Part shown: one piece after another, positions 1-64,000 of the stretch
How positions within the stretch are numbered: the first letter of the stretch is position 1
Layout: the number at the start of each line of letters is the position of its first letter
Assembly (NCBI GenBank): GCA_963665115.1
Contig: OY762007.1
Span: forward strand, 5,856,001-5,920,000
Direction of reading: 5' to 3'
DNA from: an uncultured Rivularia sp.
GTDB lineage: Bacteria; Cyanobacteriota; Cyanobacteriia; Cyanobacteriales; Nostocaceae
DNA: 64,000 nt
The notes under the pieces: model-generated
What the model was told of the DNA's origin: nothing
The model's database searches: none
What the model saw: the letters and a program-made list of their open reading frames with translations, nothing else
Program-made: the position numbers and the translations under genes

Positions 1-519
1 AAAGATCCTAAAATGACTCAGATGGTGAAAAGCCTACAAGTCACTCCCGTACCTTTAGGGGTTATTTTCCAGCAAGTACAGAAAACGAAAAACGAACCCA
101 ACCGCTTATTATTTGCCTTTAAACCTGTTGATAGTGAAGTTAAAGGGGCAATGAACTTGTTGAAAAAAAGCGGTCAACAGGTAAAACAGTTTAGAAGCGT
201 ACCTGTTTTTATCGTTAGATTCGCACCAGATAAAAGCTATGTACCAATTAAACTTGGAGAGAAAAAAGCAGAAGAGGAAGTAGTTCCTTTATTCTTCAGT
301 ATGCAAGACGCTAATAATCTGCTCAACCAAGTAAAGCCAAAATTTCCCAAGGCTGATATTCAGGTGGTAGATGTAGACGGGATACTTAATACTTTGCAAG
401 AGAAAAACGATCCTTGGCTAGATAAAGTCCTATTTTTCCCAAATCCAGAAGCTAGGCAATATATTCAAAAACTTCCTAAGCAAAACGCCCCTAGCTCGGC
501 ACCCGCAAAGAAAAAATAG
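1..519 (+). CDS. tic22: Tic22 family protein, 3' part (5' end outside the window)
   Basis: Open frame from position 1 with the F.SVPVF and VPLFFS..DA..LL motifs typical of cyanobacterial Tic22; lies upstream of prmC. Confidence 0.8.
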   Translation, partial: KDPKMTQMVKSLQVTPVPLGVIFQQVQKTKNEPNRLLFAFKPVDSEVKGAMNLLKKSGQQVKQFRSVPVFIVRFAPDKSYVPIKLGEKKAEEEVVPLFFSMQDANNLLNQVKPKFPKADIQVVDVDGILNTLQEKNDPWLDKVLFFPNPEARQYIQKLPKQNAPSSAPAKKK

Positions 520-545
520 TACATTTACTTACTTTAAATTAAGAC

Positions 546-1451
546 ATGGCGGACAATCAGCAGCTACAAGTATCTGGCAATCAACTTTCCGAGTGGCGAG
601 ATACTGCTATATCGGCTGCTGTATCCGCTAATGTCTCTTCTAGTGAAGTAGATTGGCTGTTGCAGGAAATAGCTGGGCTGGACTCTCTAACACTGCGTAT
701 TGGTTCTTTCAAAGAAAAGTCTCAAATCCAGTTAAAAATACCCCTACAAGAATTATCAAAACTCTGGCAACAAAGACTCAGCGAAAGTCTTCCCGTGCAG
801 TACATTGCAAAAACGACTGCGTGGCGACATTTTAATATTAAAGTTTCACCCTCAGTTTTAATTCCCAGGCCAGAAACCGAATTCTTAATTGATTTAGCTG
901 CTTCCGCAACTGCTGACAACTCAAAAATGCAGCAAGGAAATTGGGCAGATTTGGGAACTGGTAGCGGAATAATCGCTTTAGGACTAGCGAAGGCTTTTAG
1001 TCAAGCAAAAATTCATGCAGTAGATCGTTCTGCCGAAGCGCTTTCTATGGCTCGGTTAAACGCCGATAATTACGATTTAGGCGATCGCATTAAATTCTAT
1101 CAAGGTTTTTGGTGGGAACCCTTGGATTTTCTTAAAGGCGAATTTAGTGGCATGGTATCCAATCCACCTTATATTCCTACAAATACCTTACCTGAGCTAC
1201 AACCGGAAGTATTTAAGCACGAACCGCATTTAGCCTTAGATGGTGGTAAAGATGGTTTAGAATGCATCCGCCATTTGATAGAAACTTCATCCGACTATTT
1301 AAAACCTGGTGGAATATGGTTGGTTGAAATGATGGCAGGACAAGCAGATAAAGTAACTCAAATGCTCCGCGATAACGGTAGCTATAGCAAAATTGAAATT
1401 CACCTCGATTTAGCCCGAATAGAACGTTTTGCCCTTGCTTATAAGAGTTAG
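546..1451 (+). CDS. prmC: Release factor glutamine methyltransferase
   Basis: VLIPRPETE, DLGTGSG, SNPPYI and EPHLALDGG motifs. Confidence 0.95.
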   Translation: MADNQQLQVSGNQLSEWRDTAISAAVSANVSSSEVDWLLQEIAGLDSLTLRIGSFKEKSQIQLKIPLQELSKLWQQRLSESLPVQYIAKTTAWRHFNIKVSPSVLIPRPETEFLIDLAASATADNSKMQQGNWADLGTGSGIIALGLAKAFSQAKIHAVDRSAEALSMARLNADNYDLGDRIKFYQGFWWEPLDFLKGEFSGMVSNPPYIPTNTLPELQPEVFKHEPHLALDGGKDGLECIRHLIETSSDYLKPGGIWLVEMMAGQADKVTQMLRDNGSYSKIEIHLDLARIERFALAYKS

Positions 1452-1582
1452 GAGTTGGGAGTTGGGAGTAGTAAGTAGGGAGTAGCAAGTAGGGAGTAGT
1501 AAGTAGTGAGTAGCAAGTAGGGAGTTAGGAGTTAGGAATGTATTCTATATTGATAACTGTTCACTGTTCACTGTTCACTGAT
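1446..1582. repeat. Heptamer tandem repeats (GGGAGTA-, AAGTAGG- and ACTGTTC-like)
   Basis: Visible 7-bp periodic array between prmC and tsaC. Confidence 0.85.
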
Positions 1583-1584
1583 AA

Positions 1585-2176
1585 ATGACACAGGTTTCTA
1601 TTGCTGATTTGGTAGCGGGAGCAAGAATTGGTAAAGTAATCAGCTTCCCCACGGATACTGTTCCTGCGCTGGCGGCTTTACCCGAATATGCAGAATTAAT
1701 TTTTACAGTAAAACAGCGCAATACAAGTAAACCGCTAATACTTATGGCGGCTGATTCAGAGCAAATATGGGATTTTGTCAAAGGCAGTAAAGAAGAGTAT
1801 GAAATTTGGCGATGTATTGCAGATAAATACTGGGGTGGAGCGCTGACTTTAGTATTGCCTGCATCTGCAAAAGTGCCGTCATGCATGAATCCTAATGACC
1901 CTACTACAATCGGAGTTAGAGTTCCTCGAAGTGATATTGCTCGCAGCATTTTGGCTCAAACAGGCCCCTCTCGCTACTACTAGCGCCAACTTGTCTGGAA
2001 AACCTCCCTTGCAGACTATCGCGGAAATTGAAGCAGAGTTTCCAAATATACCAACTTTGGCGACAACAGCATATGATAGTAAAACGCCTGCTATAGGTAT
2101 TCCTTCCACTGTTGCTAAGTGGGATGGTAAAAAATGGCAAATTTTACGGCAAGGTGCAATTAATTTAGATGTGTAA
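1585..2176 (+). CDS. tsaC: L-threonylcarbamoyladenylate synthase (Sua5/YrdC); +1 frameshift at the C run 1965-1968, probably an artefact
   Basis: FPTDTV, K.R...KPL and IGVRVP in one frame; PLATTSANLSG and PSTV in the next; removing one C joins them. Confidence 0.9.
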
Positions 2177-2385
2177 ATATAGGAATCCGGTTCGCTAGCA
2201 GAATAGTTATTGAAAGAGAAAGCAGAAAGCGTACTGAGATTTTTTGCTGTCCTGAGATAGTTTCTCTGTATTATTTTCAGTATTTATGTATTTATAATAA
2301 TTGAGATTCGATTAATCTATCTAATGATGGAATCGAATATTGTACCTTTGCGATCAATTAAGAACTTTTTATTTAGCACAAAATT

Positions 2386-3300
2386 ATGGATTGGAATAAC
2401 TGGGTATATTTTGGCGCTGGATTAGCATCAGGAATAGGTATTTACAAGTTTTTGCTCAACTCAAATTCTAATAAGTCCTCTTTTACCCTGCCAGAAATAG
2501 AATCGGAGCAAGATGTAGTACAGCTATCTCAAAGAATGAGAGAAGTTGAACTGGCTTACCATATGGCACGAGAAATGAGCCAGTTTAAAGCCGGATTTCT
2601 AGCTCGAACTACTCATGTATTGCGATCGCCACTTAATGGTTTAATTGGGTTGCATCAATTAATTTTATCGGATTTATGTGAAAATCCGGAGGAAGAACGC
2701 GAGTTTATCGGGCAAGCTCACGAACGAGCTTTAATCTTATTAAATCTTATTGATGAAATTCTTCATATTGCCAGAGCAGAACATGGCAATAGTAAGTTAG
2801 ATATTCAGTCTTGCTCGTTAAATAAAATTTTACAGGAAGTACATGAATTAACTTATATGCTTGCTGAAAATCGTAATTATCCCTTTAAGATATTACAATC
2901 AAACGAGGAAATTTATGTTTGTGCAGATCCACGCTGGTTAAAACAAATATTAGTGCAGATGGTAGATATTGCTATTTCTCGAATGGAAGAAGGTAAAATC
3001 ACTATTTCTACCAAAGCTGACGATGGAAATAATGTTGCTTTTATTTGGCTAGATGTACCTAGTGAAGCTATTCCTTCTAACGAACCTATAGATTTAATTG
3101 AGTCAGAAGACGAGAAGAAAATGGATGAGGAGGAAATTAAGTTACTCCAAGCAGGAATGAAGCTATTACTAAATCAAACTTTACTTGAAGTAATGAAAGG
3201 AAAACTAGAAATTGTTTCCTATCCTGATAATAGAGACGAATATTCTAGATTGCAAATTTCTATCCCTCTAGGGACTCAGTTAGCTGAGTTACAGCACTAA
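2386..3300 (+). CDS. Histidine kinase-like protein (HisKA plus degenerate HATPase)
   Basis: FLARTTHVLRSPLNGLIG H-box and AD..WLKQIL; no clear N or G boxes. Confidence 0.75.
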   Translation: MDWNNWVYFGAGLASGIGIYKFLLNSNSNKSSFTLPEIESEQDVVQLSQRMREVELAYHMAREMSQFKAGFLARTTHVLRSPLNGLIGLHQLILSDLCENPEEEREFIGQAHERALILLNLIDEILHIARAEHGNSKLDIQSCSLNKILQEVHELTYMLAENRNYPFKILQSNEEIYVCADPRWLKQILVQMVDIAISRMEEGKITISTKADDGNNVAFIWLDVPSEAIPSNEPIDLIESEDEKKMDEEEIKLLQAGMKLLLNQTLLEVMKGKLEIVSYPDNRDEYSRLQISIPLGTQLAELQH

Positions 3301-3736
3301 GACTATCTAAATTTGTCAGATTTGAGCGATTATATATCACCATTGTTGTGGAGGAATTTTGCTCAAAGCCAATCTTTTCGTAAAATTGTTGCTGGTGAGT
3401 CGTCATCAAATAGACACGTTCGACTTTATTCATCCGTGGATGACTCAAAACCGTTTCAACTAATTTACTACCCAGCCCAGTTCCACGAAAGTCTGGATGA
3501 ATTACAACATCCCAAATCGTACCGCGATAAACACCGTCACTTGTTGCTCTAGCAAAACCGATTAATTGCTGTTTATTCCACACAGCAATTACTGGTTCGC
3601 TATTTTTGATGGCTTCCGCTAAATCCTCTATATTGCGCTCTTTCGCCCAAAAAGCGCCTAAAGTAAACAATTTTTGCAATTGGACTAGATCGATTTTTGA
3701 TTTTGCATCGCTAAATAAAATCTGAGAATTATTCAT
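3260..3736 (-). CDS. GNAT acetyltransferase (Ycf52-like)
   Basis: IGFARATSDG, WDVVIHPDFRGTGLG and FYEKIGF motifs. Confidence 0.9.
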   Translation of the reverse strand: MNNSQILFSDAKSKIDLVQLQKLFTLGAFWAKERNIEDLAEAIKNSEPVIAVWNKQQLIGFARATSDGVYRGTIWDVVIHPDFRGTGLGSKLVETVLSHPRMNKVERVYLMTTHQQQFYEKIGFEQNSSTTMVIYNRSNLTNLDSLSAVTQLTESLEG

Positions 3737-3939
3737 CTACCCTAACCAGCTAAAAGTTGTATTAATTGCAGTTACACCGAAGGAGTAAATCTTGCTTATG
3801 CAGCGCCTCTCAAAGAATCGGGGGCTTGAGATTATATAAAAAACTGGAACACTGTTTCTTTATTTCGGTGTAAGACTTAATTTTACAACACAAAAATTAT
3901 ACTTTTTCAATACAAGTACTTAAAATTAGCATATAACAA

Positions 3940-4377
3940 CTATTTGCAAACCCATTTCCATAAAGGATGAGAAGAACCTTGCTGACGAATGCGATAAACT
4001 TGCTTTTCCAAACGCTGTTTTTCTGCATCTGGCAAACCAAATAAAATATTACGACTTTGCCAAACTAAAACACTAACGGTCATACCTACACATAAAGCAA
4101 GTCCAACCGCAGCAAAAGGGTTGAAAAATAGACCATATCGCACCGAAGCCCAGGTAAAATATTGCTGCAAGAACTTAATATCTTCACGCAATTCCCACAA
4201 GCACAAAGGTGCTACAGTCACCCATAAAAATCCAGCTAACAGCCATCTACCGTAAACCGTCAGCCGATGCAATCTTTGCACCTGTTGAACAAAAGATGAA
4301 TCAGATGATGGTTGTTCTACTTGAGCCATGAAAAGGGGAAGAGGGGGGAGAGGGGGGAGAGGGGGAGAGGAAGACAA
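3940..4377 (-). CDS. Cyanobacterial membrane protein of unknown function; real start probably near 4329 (MAQVEQ)
   Basis: Two hydrophobic segments; the N-terminal PPLPPL stretch is translated tandem repeat. Confidence 0.7.
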   Translation of the reverse strand: MSSSPPLPPLPPLPLFMAQVEQPSSDSSFVQQVQRLHRLTVYGRWLLAGFLWVTVAPLCLWELREDIKFLQQYFTWASVRYGLFFNPFAAVGLALCVGMTVSVLVWQSRNILFGLPDAEKQRLEKQVYRIRQQGSSHPLWKWVCK

Positions 4378-4430
4378 GGGGACAAGGGGACAAGGGGAAT
4401 TTTAACCTTTAACCTTTAACCTTTAACCTT
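4335..4430. repeat. Tandem repeats GAGGGGGGA, GGGGACAA and TTTAACC
   Basis: Visible arrays downstream of secF. Confidence 0.8.
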
Positions 4431-4459
4431 ACTTACTCCTCACTCATAAATCCTAACTG

Positions 4460-5437
4460 TCAACTGTTAACCGTCAACTGTTCGCTGTTTCCAGCAGGAG
4501 GGTTTGATTTTTCTTGTCGTTCGCGCCACCAAGCTAGAAGCGTGCTGGCAATAAAGATACTGGAATATGCTCCTGCAACGAAACCAAGAATTAAGGCTAA
4601 AGCAAAGTTTTTTAAGGTTTCCCCACCAAATAGAAAGATTGCGATTAATGACAGTAAAGTTGTTAGCGTCGTATTTATCGATCGCGCTAAGGTTTGATTT
4701 ACTGCATCGTCTACAACTTCAACTATGGGACGATTGGGATCTTGTTTAAGAGTTTCGCGAATTCGGTCGTAAATTACTACGGTATCGTTAACTGAGAAAC
4801 CCGTGATGGTAAGTAAAGCGACAATGAATAAGCTATCAACTTCTATACCGAATAATAATCCAAATATCGAGAAAATCCCCGTTGTCATTAACAGATCGTG
4901 AAAAGTCGCGACAATGGCAAATATTGCATAGTCTTTCTGAAATCTAATTGATAGGTAAATTACAATACCAGCGAATGCTACGAGTAAAGAAGTTATTCCG
5001 CTATTAAATAATTGCCTTCCTAAAGTAGGCCCTACAGTATCAATCTGACTGTTTTTCGGGTCAAAAGTACCAATTTTTTCGCTCAAAGCACTTTGCAACT
5101 GGGTGCGTTTATCTACATCCAAAGTTTTTGTGCGAATCAATACACCGTTGTTTTCACCAGTTTCTCCGTCGGCAATAAGTTGGATACTGCTATCGGCTAA
5201 TTCCTGAGCTTCTACAACTTCTCGGACTGTATTGATATCAATTGGTTGTTCGCAGTTATTCGGTAAAGTACAGTCTCTTTCAAACTGCAATCGCGTACCA
5301 CCGACAAAATCTAAACTAGGACGAAGCGGTGCGCCAATTTGCTGCCAAGACACTAGCATAGAGATGATGCCAGCTAAGATGATGGCACCGGAAATACTCC
5401 ACCACAGAGTTCGCGTTTTATTAACACTTATTTTCAT
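4460..5437 (-). CDS. secF: Protein translocase subunit SecF
   Basis: [31 protein letters not shown] and RSINTTLTT motifs. Confidence 0.97.
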
Positions 5438-6867
5438 CTCGCCACCCCTGCTTTATTTATTGAAGTTGGCAGGTTAGGACAGAAAAGTTCTGGCTTGCGT
5501 ATTGAATCAATTCTGATTGCTAAAAACATTAGCGTGCGGCTACAAGTTACTGCTGTAAACATACTAACTGCTACCCCTACAGCCAAAGTTACAGCAAAGC
5601 CTTTGACTAAGCCAAATCCAAACTGAAACAGCGCTGCACAGGCAATCAGTGTAGTGACATTGCTATCTAAAATACTAGACCATGCGCGGTAAAAACCCGA
5701 TTCCACAGAACGATACAGTGATTTACCTGCTCGTAATTCTTCGCGGGTGCGCTCAAAAATTAGCACGTTAGCATCAACTGCCATACCAATACTAAGAATA
5801 AAACCGGCAATACCGGGTAAAGTTAAAGTTACGCCAAGCAAAGCGAAACAAGCCCAAGTAAAAAGCGCATAAATTACCAGGGCGATATTAGCAATAATTC
5901 CGGGTAGTCTGTAGTAAACCACCATAAATATTAATACTAAAATCAAACCACCAACGGCAGCGTAAATACTGCGGTTAATGCTATCTCTACCTAATGTCGC
6001 ACCGACTGTACGATTCTCGACAATTTCTATCGGTACTGGTAGAGAACCACCGCGTAACTGCACTGCTAAGTTTTGAGCTTCTTGAGCGGAAAAGTCACCT
6101 TCAATGACAGCATTACCACCACTAATTCCCGTGCTTGCAAATTGAGGCCCTACAGAAGCAGCGCTAATTAATTCATTATCAAGAAAAATACCAATACTGC
6201 GTCCAGTACCCGCGAGATTTTTAGTCAACTCGGCAAATAGTTCGCCACCTTTTTGATTGAATTGAAGTCCCGCACTCCAACCACGCGCACCTTGTTGCGG
6301 GCTTAAAGCATTTGCATTCGTTAAATATTTACCCGTTAACGGCGTTTCTAAACTTGCGAATAATTCAGAAATTGCCTCTTGATTCGTTTTTAATTCTTGC
6401 TGATTTTTCTCAATTGCAGCTTTATCTTTATCTTCATCTTCAGCAGCAAGTAAATCTGCTTGTTGAGCTTTGAGTTGTTGACGATTAGCTCTCAAAGCAA
6501 AAAGTTGAGTTTCTGTTTCCGGCTTTTGAGTCATAAACTCTAACTGTGCCGTACCACCTAAAACCCGTTCGGCTTGTTCCGAAGTCTCAACTCCAGGCAG
6601 TTGAACTGAAATTTTATCCGTTCCAACAGTTTGAATTACAGGTTCGGAAACACCGAGTCCGTTAACTCGATTACCAAGAACCGTTTGTACCGCTTCCAAT
6701 TCACGTTCGGTTATCTGTTTAATTTCAGGAGTCGTCTTTACCTGAATAGTCAGTTGCGAACCTCCCTTCAAATCTAGCCCCAAAGGCACCTTAATAGTGG
6801 TAATCACCGTCACTGCGGCAATTACCAGAAGAAAAATCAAAGCTAAAAACAATCGCTGTTTTTGCAT
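5434..6867 (-). CDS. secD: Protein translocase subunit SecD
   Basis: [21 protein letters not shown] and ILDSNVTTL motifs; overlaps the secF start. Confidence 0.97.
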
Positions 6868-6942
6868 ACCATCCCCAAAAAGCGCGACAAACGCTATAAT
6901 AGCGCTTCTCGATCGGTTATGAGCGAATAGTTATTATTTTTT

Positions 6943-7165
6943 GGGAATTGGGAATTGGGGATTGGGAATTGGGGATTGGGGATTGGGGATTGGGAATTGG
7001 GGATTGGGGATTGGGAATTGCGGATTGGGGATTGCGGATTGCGGATTGGTAATTGCGGATTGCGGATTGGTAATTAGGAATTGGGGATTGGGAATTGGGA
7101 ATTGCGGATTGGGAATTGCGGATTGGGAATTGGTAATTGGTAATTGGTAATTGGGGATTGGTAAT
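6943..7165. repeat. Long STRR array (GGGRATT, GCGGATT, GGTAATT)
   Basis: About 30 heptamers sharing an ATT core, of the STRR1 CCCCART type. Confidence 0.92.
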
Positions 7166-7181
7166 TGTATAAGTAATAACT

Positions 7182-7204
7182 AGGGAGCAAGATGCTCCCA
7201 CTAC
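7182..7204. repeat. Small palindromic dispersed repeat
   Basis: GGGAGCAAGATGCTCCC hairpin followed by ACTAC. Confidence 0.55.
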
Positions 7205-7299
7205 AAATGGTTTTATAACTCCTAACTCCTAGCTCTTAACTCTTAACTCTTAACTCCTAACTATGCCCAATGTCCCATCCCCCATGCCCATTCCCATTT

Positions 7300-8284
7300 T
7301 TAAACTCTTGCTGCAACCATTTTTTCTACTGCTTCAACAATTTGCTCTGGTTGAACAATTGTTAATCTTTCTAAGTTGCCGTTGTAAGGTGTGGGAATGT
7401 CTTGAGAAGAAAGTCGCAATACTGGCGCATCCAATTCGTCAAATAAGCGTTCGTTGATTGAAGCGATAATTTCTGCTGCTACTCCTCCGGTTCTCATGCA
7501 TTCTTCTACAATGATTACTCGGTGGGTTTTGCGTATGGATTCACCGATGGTATCAAAATCTAATGGTTTTAAAGAAATTAAATCGATAACTTCTGGGTCA
7601 AAACCGGATTTTTCTAATGTTTTTACGGCTTGCATTACGTGATAGCGCATTCGCGAATAAGTAATAATTGTGACATCTTTACCGCTTCGCACAACTTCTG
7701 CTTTATCCAATGGCACCAAGTATTCTTCTTCGGGTAAATCTTCTTTTAAGTTATAAAGCAGTACGTGTTCAAAAAACAATACCGGGTTGTCATCGCGAAT
7801 AGCTGATTTTAATAAACCTTTAGCATTGTAGGGTGTGGAACAAGCAACGATTTTTAATCCTGGAACAGCTTGGAAGTAAGCTTCCAAACGCTGGGAATGT
7901 TCTGCACCTAATTGATTTCCAACTCCACCGGGGGCCGCGAATTACTAAAGGTATTTTAAAGTTACCGCCAGAAGTGTAGCGCAACATTCCGGCATTATTG
8001 GATATCTGGTTGAAGGCTAACAGCAAAAAGCCCATATTCATGCCTTCAATTATCGGTCTTAACCCGGTCATTGCAGCACCTACCGCTAATCCGGTAAAAC
8101 TGTTTTCGGCAATGGGTGTATCTAAAACTCTCAGTTCGCCATATTTTTTGTATAAGTCTTTAGTTACTTTATAGGAACCACCATAGTGTCCTACATCTTC
8201 ACCAAGTACCATCACGGTTTTATCTCGCGCCATTTCCTCATCAGTGGCTTCCCGCAAAGCATTAAAAAATAGAGTTTCTGCCAT
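7300..8284 (-). CDS. pdhB: Pyruvate dehydrogenase E1 beta subunit; +1 frameshift at the G run 7930-7934, probably an artefact
   Basis: [14 protein letters not shown] and DTPIAE, then [10 protein letters not shown] and ELDAPVLRL in the next frame. Confidence 0.95.
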
Positions 8285-8792
8285 TAGTTCAAAATTTACA
8301 AATATTGTTGAATGAATTTTATCGCGTCTCCGTGAAAAATACGGTAAAGATAGCGTAAGTTGTGCAATAACACCTAACTTTTCCGAAAGAAGATAATAAT
8401 CACCGCATCGTATGAATTATATAATGTTTCTTTCGCAGAAGATGACAGTATATTTTGTAAAATGCACTTATAGTAGTTTTACCTGTTCTTTTCAAGCATA
8501 AATAATACCCTTAGTCGTGCTTCTAGATATTAAACTTGATCGCCTATTATACTAATTAATAATTACTATAATCACTAATAAATCTTGTCACAAACATTAA
8601 AAAACTCCAGCATTATAGTTTACCGATAGAACTATAACTCTGGAGATAATTTAAAACTGCGATGGGGGCAGGATAGCTGAACGCACTGGCTTGTCGCTCA
8701 AAAGACAGCAAAATCAAGTAAACAACTCGATTTCTATATTTTTTTCTTTTACAAAGAATTTTAAATAAAAATTTTCTTTGTAAATTGAAAGT

Positions 8793-9125
8793 TTAGCAAT
8801 TAGAAGAAACTGTTGAATCTTCTTCAGAAGTTGCTTGAGTTACGCTTGTTCCAGCAGCTTGATTATAATCGCTATTTTCTGGAAATCTTCTTGGTCTTCC
8901 TGGTTTACGCTTGTGCCTTTGATTAATTGATTTTTCGCTTGCTCCAGCCAACTCTTCTGGCGTACATTTAAACAGGCGTAACGCATCCCAGTATTTTTTA
9001 GGTGTCATGGTTGGTTCGGTTCGCCCTGCTTCCCAGTTGCGAACGCTCGTTTCACTGATTGCAAGCCTGAACGCAACCTCTGCACGGCTGAGTCCCGCAC
9101 GTTCTCTCAGGACTTGCATATCCAT
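8793..9125 (-). CDS. XRE-family HTH regulator with a C-terminal AT-hook-like motif
   Basis: LRERAGLSRAEVA...VRNWEAGRTEP; KRKPGRPRR. Confidence 0.85.
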   Translation of the reverse strand: MDMQVLRERAGLSRAEVAFRLAISETSVRNWEAGRTEPTMTPKKYWDALRLFKCTPEELAGASEKSINQRHKRKPGRPRRFPENSDYNQAAGTSVTQATSEEDSTVSSNC

Positions 9126-9664
9126 ATCTCAATGCTCCCTTTTCAAAACTCATTAATTAGATTTATTAAATCAATTGACAAAAAAAGCCAACTGAAAATT
9201 ATTTGTTAACTATATTATTGTATAGGACTTTGCATACCCGTATGGCAATCTAACCATACTGCAATCAATCTTTTACTATCTTCTACCGTTTTTATTCTAA
9301 TTAATCTCTATAAAAAGATAGATGTGAAAAATACAGTGATAGTATCTATAATATTTTCTTAGCTTATGTTTAAAAATTTTTCGATCATAAAATTAGACGC
9401 AAAAATAGTTTATATACGAAAAATTAAGGTTATTTCGTACTTATTATGCCAATTAAATAGTTTTAGAACAGGGAACAGGGAACAGGGGAAAAGACGATAT
9501 TAGAAAATAATATTAGTTCCGAAACTTAATAAATATGCTCAAGTGTCAGCAAAAATCTTTACAAGACTTATCATCTTCCACAACTAACAACCTAAATTAA
9601 TATCGTCTTTTTCCTCTACTCCTTTATCCAATACCCGATAAATCTTTGTGCTTCGTTCTGCTTC

Positions 9665-10643
<979 letters not shown>

Positions 10644-10930
10644 AATTTTTTTTAAACAGTAAGGAAAACTTTTACAGACAAAATTCAAAGCGTCACAAAC
10701 TGCAAGCAAAATTGAACTTTGAAAGGACAAACTGCAAACAGCGCTTAACTTTCCTATGCCCTACTGTCTGCGAAGATGTGGGGCAATTTTGTATTTTACA
10801 ACTAGCTTTACATATATCCTAAAAAAGCTTAAAAAGTATTCACTTGAAAATATTATTTAATCAATTTTTAGTTGGCTACTTGTTTCTTTGGTCAATTATT
10901 TTTCACAATTTTTAATATTGAGATGAAATA

Positions 10931-11183
10931 CTAAGTAGGTTGGCGTTGAAAATTGTAATTAGGACAAGGGAGTAGGCAGTAGGGAGTAGGGAGTCAAAAG
11001 TAGAGAGTAGGGAGTAGGGAGTAGGGAGTCAAAAGTAGAGAGTAGAGAGTAGAGAGTAGGGAGTAGGGAGTAAAAAGTAGAGAGTAGAGAGTAGAGAGTA
11101 GGGAGTAAAAATTAGAGAGTAAGGCTTTAGAGTCAATTTACATTTTGTAACGTAGTTTGGTTTACTTGTGCCAACTTACTTAG
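10931..11183. mobile_element. MITE-like element with 14-bp terminal inverted repeats enclosing AGRGAGT heptamers
   Basis: CTAAGTAGGTTGGC ... GCCAACTTACTTAG (1 mismatch). Confidence 0.65.
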
Positions 11184-11319
11184 TTAAATGAAGCGGACTG
11201 TTGAAAAAAAAAAGAAGATGTGTGAGTGAGCCAAGTGAAAATTTGATGCTGTGAGTTTTCCAGGCTTTCAAGCTAACTAAAAGAACAGGCGATTGTATCT
11301 GAGGGCTGGATAATAAATG

Positions 11320-11661
11320 CTAAACGACTCTAAAAATGAAGGGATAGCGAAAAGGTTTCTCGGAGTCTCCTAAGACGTGGAAAAGCGCCCAGATTGTAAG
11401 TCCCCAATGAAGAACAAACCATACAGGTACTAGAGACCAAAGCAAACCAAAAGTAGCAGAAACCAATACTCCGATAATTATTCCAAAAAGCCAAACGTTT
11501 AAATAGAAATTGAGAGCTTCTTTCGCATTGTCCTTTACAACTGGATCTTGAGTAGTAAAAAATATCACGATAGGAATGGCAATAGGTACCACTATGAAGT
11601 TTAAAAAAATCGCTCCGTGAGACAGTGCTGATAAAAGCTTTCTGCTGTCGGTGTCGTACAT
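11320..11661 (-). CDS. DUF4870-like small membrane protein
   Basis: LSALSH...NAKEALNF...FRYPFI pattern with three hydrophobic segments. Confidence 0.75.
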   Translation of the reverse strand: MYDTDSRKLLSALSHGAIFLNFIVVPIAIPIVIFFTTQDPVVKDNAKEALNFYLNVWLFGIIIGVLVSATFGLLWSLVPVWFVLHWGLTIWALFHVLGDSEKPFRYPFIFRVV

Positions 11662-11796
11662 TTTCTCCTCCCCTGAAGTTGAGATGACCGAATTATATAA
11701 CGAACCGATTACCTTGATAGTTGTTTTAAGATTAAAAGACCTCAGCTAAATTGAAAAACCATTATTTTAGTTAGAATACAACCAAACAAATACCTT

Positions 11797-13417
11797 ATGT
11801 CAACCGAACTTGAGAAAGAAATTTACGAAGAAGTTGAACGTCGTCGCAATTTTGCCATCATTTCTCACCCGGATGCTGGTAAAACTACTTTGACTGAAAA
11901 ACTACTTTTGTACGGAGGTGCCATTCACGAAGCTGGTTCTGTAAAAGCTAGACGGGCACAGCGTAAAGCTACATCTGACTGGATGGCAATGGAACAGCAA
12001 AGAGGTATTTCTATTACCTCAACGGTGTTGCAGTTCGAGTACAAAAATTGTCAAATAAATTTATTAGATACTCCCGGACACCAAGACTTTAGTGAAGATA
12101 CATATCGTACTCTCAGTGCTGCCGATAATGCAGTCATGTTGATTGACGTGGCGAAAGGTTTGGAACCCCAGACGCGAAAATTATTTGAAGTTTGTAAAAT
12201 GCGGGGTATTCCAATTTTTACTTTCATAAATAAACTCGATCGTCCTGGAAGAGAACCGCTAGAGCTTTTAGACGAAATTGAGCAAGAGTTAAATTTACAA
12301 ACTTATGCGGTAAACTGGCCTATCGGCATGGGCGATCGCTTTAAAGGTGTATTCGATCGTCAGGAGCAAAAAATCCATTTGTTTGAAAGAAGCGCCCACG
12401 GTAGTAAGGAAGCAGCAAACACGATAGTTGATTTAGGCGATGCCAAAATTGAAGAACTTCTCGAACAAGAGCTTTATCATCAACTCAAAGACGATTTGGA
12501 ATTGTTGGATGGAGTCGGCCCCCGAATTAGACATGGATTTGATCCACCAAGGCAAAATGACTCCGGTGTTTTTTGGATCGGCAATGACTAATTTCGGCGT
12601 AGAATTATTCCTCAAGAATTTTCTCAAATGCGCTCTCAAACCGGGTTCTCACAGCAGCAGCCTGGGTGAAGTTCCCCCCACTTACCCCGATTTTTCCGGT
12701 TTTGTGTTTAAGCTGCAAGCAAATATGGACCCCAAACATCGCGATCGCGTTGCTTTTATCCGCGTATGTACGGGTAGATTTGAAAAAGATATGACAGTGA
12801 ATCACGCTCGTACTGGTAAAAACGTGCGTTTATCTCGTCCGCAAAAACTTTTTGCTCAAGAGCGCGAATCTATTGATGAAGCTTATCCGGGGGATGTTAT
12901 AGGTTTAAATAATCCCGGTGTTTTTGCAATTGGCGATACAATTTACACTGGTAAAAAATTAGAATATGAGGGTATTCCCTATTTTTCACCGGAGTTATTT
13001 GCCATTTTAAGAAATCCCAATCCTTCAAAATTTAAGCAATTTCAAAAAGGTGTAACCGAATTGCGCGAAGAAGGAGCGGTGCAAATTATGTATTCGGTGG
13101 ATGAATCGAAACGCGATCCAGTTTTGGCAGCAGTGGGGCAGTTACAGCTTGAAGTTGTACAGTATCGTTTGGAAAACGAGTATGGTGTAGAAACTCGTTT
13201 GGAATATTTACCTTATAGCGTAGCCCGTTGGGTAGAAGGTGGTTGGGAAGCTTTGGAAAAGGTGGGACGTTTGTTCAACACTACCACTATGAAGGATAGT
13301 ATGGGACGACCTGTATTATTATTCCGTAATGAATGGAACACCAATCAATTAAAGCAAGATCATCCTGAGTTAAAGTTAAATGCCATAGCTCCCGTATCCG
13401 GAACTACGAAGACGTAA
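11797..13417 (+). CDS. prfC: Peptide chain release factor 3; +1 frameshift at the C run 12519-12523, probably an artefact
   Basis: [21 protein letters not shown] and NKLD, then PVFFGSA and [14 protein letters not shown]. Confidence 0.96.
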
Positions 13418-13541
13418 ACGGTATTTATTATCCAAAAAACCTTCTTATACGGGCTTTATAGCCCGTTTGCCAATAATGGGCGATATTTGCACGACACAAT
13501 TATAATAACTATTCTTAAATACGTTTGGTGAAAGAATATCT

Positions 13542-15824
13542 ATGTCTTCACACTCCAAATCATCTTTGAAAGACGGTTTAGCTGCGCTCAAAAAAGAAGA
13601 TTACCGCGTGGCAAAAATCATCTTAGAAGATGTTGCAGCTAGGGATGATGATACCAATAAAAGCTTACAAGCCCAGGTTGGCTTAGTAGTCGCTTACTCC
13701 CGTAGCGGCGAAATTGAAATGGCGATCGCGGTGTGTGAATCTCTCGTTCAAAGCAATAATTCTCAAGTTCAACAGTGGGCAGAAAACTCTTTGAAGCAAC
13801 TGAGAAAAAAGTATCCGGAAAAAAATACGAAGCTACACTCAACAGGATTTGTTGCTTTTGAATCGTCAGAAGATGAAATAGAAGAACTATCTGAATTCCC
13901 AAGCATTACTACTCCTACTCCTACGCCACCTCCACCTCCACCTCCACCTCCACCATTATTTTCAAACTTAGAAGCGATAAATACTTCGACTTGGAAAAAA
14001 CCCGGCGAGCAAACGAAAAAAAGACCTCGTGGTGGTGAAATAGTACCCGCTTCCCAAGCAAATTCTACAAGTCCAAATGTTAACTCTAATATTCATTGGC
14101 GGTTGGGAGGAAGGGCGAAGGTATGGCAACCGCTGCCAAAAGCAAATTCTATCAAGTCTATTCGCTTGCCATTGCTGGGAATTGCAACTGGAGTTGCTTT
14201 ATTTTGGGTAGTACGGGCACTCGTACAGCTAGTAATGCAATTAATTAACGATATTTTAGTTGCGCTTCCATTTTTAGAACCAATACAATTTTTATACAAT
14301 GACCCGATTTACTTATTGCTGGGTCTATTTATCGTCGTACTAGCTGTTTCACCGTGGTTACTTGATTGGCTGCTACGTACATTTTACGGTAAAAAAGAAT
14401 TAGAACGAGAAACTTTAAAGACATATTCTCCTGAATCATTACGGGTACTACAACGTTACTGTCAACCGCGAGGCTGGAGCTTACCGAAATTAGGGGTTTT
14501 ACCGATCGCAGCACCAGTAGCATTTACTGTAGGTCATTTGCCCCGTACCGCTCGTATAATAGTTAGTCAGGGACTTTTAGAAAAACTTGCTCCCGATGAA
14601 ATCGCGGCAATAATAGCTTCTGAATTAAGTCAAATCGGCCGCGTAGATTGTGCGGTTATGTCTCTAATGTTGTCGGTGACAATGCCGATTTATAAACTAT
14701 ATCAACTGATTTCCCAACAAGGTGATAATATATCCAACCGAATTGGAGGTACAGTTGTAGGAATAATCGCTAATGGCATTTATGGAATTTGGTATTTGCT
14801 TACCGGAACGGGTTTGTGGTTATCTCGAAGAAGAGTTTTATTGAGCGATAGAATTGGCGCGGAAGTAACTGGAAACCCCAACGCATTGATTCGCGGTTTA
14901 CTCAAAATTGCGATTGGTAACGCCTCGGATATAGCTAATAAAAAACAAACACCTTGGCAATTAGAGAGTTTAAATTTATTAATCCCAGTTGGTCACGAAC
15001 AAAGTTTATGGTTAGGTAGTATCGCTGCAAATACCACCTTTGAATCGTTGCTGATGTGGGATTATCTTAATCCCTATCATCAATGGTTTGTAATAAACAA
15101 CAGCCATCCCTTAATGGGGATACGCTTGCAAAAATTATGTAAACTTGCTCGCTACTGGCACGTTGAGCCTGAAGTATACCTCGAAAGTCAGCAGTCTTTG
15201 AAGGTAAAACGCGAGTCATTCTTATTGCAAATTGCTCCTTACTTGGGCGTTTTAGCTGGCGCTGGATTAGCATTACTTGTGTGGTTGGCTTGGCACGGAT
15301 TATTTGCGCTAAATTTAATTAACCTCAAATGGATATACGACGATTGGGATTATGTTAAAGGTTTTATGCTGATCGGTTTTAGTATCGGTATTTTAATCAG
15401 AATGAATTCTTTATTTGCAAATATTGAAACTAAAAATATCCAAAAGTCCGAGTCAATAGCCGAGTTAACCACAAATCCCACAGCCTTACCTATAGATAGT
15501 ACCCCCGTTGAACTTTCGGGAAAATTATTAGGTCGTCGTGGTAGCACCAACTATTTAGGACAAGACTTAATTCTTCAAGTCGGAAATATTTTAGTGAAAT
15601 TGCATCATGTCTCCTGGTTGGGACAATCTGTTAACCCTCAAGACTTCATCGGCAAAAATGTTTCTGTCACTGGCTGGTTGCGACGAGGTGCAACACCTTG
15701 GCTGGATATTCAAACTTTAAAAACGGCTAGTGGCATTCGAGTCAACAGCCCTCATCCTATTTGGTCTACCATTTTGACAGTCGCAACCTTTGCTTGGGGA
15801 ACCTACATTGTTTTAACAGGATAA
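13542..15824 (+). CDS. Membrane M48/HtpX-like protein with a TPR-like N-terminus and a degenerate zinc motif
   Basis: IVSQGLL..L..DEIAAII, SRRR...SD..GA..TGNP.AL and SHP..G.R are M48 features; HExxH reads SELSQ. Confidence 0.75.
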   Translation: MSSHSKSSLKDGLAALKKEDYRVAKIILEDVAARDDDTNKSLQAQVGLVVAYSRSGEIEMAIAVCESLVQSNNSQVQQWAENSLKQLRKKYPEKNTKLHSTGFVAFESSEDEIEELSEFPSITTPTPTPPPPPPPPPPLFSNLEAINTSTWKKPGEQTKKRPRGGEIVPASQANSTSPNVNSNIHWRLGGRAKVWQPLPKANSIKSIRLPLLGIATGVALFWVVRALVQLVMQLINDILVALPFLEPIQFLYNDPIYLLLGLFIVVLAVSPWLLDWLLRTFYGKKELERETLKTYSPESLRVLQRYCQPRGWSLPKLGVLPIAAPVAFTVGHLPRTARIIVSQGLLEKLAPDEIAAIIASELSQIGRVDCAVMSLMLSVTMPIYKLYQLISQQGDNISNRIGGTVVGIIANGIYGIWYLLTGTGLWLSRRRVLLSDRIGAEVTGNPNALIRGLLKIAIGNASDIANKKQTPWQLESLNLLIPVGHEQSLWLGSIAANTTFESLLMWDYLNPYHQWFVINNSHPLMGIRLQKLCKLARYWHVEPEVYLESQQSLKVKRESFLLQIAPYLGVLAGAGLALLVWLAWHGLFALNLINLKWIYDDWDYVKGFMLIGFSIGILIRMNSLFANIETKNIQKSESIAELTTNPTALPIDSTPVELSGKLLGRRGSTNYLGQDLILQVGNILVKLHHVSWLGQSVNPQDFIGKNVSVTGWLRRGATPWLDIQTLKTASGIRVNSPHPIWSTILTVATFAWGTYIVLTG

Positions 15825-16439
15825 TCAAACAGGAGCAGTTCATGGATTAAAAATACTTTTGTAAATAAAATTTGCCAAATCTCAAACAAAATGTTACATT
15901 TATTAACACTAACTACTGCTAGCTCAAACCAGAAAGCTATAGGCTTAATTAATGTATGAGGCTGTTTGCGCTACTGTATCCCCCTTTCGTCCTTTCAACA
16001 CAGCAGGAAATGAACTCGCATCTGACTGGTTTTTGTTTCTTGAAAGGGTATGCTTTACGAAAAAAATGTATTTTATGCTACTATGCATTAATGACTGGGC
16101 TAGAAATGTCTGTGCTGAACTAGTTGTGCTAAGAATTGCGTGATATTGTAGGAAATGGTGTTTAAATCTTCATAATAAAAGAGCATTGAATCAGTTTTGT
16201 TTTGCAAGAAGTATAATGCAGAATTTATAAATTTTGGGATTAACCTGTTTGCACGTTCAAATGTGTAATTTTGCATAAAAAAATCAACTTGGCGAAAAAC
16301 TGTATTGTAAAGATTGACAGTTTGGAGTAAAAAGATGGTTCGCGGCAATGTTAGTTAATAACAGATGTCCGTCATCTATAAACCCAAGTTTTTGTTTTAA
16401 ACCCGCTCCTAAACATCTAACCATATTGGAGGTTCTTTC

Positions 16440-16937
16440 ATGTCCATTCGCCTATACATAGGCAATTTGCCAAAAGAAGAAATAGATAAATCCGAATTGC
16501 AAGCAGTTTTTGCTGAAGAAGGTAGCAGTATCACGACTAAATTAATCAAAGATCGTAAGACAGGAAAATGTCGCGGCTTTGGTTTTATGACTGTGAACAA
16601 CGATGAACAAGCAGACCAAATTATTGAAAAATATAATGGTTTGATGTTCAAGGAATCTCCTATTAAGTTGGAGAAAGCATTACCTCGCACTAAGAGTAGT
16701 GAGGAAGGAGAAGAAATTCAGCAGCCTTCTAAAGCATCAACACCAGTACCCGCTGCTGTTAGTGGTTCTGCTACTACCGGAATTAGTAAGAGTAAGAAAA
16801 AATCTCGTCGCGGTAGCAATTCTAAAGATAGCAGCAGTTCAAGCAGTTCTTCGTCAGATGGGGTTTCTCCAGATCCTCGTTGGGCTACAGAGCTAGAGAA
16901 GTTGAAGGAAATGCTTGCCGCTCAGACTACTAATTAG
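16440..16937 (+). CDS. RRM RNA-binding protein, long-tail cyanobacterial class
   Basis: RNP2 LYIGNL, RNP1 RGFGFM and C-terminal PDPRWA.ELEKLK. Confidence 0.9.
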   Translation: MSIRLYIGNLPKEEIDKSELQAVFAEEGSSITTKLIKDRKTGKCRGFGFMTVNNDEQADQIIEKYNGLMFKESPIKLEKALPRTKSSEEGEEIQQPSKASTPVPAAVSGSATTGISKSKKKSRRGSNSKDSSSSSSSSSDGVSPDPRWATELEKLKEMLAAQTTN

Positions 16938-18329
16938 TTCATGAATTAGGAAGAATGGATTAGCCCACCGAGTTCGCAATTTGGGGTACAATTTCCCTTC
17001 TTATTTCTTAGGTTGGGCTTATCAAGCTTCCTTTTTATTTATAGTAGTTGCTTAGTAGTTGCTTATAAATTAGCTATTTTGATGCGCTATGCTATCTGAA
17101 GCGTCATCTCTATAAGTAGTTAAGCCCGGATTATTTATATAATTACTACTGTGTTATGTAACCGTTCCCTGTCCCCCCCCCCAACCCATTCCCTATCCAA
17201 ACAAAATATTCAATTAATGAAGGCAAAGGTACTTATAAACCATAAAAGACATTAATCCTTAATCTCAGCTATTGAAAGAGATTTTTCTAAACAAAGGATT
17301 TTCCATAGCCGCTCGATTGAAATGGTGTACAATAATTTTCCTCAATCTCTCTTCAAGGAAATATAATTTTCATCTCTACATCACCACCTATTTCTTTTCT
17401 ACGTCTACATATAGTAAGCATTTTAGTGATTTTCACTAAAACAATTTTTGTTCTTCAGTAGTTGGTATAGTGAAATCTGATAATAAAGCTCTGTAACACT
17501 TACTACACTTGAATTACGAACCTCTATAAATAAAATTATTTATTAATATCTAATATCATCTTTTACTTTGTTACCCGTTCCTTATTTCCTTATTGAAACT
17601 GATTACTCAGCATAAGACGTACTGAAGAACCACAATTTTTGTTTTAAAAGAGCTATTGGCGCACAATATTGGTTGCACAGTAGTTGAACTGACGTTTGTC
17701 ACTGTATTTCTTAGATAAAACGTTAACTATAAAGAAATCGTATAGGATACATATTTTTCAGTTCCGCTACAAGGGTATAAAACTTTACGTTTAGATATGC
17801 TATAAACCTTTCTGTAAACTTGTGAAAAAAGTAGCCAAAAGCACAATTTATTTTGCAGAGACGTACTATGTATAGTTAGTTACATATTTTTAGATAGCTA
17901 TTATTTTTTAGTATCTTTGAAAAAGTAATGAACATTGATTTACTGTTTTCAATGAAATTTAATTTAAGTATAAATACTAAATCTGTAAGTATGTTTAGTG
18001 CCATCTATGGTATTTTTATGTTCAAAGTATAGAAATTAAATAGTCATAAATAATACTTACAAGCATAGATATATTGCAATAAATATGACTTTAAGTAAGT
18101 GATATCCAAGGTATTGGGAAATACTAGTATATAGTTTATCGCATTGCATTAAGCCATATTATTACTGAAGTTACAGGAGTAAAAGTAATTGCAAATAAGC
18201 AAAAATAGTTCACATCTTAAATTAAAATAAAGATTACATGAACATTTACAACGAATTTGGTTTTAGAGGCTGACGTACTTTGAAGAGTAGTTGTCCTTAC
18301 AAGTCAAACACATAATTAACCAATAAACT

Positions 18330-19601
18330 ATGAACCTTGCAACAGAACAACGCATCGCCTTGATTTCAGTCCACGGCGACCCCAGCGATTGAAATAGGTA
18401 AGGAAGAAGCTGGAGGGCAAAACGTTTACGTTCGTCATGTAGGGGAAGCATTAGCTGAACTTGGATGGCAAGTTGATATGTTTACCCGTAAAGTAAATGT
18501 CGAGCAAGAAGATATTGTTTGGCATTCTCCAAATTGTCGAACAATTCGCTTGAAAGCAGGTAATGTTGATTTTGTACCGCGCGATCATATTTTTGAACAT
18601 TTACCAGAATTTGTCGATAATTTTCTCAAATTCCAACAAGATAACGAAACTATATATTCTTTAATTCATACTAATTATTGGCTTTCTAGCTGGGTTGGTA
18701 TGCAGCTAAGACAAAAGCAAGGAAGCCAAGTAGTACATACATACCATTCACTTGGAGCAGTTAAATACAATACTGTAAAAACTGTTCCTTTAGTTGCTAG
18801 TACCCGTTTGGGAACAGAAAAACAGATATTAGAAACGGCGCAAAGAATTGTTGCAACTTCGCCGCAAGAAGAAGAACATATGCGTACCCTTGTTTCGACA
18901 AAAGGAAACATAGATGTAATTCCTTGCGGTACAGATATCGAACGCTTTGGTTGCGTTGACAGAAAAACATCCAGAATGGAACTGGGAATCAATCCCGAGA
19001 CTAAGCTTGTATTGTATGTAGGACGTTTCGACCACCGCAAAGGTATTGAAACCTTAGTACGTGCAGTGGGACAATCTAAATTATTTGGTAGGGAAGACTT
19101 CAAGTTAATGATTTGTGGAGGAAGTCGAGCAGGGGACACAGTGATGGTGATGAGTGCGAACGAATAAAGAAAATTGTTGCAGAATTGGGAATGAATCAGA
19201 TGACGGAATTTCCGGGTCGCGTCAGTCAAGAACATTTACCATTTTACTATGGTGCTGCTGACGTTTGCGTTGTTCCGAGTCATTACGAACCTTTTGGGCT
19301 GGTAGCTATCGAAGCAATGGCAAGCTTTACGCCAGTAGTTGCAAGTGATGTTGGCGGACTTCAGTTTACTGTTGTCAATGAAGAAACTGGTTTGTTGGCA
19401 CCACCGCAAGATGTTCGGGCTTTTGCGAATGCTATTGATAGAATTCTACTGGATGCTCAATGGGGTGAAAAATTAGGTAAAGCTGCGAGAAAGCGTGTTG
19501 AAAATAAATTTAGTTGGGATGGGGTTGCAATGCAATTGGGCGAACTCTATAAAAATTTATTGCAGCAATCTGTAGAGCAGCCTATGGTAGTCAACAGTTA
19601 A
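18330..19601 (+). CDS. sps: GT4 glycosyltransferase, probably sucrose-phosphate synthase; frameshifts at 18380-18383 and 19132-19135, probably artefacts
   Basis: ATG at 18330 gives RIALISVHGDP then AIEIGKEEAGGQNVYV; also HTNYWLS, HTYHSLG, VGRFDHRKG and PSHYEPFGLVAIEAMA. Confidence 0.8.
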
Positions 19602-20271
19602 CAGTAGTAACACATAAATAATGGGGAATCGGTAATTGCGAGCAGGGAATTTACGGTAATTAACTTAAATTTCTATTGAAGAAGAAGAGGGTCGATTCCT
19701 ATTGTACGCTCGTTACTGCCGATTGCCCATTATCAGTTATTTTTTGATAGCGAATACCTGTAAGGGTACAAGTTATTTCAGGGAGTAGGGAGTAGGTAAA
19801 GAACAAAACTTAAAACTCCCTGGCTCTGATAGAGAATAATTCAAGATATGAAAACAATATAATTTGCAAATTTTATATAAACATTCAATTTTAATACACG
19901 TATTTATACTCCCAACTAAACTTAATTAGTAAGAGTTTTTTGAGATACAAGTAATTGTGATCAACTATATCTAAGTGTTTTTCAGTAAAAATAGAAAATA
20001 CTTAATCCGAACAAAAAGTTTCAATAAAAGACAGATTTTTTTATCGACATTCTTGCTTAATAAGGTTTTAATTAGATACATAAGCAACCGAAACCTTCAA
20101 CAGTTACTTTCAAATTAATGTTGTTTGCTTGTACCGAAGGAAGATATATAAATCTAGAAGTTTAAGTAAATAATCAAGATGAATTCGAGTAATTGATAAG
20201 ATTTCGCATGGGTGCATTTTATCCAATTTCTGCTGTATCAAGCTTTCTTGCTACTACAATCAATTGGCTGA

Positions 20272-21015
20272 ATAAATTTAAACTTAACAAAGAAAATCAG
20301 TGCACGTACTTCACTATTTGCTTTATCCTTCACTGCTCTTGGGTTCTTAACTGCACCAAATTCAGCCCAAGCTATGACTTTAGTTAATAATACTAATTTT
20401 AATGATGCAGACTTCAACTCTTTAATCGATAACGGACAATTTTCGGAGTTGTTTGTTGGTGAAGGAAGAATTGGGGATAGAGGAGGTAATGCACAGAAAG
20501 AATTAAAAATTAATGGTGATGTAGCTGAAGGTGCTAAAGTTTCAGAAGAAACACAGTTTAACTGGGGAAATGGCGAAAAATATGACTTCAGCTTAGAATA
20601 CGACGGAAGTACGGTAAACTATATGCTCGGCGGTAAAACCCTTACTAGCACCGATTTCAACGGCCCAATAAATAGTATTTTCTTCCGTACCAGTGCCTGG
20701 GAAAATACCACAACTTCTTTGACCGATCTTATGTTTAACGGTACAGCAATTGGGGATTTAACTTCCAGTGAAAGTGGTAGTCGCGATATTGATTATCTCC
20801 AACTTAAGGATGTATCTTCCCCTTTCAAGATTACAGGTAAAGCATCAATGACTTGGCAAGGGACAGCTCCTAGAGGTTCTCGCAATGCTTTTCAAATCAA
20901 AGTAGGTAATTCACCAACCAGCGTACCCGAACCCGGCACAATCGGCGCAATATTTATAACTGGGATGACTGGTTTAGGCTTGAGCAAAAAGAAGAAAAAA
21001 GATCAAGAGATTTAA
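20272..21015 (+). CDS. PEP-CTERM sorting-domain protein
   Basis: C-terminal VPEP, transmembrane segment and KKKKK; an in-frame signal peptide begins at ATA 20272, and the first ATG is at 20374. Confidence 0.85.
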   Translation: MNLNLTKKISARTSLFALSFTALGFLTAPNSAQAMTLVNNTNFNDADFNSLIDNGQFSELFVGEGRIGDRGGNAQKELKINGDVAEGAKVSEETQFNWGNGEKYDFSLEYDGSTVNYMLGGKTLTSTDFNGPINSIFFRTSAWENTTTSLTDLMFNGTAIGDLTSSESGSRDIDYLQLKDVSSPFKITGKASMTWQGTAPRGSRNAFQIKVGNSPTSVPEPGTIGAIFITGMTGLGLSKKKKKDQEI

Positions 21016-21053
21016 TGAAAAACAAGTGCATCAACTGTATTACGATCTAATTT

Positions 21054-21096
21054 ATATTAAATATTAAATATTAAATATTAAATATTAAACATTAAA
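21054..21096. repeat. (ATATTAA)n heptamer array
   Basis: About six tandem units. Confidence 0.8.
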
Positions 21097-21167
21097 TAGA
21101 GTTGCATCGCCTTGTTTAATTAAAAAAAATTTTCTCGTCTTCCCCCTAAAGATAGTTAATTTTACAA

Positions 21168-21206
21168 ATGCACGTCTTGGATATATCTATATCTAAAGAC
21201 GTGCAT
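21168..21206. terminator. Hairpin, possible terminator of the PEP-CTERM gene
   Basis: ATGCACGTCTT ... AAGACGTGCAT perfect 11-bp inverted repeat. Confidence 0.45.
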
Positions 21207-21264
21207 CTATTGTTTCAATCGAGCTATACTGACGAACATTAACGCCCTTAAAAGAAAAATCGCT

Positions 21265-22986
21265 GTGCAAACATTTGACTATACTACTTTAAGTGCAGTT
21301 TGCAGCGATATCCGTGCTAACTGGCTACCATCACGCCTCGAACAAGTTTATCAGCGCGATCGCTACACTATTGCAATTGCACTTCGTACTCTTAAAAGTC
21401 GGGGTTGGCTTGAAGTTTCCTGGCATCCCCAAGCTGCTCGCATTCATATCGGTTCTCCACCACCGCGATCGCCAGATACATTTACTTTTTCTCAACAATT
21501 GGTTCACCAGTTAGGTGGTTTAGCTCTGGTGACAATTGAGACAATTGCTCCTTGGGAACGTGCGGTAGACTTACAATTCGCTCGTCGTCCGGGAGAGCCA
21601 GCTTTATATCACCTGTATGTAGAAATCATGGGCAAGTACAGCAACGTGATTCTTACGGATGCTAACAATATAATTATTACCGCCGGTCGTCAAATTAGTG
21701 AAAAAAAATCAAGCATTCGCCCTATCTTAACTGGAGAAGTTTACCAACAACCACCAAAGCTGACTACGGCTATTCCCAGTTTGGATGAATCACAACAAGA
21801 TTGGTACGAAAGGGTAAGCTTGATACCCGGAGCAATCAAGAGTCAGTTGCCTAAAAACTATCGTGGTGTTTCTCCTACTTTAGTACAATCAATGCTTGTA
21901 GCGGCAAATCTTAGTACAGAAAGTACAACCGATAAACTGACATCGAAACAATGGCAAGGATTATTTAAGCAATGGCATATTTGGCTTAAGGCTTTGCAAG
22001 AAGAGAACTTTCAACCGGCTTGGACTGAAAGTGGTTATACCGTACTTGGCTGGGGTGCAGTTGAAAAAGTAAAAGATATTCAAGAGTTACTCAACCGCTA
22101 CTATACCGATAAATTTAATCAACAGATATTTGCTCAGCTAAAACATCAACTTAGTCAGAAACTGAGTAATATCTTAGGAAAATTGCGTACCAAAGCTCAA
22201 AATTTTGAAAAACGCTTGCAACAGTCGGAACAATCCGATGAATATCGTACCCAAGCCGATTTATTAATGGCTTATCTGCAAGAATGGGAACCGGGGATGG
22301 AAGAAATTACTTTGGCTGATTTCGAGACGAACGAACCAGTAAAAATTAAATTGCAACCTGATAAAAACGCAGTACAAAACGCACAAAAACTTTATAAGCA
22401 GCATCAAAAACTCAAACGTGCCCGTACAGCAGTAGAACCTTTACTGGCAGAAGTAAATGCTGAAATCGAATATTTAGAACAAGTTGAAGCAGCGATTTCT
22501 CAAATTGACAGCTACCTTGAGGCTGAAGATTTACAGGCTTTAGAAGAAATCCGCGAAGAATTGATTGCACAAAAATATTTGGAAGACTCGGAATACCGCA
22601 GACGTGGTTCTAACGATGCGACTACAAACTTTCATCGTCACCAAACACCAAGCGGTTTTGAAGTATTAATCGGACGTAACAACCGTCAAAATGACCAGCT
22701 AACTTTTCGGGTTGCTGGAGATTATGACTTATGGTTTCACGCTCAAGAAATTCCCGGAAGTCACTTATTATTAAGGTTAGAACCCGGTGCAGTACCCGAA
22801 GAAAATGATTTACAGTTTACGGCAAATCTTGCAGCATATTACAGTCGCGCTCGTCAAAGCGAACAAGTACCAGTTATTTACACTCCTACCAAGCACGTTT
22901 ATAAACCAAAAGGAGCAAAACCAGGAATTGCTATTTACAAGCAGGAAACTATACTCTGGGGAAAACCGCAATCTGTTAAGAGTTAG
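21265..22986 (+). CDS. rqcH: NFACT/RqcH (FbpA-like) ribosome quality-control protein
   Basis: LYVEIMGKYSNVIL, NAQKLYK, IGRNNRQND.L, WFHAQEIPGSH and KPKGAKPG motifs. Confidence 0.9.
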   Translation: MQTFDYTTLSAVCSDIRANWLPSRLEQVYQRDRYTIAIALRTLKSRGWLEVSWHPQAARIHIGSPPPRSPDTFTFSQQLVHQLGGLALVTIETIAPWERAVDLQFARRPGEPALYHLYVEIMGKYSNVILTDANNIIITAGRQISEKKSSIRPILTGEVYQQPPKLTTAIPSLDESQQDWYERVSLIPGAIKSQLPKNYRGVSPTLVQSMLVAANLSTESTTDKLTSKQWQGLFKQWHIWLKALQEENFQPAWTESGYTVLGWGAVEKVKDIQELLNRYYTDKFNQQIFAQLKHQLSQKLSNILGKLRTKAQNFEKRLQQSEQSDEYRTQADLLMAYLQEWEPGMEEITLADFETNEPVKIKLQPDKNAVQNAQKLYKQHQKLKRARTAVEPLLAEVNAEIEYLEQVEAAISQIDSYLEAEDLQALEEIREELIAQKYLEDSEYRRRGSNDATTNFHRHQTPSGFEVLIGRNNRQNDQLTFRVAGDYDLWFHAQEIPGSHLLLRLEPGAVPEENDLQFTANLAAYYSRARQSEQVPVIYTPTKHVYKPKGAKPGIAIYKQETILWGKPQSVKS

Positions 22987-23678
22987 GAGTTAGGAATTTT
23001 CTGTATATCTCCTTTTGTTTCTTTTTCTCCTTGTCTCATCATCCCCCATCTCCTTATCCTTTTGTCCTCGGATGCCGATCAATTACTATGCATATTGAAT
23101 TATGGTTAAAGATTTTGGCTCAATATTTATGTAAATATCTTTTTTTGATAAATTTTCAGGAAAATTTTGTACTGCCTGTTACAATATTGTAAAGAAAGAT
23201 TACCCGAGGCGTTTTGGGAACGCGAAATTTTGGGTCTAACTTTATTGAGAAGACAACACGAATAAAAATATTACAGACCAGCTTTGGGAAGCTGGTCTTT
23301 TTGTTGTAATTATTTATTACAATCTTGCTCTAGGGATAAACAATTTTTAGAAAGACATAGTAATTGCAATTCATTTCTATGTTCTTTTAACCAATTACCA
23401 TTAATTTACATAGGTGCAAACAAAGTTGACCCACAAATTTACTTTAACATTAGTGAATATACTTAATTTATATTTTGATTATATCATAAAAAAAATATCG
23501 TGTATAAAATACTCTAGTGCCATATTTGGCAAAGCTTTTGATTGAATATAATTCAGTGGAGAAGTCTAATTTAACCATTTAAAATCAAACGCAAAAAAAC
23601 CGGGTTTTTAACGAACAACTAATATTTTTAAATTGCTCGAATTAAATATTCCCGATTTTTTTTACTGGATACGAGGAT

Positions 23679-25334
23679 TTAAAAAGTAAAAGTAGTTCTA
23701 AGGGCACCAATTACAACATTGTCATTGTCGTCATTGTGGTCTGGTGCTGTTAACCAGATAACTCCAGGTGTGATAGAAATATTATCGTTTATTCGATATT
23801 GGTAAAATGCTTCGATATGATAGGAAGTATCTCTATCTTTATCTATCTCATCAATACTCGAATCCGTGACCTTCGGCTCCATACCTACAACAATACCTGC
23901 CAAGTTCCCTTTTTTACCCAAATTTGGAAAACCTAAAGTTACCGCCCAATTCCATATATCAAGGCTTCCACGGTCTATTATTCCTCCTTTCGTAGATAAG
24001 TTACTAGCATTTGTGTATCCAACCCAACCTCCCAAAACTATATTCTCGCTAATGCCCAAAGAAGCTTGTATACCATAGGAATTGCTAGAAAATGGCACTT
24101 CTACCTCTTCAGGTTCGGGTTCTCCAGGTTCGGCAGGAGGAGGTGCAATGTCACCTCGAAGGAAGGATATGGGATTAGCACGTTGGCTGCCAGTACCTAA
24201 TTCCTGATTGTAGGCATTTATATAGGTCAAACCAATTTTGAAGCGTTTGCTTGGTTCAAAGGTTAACTGTGCAAGCGCACCATAGGGACCATTAAATATT
24301 CCGCTATCCGAGGAAGGATCGTTAGGGGAACTTCCTAAATAAGCTAAACTCAATGATAAACTACTGCCAAATTCTTGGGTGATTCCCAATCCCGAACCAT
24401 CCATATTATAGTAAATCGGGTTGCGAGTACCGAAAGCAGATATCGCACCTTCAGTACCGTCACCATCAAACTGGTTAACAGTATCTACAACGTCATCGGC
24501 TGCACCTGCATTCGCGATCGCAATAACGTTGGTTTTTTCAGTCAAAGGAAAGCTATACCATAATGCATCAAGTGCAGCATCAGTACTAGCATCATCACTA
24601 CTTTCACCGAAAGCAAGATTACCTTCAGGTGTCCCAATATCGGGACTGACAATATTATTAGTCTGAATACGAGTATATAGAGTGTCTTTTCCTGTAAAAC
24701 TAGTAACAAAATTTATCCGCGCTCTAGCTCCAAAAGTCGTATTGTCTTCGTTCGTCTCCCCTTCCAAAGCATCAACTACTGCTGTTACAATTTCACCTTC
24801 AAATTTAGAAGTCGTAGAAAACTGATTCGCTTCTAATTGAGCAGTTCGTGCTTCTAGTGCATCTACTCTTCCGCGCAGTGTTGCAAGTTCGGCTGAAAAT
24901 TCTTCTTGCAGCTTTTGCAGTGTAGCTAAATCTTCCCTTGTAACAATATCAGCAGTAGCTGTAGCAATTAACTCGTTGACTCTATCCAAACAAGCATTCA
25001 AACCAGCAGCGAATTCATATCGAGTTAATGCTCGATTACCGCGATAGGTTTGATTCGGATATCCAGCAATACATCCATAACGTTCTACCAAAGATTGCAG
25101 GGCTTGGAATGCCCAATCAGTAGGCTGCACATCTGATAGCTGAGACACTGAAGTAACCTGTGCTATCAGCTTCTCTTGAGTGAAATTTTCATCTTGAAGA
25201 TTTGGTATTGCAACTGCTTCTTCTTCTTTGCTTTCTAAATCAACAACGGGCTGTGCTGCGATAGCATCGCTACTGAAACCTATCGTTGCAGCCAAGATTG
25301 GGCTTGTCAGCAGAGCCTGCAATACTTTGTTCAT
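23679..25334 (-). CDS. SLH-domain outer-membrane porin (OprB/iron-uptake porin class)
   Basis: QVTSVSQLSDVQPTDWAFQAL SLH motif, TRYEFAAGL and C-terminal LRTTFTF. Confidence 0.92.
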   Translation of the reverse strand: MNKVLQALLTSPILAATIGFSSDAIAAQPVVDLESKEEEAVAIPNLQDENFTQEKLIAQVTSVSQLSDVQPTDWAFQALQSLVERYGCIAGYPNQTYRGNRALTRYEFAAGLNACLDRVNELIATATADIVTREDLATLQKLQEEFSAELATLRGRVDALEARTAQLEANQFSTTSKFEGEIVTAVVDALEGETNEDNTTFGARARINFVTSFTGKDTLYTRIQTNNIVSPDIGTPEGNLAFGESSDDASTDAALDALWYSFPLTEKTNVIAIANAGAADDVVDTVNQFDGDGTEGAISAFGTRNPIYYNMDGSGLGITQEFGSSLSLSLAYLGSSPNDPSSDSGIFNGPYGALAQLTFEPSKRFKIGLTYINAYNQELGTGSQRANPISFLRGDIAPPPAEPGEPEPEEVEVPFSSNSYGIQASLGISENIVLGGWVGYTNASNLSTKGGIIDRGSLDIWNWAVTLGFPNLGKKGNLAGIVVGMEPKVTDSSIDEIDKDRDTSYHIEAFYQYRINDNISITPGVIWLTAPDHNDDNDNVVIGALRTTFTF

Positions 25335-25396
25335 TCTCTTTCCTCACACTATACAGTAATTATTCGGTAGCCAAACTCTAGTTATAGAGTAATAAT

Positions 25397-25419
25397 TTAT
25401 TACAAATAATTTTCAATAA
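25397..25419. promoter_or_regulatory. Possible Fur box upstream of the porin
   Basis: Imperfect palindrome TTATTACAAATAATTTTCAATAA about 65 bp upstream of the porin start; resembles cyanobacterial FurA sites. Confidence 0.45.
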
Positions 25420-26103
25420 TATATCAGCATTCAGTGGTTGTTTTCACTAAAATCTAGAAATCTTGACTATTTATACTTACTTCACTTTCCTCGGAAAGCA
25501 AGTCATATATACTTTGAATAGAAAAATATATGAGCCGCATTCTTGCGAGTGAACAAGGAACGGGTGAATACGTCGCTACTGCTCGTAATTACATAATTAC
25601 GTTACTTTTGCGTAAGTCCTAATACAGAAAAGGGATTAAGTCTAAACAGTGAAACAAAATACACTCTATACAATTTTATTACTTGTGCAGCATTTTTTTG
25701 ATTCTTCAGTCGCACTATATTATTTATTATGAATCTTACGGCAACAAATTTTGTGAGCTTTGAACTCAATACGAAACATAGGTGCTATGCATTTGCACTC
25801 CAAGAGTATCGTTTTGGGGAAAGTTATTTTATTTTCATTTGCCTTTGCCGTAGCTTATGAATTGTCCACCATTAAACCTTTAGGATGATGTTTTGCTAGA
25901 CAAGACTGCTACTGTTTATCGTAGATAGACCATTTAAGCGAAATTTTCCTTCCAATGATAGTTCTTGCCAAATTGATAGTTTTTTATTGCTGTACATTTG
26001 GCAAAATTGCCAATTAACTCTACATAAATAGTTTTTTTTGACGAAACTATTGCAAAAGTAATATAAGTTTGCTATATTCTTTAATCGTAGGTCAAATAAC
26101 CCT

Positions 26104-26176
<73 letters not shown>

Positions 26177-26185
26177 TACAAAATG

Positions 26186-26220
26186 AAACCCCCACCAGCT
26201 AACGCTTCTGGGGGTTTTTT
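26186..26220 (+). terminator. Intrinsic terminator after tRNA-Phe
   Basis: AAACCCCCACCAG ... CTGGGGGTTT hairpin followed by a T run. Confidence 0.65.
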
Positions 26221-26376
26221 AATTCCACAAAAACCCCGTTTCAGCGATTTACGGAGGTGTAACTGTGGTGTAAAAAATAGCCACGTTGGACATATTTGGA
26301 TATGTTTAGCTAAATTTTGGGGGTAAATTGGGGGTAAATTTAAGCGCGTTCTGTGACGCGGTTTCAGGAGTTCCCT

Positions 26377-27546
26377 ATGACTAGCCAACCCCCCAAACGT
26401 AAATCATCTAAAGGTACTGTCCAAATAAAAATTTCCAACGAGCGTTTACAGCTTGTTTTCCGTTTCGCTGGAAAACGTTATTACCTTTCAACTGGGTTTT
26501 CAGATACGGTAGCTAACCGTAAGTTAGCAGAAATGAAAGCCAAGCAGATTGAGCTTGATATGTTATCGGGAAATTTCGACCCAACTTTAGCTAAGTATAA
26601 GCCGGAATCTTTAATCGCTAAAGTTAAAGCATCTACACCACCTCCACAGCCGACACAAGTAGCTGTATCCCTGGCTGATTTGTGGGAAAGCTATATTGAT
26701 TTCAAACGTAGTAGTTTGTCTCCTAGTACCTTAGCTAAGGACGTTCAAAGAGTTCGGAACTGCATTAACGTACATCTACCTTTCACAACTCTTGATAAAG
26801 CAGTAGCCATTCGAGATTGGTTGGTTGCTAATAAAACTCCAAATTCTTGCAAACGGATGTTAACCCAAATTTCAGCTTGCTGCGATTGGGCACTTAAGTC
26901 TGGGCTGATTAAAGAAAACCCCTTCGAGGATATGTCAAGCGATATTAAGATTCCCAAAGCTTCAAAGGAAGATGCCGACATTAATGCATTTACCCAAGAA
27001 GAACGCGACAGGATTATCCAAGCATTTAAAGATAGCCGCTATTACAGGCATTATGCGGCTTTGATTGAATTTTTGTTCCTCACAGGTTGCAGACCATCAG
27101 AAGCTGCTGGTTTAGAGTGGAAGCATGTTGCTAATGACTTTAGTTTTATCCGTTTTGAGCAAGCAGTAGTGGTTTCTGAGTCCGGATTAACCTGTAAAAA
27201 GGGTTTGAAAACTCAGAAGAAACGAGTCTTCCCTATCAACAATCGTCTAGCAACTTTGCTCAAATCAATTAAAGCTGCTTGTGATAACACAAAAGTGTTT
27301 CCCTCCAGAAAAGGAACGTGGATTGATGTTCATAACTTCACAAGGAGAGGTTGGAAAGAAACTTTATTAGCTTTGGATGGTATTGAATACCGAAAACTTT
27401 ACCAAACGCGACACACCTTTATCACTTTGGCTTTAAAGAATGGAATGGATGTAAAGGATGTAGCTACATTAGTTGGTAACTCTCCAGAAATAATTTACCG
27501 CCATTATGCGGGTCAAAGTCGAGAAATTGTTGTGCCAGATTTTTAA
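26377..27546 (+). CDS. Tyrosine integrase with an N-terminal arm-binding domain
   Basis: LQLVFRFAGKRYYLSTG N-domain; catalytic TGCRPSE, YQTRHTF, GNS and YRHY; AGGAG RBS at 26366. Confidence 0.93.
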   Translation: MTSQPPKRKSSKGTVQIKISNERLQLVFRFAGKRYYLSTGFSDTVANRKLAEMKAKQIELDMLSGNFDPTLAKYKPESLIAKVKASTPPPQPTQVAVSLADLWESYIDFKRSSLSPSTLAKDVQRVRNCINVHLPFTTLDKAVAIRDWLVANKTPNSCKRMLTQISACCDWALKSGLIKENPFEDMSSDIKIPKASKEDADINAFTQEERDRIIQAFKDSRYYRHYAALIEFLFLTGCRPSEAAGLEWKHVANDFSFIRFEQAVVVSESGLTCKKGLKTQKKRVFPINNRLATLLKSIKAACDNTKVFPSRKGTWIDVHNFTRRGWKETLLALDGIEYRKLYQTRHTFITLALKNGMDVKDVATLVGNSPEIIYRHYAGQSREIVVPDF

Positions 27547-27554
27547 ACAAAAAA

Positions 27555-27779
27555 GGCAGTAGGCAATCGGCAGTAGGCAGTAGTAAAACCAGTTTTAGAG
27601 GAAAAGTATAGGGGCTTAAAGACATCATTATTTATTTATGAATACAGGACAATATTTTTTATGTCCGTTCTGGACACGCTGCGCTAACACTCCGAGGTAG
27701 TACGAGAAAAAAGATATCCGAACTTATTAGCCCCACAAATAATGAGGTTACTACTGCCTACTGCCTACTTTCCACTGCC
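27555..27779. repeat. Inverted-repeat cassette built from GGCAGTA heptamers
   Basis: GGCAGTAGGCAGTAGTAA (27569-27586) pairs perfectly with 27748-27765. Confidence 0.7.
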
Positions 27780-27823
27780 CTAATTTGTATTCAGGGTGCT
27801 GACATAAATCTGTTGAAAAATTT

Positions 27824-28109
27824 TCAATTACGCTTCAAACTTTGTTTTTGGATTTTTTGGGAATTACGTTTTTTATTACTTGCTAAACTCGCATGATACA
27901 AATCAATTGCTCTGTGATGAGCTATTGGGGTCGTAACGATTGTGCAACCAATCTTGGATTAATTCAAGATTGTAAAGAACACAGCGACTATTAACTTTTA
28001 TCCAATGAGTTCCTTCAATCCACGTTCCATCTAATCGATATTTCTTGAGCGTAGCGCAACTTAAATTTAGCCTCGAAGAAGCTAAATGTTTATTAGCAAA
28101 CTGAAACAT
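27824..28109 (-). CDS. Excisionase-like small HTH protein; +1 frameshift at the G run 27927-27930
   Basis: ASSRLNLSCATLKKYR...WIEGTHW...LYNLELIQDW; removing one base extends it with IAHHRAIDLYHASLASN to a stop at 27824; convergent with the integrase. Confidence 0.7.
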
Positions 28110-29225
28110 CGTTTTTTCCCTAAATACAATGAATATGTAGGTAGCGCAGCCTGTTATTTTATTTATTTTTAGTTAATTTCTTAACTCAAAATTTATAGGT
28201 GAAACTCGAATTCACCTTTATCCAAAGCTAGACATTTCTTTGCTCAATACCACAAAAACAAAGAGGTACTAACTTCAAATAAAATCAATTCACTTAATTT
28301 ATCGGATAAAGCAAACAATCAAACAACACATCATCAATTCCTTCAACTATTAATACATTCGTTGGCTATATTTGGCAATTTTTCAGCGGTTAAAGAATTT
28401 CAAGCAAAAATCAAGCTGTAATATATTTTATATATAAATAACTGTTTACTACTTAGAACAAAAAATATCTATATTCTTCTATGCGCTATAAAATTAGGGA
28501 ATAAACGAATTTTTGATAAATTAATATCCTAAATCATCTGTATGTAAATGTATAGTTAATATCCGAACACTGAATTTTAAAGCTGTATTTTATTTTGAAC
28601 AATATGTAACCGACCAGATTATCAATATGACTACAAACATTGGAATTGATTGATTTTCTTCAATTAATATATCAAAAAAAATCAAATTATCTCATAATCA
28701 TACGAAGGTTAAAAATACTACAATGTCTTAATATAGGTTAGGCTATTTATGACCCAACGTTAAATTAATTTTCTAGCGTTTTTATGTACACATTAAAAGC
28801 TCAAACAAATATAGAATTTTCCTTGCTGTCCAAGTGTTAATGACATTAGAAGCTTTGAAACTTAAAGTAATAATATTCTGCTTATCAATGCCAGAATCTG
28901 CTATATAAACTTGTGTATAAATATTGAAGTTTTACTACTTGTTGGATGTATAAAATGTTTTTACTATGAAAAATAAATTTATTCATATACGTCTCTCTAA
29001 AGAGTTAAGAAAAATTTTTTTATTATTTACTCCTTTCGGATGATTTTTTTTCATCTTGAGAAAGTCAGTATTTTCTAATAGAGATTAAAAAACGAGAAAA
29101 TTATTTGTTTACTGCCATTTTCCGGTATTTATCAAGGGTGTACTAGCTACTCAAGCAATTTGGAAGGGCTATTTTTGAGAAAGACTCTATAGGCTTTAGA
29201 ACAAATAAATTCTTGGGGGCAAGCT

Positions 29226-29564
29226 TTATGCCGATTTACTTCTTTTCGCCAAGGTTTCTACTCCTACAGAAACGACTTTAACCACTGCTTCTGTTGGTAG
29301 CGATCGCAATTTATTCAAAATCTGTTGCAATGAGTCTTCAGTCGGTAACTCACCCTCAGTTAAATAGGTTTGGAGTTCAGCCAGAGTCCAACCTTTAAAA
29401 TTCGCTAACTTCTCCAGATTTTGTGTATCGGGGAAACATAAACCAGATTCCCAGAAGTTCACAGATGATTTACTCACACCCAACTGCTGAGAAAAGCGAC
29501 GTTGAGATGTAGCACCTCGTAATTCTTTAATAAGTTCGGCTAATCTTTCTGCCTTGGTTGCCAT
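29226..29564 (-). CDS. XRE/CI-like repressor
   Basis: LIKELRG..SQRRFSQQLGVSKSSVNFWESG..FP; divergent from the replication gene. Confidence 0.85.
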   Translation of the reverse strand: MATKAERLAELIKELRGATSQRRFSQQLGVSKSSVNFWESGLCFPDTQNLEKLANFKGWTLAELQTYLTEGELPTEDSLQQILNKLRSLPTEAVVKVVSVGVETLAKRSKSA

Positions 29565-29883
29565 ACTCAGTTTTATACTTGAATCGTGGAATTTTAGCGT
29601 CTGCAAATTTAATTATGTGCAAAATAGCGGTAAATTAGAAGTAGCGTCCAATATGTTGGACGTTTTTGACTAAGCAATCAGTTGTTTTAGCAATACTACT
29701 CCCGTCTAGGCGGTTAGATGGGTACTTGTTGTTATGCCTAAAGTTGCTACAAAAAGTTGACCATTTCAATTTTACTGCACTTAAACATGGATATTGACCT
29801 TGGGTTGAAAGAGCTAAGGGATAAGGGCAGTAGCAAGTAAGTAGTCGGTGACAAGAATTACCTTTTTATAATAGTTAAGCTTC

Positions 29884-32800
29884 ATGTCAACAAAATATAA
29901 GAAAGGAAGATACTCAAATAAACAACAGCCTTGCCCTGTTTGCGGTAACACGAAAGGTAGTTGTAAAATAAATGACGATGGTAGTATTTATTGCTTCCAC
30001 TCCACACCAAATTCCGTACCATCTGGTTACATTCATATTCGAGAACTATCGGATGGTATGGGACATTCTTTCATTGAATCCTATGTTGTTGATGAGTTAT
30101 TAACAGCAGTCAGAACCCTACAGAGTCAAGGGAAGAGAGCAAGCTGCAAAGAGATAAGTGATTTGACGGGGCGACCTTCTTCATGGGCTTACGCGGTTCA
30201 AAAATCTTACCCATCTTATTTTCCAGTTGGAAATAGATTGGACACTCACTCGAATGTTACGCTCCCTAAAACTTATAAGCAGAAAAATCAACCTCCTCCA
30301 AAAGATAAGAAAGATTTTCCATCACCATTAGTTTTGAGCGAGGAAGAAAGAGATAAGCAATATCGTTCAATCTTAAATCAACTTCCATTAAATGAAACTC
30401 ACCTCAATCATTTAACAGATATACGTGGATTGGGAGATTTTGTTGATTTAATTGGTTTTCGTTCGTGGAAAGAAAAACCAGTAGAAAATTTTAGTGCTTG
30501 TTTACCTGGTGTAGTTGAACATGACAACTCATTGTACTTGTACAAACCCGAAGGGATATTTTTACCAATTCACAATGAATTAGGACAAATCATTGCTTTT
30601 CAAATTCGTCCAGATGATACCAGTAATGGCAAATATAAATGGGGTTCATCTGCACCATCTGGTGGTAATGGTCCTCGCTTAGATAATGGAGAAATGCCGC
30701 TTGCATTCTGCCGTCCAGAATCGATTGAGTTACCATCAATTGGTTTAGCTGAAGGAGTGTTAAAAGCTTGGTCAGTAGCCTGTAACTTAAAACAAATAAT
30801 CATTGGAGCCTCTGGAGCAGCCTGGGATTGTAGCCCAAAATTATTCAAACGATATTTGGAAAATGCTGCTACCCAACAAAATACTTCTCTATCTAACTTA
30901 GTAATTGATTTGTACGTTGATGCGGGGATGCTTTCAAATCAACACATCATGCTTCGTTACCATGAAACAATCAAATTATTGCAGGAATGGGAATGTAAAA
31001 TACGCATTGCTTGGTGGGGACAATTTAACAAAGATGACCTAGATATTGACGACCTAATTCTTCAGGGGAAGCGCCATACTATTACTTATATTTCAATCGA
31101 TGAATGGATGAAACTATGGTCAGATGACATCCGTAACTATTTGCTATATAAATCAGTACAGTTCAACACGTCAGATTGGTCAGCTCCAGTGCAACATCCA
31201 TACAGGTCAGAATTAGGTTATTGGAAGAAAGTTAATACAGAGTGGAAATGGATTCCCAAAGCAGGATTTAGCTTTATCGTTGAGCGAGAATTAGTTGGAA
31301 CAAACGACAATTACGGGGGATTAGTTTTACAAGTTAAACGTACTTATGACCCACCACTAGAACAGCATAGAGTAGTAGTCCCTGCCGAAGCATTTAATAA
31401 GGTAACGGATTTCATTAACTGTTTATCTCGTGCAACGGGGAAAGTCTATTTTGTAAACAAACTGAAAGTAGATGAACTGCACAAGTATTTGCATAAAGAA
31501 TTAGCAGCATACCGAGAACGTGGAGGAAAACCCTATAAATTATCAGAACGTCTTGGTCGTCAATCAGATGGAAATTGGGTGTTCCACGACTGTCAAATTT
31601 CAAAAGATGGAGCAATTATTACAGAGGAAGAATCAGGCTGGGTTCTTAATGAAAGGTTAATAGCCGCAGAAAAAATTCCAGTTCCTAAAATTAATACTCA
31701 ACCAGAACCAAATGTCTTGCCACGTTTAGTAAATTCTATGCGTAATTTCTTCGGAGCAGAAGGTTTTATGCCAGCTTTATTTACAGCAGCATTTTCTGTT
31801 GCTGGTTTGTTTTACGATGAAATCCAACAAGAAGAAGGATTTTTTCCGGTTTTGGGACTTTACGGAGATGCAGGAACAGGAAAGACACTCGCCGCAGTTA
31901 CTGCACTTTCCCTGTTGGGCTTTGACCATAGAGCCAAGATTAATAAAGCATCTGAAAGCGCTTACCACGAGCGTTTTAAACTCATGGGTGGGTTAACTCA
32001 GTTTCTCGATGACCCTGATAAAGCTCAAATACAGTGGGTTTGTCAACAAATCAAATCTCAATTTGGTGGTGGCTCTCGTTCGGTACGAGAAAACAATCAA
32101 GACCCCCCACAGTCCTTTAATTGTCGCTTCTAATTACTCGATTGGTGATGATGACCCAATAATTCTGTCACGCTTGATTCGATTGGAGTTTGCAGGAACT
32201 CCGAACCCTGCGGCTTTTCCAGAACTACGAGCAATATCCCGTATCTGTTCGTCTGCTCTACCCGATTTAATTAAGATTGGTTATGACCAAAAAGGAATCA
32301 AAGACTTAGAATCGCAGCTAATCACCAAGTTACCAGCAGCTCATGCTAGGTTAGCATCCAGCTTGGCATTGATTGGTTACTACGCTTTTAAAGTAGCTGA
32401 ACTTTCTAGTGTTGTTTCAACAGAAGAAGTTTGGAATTATTTAAGCTTATTATGCGGTGAAGCTAATGAGGATGAATCGAAGAAGGCTTCATTGGATGAC
32501 TTTGTAGATAAACTTTTGATATTGCGATCGCAAACTGAAGTGGGTGAATGGAACTGTAGATTAATTACAGAAGATGGGAATCGAGAAAATGGAAATTATA
32601 AGTCTCTCGCTGTCTATCTACATGGTGTTTGGTCATTGATGTCCCGCTATTTCAAAAATAATCTGCCTTACAGCCAAAAAATGATTCGACAGCAGATAGA
32701 AAAAGTGGGAGGGAAGACTTATAGTAAGCAGAAGTTCCATTGTGACAGGGATTCTTCGATTACTTACCAACGGTTAAAAGTTAATGTTAGGGCTGATGTA

Positions 32801-32971
32801 GATGGGGAGATTTTACAGCCCTTGCCCCCAGAGATGGTGACTCGCAGTTGTGTCGAAATTCCAATCGAGTTATTAAAAGAGCGATTATCAAGTTTTGAAT
32901 CGGGCTTCGAGCAGTTCTATCAAGATAGCCAGACAATGGTTACTGCTTCGAGTGGAGTGAATAGTGGTTAA
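29884..32971 (+). CDS. Primase-helicase-like replication protein (Zn finger, TOPRIM, DUF927-like ATPase); +1 frameshift at 32103-32108
   Basis: CPVC..C..CFH, FQIRPD, LAEGVLKA, YVDAG, DIDD, Walker A GDAGTGKT, FLDD, then LIVASN and SRLI. Confidence 0.75.
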
Positions 32972-33192
32972 TAAAATTGATTAACGGTAACTGCTCCATC
33001 ATAGGTGGAATAAGTATTTGAGGGATTATGAGTTATCAGTTACTAGTAAACAATTGAAAAAACAACTTTTATCTCTTAACAAGTTGAAAAATTTATGTAT
33101 AGAGCTTCTTGAAGATATTTTTCATGCTAGTTTTGGGGATGTAAGGATTTCTTTACGTGTCTTCCTTAGTTTTTTTTGATTAGGAGAAAAAA

Positions 33193-33414
33193 ATGCTTCG
33201 CAGCTATGAGGCTATGATTGAAGACGGTAAAATTAAATGGTTAGGTTCGGAGCCTGAAATATTGAAGGCTCATGTAATTATAACGATTCTTTCAGATGAA
33301 CAACCACGAACATTACGTCGTGCTGCTTCTACTTCTATTGCTGGTAAAGGTAAAACTAATGGTAATATAGTTAGTTCCATTGTCTCAGAAGAAGATTGGG
33401 AATGTCTCAAGTAA
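33193..33414 (+). CDS. Small antitoxin-like protein
   Basis: SYEAMIEDGKIKWL N-terminus and acidic EEDW tail; overlaps an ATG reading MSQVIV. Confidence 0.5.
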   Translation: MLRSYEAMIEDGKIKWLGSEPEILKAHVIITILSDEQPRTLRRAASTSIAGKGKTNGNIVSSIVSEEDWECLK

Positions 33415-33595
33415 TTGTCTTTGAAAGTATTGCACTATTTAAAATTTGCAAAAAATAGTAACTTTCTAAAATCCCTATCTGGTAAGGATTTAAAACATAT
33501 TTTGAATAGCAGTTACTGTCTGGGTGTTGAAAGTCATGGTTAAGTTTAAAATATAAATAAATAGAGCCGTCTTCAGAGAAAGCTAATAATTAAAG

Positions 33596-34150
33596 ATGAC
33601 CGTCACCACTGCAAAATGGACGCTTGAAGACTATCACCGTGCGGGATTGAAGTCGGTCTACTTTATGGTCGTCAGGTTGAACTATTGAATGGAGAAGTTG
33701 TAGAAATGCCCCCAGAAGGACCACTACACGCGCAGTTAAGTACAGATGCTGGGGACTATTTACGTTCTTTAGTTGGGGAAAAAGCACTTGTTCGTGATGC
33801 AAAGCCAATAACAATACCGGAAACAAGTTCCGAACCAGAGCCAGATTTAGCAATAGTTCAACCACTAAGACAACTTTACCGGACTCGTCACCCATATCCA
33901 GAAAATGTTTTTTGGGTAATTGAATATGCGAATACTAGCTTAAGTAAAGATTTAGACACTAAAAGAAAAGCTTAAGAAAAATGCTGATATTAAAGAATAT
34001 TGGGTTGTGGATTTGAAAAATCGCCTCGTCAAAGTTTTTCGTAACCCAGTTGATGGAAATTATGTTGAAGAAATAACTCTTACCTCGGGTGAGATAAGTC
34101 CAATAGCTTTTGAGGGAATAAAGGTTTCGGTAAAGAAATTACTCAGTTAA
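33596..34150 (+). pseudogene. Uma2-family endonuclease pseudogene
   Basis: KWTLEDYHR, VELLNGEVVEMPP, SEPEPDLAIV, IEYANTSL and IKEYWVVDL; frameshift near 33641-33645, and a stop plus frameshift near 33973. Confidence 0.85.
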
Positions 34151-34809
34151 TATCTTTGAAAAGGGCGAAGGAAGGCAATCTTCACAGAACCATCTCTTGG
34201 TTCTGAAGCACTAGTAGGAAAAGAATATTACGACCCCACGGTTATTGATGGTAAGAAAATTGCAATACTGTTTTCTTTTCATAGAAGTAACCGTAGCTTT
34301 TGCATTGCAACTAATGGAAGTAATTCTTAGTTTATAAGTTTTAGAATTAATACTTTTTACAGATAAATATTTTGCCATCAGAGAATATTTTTTGCATTAA
34401 TTTACTAGTTTTAATAGTAATTATAGTAACTTACATAAAAAAATAGGCCTTCGTCTAGCAATCATCTATATTTTATTAGTTACTATTACTTATTTTAAAT
34501 AAATTAGAGTAACTGTAAACAGAATAAAGCAAACGTTTCTCTAGAATTATTTTCTAGGTGTACCACGGAAGTTGAATTGTAATTTATAATCTACAAATTA
34601 CACATTAATACGCTTCTCCAAGAAATAAAATATACATAATAATAAATTTTTAGTCATCTATACACAAAATAGAAGTTATTAATTTGACTAAAAAATATAT
34701 TATTTTCATAAATAAAAATACGAGTAACATCTCTAACAATCGGATGATGAAATTACGATACTCTTAGAGTTATCAAGTAAATAGAAAACAAAATGTTGCT
34801 CTATTTTTT

Positions 34810-35391
34810 ATGCTTTTTAAAGCGTCTAAATTTTCTGAATCACGCCAAGGAAACTATTGCAGAAAATATTTAATTAGTTCCCCTTTGATAGTACGAACTG
34901 GTTTATTTGTTTCATGTCTAGATTCAATTATTTGTCCGAGTTTGATTAGCTTTACTACGACAAGCTTTTTGGTATCTGGAGCAGTTGCAATTACTTGGCG
35001 ACAGTATTTAGATGCTTTATTTAATGTCATTACAAAGTTTTCTAAACGATATAAGGTAACTTCGTCTGCACTTACGGTTTTAGGCGCATTTCTACTGTTA
35101 GACGCTCTGTCAACTCCTGTGCAAGCACAGTTTTTTCAAAATGCAGAAACCTGGATGAGCGGACAGTTTGCAGGTGCGGATGAAGCTATTGTTTTATCAT
35201 TCAATGTACTCAGAGGCTTGTTCATCCTTTATCTAGGAATCTCTTTGGTAAAGGTGATTCAAGCCGCCCGCAATGATGAAGACTGGCAAAATTTAGCGAG
35301 AACACCAATGATTATTTTGATTGCAGTTACGGTAGGAGATATTCTTACAAATCTAATAATTGGAGGAGCAGGGGGAGGTGCTGGGGGGTAA
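34810..35391 (+). CDS. VirB2/pilin-like T4SS subunit (start uncertain)
   Basis: VQA-QFF processing-like site and two hydrophobic helices; first gene of the cluster before virB3/virB4. Confidence 0.55.
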   Translation: MLFKASKFSESRQGNYCRKYLISSPLIVRTGLFVSCLDSIICPSLISFTTTSFLVSGAVAITWRQYLDALFNVITKFSKRYKVTSSALTVLGAFLLLDALSTPVQAQFFQNAETWMSGQFAGADEAIVLSFNVLRGLFILYLGISLVKVIQAARNDEDWQNLARTPMIILIAVTVGDILTNLIIGGAGGGAGG

Positions 35392-35514
35392 GTAGGCAGT
35401 CGGCAGTCGGCAGTCGGTGAACCACTTGCGGTGGACGGGTTCCCCGGCATAAGCAAAGTGGTGAACCCGAAGGGCAGTCGAGAAGGATTTTCTTGGAGTA
35501 ATTGGAGTAAATAG

Positions 35515-35862
35515 ATGGAGGATAAAAAGTATCGTAAAGTGAATGCCACTTTGGGTAAACAACCATCAATTGGTCCATTTCCTGCTGACCAGTTAATTCC
35601 TTGGGCAATTATTAGTGGTATTTCCTATTATCTTGCTCATGGTTTGTTGAGATTAAATTGGGTTTGGACTTGTGCAATAGCGGCTTGGGGAATAGCAACT
35701 TGGTGGATATTAACAGCCAATGGCGCTTGGCGAATTTTGTCTAAGTTTGTTGCAACTCCTAATTGGACAAGAGTACGTGCTAAGTATGAGGCAGTGGTAA
35801 GAGGCAGTCGGCAATCGGCAGTCGGCAGTGGTAAAAGAAAGAGAAAGAGAATTTTACATTGA
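35515..35862 (+). CDS. VirB3-like membrane protein
   Basis: Short two-TM protein with VN..LG.QP.IGP, immediately upstream of VirB4. Confidence 0.55.
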   Translation: MEDKKYRKVNATLGKQPSIGPFPADQLIPWAIISGISYYLAHGLLRLNWVWTCAIAAWGIATWWILTANGAWRILSKFVATPNWTRVRAKYEAVVRGSRQSAVGSGKRKRKRILH

Positions 35863-36197
35863 GGATTGGATAGAGCGAATTAGCGAGCGTAGAAAAAAGG
35901 CAGTCGAAAGTAGGCAGTCGGCAGTCGAGAACAAAGAAATATTCGCTTGTATTTGCACCAAAAAACTTTTCCAACAGTTAGTTTTACTCAAAAATAATTT
36001 CCACTGCCGACTGCCGACTGCCGATTGCCCTCCCCGCGTAAATCTCTATAAGAACGTATTTCGCTGCTATTCACTTTGATGCTTCCTAAATCACTTTCCT
36101 ATTACCTCCTATTATCCCTTATGAGCTACCCATTCATAAAACAAAATTACTACTTTCTTCCCCCGACTGCCGACTGCCGATTGCCGACTGCCCTCTC

Positions 36198-38882
36198 ATG
36201 AAAGTTGTTGATAACGGAAAACAGAAAGTCCGCTTGACACCTCTTGAAGACTCATTTGCACTAGTCACTATGTTGCAAATTAATCTACAAGGAAAGTCTG
36301 TTGGGGCTTATGTTTTACGCAAAGGAGTTGACAACTATTTGATTCAATTTGGATTTGAATGTACGGGTGTTCATTCAACTTTAAGAACAGAACAAATAGA
36401 CCCGGTTTTCAATGCAATTGAATCAGGTTTGAAGGATTTACCACCTGGGGAACGTTTAACTATCCGTCTGAGTTCTTTTACTGACGACACCACCAGACAG
36501 CAGCAACTAAAAAATTTAAGTGAAAATGCACCCAACAAAGAACTCCAATTCCTTTTGATGGGAGAACGATGTAGAACACAACAATTAACTTTTAAAGGAG
36601 TACGCAAACCTAAAAAACTACGTCTTTATTGCACCTACACCGTTGAAACTTCTAGCACGGGTACAACCGATGCTATCGAGAAAATTCTTTCTAAGCTAGA
36701 GCGTTCTTGGAAATCTTTTACAGGAGAAATCAACGAACTTCAATTTATCGCCATCGAACGGTTAATCCACACATCATTTACTGACGGATTCCAATTATGG
36801 GAACAATTAATGTCAAACAAAATGGGGCTAGATATCCGCCCCTTAAATTCAGAACAACTTTGGTCTGAACTTTGGCAGCGATTTAACAACACACCATCAC
36901 GTCTCATACCACAACTTTTAATTTATGACGAAAACGGACTCCGAGAAGAAATTTATTCGGATGTAGCTCCTACATCTCTTCTTATGGAGTCCTCTTCCTC
37001 AATTCCCATCGCTGATAAACGTTGGGTGCATCTCAAAGACAAATATATTGCAGCTCTCACCTTCGCGGATAAACCCGGTGGTTGGGTTGATAAACAACAA
37101 CAACTTCGTTATTTATGGGAGGTTTTATCTAGAGAAAGAGTTTACGACACCGAGATATATTGTCAGTTGATGCGGGCTAATGAAACACTTGTTAAAACCA
37201 ATATGCAGCGTTTAACTAAACAATCAAACACATCTGCTGCATTAGCTCAAGACAAAAACTCGGTTGACGTAAAGTCTTTACTTAATATCAAAAAATCTAT
37301 TGCTGCCCAGGAAGAGCTTTATGAAGGTTCTGTTCCTATCCACGTCGCAACGATATTTTTGGTATATCGCAAAACTCGCGAACAGTTAGATGAAGCTTGT
37401 CGTTACTTACAATCTTGCTTTCTACGTCCAGCTTGGGTTGTAAGAGAGACTGAATATCCCTGGCGAATCTGGTTACAAACTTTGCCCATCGTTTGGGAAC
37501 GTTTAATGACTGCACCTTTTAATCGAAGGTTAGTTTATTTAAGTGGCGAAGTACCGGGATTAATGCCTGTAGTGAAAACTAAAACCGGAGACGGTAGCGG
37601 CTTTAGCTTGTTAGCAGAAGAAGGAGGAACACCCGTTGAACTAGATTTATATAACCAGCATAAGAACTTAGGATTATTTGCTACAACCCGTGCGGGTAAG
37701 AGCGTTCTAGCCTCTGGAATTCTAACTCAAGCACTAGCACATGGAATGCCAGTTGTAGCAATGGATTATCCTAAGCCGGATGGAACCAGCACCTTTACAG
37801 ACTACACCCAATTTATGGAGAAGGATGGAGCGTATTTTGATATTGGTAAAGAGTCAAGTAATTTGTTTGAATTACCGAATCTACGTTCCCTTCCCCAGAA
37901 GTTGCAGCAAGAGCGTTTTGAAGACTATAAAGATTTCCTCGCTACCGCAATCATGGCAATGGTTATTGGTAGTGGAGGAAATACACAAAGCAAACAACAA
38001 GTTGATGCAGTCCGTTCAATAATTGCTTTAGCTTTGAAAGCATTTTTTGGGGATGATTTAATTCGCGACCGTTACGCAGCTGCTTATACCAATGGGTTTG
38101 GTTCGGATGAATGGTTTGCGATGCCTACATTGCATGACTTTTTAAGTTTCTGCTCTTACGAACGTTTGCAGTTAGAAGATAATAGTGCTGATAGTAAAGC
38201 AGCCCTAGAAACAATCAAACTGCGTCTGCGATTTTGGCTTTCATCACGAGTTGGACAAGCTTTAGCGAAACCTTCAACCTTCCGTAGTGATGCGCGTTTA
38301 CTTATCTTCGCTCTCCGTAATTTATCCAACGATGAAGATGCTGCTGTTTTAAGTTTAAGTGCTTATAGTGCAGCATTGCGTCGAGCTTTGGCTGCACCAG
38401 CGAGCATCTTTTTCATTGATGAAAGTCCGATTTTATTTGAGTATGATTCAATTGCAGCTTTGGTTGGTCGATTATGTGCAAATGGTGCAAAAGCAGGAAT
38501 AAGGGTAATTTTATCGGCTCAAGACCCGGATACGATTGCACAATCTCCGTCTGGAGCAAAGATATTTCAAAATTTAACTACTCGTTTAATTGGACGAATT
38601 CAACCTACTGCGGTTGATAGTTTTACAACGATTTTGAAATATCCTCAAGAGATTATTGCTCGTAATGCGACAGAAAGCTTTTTTCCGAAAAAGGAGGATT
38701 TGTACTCGCAATGGCTGCTTGATGATAACGGGATATTTACGTTTTGTCGCTATTATCCAGCACCTATTCTGTTAGCTGTTGTTGGTAATAATCCAAAAGA
38801 ACAAGAGCAGAGAACACTTTACCTATCAAAGTATCCCTCGAAATTTGTTGCAATAACTGAGCTTTCTAAGCAATTGATTTAA
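36198..38882 (+). CDS. virB4: VirB4-type conjugation ATPase
   Basis: 894 aa; Walker A variant ATTRAGKS, Walker B FFIDE, GAKAGIRVILSAQ; position in the cluster. Confidence 0.85.
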   Translation: MKVVDNGKQKVRLTPLEDSFALVTMLQINLQGKSVGAYVLRKGVDNYLIQFGFECTGVHSTLRTEQIDPVFNAIESGLKDLPPGERLTIRLSSFTDDTTRQQQLKNLSENAPNKELQFLLMGERCRTQQLTFKGVRKPKKLRLYCTYTVETSSTGTTDAIEKILSKLERSWKSFTGEINELQFIAIERLIHTSFTDGFQLWEQLMSNKMGLDIRPLNSEQLWSELWQRFNNTPSRLIPQLLIYDENGLREEIYSDVAPTSLLMESSSSIPIADKRWVHLKDKYIAALTFADKPGGWVDKQQQLRYLWEVLSRERVYDTEIYCQLMRANETLVKTNMQRLTKQSNTSAALAQDKNSVDVKSLLNIKKSIAAQEELYEGSVPIHVATIFLVYRKTREQLDEACRYLQSCFLRPAWVVRETEYPWRIWLQTLPIVWERLMTAPFNRRLVYLSGEVPGLMPVVKTKTGDGSGFSLLAEEGGTPVELDLYNQHKNLGLFATTRAGKSVLASGILTQALAHGMPVVAMDYPKPDGTSTFTDYTQFMEKDGAYFDIGKESSNLFELPNLRSLPQKLQQERFEDYKDFLATAIMAMVIGSGGNTQSKQQVDAVRSIIALALKAFFGDDLIRDRYAAAYTNGFGSDEWFAMPTLHDFLSFCSYERLQLEDNSADSKAALETIKLRLRFWLSSRVGQALAKPSTFRSDARLLIFALRNLSNDEDAAVLSLSAYSAALRRALAAPASIFFIDESPILFEYDSIAALVGRLCANGAKAGIRVILSAQDPDTIAQSPSGAKIFQNLTTRLIGRIQPTAVDSFTTILKYPQEIIARNATESFFPKKEDLYSQWLLDDNGIFTFCRYYPAPILLAVVGNNPKEQEQRTLYLSKYPSKFVAITELSKQLI

Positions 38883-38909
38883 ACTTAATAATTACATCAT
38901 TAGAAAAGT

Positions 38910-39623
38910 ATGAAAAAAATCAATAAATTGACCATTAGTTTAGTTGGAATTAGCACAATATCATTAATTAGTATAAACGGAGCGTATGCTTTAGAAATAA
39001 AAAATCCTTTGATAACAGTAATTGAGCAATTGCAAGAACAAACTGGTTCTGTGAATAAATATATTTCCTCAACCATCTCCCGAAAATTAGATAATTTATC
39101 AGAATCTTTAGAGGGAGATTTACAAGCAGTAGTACAAGAAGCTGCTGGTATTTTAGGTTTACCGGATGCCGGAGAAGTTAGAAAGGAAATTGAGCAGATA
39201 GCATCTGATAACAACAATGCTGTAAATAGTGTTGACAGAGCAAGCAATGAGCTAGACCGTCAAATAACAAGGGCACAAACAGAAACGACTTTGAGTAAAG
39301 AGGCACAAGAAAGAATGAAAGCAGAAGTGGAAAAAACTCAAACGTCAATTGAAACAGTCTCCATCTTTTCTGATGCTGCTCAGAATGATGTAGTAACGCA
39401 AAATGTAATGAAACGTATTGCCCAACAAAATACTCAAATCACAGGTATTTTGGGTGCAATGCGAAGTGATGGATTGAAATCAAAACAGTCTCAAGACCTG
39501 GCGAATCTTAATTTGACCAATATTTCTCGCTCTTTAGATGGTCAGAATCAGTCACGTCAAAAAGAAGTTGTTGGTCAAGGGTTTAGTAACTTGAGAACTG
39601 CATCTCAAGCACGTCTTTTTTAA
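38910..39623 (+). CDS. Exported helical T4SS protein (VirB5-like position)
   Basis: Signal peptide ending AYA, Q/N-rich helical body, between virB4 and the virB6-like gene. Confidence 0.55.
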   Translation: MKKINKLTISLVGISTISLISINGAYALEIKNPLITVIEQLQEQTGSVNKYISSTISRKLDNLSESLEGDLQAVVQEAAGILGLPDAGEVRKEIEQIASDNNNAVNSVDRASNELDRQITRAQTETTLSKEAQERMKAEVEKTQTSIETVSIFSDAAQNDVVTQNVMKRIAQQNTQITGILGAMRSDGLKSKQSQDLANLNLTNISRSLDGQNQSRQKEVVGQGFSNLRTASQARLF

Positions 39624-39696
39624 GGGCAGTCGGCAGTGGTGAGGAGAATAAAACGTGAGACAGAATTTGTGCGATTAGTGATGAGGTAATTCGTAT

Positions 39697-40745
39697 ATGT
39701 ATGGTTTTTTATTTACATCGACTGCCGACTGCCGATTGCCGACTGCCTTCTTCCTTGCTCAAGTAGACAATCCAGAACCCGGACAAGCTGCTTCTACGAT
39801 AACTGAGGACGGCATAGCAGCAAGTGAAGCTGTTGCTCAATCCATTGATAATCTTTGGGATGACGTTTTAGGTGGAGGTTTATATAGTGCGATCGCCAAC
39901 TTAGGAATATTCTTCGCTGTCGGTACATTACTGATTTTCATAGTGCAATGGACAAAGGAAATGATTGATGGGGATAGTTCCAAAGGATTTACCGAATTAA
40001 TCTGGACAATCGTTGTCATAGTCCCCTACTTGCAAACAACGGTCAACAATTAATAGCTGTGACTAAAGGTTTGAGAGGAATAATTAACCAAACTAACCAA
40101 ACACTTTTGGTTTCCACCTCTGCTTCCATCCAATTACAAGAAGCTTATCAGCAAATAATGCTCAAAACTGGTAAAACAGACGCAATTGAGTCATTGATTA
40201 ATCAATGTAATACCATTGCTGACCCAACGCAACAAACCGAGTGTTTACAAAATGCAGCCCGACAAGCAAAAACAATTGAAGCAGAAGCCGAGCAAGATAA
40301 CCGTCCTTCTTGGCTCCAAAATGCTAGTGATTTTTTCAACACCAATATTTTTCAATTAACAGTACGTGGTTGGCTTCTCGCACTTGCAGCTGCTTTTCAA
40401 TGGATAATCGAGATTTGTATGTTACTAACTGCATTACTAGGACCGCTAGCTGTTGGAGGTTCATTACTTCCCGTTGGTCAAAAAGCTATTTTTGCATGGT
40501 TAACGGGTTTCTTCTCGGTAGGAATGATAAAAATTTGTTTCAATATTATTTCCGGTTTGGTTGCCACGATGGTGCTAAATGCTGACAATAATGACCCAAT
40601 GATTTTTGCATTTGCAATTGGTATTCTTGCCCCAATTTTATCTGTAGCTTTAGCAGCAGGTGGTGGATTAGCTGTTTTTAGAAGTTTTTCAAGTATTGCT
40701 AGTTTTGGTCTTTCAACCTTCGTAACCAGAATTGTAAGTAAATAG
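39697..40745 (+). CDS. VirB6-like polytopic membrane protein; frameshift at 40023-40026
   Basis: Multiple TM segments and LLTALLGPLAVGGSLLP; the two ORFs join across GTCCCC. Confidence 0.65.
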
Positions 40746-40752
40746 AAAAAAT

Positions 40753-41553
40753 ATGGCAAATTTAGATAGCAATTTTAAGTCAGAATCAACTGATAATAAA
40801 AGATTAAAGTTTTTAAATCGTGCATCCAAAAAATTTTCAAATGCCGATACTTTAGCATTGTTTGCTGTTGGGACTTTTGGATTACATTTAATCACATTTT
40901 TTCTGCTTATATTGCTCTATGGTTCCTATTCACAGCTAAATAAAAAACCACCTCCTTCATTGGTTCAATTAGAAACAGGTAAAGGAATTAAAGTTGCACC
41001 GTTGGGAAATGTTGAACGCACTCCCCAGGTAGTATCTCGTTTTGTTTCCGATACCATGACCTTGATGATGAACTGGTCTGGAACACTACCCCCTACAACT
41101 GTTGAAGAAAACGCAAAACCAATCAAGGACAAGGGTATAGACATTGGAGAGCGAGGATTAAGAGGAAATAAAATTACTTCAGGAGCATGGCAAGCATCTT
41201 ATGCATTATCAGAAGACTTTCGTAAAGAATTTCTCAAAAAGCTTGCGTCAATGACACCGCAAGGAGTTTTTAAAGGTACAACCCAAGTTGTTTTAATACC
41301 ACTATCAATTCAATCTCCTATCAAAATAGGTGAAGGTAAATGGAAAGTAAAAATGATTGCTAATTTAAATGTTTTTGACCAAAGTAATAGTATGGGGGAA
41401 GTCATTCCTTTTAATAAAGAGATATTTGTTAGAGCAGTTGTTGCTCCAACGGAACCTATAAATACCAGTGATTTAGCTGCTGTTATTTATCAGGTGCGTG
41501 CTAGTGGATTAGAAATTTATGCGATGAGGGATTTACAAGAGGAAAACTTATAA
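40753..41553 (+). CDS. VirB8-like bitopic protein
   Basis: One N-terminal TM then a periplasmic domain ending GLEIY; position in the cluster. Confidence 0.55.
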   Translation: MANLDSNFKSESTDNKRLKFLNRASKKFSNADTLALFAVGTFGLHLITFFLLILLYGSYSQLNKKPPPSLVQLETGKGIKVAPLGNVERTPQVVSRFVSDTMTLMMNWSGTLPPTTVEENAKPIKDKGIDIGERGLRGNKITSGAWQASYALSEDFRKEFLKKLASMTPQGVFKGTTQVVLIPLSIQSPIKIGEGKWKVKMIANLNVFDQSNSMGEVIPFNKEIFVRAVVAPTEPINTSDLAAVIYQVRASGLEIYAMRDLQEENL

Positions 41554-43250
41554 TGGATGAGCAGCCATATCAAAATCATGAAACAGAATCGGATAAAACC
41601 GATAGTGATTGGAATGAAGTAAGCTTCGGGAAACTGCTTGGATTTCAAGACGATAATCAATCACATTTGGAAGAAGGAACTGCTTCCATTCAAGATAGTA
41701 ATCCCGAAGTTTCAAACAATCAAGCTGACGCTACAAATCCGATTGCAACTCATGAATTATTTGACTCTCCACATGAGGGGAAAACTCAACCGAATTTCTA
41801 TAGCAATCCTTTCGCTAAATTTGGCGCAGTCGGTTTAGTAATGCTTGTTGTATTCGGCTCGGCTGCGACAGTTCTAAACAGCATTATGTCAGGTAGTCTT
41901 AAAACTGCACCAACAACAGAATACTCAAAACAATCCAAACCCAAGGTAGAAATTGCTGATAATCCACAGGAAAGAGAAACGGGAAAATTAAAAGCAGAAT
42001 TAGCACTATCAACTCAAGCTGAAAAAATTAAATCTATTGAAGGTACTAAAAGCCCTAAAACGGCTGTAAGCAAACCAAAACCCAAAGTTAAACCAACTAT
42101 TGAACCTTCTATAAAAACTAACATTAGACCAACTCCAACAAGAGAATATTCTACACCCGTCAGAACTAAAATAGTTTCAAGACCGCCACGACCGACACGA
42201 GTTCCATATATACCTCGTCCGAAACCACAACCATTACCTGTAAGTTATAGTCCCCCTAGAGTTCCACAAATACCGAAATTTCAACCGACTGCAAATAGAA
42301 TAAGTAAACCAACTGCACCCAAACTTGAAGAAAAAATTGACCCGATGGAAGAATGGACTAAAATTAGTCGTTTGGGAAGCTATGGTTCAAGCGTAATTAC
42401 TGCAAATTCTGATAAGCAAGCCTCGGAAAGTACGCTTGATAACACTATACAAGAAGAAGCAAAACAAATAATCCCCTCTGCAACTTTAGTAAAAGCAGCG
42501 GATTATACAACTCAAATATCAAACAATAATGAGCTAGAACCGCTTCATACCGAAGAAGCTGCAATTATTGGGTATGAAAATAATTATCAATTGCAGGTGG
42601 GGGAATCTGGTGATGGAAAGTTATTAACCCCTTTAATTTGGAGTAAACATCAAAGCAAAAATTCTTTTCAACAATCTAAAAATAAGTCAAAAAGCGAAAG
42701 TTTTGTAATCGAACTGGAACAACCATTAAATACACAAGACGGTTTTGTTGTTTTACCAAAAGGTTCTCAAGTTGTAGCTCAAATTAACAACGTTAATCAA
42801 GGGGGACTCGTTGAACTACAAGCAACACAAGTTTTAATCAACGGACAAGAATACATTCTTCCACCAAATGCGATCGCCATTCGTGGTGACGAGGGAAAAC
42901 CTTTAGTAGCATCTCGTTTAAACAGTAAAAAGGGAGAAATTGCGCGACGAGATGCACAAACTTTTGCTGTAGGTTCTTTAGCGAAAGTAGGTAAAGTCCT
43001 CAACCAGCCAAAGGAACAACAAATATCAACGAGCAGCGGGTTTGGTGGTACTAATTCTTTCTCTTCTGTTAGAAGAGGTCGAGAAAATATTTTAGGAGCG
43101 GTTTTAGAGGGAGGATTTGAACCGCTAACTCAACAAATTCTTAAACGTAATCAGCAAGCACTACAAGAGCTACAGCAACAAGAAGATGTTTGGTATGTCA
43201 AAGCAGGTACGAATGTACAAGTCTTTGTTAATCAATCTTTTCAATTTTAG
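41553..43250 (+). CDS. VirB10/TrbI-like protein
   Basis: TM, proline-rich linker, LPKGSQVV and terminal VKAGTNVQVFVN. Confidence 0.75.
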   Translation: MDEQPYQNHETESDKTDSDWNEVSFGKLLGFQDDNQSHLEEGTASIQDSNPEVSNNQADATNPIATHELFDSPHEGKTQPNFYSNPFAKFGAVGLVMLVVFGSAATVLNSIMSGSLKTAPTTEYSKQSKPKVEIADNPQERETGKLKAELALSTQAEKIKSIEGTKSPKTAVSKPKPKVKPTIEPSIKTNIRPTPTREYSTPVRTKIVSRPPRPTRVPYIPRPKPQPLPVSYSPPRVPQIPKFQPTANRISKPTAPKLEEKIDPMEEWTKISRLGSYGSSVITANSDKQASESTLDNTIQEEAKQIIPSATLVKAADYTTQISNNNELEPLHTEEAAIIGYENNYQLQVGESGDGKLLTPLIWSKHQSKNSFQQSKNKSKSESFVIELEQPLNTQDGFVVLPKGSQVVAQINNVNQGGLVELQATQVLINGQEYILPPNAIAIRGDEGKPLVASRLNSKKGEIARRDAQTFAVGSLAKVGKVLNQPKEQQISTSSGFGGTNSFSSVRRGRENILGAVLEGGFEPLTQQILKRNQQALQELQQQEDVWYVKAGTNVQVFVNQSFQF

Positions 43251-43263
43251 TAATCGTTTTTAG

Positions 43264-44010
43264 ATGATGAGTAAGCAATATTCAATTATAAAAGGATTTA
43301 TTGTTATTTGTTCTTTAACGCTTCCTTACTTCAATTTATCACCAGCCATTGCAAGTGAAGTAAAGCAAAGCGTGAAACAAATAACTCAACAAGTTGCTAC
43401 TGGTAACAGTTCTTCAAGTATACCTAAAATTGAACTATCGCCAGGGTATGGAGTAAATATATCTTTCATTAGGAGTGATGAAATAGTAGAGAAGGTTTGG
43501 CTAGATAATCCGACATTCGCATCTTTAGATGTTGATGGCTGCTTATCTGTAGAGGGAAAAGAATGCGACCCGCAAGGAGCAACGGTAATACATTTACGAC
43601 GAATTAATCCATTAAAAGTAAGACAATTACCATTATCTAATACTAGCTTATTAACTGTAATTGCAAAAGGTAAATCGGGAAGAAAGGTATATTTATTTAA
43701 AGTGGCAATGGGAGATAAAACCCCTACTTTCCATACTCTATAAATCATACCTGATATCAAAATATCTCCCGAAACAACTCAATTCTCTAACATCAAAAAT
43801 AATCAAGAATTGCAGCTTCTGAGTAGAGGGTTAAAACTTGTTAGTAAAAGAGGCTTGATTCATAGAGAATCCCGTTTGTGGTCAAGAATAGCGAACTTCT
43901 TAGTCAAGGTAGAAATGGGAGAATCTGTAGATAACGCCGCTCGTAAAAGTGGGATTTCAATGCGGTTAGTTAATCGCTTAATTGAACTCGGAAGCAAATA
44001 TAATTCGTAA
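43264..44010 (+). pseudogene. VirB9-like exported protein interrupted by an in-frame TAA at 43741-43743
   Basis: Signal peptide and IELSPGYGVNISF...KVWLDNP; the same frame continues past the stop to 44010. Confidence 0.55.
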
Positions 44011-44032
44011 TTCGTAATTCGTAATTCGTAAT
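44003..44032. repeat. (ATTCGTA)x4 heptamer array
   Basis: Directly visible. Confidence 0.8.
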
Positions 44033-44048
44033 TTATGGTTCGTAGCTA

Positions 44049-45737
44049 GTGAATATCATGAAAATTTATAAAAAGCGTTCAATCAGAAGTTGTGGATTAA
44101 GTTTATCAATATTGATTTGTGGTGCTGTTATTATTATATCGCAACAGAAATCTGTATCAAACCCTCCATCCGCACAAACAGAAGTTCCTACAATTAATTG
44201 GGAAAATACTCGTTTACCAGATTGGAATCAAATTACATTTTCTAAAATGCCAGCCATTACTGAATCTGGTTCATTTCAAGCACCTGGAAATGTTTCTCAG
44301 AAGTTAGGATATGACCCTTCTCGTAGTTGGGATGCGGGACAAAAGCCTGATGCGTTTACAATGCTGGGTGATTTTCAGGACTCTTTCAAGCTCCAAGAAT
44401 TTTCACTTTTAGATATTTCTCAAATTACTGGCTCTGATATGCAAGAAATTGACTTATCGCGTTTTGGTGTCGTCAAATTTCAAACAATAGAAAGCTTAGT
44501 TAAAGCAATACCTGATTTGGAAGAATGGAAGATAAGGGATGTCAAACCAATACTAGATTTACTATCACAGAATTTATCAACATCATTTAGTTCATATCAA
44601 ACTATCAGCAACTTACTTGAAAAATCTCCCCATTTGGGTAAATTAAGCTTTGAATCTTTGGACTTAGCATCTTACAATATCGATTCAATTCCAGGGTTAT
44701 CAGCTACTCCTATTGCCAGCTTTGATAAATGGCAAGGAACTTATATTGATGAAATACCCGGATTGAGCGATGTACCATTTTCTCAATTTCCCAATCCTGC
44801 TAACCCTGTAGGTATGGAAGTTGGAATAGTAGATGTTGCTTTTGCGACTGACGAACAAAAACGAGATAGAACCATTTCAGGCAGTAATAAAGAAGGATTT
44901 GCGGTTCCTTGTGATAAAGACTGCGCTCATATAGAAGTATCTGGTTCTCAAGCTGTTCACGGAAAGGCTTGGGTTAGTGGTAAATACCAGTTGGTTAAAG
45001 GTGGAAAGGGAATTTTAGGTTCAGTAAATGGTGGTAAAGAACCGACAGGTAGAAATTTATTCGGTGATGCTTTTAAAGTAGCCGTTTGGGATGTGTCAGA
45101 AGTTGATGGAAAAGTTTCTCAATCTTTATTCTTCCGGGTTTGTATGAGAAATAATTTTGTTGATTTAGGATGTACCCCCTATTTTATTGGTCCGGTTCCA
45201 TTCATGACTTATAGAGAAAAAGAACTCATATTTTTAGGTAGGATTGATTCTAATAAAAACTCTATGTCAATTCCTACGGGTTTAAAGAGTAGTGGATTTA
45301 CTTTTGATAATTCTCCATTTATTTCTTCAACGAAGAAAAATAATGTATCTGACTTAATACCTATTACACAAAGAGATTGCAGAAACATTCATTCATCTGG
45401 TGCTAATCTCGATGCTTTAAGTTCTGCATTATTAAATGTAGAAAATAGTAGGGTGACACAGAATTCTTTATCGACCGAACAGCAATCTTCAATAGAATCA
45501 GAAACTAGTAATTTACTATCAATTACATCGCAGCAAACTGACCCAAGCACAGGTAAACCTTTTAGTGGAGATAGATTGATTGAGCGTGCAAGTCAAATGC
45601 ATTTTGCTGGGGTTAATATTCCTTCTTATTCTCAAGTTCGTGATGTGAATAAGGGAATGACAGTCACAGAATATGGACAAAAAACTAAAAATAAATATAA
45701 GCAAAAATTGGAATCAATGAATTGTTTATCAAACTAA
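44049..45737 (+). CDS. Exported conjugation-cluster protein with a Cys-rich middle domain
   Basis: N-terminal hydrophobic anchor; IPGL repeats; PCDKDCAH and RVC...GCTPYF. Confidence 0.6.
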   Translation: MNIMKIYKKRSIRSCGLSLSILICGAVIIISQQKSVSNPPSAQTEVPTINWENTRLPDWNQITFSKMPAITESGSFQAPGNVSQKLGYDPSRSWDAGQKPDAFTMLGDFQDSFKLQEFSLLDISQITGSDMQEIDLSRFGVVKFQTIESLVKAIPDLEEWKIRDVKPILDLLSQNLSTSFSSYQTISNLLEKSPHLGKLSFESLDLASYNIDSIPGLSATPIASFDKWQGTYIDEIPGLSDVPFSQFPNPANPVGMEVGIVDVAFATDEQKRDRTISGSNKEGFAVPCDKDCAHIEVSGSQAVHGKAWVSGKYQLVKGGKGILGSVNGGKEPTGRNLFGDAFKVAVWDVSEVDGKVSQSLFFRVCMRNNFVDLGCTPYFIGPVPFMTYREKELIFLGRIDSNKNSMSIPTGLKSSGFTFDNSPFISSTKKNNVSDLIPITQRDCRNIHSSGANLDALSSALLNVENSRVTQNSLSTEQQSSIESETSNLLSITSQQTDPSTGKPFSGDRLIERASQMHFAGVNIPSYSQVRDVNKGMTVTEYGQKTKNKYKQKLESMNCLSN

Positions 45738-46294
45738 TTATGCAATCAAATATATATAGTTTTTATAAAATACGACTTAGTAAAAGTAAAATTATTGTTT
45801 TAATTATATGCATAATTGTCATGACTCTAACTGTATCGACTGTATATAAAACTTTATTTAAAAATCATTCAATCACCACTTGGAAAAATGCAGATGAAGT
45901 TGTACCAAAACTTCTTCTAAAAAAGGTTGTTACTCAAAAATCAACTCGTTATCTTGATATTTCCTCAATAAGGGTTATGCGAATCCCATCCCAAGGTGCC
46001 GGTAACTTATATATTTTTGATTATGGTTCTCCTCAACTTTGTGGTTCTGCGGGGTGCTTATATTCGGTGTATGACGATTCAGGTAAGCTACTTTTAGAAT
46101 TTATTGCCCATTCCCAAATTCCAAAATCACAAAAGCTAATTAAAGTCGGAGAGAATGTTAAGCAAGGCTTTCCTTGTTTGAATATTACTCAATTTACAGA
46201 CACAGATAAATTATTATCTCAAACTAAATTTTGTTATCAAAACGGTCATTACGTTCGCTTAAATAAAAGTTTTATTAGTGAAAAAAATGAATAA
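45722..46294 (+). CDS. Membrane-anchored hypothetical protein
   Basis: N-terminal TM and LCGSAGCLYSVY; co-oriented in the cluster. Confidence 0.6.
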   Translation: MFIKLIMQSNIYSFYKIRLSKSKIIVLIICIIVMTLTVSTVYKTLFKNHSITTWKNADEVVPKLLLKKVVTQKSTRYLDISSIRVMRIPSQGAGNLYIFDYGSPQLCGSAGCLYSVYDDSGKLLLEFIAHSQIPKSQKLIKVGENVKQGFPCLNITQFTDTDKLLSQTKFCYQNGHYVRLNKSFISEKNE

Positions 46295-48115
46295 TGATTT
46301 TCTTGTGGTACAACAACCATCAACACCACCACAAAATTCCCAGTTTGATAAGTTGTCTAATTTAATGAAATCACAATCTGGGTTAGTACTGCTCGGCTGC
46401 TTTGCTAGTATTGGTATTTTCAAATTAATTTCTGGAAGTAATTATAAAGGTAAAGTAGCTACTAGCTATTGGGGTGGTAGTCGAGAAAAATCCCAAGCAG
46501 CCAAGAAAGCGAAGAAGCAGATATCTAAACCAATTCGTAATTCTGTCGGATTATATGTTGGAACTCCCCCTTACATCAGAACTGCTTTACAAAAACAATG
46601 GTATTCTCAAGGTTTACTCAATGCTAAACCAAATCTTAGTCAACAAATTCTTTCTTCCAATTCAACTCTTTATGTACCAGATGCTCAAAGAGGGATAGCT
46701 GTTATTGGTGCAGCTGGTTCTGGTAAAACGTTTTCGGTAATAGACCCCCTTAATTCGTAGCGCATTCGACCAAGGATTTCCAATGCTGCTCTACGATTTT
46801 AAATTCCCTGCACAAACTAAACGAGCTGTAGCTTATGCGATGAAGCGGGGTTATTCCGTAAGAATATTTGCACCGGGGTTTGCTGAAAGTGAAACTTGTA
46901 ATCCGTTGGATTTATTGAGAGATGAAGAAGATGCCATTGCAGCAGGACAACTTACACAAGTTATTTCTCGTAACTTTGACAGAGGTGCAAATGCTAGCAG
47001 CGATAAGTTCTTTGAGGAAGCTGGAGATTCTTTGGTTGAGGGGATTTTACTTGTAACAAAGGCAATTAAAACTTTAACAGGTGAAGATAAGTATTGTGAT
47101 TTAATGATGGCTCAAGCGATTTTATCATTACCAAATTTAGCAGCTAGACTCGAAGCAGCATCAAAAGAAAAACTAAAAGTCTGGACTTCCCGACCATTAT
47201 CGCAGTTAATCAGCGTCAAAGATTCAGAAAAAACAGCTGCATCAATTATTGGTACAGCACAAAGGATGTTCCAACGCTTTCTCAAAAGAGATTTTGTAGG
47301 TGCATTCTGCGGTCAAACAACCCTTCCTTTGGATTTAGACGGGAAACAGTTGATTGTTTTTGGATTGGATAGAAACAACAGAGATATTGTCAGTCCACTG
47401 CTTGCTGCAATTCTTCATATGATTGTAACCCGCAATATAACTCGGACAGTACCACGCACTGACCCTTTGATTGTTGCTTTGGATGAGCTACCGACATTCT
47501 ATTTACCAGCACTCGTCAACTGGTTAAACGAAGGACGCGAAGACGGTTTCGTCGGTATTTTGGGTTATCAAAATATTGCTCAACTTGAGAAAGTATATGG
47601 GAAAGAATTATCGCGAGCAATATTAGGAGGTACTGCAACTAAGTTTATTTTTAATCCCCAAGACCCCCGAATCTGCAAAGATTTTCAGCGATTATTTGGG
47701 AGAGATGGAGATTAGATTTAATTCTAAATCTCAAAGCACTGGTAAAGGAGGTGGTTCTCGTAGCAGAAACGAACATCATCAAAAGCGACATTTATTAGAA
47801 CCCGCGCAGTTTGCCAAAATGGGGACTGGTAGAGCAGTAATCATTAATCCAGCTTATAGTCGTGGCACGGAAGCATACGTTCCCTTGCTCCATAAAATAA
47901 AGGTTCCCCCTAGTGATATTGAAGAAATGAATTGGTCGGAAAGTAAATGGGATTTTGTGCGGGAACGACTGGTTGGAAATAATAAAGTTAGTGTTAGCGA
48001 TGAAGAACGTTCTGCACAGTTTTTAGAGCGTAAAGCATTAGCAGAAAAATTATTTCCATTACCCGAAGAAGGAGAAGATTTGGCTTCTCCAGAGGAATTA
48101 AACAACATTTTTTAA
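46287..48115 (+). CDS. virD4: VirD4/TraG type IV coupling protein; +1 frameshifts at 46745-46749 and 47664-47668
   Basis: TM, Walker A GAAGSGKT, YDFK, CNPLD, Walker B ALDELP, GYQNIAQL..VYG and RHLLEP. Confidence 0.9.
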
Positions 48116-48126
48116 AGTTAAATAAT

Positions 48127-48453
48127 ATGGTAGAGAAAATAATTAATTTTAGTTCAGAAGTTTCAGATTTTTTATCGCAATATCCTAAATGGTTAGAAAT
48201 GGTCATTGAAGCACAAGATAAACCAGTTATAGATAAAAATTATTGTCCTCATGTAATTGAAATATTTGACCAGCATGGTCTGTTGGCTGGAAAAATCAAC
48301 GGATTATCCGCTTATGAATGTACTAGAGATATTCAACATAAAAGTGATTTTAATGCTTGGCTAATTGATGGAGAATTAGCTGTATTTTATGTTGGCTCTT
48401 CCTTAATTGTAAATCGTTTGGAAGCAGTAGCTGTAGTTAACAAAGGAGAGTAA
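48127..48453 (+). CDS. Hypothetical protein
   Basis: 108-aa ORF tightly packed between co-oriented genes. Confidence 0.6.
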   Translation: MVEKIINFSSEVSDFLSQYPKWLEMVIEAQDKPVIDKNYCPHVIEIFDQHGLLAGKINGLSAYECTRDIQHKSDFNAWLIDGELAVFYVGSSLIVNRLEAVAVVNKGE

Positions 48454-48458
48454 ATGAA

Positions 48459-49826
48459 ATGCCAAATATATTTACTGTCAACGAAAGTGACGCAACAGCA
48501 ATGCAGCAGCGTTACGAACAATTAATTGAAGTATTATTAAAAGCTGTATTGGATGTAGAACAAAATTCGGACAAACAAGGATTAAAAATATTTGATGGGG
48601 ATAAATTAGTTTATGGACGTGATGAAAATCAATTTCGTGATGAAGTATCTGGTTTCTCAGGAGAGCTATTAAATCCTCAATTAATAACACAACTTCAAGA
48701 ATTACGTTCAACTTCTGTTGGGGAAGTTGTAGATGGGGCTGCTAATAAGAGAATTGAATTAGATGGCAAAGTTCTCTTACAATCTGATTCGGAAGGTAAG
48801 GTAATCGTTAACAATTTTTTGGAGCAAGAAGCTGTTAAAGATAAAATTCCACAAAATTTAGAATATTGGGAAAATCTAGGTAATATTAATCAAATTAATC
48901 AACCAGAATTATCGCCCTTTGAGCCTAATCATACAAACTCACCTCCCGTTTCGGGTTCCACACGAGTAACTGAATCATTACAGTTATTAGAAGATAGTCC
49001 TTTGAAAACATTATTAAGTTCAGAAGTTGAGCAATTGAAAGCAGAAGTAAAAGCACTACAGCAAGAACGTAATTTATATCAGGAATTAATAGAACAAAGA
49101 TTAAAGCAACCTCAAAATACTTCTTGGTGGCAGCAAATAGTTAATAATGCATCAACTGTAGTCTCTAGTGTAACTTCTGCTGTAAAGATAGGAATAAATG
49201 AATTTAAAGAAAATTCAAAGCAACATCAATTTGCAGCATCAATCAAAAACTTATTTCAATTACAAACTCAACCGGGAGAAAATCAGTATCAAGCGGGTGA
49301 TTATCAAATATCTCGCAATGGTTCTTACTACGACGTAAAAGATTCAAGTACAGATAAACTTTTAATGCAGTTTCGGGACACTAATTTAGGAGTCAAAGTA
49401 GAAAAAAGCGATTTAGTAAACTTTGAGATTCAAGATATTAATTCCTTACAAAAATCATTACGTAAAAATGAGCCAATTCCAACATCTTTTGCTCCAGTCG
49501 GGAAACAAGAAGCCGAATATTTTGCTCGTGTTGAGAGAGTTACGAATGCACTTATCGAATATGCTACTGCACAGCAACGAGATGTAGAAATTGATGGACG
49601 ATTTTCTTATAAATGGAAAGCTAGTCCTGATGGTAACGTACAAATTGAAGCGAAAGATGGACGCGGTAGTTTACTTGAAAAAACTGGTGGACAATTAACA
49701 AGTAATATGAACGAACGCGATTTAATTTATTTTGAGCAAATTTTACCTAAGTTGCAGCCAAGAAGTCAAAGACAAGTAATTGCATCTCAAGCTAATCAAG
49801 CTACCGATAACAGCTTAGAAAGATAA
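48459..49826 (+). CDS. Hypothetical protein with a coiled coil and C-terminal SLER
   Basis: 455-aa ORF with an AGGAG RBS. Confidence 0.7.
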   Translation: MPNIFTVNESDATAMQQRYEQLIEVLLKAVLDVEQNSDKQGLKIFDGDKLVYGRDENQFRDEVSGFSGELLNPQLITQLQELRSTSVGEVVDGAANKRIELDGKVLLQSDSEGKVIVNNFLEQEAVKDKIPQNLEYWENLGNINQINQPELSPFEPNHTNSPPVSGSTRVTESLQLLEDSPLKTLLSSEVEQLKAEVKALQQERNLYQELIEQRLKQPQNTSWWQQIVNNASTVVSSVTSAVKIGINEFKENSKQHQFAASIKNLFQLQTQPGENQYQAGDYQISRNGSYYDVKDSSTDKLLMQFRDTNLGVKVEKSDLVNFEIQDINSLQKSLRKNEPIPTSFAPVGKQEAEYFARVERVTNALIEYATAQQRDVEIDGRFSYKWKASPDGNVQIEAKDGRGSLLEKTGGQLTSNMNERDLIYFEQILPKLQPRSQRQVIASQANQATDNSLER

Positions 49827-49835
49827 TTTTATTAT

Positions 49836-51404
49836 ATGAAGTTCGATAATTTGAATTTATACCTAAATTCTGGTATTCCAATTGTTTGTATTAATGCTCC
49901 TTTACCAGAACGAATGAACGTATTATCCGAAATTTATATTGAATGCGCTCAAATACGAAATATTCCCCTTTATGTATGGAATGCTGGCTGGGGATGCTTC
50001 AAGAAAGTAAAATATAATTCGCATTCAATTAGGAGTTTTATTAATCCACAACCTAAACATAGTAATATTTTTACTAGTTTTGATTCTTTATTAAATAATG
50101 AGAAAGCAGGTATTTTTATATTTGAAAATCTATCATCATTAATCAGCATACATTCTCCACAAATTGTATCGTATTTAATCAATATTTACTTTGAGTTTAA
50201 GAATAGTAATAAATTAAAGTATTTAGTGATTTTATCAACTGATAATGTAGAATTACCAGAAGCTTTAAACAGTTTAATTCCTACTATTTCTTATCCATTA
50301 CCTGGTAAAGAAGAAATTATTCAATTGATAGAAACATTCTTATGTGATTCACCAGGAATATTAAATAAAGAATCTTTAATCAGTGCTTGCGCTGGTTTAA
50401 CAAGGGAGGAAATATCTAATGGGTTAAATATTGCACTAAATTCCTGTTCTCAATTAAGTTATGACATTTTCGTTCAACAGCTGCTTGAATATAAAATCAC
50501 TCGCTTTCGCTCTTTTAATTTAAATTTTATTGCTAAACCCAGCATTCCTGATTTTGGTGGTTTGGATTTACTTAAAAAATATATACAAAATGTCAAATAT
50601 GACTTTTTACCTCAAGCACGAACAGCGAAAATTCCTCTTCCTAAAGGGTGTTTATTAGTAGGACCACCGGGAACCGGAAAAACTTTATCAGCTAATGTCA
50701 TAGCCAAAATATTAGGTTTTCCTTTAATTAGTGTAGATACTGCTCTTGTGATTACTGATGGTGCTATTTATCTTAAACGTTTGCTAGAAAGGGTAGAAGC
50801 TTGTGCCCCCGTTGTGATGTATTTTGATGAATTTGATAAACTTTTTGCTGCATCTAAATCTACGGGTGAAGATATCAGTTCTCGCCAAATTTTAGGAACA
50901 TTATTAACTTGGTTGCAAGATAAAACAAGTGCAGTGTTTGTAGTTGCAACTCTAAACCGACTTGATGCATTACCACCGGAGTTAACTAGGGTAGGAAGAT
51001 TTGATGAAATATTTTATGTTGGATTCCCCCAAGCGATTGAGCGGAAAGAAATTCTGATGATGCATCTTGCGAGATTTGATAGCCGTTATAAAAATGGCGA
51101 TGTGCTTACAGAGAAAGAATGGCGAATTGTACTTAATAAAACTGTTAACTGCACGGGTGCTGAGTTATCGCAAATCGTTCAAAAAGCTGCTCGTGCTAAG
51201 TTTCATCTAGGTGAAAAGATGCAGATTGGGTTACATGAACTGTTAGAGCAACGAGAAATGATGGTTCCTTTATACGTTCGAGATACCGATAGAATTTTGG
51301 CGATCGCCAACCGTGCAAAGTATATTACTCAACCAGCATCTAGTCCTGACACGTCGGTTTTCGCTCCTGCAATCAGTAGCTTTTGGGGAGAAGTTTCCTC
51401 TTGA
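49836..51404 (+). CDS. Ycf46-like AAA+ ATPase
   Basis: GGLDLLK, LLVGPPGTGKT, YFDEFDK, ATLNRLDALPPELTRVGRFDE. Confidence 0.88.
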   Translation: MKFDNLNLYLNSGIPIVCINAPLPERMNVLSEIYIECAQIRNIPLYVWNAGWGCFKKVKYNSHSIRSFINPQPKHSNIFTSFDSLLNNEKAGIFIFENLSSLISIHSPQIVSYLINIYFEFKNSNKLKYLVILSTDNVELPEALNSLIPTISYPLPGKEEIIQLIETFLCDSPGILNKESLISACAGLTREEISNGLNIALNSCSQLSYDIFVQQLLEYKITRFRSFNLNFIAKPSIPDFGGLDLLKKYIQNVKYDFLPQARTAKIPLPKGCLLVGPPGTGKTLSANVIAKILGFPLISVDTALVITDGAIYLKRLLERVEACAPVVMYFDEFDKLFAASKSTGEDISSRQILGTLLTWLQDKTSAVFVVATLNRLDALPPELTRVGRFDEIFYVGFPQAIERKEILMMHLARFDSRYKNGDVLTEKEWRIVLNKTVNCTGAELSQIVQKAARAKFHLGEKMQIGLHELLEQREMMVPLYVRDTDRILAIANRAKYITQPASSPDTSVFAPAISSFWGEVSS

Positions 51405-51448
51405 AATTCTGATAGACAGTTGTAAATTTGCATTTCTCAACACAAGAT

Positions 51449-52274
51449 TTACTGTTTTCCTTTTAAAATAGCTCTTTCAATCAGCACATTAATAGCTTCT
51501 GTTGCACAAGCTTTTAAAATTGCAGTCGCCAACCTATTACCTCTATTTGCAAAATGCTCCCATATCGATAACCAATCTCGAATTAATAGTGCATACACAC
51601 TTTTAAAACCTTGTTTCGTCATCACTCTGCATTCGGTGATATCCTTCGACAGATTTAAATCAGATAGGGTTCTTGCCTTCTTAGATGAATAATTAACCAA
51701 CCAGTCGGGGGTCATGTCCAATGCACCTTAATCCTTCCTGGTATTCAATACGATATTCCCCAGACTGCAATACTAAAACTTGGATGCTTATATCAGCTTC
51801 TATTTCGACAGACAACGGATTAGCTATTTCTACCCAATAACGACCAGAGAAGAAACAAGGGTTTGGCGTATTACCAGATGCTGGTTTAAAATTGCATAAC
51901 GCTTTAATTAAAGAATGCCATTGGGGACGAGAAAACTGCACGGGGTGTTCATCTAACTCTCCATTCTTCAATAGTGTAGATAAGTAAATTGCTGCCACAG
52001 ATAAGGGATAAACTTGAACCTCTACACCATTTTCAATTTGCACTGTTAAAATCTCTAAGCTTTGCGATTCAATAAACGAGCGCACAATGTTTTTGGGCTG
52101 ACCAATTAATAGTGCCATTTGACGGTCGCTCATAAATAAGGCACCATTAGGAAGTTGATAAGCTTTCCAGGAAAAATCATGGTAATGCCATGAAGTTGTT
52201 GATACTCTCGGTAATTGTTTATCACAATATTGATGAGCATTTGGGTTGAAAATTATGTTGTTTGCTTCATTCAT
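51449..52274 (-). CDS. Hypothetical protein with two related putative DNA-binding modules; +1 frameshift at 51707-51711
   Basis: AYQLPNGALFMS and VLVLQSGEYRIE start parallel modules; ends GNRLATAILKACATEAI. Confidence 0.55.
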
Positions 52275-53007
52275 AACTACAACTTGTTAACTGTTATCAA
52301 CAGATTAAATTGAATCAAATTTTAACAATTTGACTAACGAGATTGCTGCTAATTGATGAGAAAGATATTTCTGTTTTATTTGTAAAAAAACCAGACATCT
52401 TTGTCCGGTGTTTTCGCCATTTTTGCTGTCTTCGGTTACTTTTATAAATTCATTACTTCAACAAGGGAGAAAGAGAAAATAGCGCCTTAAAAACTTACTT
52501 TGTGATTTTCCTCCCTAGTAGTTGTTATCTCCCGTCAGTTGTGAATTATAAATAGTCCTAACTTTACAGAAAATTCAAATTTGAATGTCAGTTAATTCAT
52601 ACTAGCTTAAAAAAATACAGGCTTCAAATAACTACAACATTTAATGATATTTTGCTGAAAAATTAAAATAATGATTTGAGTTATAAGAGACAAATTATCT
52701 ACATAAAAAAGCAATTTTTTTAAATATATATACGTAGTCGATAAATATTCTCATTTGAAAAATATTCGGTTACTATGCATCAAATATACTGTCACCACAT
52801 TGATACAATATACAGGTCAAGGCATCTTAACAAAAATAAATATTACTCATAGTATCTTCTATGCATTGAATAACACTTATATGAGCAACCTTTATGCTAT
52901 CAATAGTTTTTCTGTAGGGCTGATAAACATATAGTGATTTTAATTACTTATTGCACTGAATTTTTACTATTCAATTAAAATTTCAATTAAATACAGCAAT
53001 TATGATG

Positions 53008-54589
53008 TTAATAGTCTACAATTTGCTGTTTAGTTGTTGAAAACTTAGTAGCATTAGGGAGAATTTTTCCTATGGACTTAAATCTTTTTTCTGACATTTC
53101 AACAACTATTTTTGATATATTCTTGAGATATTCGGATGGTAATGTTGCATTTTCGTCATCAATGGTGAGATAAAGCGTTCTGTGTTCGTGAGGTGCATTT
53201 CTTACCATAATCTTGAGTGCATCTATTGGGGAAGAATTTAGAACTGCTGTTTCTATCAATTCGCGATTATCTCCACCTACACTCAAATGAAACCAGCCAC
53301 TTGAACGTCTGCTACCAGAATGAATCGTAAACTTGTTTTCGCTGTTTTTCAAAGAATACAAATAAGCTCCTGTTGCTCCTCCATCTAAATTCCGGGCTAT
53401 AAATACTGCATTGCAATTAGTCGAAGCATACAATAAACCTCGTTGTCGTAAAGTTTTCAAAAGTCTTTGGGGAATTGAATGCTCGCGATTAAGGTAGTAT
53501 TCGACCTCATTAAAGTTCTTAGAAGACGCTTCGGGTGGTACGAATGTAGAGAAAGGTGTTCTTTTAGCAATACTTAGAGCGTGATTAGAAACTGTATTAA
53601 GCATACCTGTTTGACCAAATCTGTCGCGCAACCAAATTATCGCATCGTCGAGGTTACACCTATTCGCGTCCATGATCAAAGACAATGGATTATCTGAATG
53701 CTTATATTGCAAAAGTCCTAGTTCGTAAGCAATTTCAGATAATGGTATGTCCTGTCTGTACTCGTTTGTTTTAAATAGCTGTAATTCTGTTTCTATCTGC
53801 TGGCGTAATTTTTCGCTCGCAGATGCGGTTTGTTTCCATTGTGCGAGTTGTTCGAGAATTTGCGAACGCTCCCTTAGTTGATGATTAATTATTTCAAATT
53901 GTGGACTTAGTAATTCAATTATCCTTTGTCTATATACTTCACTTGATTCTTGTAGTTGTGGCTGAGGTAGACTTGGTTCCAAATCCATTAATTGAGAATC
54001 TTGATTTACTGCACTATAGTATTTTTTGACTTTAGTGTAAGTTGCAACACTTCCTTTTACACCACGGATGATTCCTAGATGTTTTACAGAAGAAGCGAAG
54101 CTATCCTGTAGCTGATACATTTTCGCTCTCGTACCGAATAAAGCCTTACAGTTAAGCTTTCCTCTTTCATCTAACGGTACGAGATAAGCGTGAATGTGAG
54201 GTGTCATTTCATCAAGATGTAACTCTGCTTTTACTATGCGATCGCCCCAGGAATTGTCTAACCATTTGACAACTGCGTCCACAAAATCGTCTAAACGCTG
54301 TTTGTCATAACTTCCACCTTCATATACTGCATTGGGGACGGAAGTATTCGGCGCTTGCACTCAGTAACATCTCTACAGCCAGAACAGCATCAGAACGGTA
54401 TTTTTGAGAACCAATTTTATTTTTAACCTTTGAAACTAAATCAAGGTTGTCATAATCTCCGACTATTTCTAAGTTCTTTATCTGGAGATTAGCATTAGGT
54501 GTATATACTTCTCTTTTAGCGTGAGCTTCACTGCGGGCTAAAGCTCCCCAAGATTTTATTTTCTGGATTCGACAAATTGAGAAAGCCAT
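53008..54589 (-). CDS. mobV: MOB_V (Pre/Mob) relaxase; +1 frameshift at 54334-54337
   Basis: MAFSICRIQKIK, EAHAKR, RSDAVLAVEMLLSAS and HLDEMTPHIH; C-terminal primase-like extension. Confidence 0.9.
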
Positions 54590-55207
54590 ATATTTTTATT
54601 TAATAAAATAATAACTATTGATTTTACTTACTGTTATCGCATTTATTGATAAGTATGCAGAATTATTGTGCAAAAATATCTAAAAATAGCCAAAATATAT
54701 ATCTTTTTAATTACGTATTTTTTAAACACAATAAGTAATATTTTAGTCATGCTAATTGTGTATAAAGACTGATGATTGCCATTTTTGCGACTTTTTCAAG
54801 TTAATATATCAAACACCTTTATATGGTCAAAACTGGTAATTATACATAAGCAAAGTTTTAAGATGATGTTCCTAGATATAAGCATAGAAATAAATACAGC
54901 AATACAACAATTTTAATTGATGTAAAATTAACTGTCGCTGCTTTTATACTGCTATTTTTTGACACTTTTTATCTAAGTATATTATCTTCCTTTAGTTATA
55001 TTGCAGAAATTAGTATTAGTTTGCTAACAAGGTAATTAAGGTTTTTATTGAATTAATGAGAAATAACGAACAAGACGGAATATTTGAGCTATTAGCTTTG
55101 TTAATCAGATGTGCTGCGCTGGTAAACCATTATTCAGGAATAAAGAACTATGAGCAATTTAATATTTAACGTGATATCTCTTTAATATTTCTCAGCCATC
55201 ATCCAAA

Positions 55208-55235
55208 ACAAAGGTGTAGTGTGTTTCACCTTTGT
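55208..55235 (+). other. Candidate oriT (MOB_V-type hairpin)
   Basis: ACAAAGGTG-TAGTGTGTTT-CACCTTTGT: perfect 9-bp inverted repeat whose loop resembles the pMV158 nic region TAGTGTG/TTA. Confidence 0.45.
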
Positions 55236-55512
55236 AACTAATAAAAAGCTGGAATATTTTATGCCGTATTTTTAACGGTGTATTTAATATTTTCTCAAAT
55301 TACCACCGAATTTAGTCATTTAAGGCTGTGTTTTATCTTTTAAATCCTTTAACCATAGTATCTAGACAGGTGTTATGAAAAGTAAACAGTAAAAAGGAAT
55401 TATAAGGAAAATGGAGATGAAAATAACCGAAAACTCCATAAGTTTGATTAATAATCTACCTTTATTTTCCTTTGCTTTCCTTGAAGTTGCCGCATTAAAT
55501 TAATTAAATTTT

Positions 55513-56620
55513 ATGAGTAAAAACACTCAACAAAAAAATAATTCATCTCCCTTATTAATTCTGGCTTTGGATTTTGGAGGAAGTTCAACCAAAGGTATTT
55601 ACTCGACTTCAATGCGGAATCAAACAGCATCCTTAGTAATGGAACCGGAAGTGGTAAAAATTTCAAATGATTCAGTTGCTTCTGAAGTTTTGGGTGCAAC
55701 CGAACCAGAAAATGCTGCATGGGTTAATTACATGGGTGAAACTTTCGCTGTGGGATATTTGGCGAAAAGTAAGTATTATGCCAATCAGGGATTACAAGAA
55801 TTAAAGTACGAACGTGCAGTTGCGAAAACATTAGCTTTTGTATGGGCTATCTCGCAGAAACTTCAGTTAGGTCAAAAATTTCGACTAGCTCTTATTTGTT
55901 TGCTGCCACCAGGAGAGTTTGAAAATCGAGGGAGTTTTCATAGAAATCTTCAAGCAATACTTGCTGGTTTCATAACTCCAACAGGTAAAATCCAGGTTAA
56001 ATTGACCGAATTCAAGTGTTTACCAGAAGGTGCGGGAATATATCTTGCCTACCAGAAGAAATTAGCACAGCAAATCAAAACTAAAACTATTGCATTGGTG
56101 ATGGTGGGTTATAGAAATGCATCGGTGTTAATCAGCGATAAGGGGATAGTTGCACCTGATGGAAAGACAAGCGAATTAGGAATGATTAGATTACTAGAAA
56201 AAGTTGTTGCTAGAACTTCCGGACAAAACCCTTCGCAATTAGCTCCTGCTGTAGTTGCTGCTGGTAGCGATATTTCTACAAATCCTCTTACAAAGTTGTT
56301 GAAAAGCACTAATAACGTTAATAAACGGCATGAGTTGATGCAAATACAAACAAGCATAAAACTTGCTAGAAGTGAATATGCAGCAGTACTCATAAGTTGG
56401 TTAGACCAGGTAGTTCCCCGTTCAATTGTTTCAGAAATCTTATTTTGTGGTGGAAACTGCTGACTATGTGAGGAGAGAGCTAAATTCTCATTATTCCGGA
56501 ACACCTTGTTTATGGGGAGTGGGAGCAGATATTCCTGCACAACTTGATAACTTTGGTTTGGGAAGTCGTTTGGCTGATGTTTACAGCGTATTTTTATACT
56601 TTTCACAACAGGTAAGTTGA
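55513..56620 (+). CDS. parM: ParM/StbA actin-like ATPase; +1 frameshift at the A run 56454-56456
   Basis: LALDFGGSSTK, LPEGAG, MVGYRN and LFCGG then TAD. Confidence 0.85.
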
Positions 56621-56979
56621 TGTTAAAACAAATAGATTTCCGTTGGCGTTATCAACCGTGTAAACCAATGGATGTCCAATTAATGAGTTATATTCAGTGC
56701 AATCTGATGACTAGTAAAACTCAAATGATGCTTTTAGCAGTGCGCTCATTTTGGTTAACTCATGCTGTGGCTAATTGTTCAGATGATGAAAAAGAAGTAC
56801 AGCGTATAGCTAGAAGTTGCATACAAGCTTTGAGAAAGCAGGCGCAAGAGATTGTTGAATTAGCAGGATTGGAAGATGCTCCAACATTTTTAACCCAATA
56901 TCCATCAATTTCTAATTCCAGAAGCAAAGATATAGAAAATCATGTTTATGATGATGCGGGTTTGAGTAATTTCATGTAG
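56617..56979 (+). CDS. Small protein coupled to ParM, a ParR-like adaptor by position
   Basis: Start overlaps the parM stop; 120 aa with an acidic tail. Confidence 0.5.
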   Translation: MMLKQIDFRWRYQPCKPMDVQLMSYIQCNLMTSKTQMMLLAVRSFWLTHAVANCSDDEKEVQRIARSCIQALRKQAQEIVELAGLEDAPTFLTQYPSISNSRSKDIENHVYDDAGLSNFM

Positions 56980-57011
56980 AAACATTTTGAATCATGAGAA
57001 TGTAGATACTT

Positions 57012-58013
57012 ATGAGTTATAGAAAAATGAAACGAAAAAGAGGCAGACCTAGAAAAACTACTTTAACTCTTCGAGAAGATATGCAGATTGAAAATAATTC
57101 CGAAAAATTAAATGTGGGTAACAATGAATTGCCGACAAATGAAGAAAATTATGATTGGGATAAAGAAATTGATGGCTCGTTCGTCAACAAAGAAATTACA
57201 GAACCTCCAATCAATGGAAAACCAGAGGTAGAACTTAGTACAAGTAATGATAACAACGATGAAAAGCAGCAAACATCAACTAATAGTTTTGTGAGAGTAG
57301 AGAAGGAAAATAGTTTCAAAGAACCAACAATTATTCACATTATTGATGGAGAAAAAGGAGGATGCGGTAAATCGTTTTTTTGTAGGACGTTCATTGAATA
57401 CTGTAATTCCATCGCTTACGATATTGCAATTGTCGATGCGGATATTAGTAACAAAGATATAGCTACTATTTATCCGTCGGTAGAGGTTGCTTTCTTCAGT
57501 GATGATGAAAAGCTAGCATCCAAAGCCGATAAAATATTTGATTTAGCTTTTGAAAAATCTGTACTTGTTAATCTACCCGCTCAAGTTTATTCAAATGTTA
57601 CTGATTGGATACAACGTAATGATTTAGTTAATTTGGGTAAAGACAATTCAATTAAGTTTATTAAATGGTTTGTTTGTATGGGAGGGGTAGATTCTGTCAA
57701 TTTCTTTCTTAAGTCGTTGAACGATTTTGGAAATGACATTACTCATGTATTTGTAAGAAATCAAGGATTATGCGACGAATGGGAGTATATAAACCAGATG
57801 CCAGAATTCCAATCGGCTATTAGCGATTACAACTTTATGATTATGGATTTCCCTAAATTTCCGTTTTGGGAGAGAAACATGATTGACCGCTTGGGGATAA
57901 CTTTCGATATGGCGATCGCACATCCGGAACTGAAAGTTATTCCTAAACAACGGGTGAAAAATTTTCTTAAAAAGGCTTATGCTTCTTTAGCTGCAACGGA
58001 GTTAATTCAATGA
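57012..58013 (+). CDS. ParA/MinD-like P-loop protein (MobD-like) with an N-terminal AT-hook
   Basis: Deviant Walker A DGEKGGCGKS, VDADISN, LVNLPA; N-terminal KRKRGRPRK. Confidence 0.7.
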   Translation: MSYRKMKRKRGRPRKTTLTLREDMQIENNSEKLNVGNNELPTNEENYDWDKEIDGSFVNKEITEPPINGKPEVELSTSNDNNDEKQQTSTNSFVRVEKENSFKEPTIIHIIDGEKGGCGKSFFCRTFIEYCNSIAYDIAIVDADISNKDIATIYPSVEVAFFSDDEKLASKADKIFDLAFEKSVLVNLPAQVYSNVTDWIQRNDLVNLGKDNSIKFIKWFVCMGGVDSVNFFLKSLNDFGNDITHVFVRNQGLCDEWEYINQMPEFQSAISDYNFMIMDFPKFPFWERNMIDRLGITFDMAIAHPELKVIPKQRVKNFLKKAYASLAATELIQ

Positions 58014-58728
58014 GTGCGGGTGATGCTTCTAAAGGTACAGAAGAAAAACCCAAAACTCCCGATGAGTTACGCGGCACGAAGCTTTGAAAGGGAAGAGTGA
58101 AGAGTTTAAGCAGCGAGTGGTTGATTTCGCTTTTAGAAGTGGCTTATCAAAAGATGACCCATTATTTCTGGTACTAGTTGCTACCGGACAATTGGAAGCA
58201 ATGTTACAGGATGCACCAGAAACATTAAAAGTACTTTTTAAAACTTGGAATCAAGATTTAGCCAATAACTTGGAGAAAGTAGAACAAGTTGCTGTTCAAA
58301 GACAAAAAGTAGCAATTAACCGAGCAGCACAAGCTTTGATTCATGAATCTTTGGTACGTGAAGGTCGGAATATCATCAATTCTATTTATCCGGCTGCTAT
58401 TGTATTCTTTCTGATTTTTGGAGCGGGTTTTATCGGAGGAGTAACGATACCACCTTGGATTGTTGGTGTGTTGGGGAAGGGGTATACCTTAGTCAAATCT
58501 AATAATTTAACCTGGGACGAGATGAACGCAATGAAATGGGCAATGTCGAGTGAAGGTAAATTTGCGAGGGATTTAATTAATTGGAATCGCGGTTACTTGG
58601 ATAATAAGGAATGTGTTAAAGATGCTCAAAAGTTAGGAGTAGTTTTATCGCAATATAACCGCAAAGCCAGGTCAGGATTTTGCACCATTTGGGTGGTTCC
58701 GGCAGATAAACGTAAATTTGGTTCTTGA
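58010..58728 (+). CDS. Membrane-anchored hypothetical protein (DUF6753-like); apparent frameshift near 58068-58078
   Basis: ATG 58010 overlaps the previous stop; DDPLFLVLVATG motif, coiled coil, TM and WA.S.EG.FA. Confidence 0.55.
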
Positions 58729-58738
58729 ACCCAAACAA

Positions 58739-58798
58739 TAAAGTTTTAAACTAAGACGTAAAATCGTAAACTAGGTCGTAAAGTTATAAACTAATTGT
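58739..58798. repeat. Three imperfect 20-bp direct repeats
   Basis: TAAAGTTTTAAACTAAGACG / TAAAATCGTAAACTAGGTCG / TAAAGTTATAAACTAATTGT. Confidence 0.65.
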
Positions 58799-58984
58799 CA
58801 CATATCGGAATCGGGATTTGATTTGGAGAAAGAATCTTGAACTATAACTTTTGAGACTTGTTAACCGTTTTTTAGTAAAAACTCTTCTGGTTTTGAGCTA
58901 ATAATTAATGTGACAGTAATAAACTTTATTGTTGGCTTACAGTTCCTGAACGCTAACAATTAAGTTGTAAATCAAGTTTTCTAC

Positions 58985-59263
58985 TCACAACCACCAATAG
59001 TATTGGTCAGCCGGATAAAATTCTCCGGTGTAGCCATCGAAAATTAATTCTTGAGATGATTCTATATCTTCGACTTCAAATTCACTATTTATTGCAGCAG
59101 TTTTTTGAGATTTTTTCGCACTTGGTCTTTCAGCCCAAACGTGTTTATGGTAGCAACGCTTGCAAACAGTTCCATCTGAGTTTTTATAACGCCAGGTAGG
59201 ATTTTTCTTGCATATTCTGCATAAAGACTGTTTCCGTCGTTTTGACTTTCCTTTTTTAGTCAT
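58985..59263 (-). CDS. Small CxxC-CxxC zinc-finger-like protein
   Basis: CRIC...CKRC with basic N-terminus and acidic C-terminus. Confidence 0.5.
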   Translation of the reverse strand: MTKKGKSKRRKQSLCRICKKNPTWRYKNSDGTVCKRCYHKHVWAERPSAKKSQKTAAINSEFEVEDIESSQELIFDGYTGEFYPADQYYWWL

Positions 59264-59316
59264 TTTCCGTACATCTCACTCGAATAGAGAGCATTTGCCG
59301 TTAAATCGCATTCATG

Positions 59317-59523
59317 TCAAAACTCTGTGTAATATTTATCCCAATATTCCTGGGATTTAGCATTCTTTCGCGTTTCTTCTTCATCTCTTGCTGCTTCTTT
59401 TCTACGCTCTTCTATTGAGGTGTCATAAAAATCATCATAGTTCGCATACCCTTCGCTCAGAAGTTCATCGGGGGTCATAGATGAAACTATCTGATATCTA
59501 CTTGTTTTTGGCTGATTACTCAT
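59317..59523 (-). CDS. Small acidic hypothetical protein
   Basis: 68-aa ORF divergent from the polymerase-like gene. Confidence 0.45.
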   Translation of the reverse strand: MSNQPKTSRYQIVSSMTPDELLSEGYANYDDFYDTSIEERRKEAARDEEETRKNAKSQEYWDKYYTEF

Positions 59524-59621
59524 TTATCTACCAACATTAAGATACTAGTCTCTATTTTAGTTGACATATAGTAACTGCGTATCACTTACCGTAAAGAAAA
59601 TTTAGACTCCGCAAACTAACT

Positions 59622-62600
59622 ATGGTTTTAAAACTCAAACACTTTGATACTAAAACTAAACAGGATACTCGAATAGAGGAAAAACTAGAAAACACTCTTG
59701 CAGAATACTTATTCAGGGATGTCAAGTTTAGTATTGGTACTGCTTATCCTGAAGCTACTACTCCCCAAGATTTACAAGAACATAACGGAATGACTTTACA
59801 ATTTTGTGCGGGTAAAAGAATGTATTTTGCAAATGACCCGACTATCCGCTCTAAACTATACCCAAATCCTTCCGATGGTGCAGCATATCCTTTACCTTTT
59901 ACACCCTGTCGAAGTTTTCATGAATTAGAAAATGTCAGAATTTTAGTTGTTGATGATGTCACTGGAGACAACGGTGGTGCGATTGCAAAAAGTGATGCAA
60001 AAAAAATGGTAGGTGATTGTAAAGGTTTAATTGATAAAGATTTTGCTATCTCGAATAATATTGCGTCCCGTGCTTTTCAATTTCGGCTTGGTATAAGACC
60101 TCAAGCACAAAGTCCAGTTATGAGAATTGCTAAGGGTACACTTGCACCAGTGCGATTGGATAAGCTGGGAGACTCATTTTTTACTATGGACGGTAATCTG
60201 TCCGATGGTACTCTCCGTTCAAAATTTGGTTGCGATATGGTACTAGCCACGTCTTCTTTTAAAGGAAGGAAAGGAGAAGATGCAATTCAACCTGGAAAAT
60301 ATACACTTTCTATTGGTTTGGGTGTGAAATCATTAGCATTATATCGAGAGCATAGTTTGGGTACTCAGTTTTTAGTCAATTATCCTCATGCAGTAAAACA
60401 AGAAATTTTACCTATTATAAAACAACAAGCAGAACAACTGGCTCAAGAGCAAAAAGACTCTTTAAAAATAGCGCAGCGATATATTGAAACTTACGAAAAA
60501 CGTAAAGCTTTATGTCAACAAAATTTTCAATTAGATTTGGAACCAAAAGATTTAGATTTAAATAATCAATTTTCTATATTTGACGATTTAGATTCTGATA
60601 GAGAAGACGAAAAACATAATGACAGAGATAATGTTGATTGCGTTCAGAAAGATTTGTTGCTTTATTCGCTACTGAAAGCTGATGTAAACAATTATTGTCA
60701 GTTAATTGAACATCCAAAGATTATGAGCGAGCTTCAAGATTTTGTACGTAAACAGTGGGTAGATATCGCAACTGGACGCTCCATCAAGTTTACTTCTGGT
60801 TTAGCTCAACCAAGTTTGGAATTAAAGTGCGATGAAATATGTATACCATATTTAGATGAAAAGGAAGAAATTATAGTTACTCGTTCGCCATTAATTAATT
60901 CTAATGGTGTTATTACTTTAAAAAATAAATATTTACCTAAAATGTTAGATGGATGTGTTTATATTCATCCAAAAACAGCAATGGATAATATGCAATGTGA
61001 TTTTGATGGAGATTTATTAGCATTTGCACCTAGTAAGGATTTTCCAAAATTAGCAATCGAAGTAAAACAAAGAAACTTATTAGAAAACCGTTATCCAGAT
61101 ATTATCAAAAAAGATAAAATACCCTACAAAGGAACTTTTGAAGAAATTGCTGTTGAAGCGATGGATAATAAGATTGGAATCATTGCTAACGAAATTCAGA
61201 AGAACTTAGCCCTACAATCCGAAATTTGTGCAATGCCTCAATCAGATAAATTTGAATATTTGAGACATTTATCGGAACATTTTAATAAACTATTACAACA
61301 ACATGACCGAGGTAAACTAGCAATTCCAGATAAGATAATAGAGCAAATAATACCAGTTGCCTCAACTAATATCAATTCTATTAATAATTTAGAAATAGAG
61401 GAAAAATTACATCAAGTAAAAAAGATATTGTTTGATTGCGTTGCTCACCTGAGTAACGAACTACAAGTTGCAACAGATGGACCCAAGAGTGCTTTACGTC
61501 CTGATAATGAAATTGTTAACTATTGTCAAAAAATAACAGGTTATAAAGAAGTTGAATGGTTAGCTGATAAGAAAAATCCAGAAGCTTTTACTCTTCAAGG
61601 TATGAAAAGTAATGGTTATAGTCCTATTGACTTAATGATTCAACAAACAAACCAAATTTTTGAACAAAGCCAAATTACGGCAAGACCTATTGAGCAATTT
61701 AGAAAGTTATATCCTACTGTTGAATTTACTGATAAAATTATTAATATAGCTAAAGAAATTAAAAGTCATTATAACTTCTTAATTAAACAACGTATTCAGC
61801 TTGAAGAATCCAAGAAACCCGAACGGGGTCCGTACTTAACTATTACTTCTCCAATTACAGGAAAACAACTAGAGATTACTAATTTAATTTCATTTGATAT
61901 TGCTAAGGATTTTGATTTTTGGCAGTTTTCAAAATTGACTATTGCAATAGAATCAAGAAAACCATCAAAAAATATGCCCCATATTTTTAAGGCTACTATT
62001 AAATCAAAAAAATCCGATGGTAAAGACGTAGATATAACTATTGGCACAATTAGCATGAAGTCTATCCGAGAACATAACCTAAAACCTGGAATGAAAATAA
62101 AACAAGGTAATGTTGAATTTAATTTCGGTATTAGCGATGGTATGGTTGATGCTTTAAAGCAACAAACTCTTGAATATGTTGAATCAATAAGAGAAAATAC
62201 TCCTGATAATGAAAAGCTACAGCTAGCAGCTGCAATTCATGATATTAGTCATACCGAAGAAAATAAAAATTATTTAGGTCTTAAAAAAGCAGGTGTGGCT
62301 TTTGCTATATTTCCCGACGAAGTTATAGGTCAATTAAATCAGTTACAGTTTACTCAAATGAGAGTACTTGGTACTCAGTTCAATCATTATGCTGACAGAA
62401 ACTTTGCTGGTGAACAAGTCCCGGTAAAATTTGAGAATGGTATTAATCCCCGTGCCCCCAATCAAACTGCGCGTTGGATAATTGTAGAAGGTAACAAGCT
62501 GGGTACTATTGATGCCTCTTCTCCTCATTTGCTGGCTGGATGTGAAGCGATTGCTGCTATAACTTCTCCTCCTAGTAAAAGCGTTATTATCACCAGCTTG

Positions 62601-63416
62601 AAAAATTCAGATAATAAATTACAAATTGATAACGTTAATAAATATGCTTTTAAATATCGTCAGTGGCAGAATGAACAAGCCAATATTACTTTAGTTATAG
62701 GACAAACTAACCGACATAAAGCACCAACTGTGTTTGCTAAGATAAATAATCAAATATTAGGAACTGTTAATAAAAAATCAGTCAATTTTTTACAAGAAAA
62801 ACTTGCTGCTGTTGGTAAGTCAATTCAGGGATTTACGTTTTCAGGTACCTTAAAAAATGCTCCTGTTAGCTATGCGGATATTACAATTGACCCTTCTACC
62901 GTAAAGTTTCCACAAATTGAAACTACATTACAACATGATAAAAACTCGATTGAAAGTAGTAAGCCGGTTTGCACCGTTTTATTTTTTGAAGCATCTGTAG
63001 ATAGTAAACTTCAGCCATTAACAGAGCAAGTAATATCTAATATGCTCCATCGAGCTGTTGAACGTGCTGCTGAGTTGGGTTATGAGAAGGTACAGTTTGT
63101 TGATGTTTCTACAAATCATACAGAGTCTTCAGCTTCAAGAACTATTAAGCAACTTGCAGCTGAACACCAAGATATAACTGTTGATTTTATCGGTAGTGCT
63201 TCTGTTGAAGATGCAATCGGATTGATGAAGGAACCATCAGATATTGCAATCGGGATTAAGAGCGCTCAAAGTCTTGGCATTATTGATTTTGTAACTGCTC
63301 AGGGAAAGGCGATCGCCACATATAATCCTCAAACGCAAAAATTTGATAGACGGAATTTACCTGCTCCGAAAAAGACTGCTGAAATAACTAAAGATATTGA
63401 ACGCGACGAACGTTGA
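59622..63416 (+). CDS. Single-subunit two-barrel RNA polymerase-like protein (RdRP/YonO-related)
   Basis: Ordered motifs GDCKGLI, AFQFR, AKGT, SSFK, VTRSP, QCDFDGD (60999-61013 for DFDGD), IGIIAN and LQVATDGPKS. Confidence 0.8.
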   Translation: MVLKLKHFDTKTKQDTRIEEKLENTLAEYLFRDVKFSIGTAYPEATTPQDLQEHNGMTLQFCAGKRMYFANDPTIRSKLYPNPSDGAAYPLPFTPCRSFHELENVRILVVDDVTGDNGGAIAKSDAKKMVGDCKGLIDKDFAISNNIASRAFQFRLGIRPQAQSPVMRIAKGTLAPVRLDKLGDSFFTMDGNLSDGTLRSKFGCDMVLATSSFKGRKGEDAIQPGKYTLSIGLGVKSLALYREHSLGTQFLVNYPHAVKQEILPIIKQQAEQLAQEQKDSLKIAQRYIETYEKRKALCQQNFQLDLEPKDLDLNNQFSIFDDLDSDREDEKHNDRDNVDCVQKDLLLYSLLKADVNNYCQLIEHPKIMSELQDFVRKQWVDIATGRSIKFTSGLAQPSLELKCDEICIPYLDEKEEIIVTRSPLINSNGVITLKNKYLPKMLDGCVYIHPKTAMDNMQCDFDGDLLAFAPSKDFPKLAIEVKQRNLLENRYPDIIKKDKIPYKGTFEEIAVEAMDNKIGIIANEIQKNLALQSEICAMPQSDKFEYLRHLSEHFNKLLQQHDRGKLAIPDKIIEQIIPVASTNINSINNLEIEEKLHQVKKILFDCVAHLSNELQVATDGPKSALRPDNEIVNYCQKITGYKEVEWLADKKNPEAFTLQGMKSNGYSPIDLMIQQTNQIFEQSQITARPIEQFRKLYPTVEFTDKIINIAKEIKSHYNFLIKQRIQLEESKKPERGPYLTITSPITGKQLEITNLISFDIAKDFDFWQFSKLTIAIESRKPSKNMPHIFKATIKSKKSDGKDVDITIGTISMKSIREHNLKPGMKIKQGNVEFNFGISDGMVDALKQQTLEYVESIRENTPDNEKLQLAAAIHDISHTEENKNYLGLKKAGVAFAIFPDEVIGQLNQLQFTQMRVLGTQFNHYADRNFAGEQVPVKFENGINPRAPNQTARWIIVEGNKLGTIDASSPHLLAGCEAIAAITSPPSKSVIITSLKNSDNKLQIDNVNKYAFKYRQWQNEQANITLVIGQTNRHKAPTVFAKINNQILGTVNKKSVNFLQEKLAAVGKSIQGFTFSGTLKNAPVSYADITIDPSTVKFPQIETTLQHDKNSIESSKPVCTVLFFEASVDSKLQPLTEQVISNMLHRAVERAAELGYEKVQFVDVSTNHTESSASRTIKQLAAEHQDITVDFIGSASVEDAIGLMKEPSDIAIGIKSAQSLGIIDFVTAQGKAIATYNPQTQKFDRRNLPAPKKTAEITKDIERDER

Positions 63417-63451
63417 ATTTGTATCAACCTATAACAACGGATTAGCGTAAA

Positions 63452-64000
63452 ATGACAATGCTTTTTGATATCGAGCAATATCGTGCCCCAGATTCACAAA
63501 ACCACAAAGGTGACTGGGATGGTGTGAAGTATGATGGAGCTTGGGATATGATGGTTCGGCTTTTCCACAAACTAGTTCTAAAACTTCTTTACAAGAAACT
63601 AGTGGTAGTAACAAAACTGATTGTTGGTATACCCCACCATCAATTGTTGAATTAGTCATACAGGTTTTAGGAGAAATAAATCTTGACCCTTGCGCGGATG
63701 ATGGACGACATATAAGAGCAGCAAAGCATTATACGTTTGATGATGATGGGTTGAAACAGCCTTGGTGTGGGAAAGTTTATATGAACCCTCCCTATTCGCA
63801 CCCTGGTGTTTGGATGAAGAAACTGCAACTTGAATTTGAAACGGGTAATGTGGATGAAGCAATTGCTCTTGTACCAGCTGCTACGGACACCAATTGGTTA
63901 TCTCCAGTTTTGAAAACTCAACCTGTGTGTTTTTGGAAGGGAAGAATTAAGTTTTTAGGTCAAGATTACCAACCAAAATTATCTGCAAGACAGTCTCATG
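63452..64000 (+). CDS. Phage-type DNA N6-adenine methyltransferase; frameshift near 63548, 3' end outside the window
   Basis: Translated by hand: DCWYTP, LDPC, DGL.QPW.GKVYMNPPYS (NPPY at 63784-63795), LVPAATDTNW and GRIKF. Confidence 0.85.

Follow-up and report, generated by a model that had tools for sequence, protein, structure and literature searches.

RDR2 and QDE-1 are eukaryotic cellular RdRPs, of the class that serves RNA silencing in plants and fungi. Bacterial proteins related to the RNAi polymerases have been under discussion in cyanobacteria since 2010, with YonO-like/RdRP-like members noted in silico by Ruprich-Robert and Thuriaux (2010; PMC2919709), and again in 2012 by Aravind and co-authors (PMC3417536), who cite Iyer and Aravind (2011). 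In the available text of these papers, selfish elements of cyanobacteria are described as carrying single-chain two-barrel proteins, some fused to RNase H, with a primase role already proposed in PMC3417536. The polymerase family is therefore not new, as the original prediction had allowed; the literature searched yielded no experimental test of the cyanobacterial proteins. The polyvalent-protein paper PMC5512222 does not cover the family in the accessible part of its main text.

Single-chain two-barrel polymerases of bacterial systems include gp64 and gp62 of Thermus phage (PDB 8F72, 8F5M) and YonO of Bacillus SPbeta, gp64 and gp62 being phage transcription enzymes with solved chains about half as long as the protein described here. 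The gp66 polymerase of crAss-like phage phi14:2 (PDB 6VR4) is described, in the portion of the report available, as entering with the phage DNA, favouring ssDNA, and being self-inhibited by a domain that touches the catalytic Asp (10.1101/2020.03.07.982082). Among conjugative systems, the Sog primase of IncI1 plasmids moves through the conjugation machinery, according to the accessible text of PMC11288057.

Here we describe a polymerase gene of this family, and a small divergent partner gene, within the window, the whole stretch of 64,000 nucleotides analysed (Table 1). The original prediction missed both the partner gene and the swapped cassette to which it belongs, and these constitute the novel part of the locus: the two-gene system was not found in the literature searched, and neither a small partner gene, an exchangeable cassette nor an inhibitor is mentioned in the available text of PMC2919709 and PMC3417536.

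Table 1. Features of the element and of the polymerase locus, in window coordinates.
Feature	Position	Strand	Remarks
tRNA-Phe	26103..26177	+	3' 45 bases (attachment site) repeated ~131 kb downstream
Tyrosine integrase	26353..27546	+	
Primase-like 749-aa ORF	29884..32133	+	Weak PHROG match only, E 0.0026
Type IV secretion genes	36198..43250	+	VirB4-like 36198-38882, VirB10/TrbI-like 41553-43250
VirD4-type coupling protein	46278..48115	+	Several frames in present assembly
MOBV relaxase with DUF3991	53008..54595	-	Two frames in present assembly
ParM-like actin	55513..56463	+	
TraL/MobD-like protein	57012..58013	+	
DUF6753 gene	58084..58728	+	Conserved flank, left of cassette
Exchangeable cassette (partner gene and polymerase residues 1 to ~830)	58730..62100		Borders approximate
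92-aa Cys-rich ORF	58985..59263	-	Accompanies only the window's own cassette allele
68-aa acidic partner gene	59317..59523	-	Divergent from polymerase; predicted active-site plug
Single-chain two-barrel (RdRP/YonO-like) RNA polymerase gene	59622..63416	+	1264 aa; from ORF, conservation, predicted fold
RdRP-like core, residues 1 to ~909	59622..62348	+	Residues 51-909 superpose on RDR2, QDE-1, gp62/gp64
Catalytic DFDGD motif, D460-D464	60999..61013	+	Motif position and homologue conservation
Beta unit 1, residues 733-835	61818..62126	+	Inserted within core; highly allele-variable; predicted contact of partner's variable helix
Beta units 2 and 3, residues 908-1095	62343..62906	+	Mutually homologous by profile comparison
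C-terminal Rossmann-like domain, residues 1112-1250	62955..63371	+	Fold search; alignable in closer homologues only
C-terminal tail ending IERDER	63372..63416	+	Candidate secretion signal
N6-adenine methyltransferase	63541..64000	+	Right neighbour of polymerase; extends beyond window end

Sequence and fold of the polymerase

The polymerase ORF is unbroken, and each motif that the original prediction had read from it is present once and at its claimed residue, namely GDCKGLI (D132), AFQFR (Q153), AKGT (K171), SSFK (211), VTRSP (R421), CDFDGD (D460-D464), IGIIAN (518), VATDGPKS (D619), TIGTI (806), KLGTI (959), and ILGTV (1045). Conservation of the aspartates among homologues had been proposed as a check, and in an alignment of 148 homologues D460, D462, and D464 are retained in 147/148, 147/148, and 148/148 rows respectively, counting as denominator the rows with a residue at that column. 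D132 (145/146), Q153 (146/146), K171 (146/147), R421 (147/148), and K622 (147/148) are similarly retained, with R155 and P423 also in the conserved set (145–148 of 146–148 rows). The motif series is thus not a chance occurrence, and the catalytic residues are near-invariant; equivalence with QDE-1 residues was set by motif order rather than by residue-level superposition. Whole-gene dN/dS values are 0.20–0.28 in 11/11 comparisons, and an identical public contig (zero differences, possibly from the same sample) was found for positions 58904–62234.

The predicted model of the polymerase (pLDDT 87.8, pTM 0.77) superposes on RDR2 (VIA Z 20.5, rmsd 6.0, 537 aligned), phage gp64 (Z 18.7, rmsd 4.9, 484 aligned), and QDE-1 (Z 17.5, rmsd 5.7, 543 aligned), with gp64 and gp62 forming the basis of the phage superpositions (Z 18.4–18.7), and gp66 a more distant fold relative (Z 10.5). 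The double-psi beta-barrel pair sought around DFDGD appears in the model as an RNAP-type core, with separate double-psi beta-barrel matches for residues 339–422. The protein shares with QDE-1 and RDR2 (PF05183; PDB 2J7N, 7Y7P, 7W82) a fold over ~530–550 residues, the DxDGD loop, and the ordered motifs; it differs in its 13–15% identity, its location on a bacterial mobile element, and its possession of three extra beta units and a Rossmann-like domain. Sequence searches returned no match in Pfam (including the eukaryotic cellular RdRP model PF05183), NCBIfam or PDB, with a deeper profile giving a weak Pol IV match on the DFDGD barrel (E 0.8), and 4/40 distant homologues passing the PF05183 cut-off. 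Atlas features score 0.96 to PF05183 clusters, and gave nothing usable for residues 730–1264. Predicted fold, conservation, and gene neighbourhood together uphold the two-barrel RdRP/YonO-like assignment; the modelled fold is almost certainly of the RdRP-like two-barrel type, and the protein is very probably an active enzyme.

The ~600 C-terminal residues were originally left unassigned, an estimate that requires revision as the RdRP-like fold extends to residue ~909, not ~660, with the remainder formed by beta units and the Rossmann-like domain. Profile comparison indicates homology of beta unit 2 to unit 3 (97%, E 1.5e-11) and of unit 3 to unit 1 (91%, E 1e-6), with no match between units 1 and 2 when compared directly. 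A HIRAN identity for these units, suggested by eye, was not supported, with no match to a shallow 9-row HIRAN alignment or to Pfam. Residues 1112–1250 resemble FUT1, Card1, LOG, and YpsA (Z 8.0–8.7), with LOG (8.4) and YpsA (8.0) level with other Rossmann folds, and an SLOG/YpsA sequence search of this region gave no meaningful match; the domain is possibly a degenerate one of SLOG/YpsA type.

The conjugative element and distribution of homologues

The polymerase is a backbone gene of a conjugative element integrated at tRNA-Phe. The original prediction had placed it on such an element, and integrase, attachment repeat, relaxase, coupling protein, and type IV secretion genes are all found. The suggested neighbourhood survey, covering the 48 loci whose upstream sequence extends for 9 kb or more, identified transfer genes as the conserved neighbours (ParM in 40, DUF6753 in 38, TraL in 36, MOBV in 35), and all four polymerase copies of the genome (4/4) sit within type IV secretion clusters. 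The RF3, ALAD, and transketolase-fold housekeeping genes of the window are likewise split or truncated, which points to assembly errors as the probable source of the split relaxase and coupling genes.

Homologues occur in 55/401 genomes and on 89 plasmid records, the family being sporadic in cyanobacteria and located on mobile elements; 30 of these 89 plasmids are typed non-mobilizable, which counts against a transfer-linked role. Longer homologues carry tails with RNase H, SLOG, NADAR, helicase, Macro, DUF3854, and DUF3991 domains, the RNase H fusion being present in P0118 (1/15 scanned) and P0220 (1/22 scanned), and absent from the window protein. A tblastn search of 50,697 phage records gave no match to the polymerase, with one weak viral contig match and one unnamed PHROG (E 2e-12) found besides; phage location and sequence similarity would not class it as a phage single-chain RNAP.

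The partner gene and the exchangeable cassette

The partner gene lies beside the polymerase in 72/76 loci by HMM, many of them from related Rivularia/Calothrix records and hence not independent, and 21 of the 22 distinct partner matches genome-wide adjoin a polymerase gene, with the remaining one at a contig end. It is divergent in the surveyed loci, except for one paralog located downstream on the same strand, and its pooled dN/dS of 0.18 (13 pairs) indicates purifying selection. The HMM detects no partner at locus L061, and at E 0.001 there is no match in 39/55 polymerase-bearing genomes, such that distant clades may be without a partner or possess an unrecognisable form. A 179–188-aa form on Nostoc plasmids has no evident S-E-G motif, and comparison of the small protein with Pfam gave no convincing family.

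Across 12 close elements, partner identity tracks that of polymerase residues 1–830 (rho 0.75) and is uncorrelated with that of residues 850–1250 (rho -0.02) or DUF6753 (0.05), with the cassette flanks tracking each other (rho 0.82; trees for the C-terminal part by FastTree). Several deep cassette alleles, with dS >1 in places, lie inside elements otherwise 85–95% identical. These comparisons indicate that the partner and polymerase residues 1 to ~830 are swapped between elements as a single cassette; adjacency alone would also produce co-travel of the two. Superinfection exclusion by matching alleles was not supported, with pairs at ≥80% identity making up 2/10 within genomes and 32/425 between genomes.

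Prediction of the complex gave an ipSAE of 0.85, against 0.00 for the best of three controls, the benchmark mark being attained by 116/157 solved and 2/215 mismatched pairs, and only rough here as our own alignments were used. Runs have at least 84% of contacts in common, with partner pLDDT of at least 77. The conserved S23-E24-G25 of the partner is posed on catalytic G463/D464, with predicted contacts to D464, R421-P423, Q153, Y89, and 618–622, and its variable helix rests on variable beta unit 1, a grip that would make inhibition allele-specific. Conservation is 84% at core contacts, 53% at beta unit 1 contacts, and 67% overall, and the predicted interface (polymerase residues 20–850) agrees with the cassette extent. 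On this model we consider with good confidence that the partner binds the polymerase, and likely that binding inhibits it.

Proposed function

We propose, with a probability of roughly 40%, that the polymerase is DNA-templated, held inactive in the donor by the 68-residue partner protein, and acts on transferred ssDNA in the recipient. The element's type IV system would export the polymerase without the plug, the freed enzyme would make RNA primers or first transcripts on the incoming strand, and plug expression in the new host would then switch it off. Export with action in the recipient is, taken alone, a little short of an even chance. A tail pattern occurs in 19/51 distinct polymerase tails compared with 87/2792 genome ORFs, having been picked after the tails were inspected, and is mostly missing from the relaxase (3/33), which counts against it as an export signal. 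The need for a primer-making enzyme is also weakened by the element's own, weakly matched, primase-like ORF. The model would share with gp66 an ssDNA preference, DNA-linked delivery, and a block at the catalytic Asp; in gp66, however, the blocker lies in the same chain, rather than in a separate allele-matched protein, and the element here is conjugative. Like Sog, which belongs to another enzyme class, the polymerase would be an element-encoded RNA-synthesising enzyme that reaches the recipient. That a conjugative element injects a eukaryotic-RdRP-like polymerase, which then copies or transcribes the element's single strand in the recipient, under a diversifying, allele-matched, DFDGD-plugging microprotein, must be viewed as tentative; if export is true, conjugation gains an RNA-polymerase step.

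Alternatively, the polymerase may remain in the host and transcribe element genes from promoters of its own, in the way that YonO and gp64 serve their phages, with the small protein an anti-polymerase switch until induction. The closest characterised bacterial relatives, YonO and gp64, are transcription enzymes (PMC5467207; 10.1101/2022.12.01.518664), and the divergent pair and predicted plug are equally compatible with a switch. We nevertheless consider this unlikely: no promoter-like 12-mer is common to intergenic DNA of the element and its paralog, where only a short tandem repeat was found, and homologue tails with RNase H, SLOG, NADAR, and helicase domains suit ssDNA handling better than transcription. 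A sigma-70 scan gave 19 sites, fewer than the 36 in shuffles.

Somewhat less probable still is a toxin-antitoxin or effector-immunity pair, in which unchecked RNA synthesis would hurt plug-less cells and so stabilise the element or hit competitors. Such a pair would accord with the tight pairing, the deep alleles, and an interface of conserved catalytic and variable specificity parts, but the genes are usually divergent and not co-transcribed, at odds with the one-operon arrangement of type II systems, L061 has no partner, and shared alleles are not depleted in co-resident elements (2/10 compared with 32/425).

Acidic fingers such as the sigma finger and those of Gre/TFIIS offer a further analogy, with the partner as a positive cofactor that helps initiation or transcript cleavage. 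Its conserved acids E20, E24, D30, and D31 do extend to the active-site region in the predicted complex; however, its simultaneous contacts to the active-site residues should leave no room for template and NTP, making this role improbable.

A true RNA-templated polymerase of an RNAi-like or RNA-based defence pathway is very improbable despite RDR2 and QDE-1 being among the best fold matches, as no Argonaute, Dicer or CRISPR family is present among the scanned window ORFs, the conserved neighbours are transfer genes, and QDE-1-type enzymes are described, in the available text of 10.1101/2020.03.07.982082, as preferring ssDNA over RNA as template. Of the three functions first suggested (transcription of the element, RNA priming, and an RNA-based conflict role), DNA-templated RNA synthesis tied to transfer fits best, with an RNA-templated role finding no support in the present data.

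If inhibition by the partner is true, the small protein would represent a natural trans-acting inhibitor for an RdRP-class enzyme. A cognate inhibitor is also a practical handle, allowing co-expression for purification, binding and inhibition assays, allele swaps, and a target for structure determination, and genetics is feasible as the model strain Nostoc PCC 7120 has plasmid-borne homologues of the polymerase.

Relation to known polymerases

As far as the literature searched extends, the enzyme family of the 1264-residue polymerase is known, while its small acidic partner and the exchangeable cassette holding the partner gene and polymerase residues 1 to about 830 are new. Membership of a known group follows from three papers. 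The first lists YonO-like proteins of cyanobacteria as a family sharing eight invariant residues, and calls for experiments (PMC2919709); the second reports RNase H fusions in cyanobacterial versions and proposes that they act as primases, with reference to Iyer and Aravind 2011 (PMC3417536); the third characterises YonO and mentions cyanobacterial homologues (PMC5467207). The first two bear out the original prediction's guess that relatives had been noted computationally. The literature search returned no experimental study of the cyanobacterial family and no partner or inhibitor, and the Iyer and Aravind paper, supplements and subscription papers may bear on this.

The predicted uninterrupted frame is open throughout, with all predicted motifs, including DFDGD (D460–D464), at the expected residues, and the putative catalytic residues, aspartates included, almost invariant in a 148-row alignment. 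Sequence search with the polymerase gave no match in Pfam, NCBIfam or PDB sequences. In the proposed structural comparison, RDR2, QDE-1, phage gp64/gp62, and crAss gp66 were the top Foldseek matches of an AlphaFold2 model (64-row alignment, residues 51–1250; pTM 0.77, pLDDT 87.8). VIA alignments of this predicted model with RDR2 (Z 20.5, rmsd 6.0, 537 aligned), gp64 (Z 18.7, rmsd 4.9, 484 aligned), and QDE-1 (Z 17.5, rmsd 5.7, 543 aligned) cover model positions 1–860, equivalent to residues 51–910, with the wide search in agreement. Residues 1–720 score 0.96 in Atlas to clusters bearing PF05183, the cut-off of which is passed by 4 of 40 distant homologues. The anticipated beta-rich repeats resolve into three related units (2–3, 97% and 1–3, 91% probability; no match of 1 with 2 in direct comparison), with unit 1 inserted within the polymerase core. 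HIRAN identity of these units was unsupported in profile comparisons with a shallow 9-row HIRAN alignment and with Pfam. Residues 1112–1250 appear Rossmann-like in a wide fold search with the predicted model, YpsA and LOG being among tied matches (Z near 8).

Scoring of 7995 candidates yielded 291 homologues, and a core-profile search 456 representatives (E ≤0.001), with dN/dS of 0.20–0.28 over the whole gene in 11 of 11 comparisons. Homologues occur in at least 55 of 401 cyanobacterial genomes, a lower bound because two candidates were scored per genome, and in no record among 50,697 from phages. Of the 89 plasmid records with a homologue, 43 are typed conjugative, 16 mobilizable, and 30 non-mobilizable. 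Among 22 longer homologues, 9 carry SLOG, NADAR, DUF4326, RNase H or helicase domains; in a scan of 15, 3 terminate in RNase H, DUF3991 or DUF3854. Many cyanobacterial genomes have homologues of a more distant class, ~890–930 residues long (E about 1e-12; e.g. G099:C12, G373:C2, G086:C1). The 860-residue paralog L089 retains an open frame with a variant DCDGD motif and a partner gene downstream, and lacks much of the region past residue ~600 (bridge/clamp part, beta units 1–2).

The partner and the exchangeable cassette

The partner gene encodes 68 residues head to head with the polymerase gene. Of 81 loci with a polymerase start, five had insufficient upstream sequence and were left out; among the other 76, an iterated HMM detected a partner homologue in 72. 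Of the four loci without a hit, two show the motif on visual inspection, a third carries the gene on the polymerase strand, downstream, and in L061 no partner was seen. Conservation is at least 90% at partner residues E20, S23, and G25 (53 rows), the final residue is F, I or L in all 53, and pooled dN/dS is 0.18 (13 pairs). Genome-wide search (401 genomes, plus one own-genome hit) found 22 distinct partner genes, of which 21 adjoin a polymerase gene and the other lies at the end of a contig; however, only 16 genomes have a partner match compared with 55 for the polymerase, which counts against constant pairing. A 179–188-residue form on Nostoc-type elements matches the partner via its N-terminal repeat, with no evident S-E-G motif. 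On distant elements of this type (L105, L106, L108–L111, L005) the divergent gene occupies the partner position, with two FNxDGxLK-like repeats and intermediate forms linking it to the short partner.

When the window element is compared with several close ones (L026, L030, L037, and the own-genome paralog), identity over polymerase residues 1–830 is only 66–71% and dS approaches or exceeds 1, against 83–86% identity for residues 850–1264 and 89–96% for DUF6753, and trees of residues 1–830 and of the C-terminal part disagree (FastTree, 23 rows). At least three deep cassette alleles circulate among these backbones. The partner gene sits inside the cassette, and across 12 close elements partner identity tracks that of residues 1–830 (rho 0.75; p 0.0005 by permutation) but does not follow that of the flanks, although adjacency alone could cause this. 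The relaxase-ParM block is a second exchangeable module, with 39–62% protein identity between flanks of 80–96% (window element against paralog).

The predicted complex

Prediction with ESMFold2 (paired alignments, partner with polymerase residues 1–915) gave an ipSAE of 0.85, compared with 0.00 for the best of three controls; the mark is reached by 116 of 157 solved pairs and, among mismatched pairs, by 2 of 215, a calibration that is rough here because our own alignments were used. Runs shared at least 84% of contacts, with partner pLDDT of at least 77. Partner S23, E24, and G25 are placed on G463, D464, and L465, the predicted interface also covering Y89, Q153, R421–P423, 516–526, and 618–622, with partner residues 44–51 on beta unit 1 (757–758, 790–808) and the C-terminal end near residue 824. 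The predicted interface as a whole, residues 20–850, coincides essentially with the swapped cassette. Predicted core contacts are 84% conserved, compared with 67% overall, and those on beta unit 1 53%; partner helix identity correlates with that of the beta unit 1 contacts at rho 0.44, compared with 0.09 for a core stretch, over 30 non-independent loci. The model supports binding of the partner to the polymerase, and suggests that binding may inhibit it. A positive cofactor role for the partner, by analogy with a sigma finger or a Gre/TFIIS finger, seems improbable.

The conjugative element and possible function

After the tRNA-Phe gene at which it begins, the element carries an integrase gene, genes resembling VirB4, VirB10, and VirD4, and genes for a MOBV relaxase, a ParM-like actin, a TraL-like protein, and DUF6753; the tRNA 3' end is repeated ~131 kb downstream. 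A related integrase follows the second 3'-end copy, pointing to elements in tandem; the third copy is inverted. All four polymerase copies of the source genome lie within type IV secretion clusters, and the conjugative setting originally predicted recurs among 80 related loci, rich in close kin, 48 of them with at least 9 kb upstream (ParM 40/48, DUF6753 38/48, TraL 36/48, MOBV 35/48).

Features of the element and its surroundings (plain coordinates refer to the window; G000:C1 is the source genome contig)
Feature	Coordinates	Strand
Polymerase	59622-63416	+
Partner, acidic ORF	59317-59523	-
Cassette (DNA identity drop)	about 58730 to about 62100
Beta unit 1	residues 733-835
Beta units 2 and 3	residues 908-1095
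tRNA-Phe	26103-26177
tRNA-Phe 3' end, second copy	G000:C1:6012942
tRNA-Phe 3' end, third copy	G000:C1:6144457-6144501
Relaxase-ParM block	51400-57300
Relaxase-ParM block, paralog	G000:C1:4252500-4258500
455-residue protein	48459-49826
Relaxase, frame split	53008-54595
Coupling protein, frame split	46278-48115
Frame-split genes, several housekeeping	11797-13417, 7300-8284, 9665-10730, 18478-19601
ACTGCCG-type repeats	35394-39625; ~65940 (past window end)
L089	G000:C1:1727828-1730410
179-188-residue form, L005	L005:14428-14961
Cargo in L001-L002	68600-97000 (window-equivalent)

We tentatively favour, at a probability of about 0.4, a polymerase that would be kept off in the donor cell and act on the transferred strand once in the recipient. 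This reading draws on the gene's place in the element backbone next to the relaxase and secretion genes, on the links of homologue tails to ssDNA, and on a C-terminal tail pattern that is more frequent than in background ORFs (19/51 tails compared with 87/2792, the pattern having been picked after inspection). By analogy, it also draws on crAss-like gp66, which is translocated, prefers ssDNA, and inhibits itself through a domain that contacts the catalytic Asp (10.1101/2020.03.07.982082), and on the Sog primase, which is transferred by conjugation (PMC11288057). An in-cell transcription switch is an unlikely alternative reading of the pair, and no promoter motif shared between intergenic DNA of the element and of the paralog was found. 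A toxin-antitoxin pair is somewhat less likely again, and RNA-templated synthesis by the polymerase is very improbable. Allele-based exclusion was unsupported when alleles of co-resident elements were compared.

The unannotated 455-residue backbone protein, encoded after the coupling gene, has an SLER ending like the polymerase tail, making it by sequence a candidate second secretion substrate. Splitting of the relaxase, coupling protein, and several housekeeping genes across frames suggests assembly indel errors. Intergenic regions of the element contain short ACTGCCG-type tandem repeats that are rare elsewhere in the genome; in L007 and L012 such repeats also form an insertion ahead of the polymerase gene. 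Downstream cargo in L001–L002 comprises, as judged by eye, glycosyltransferase-, ABC-transporter-, and sulfotransferase-like genes.
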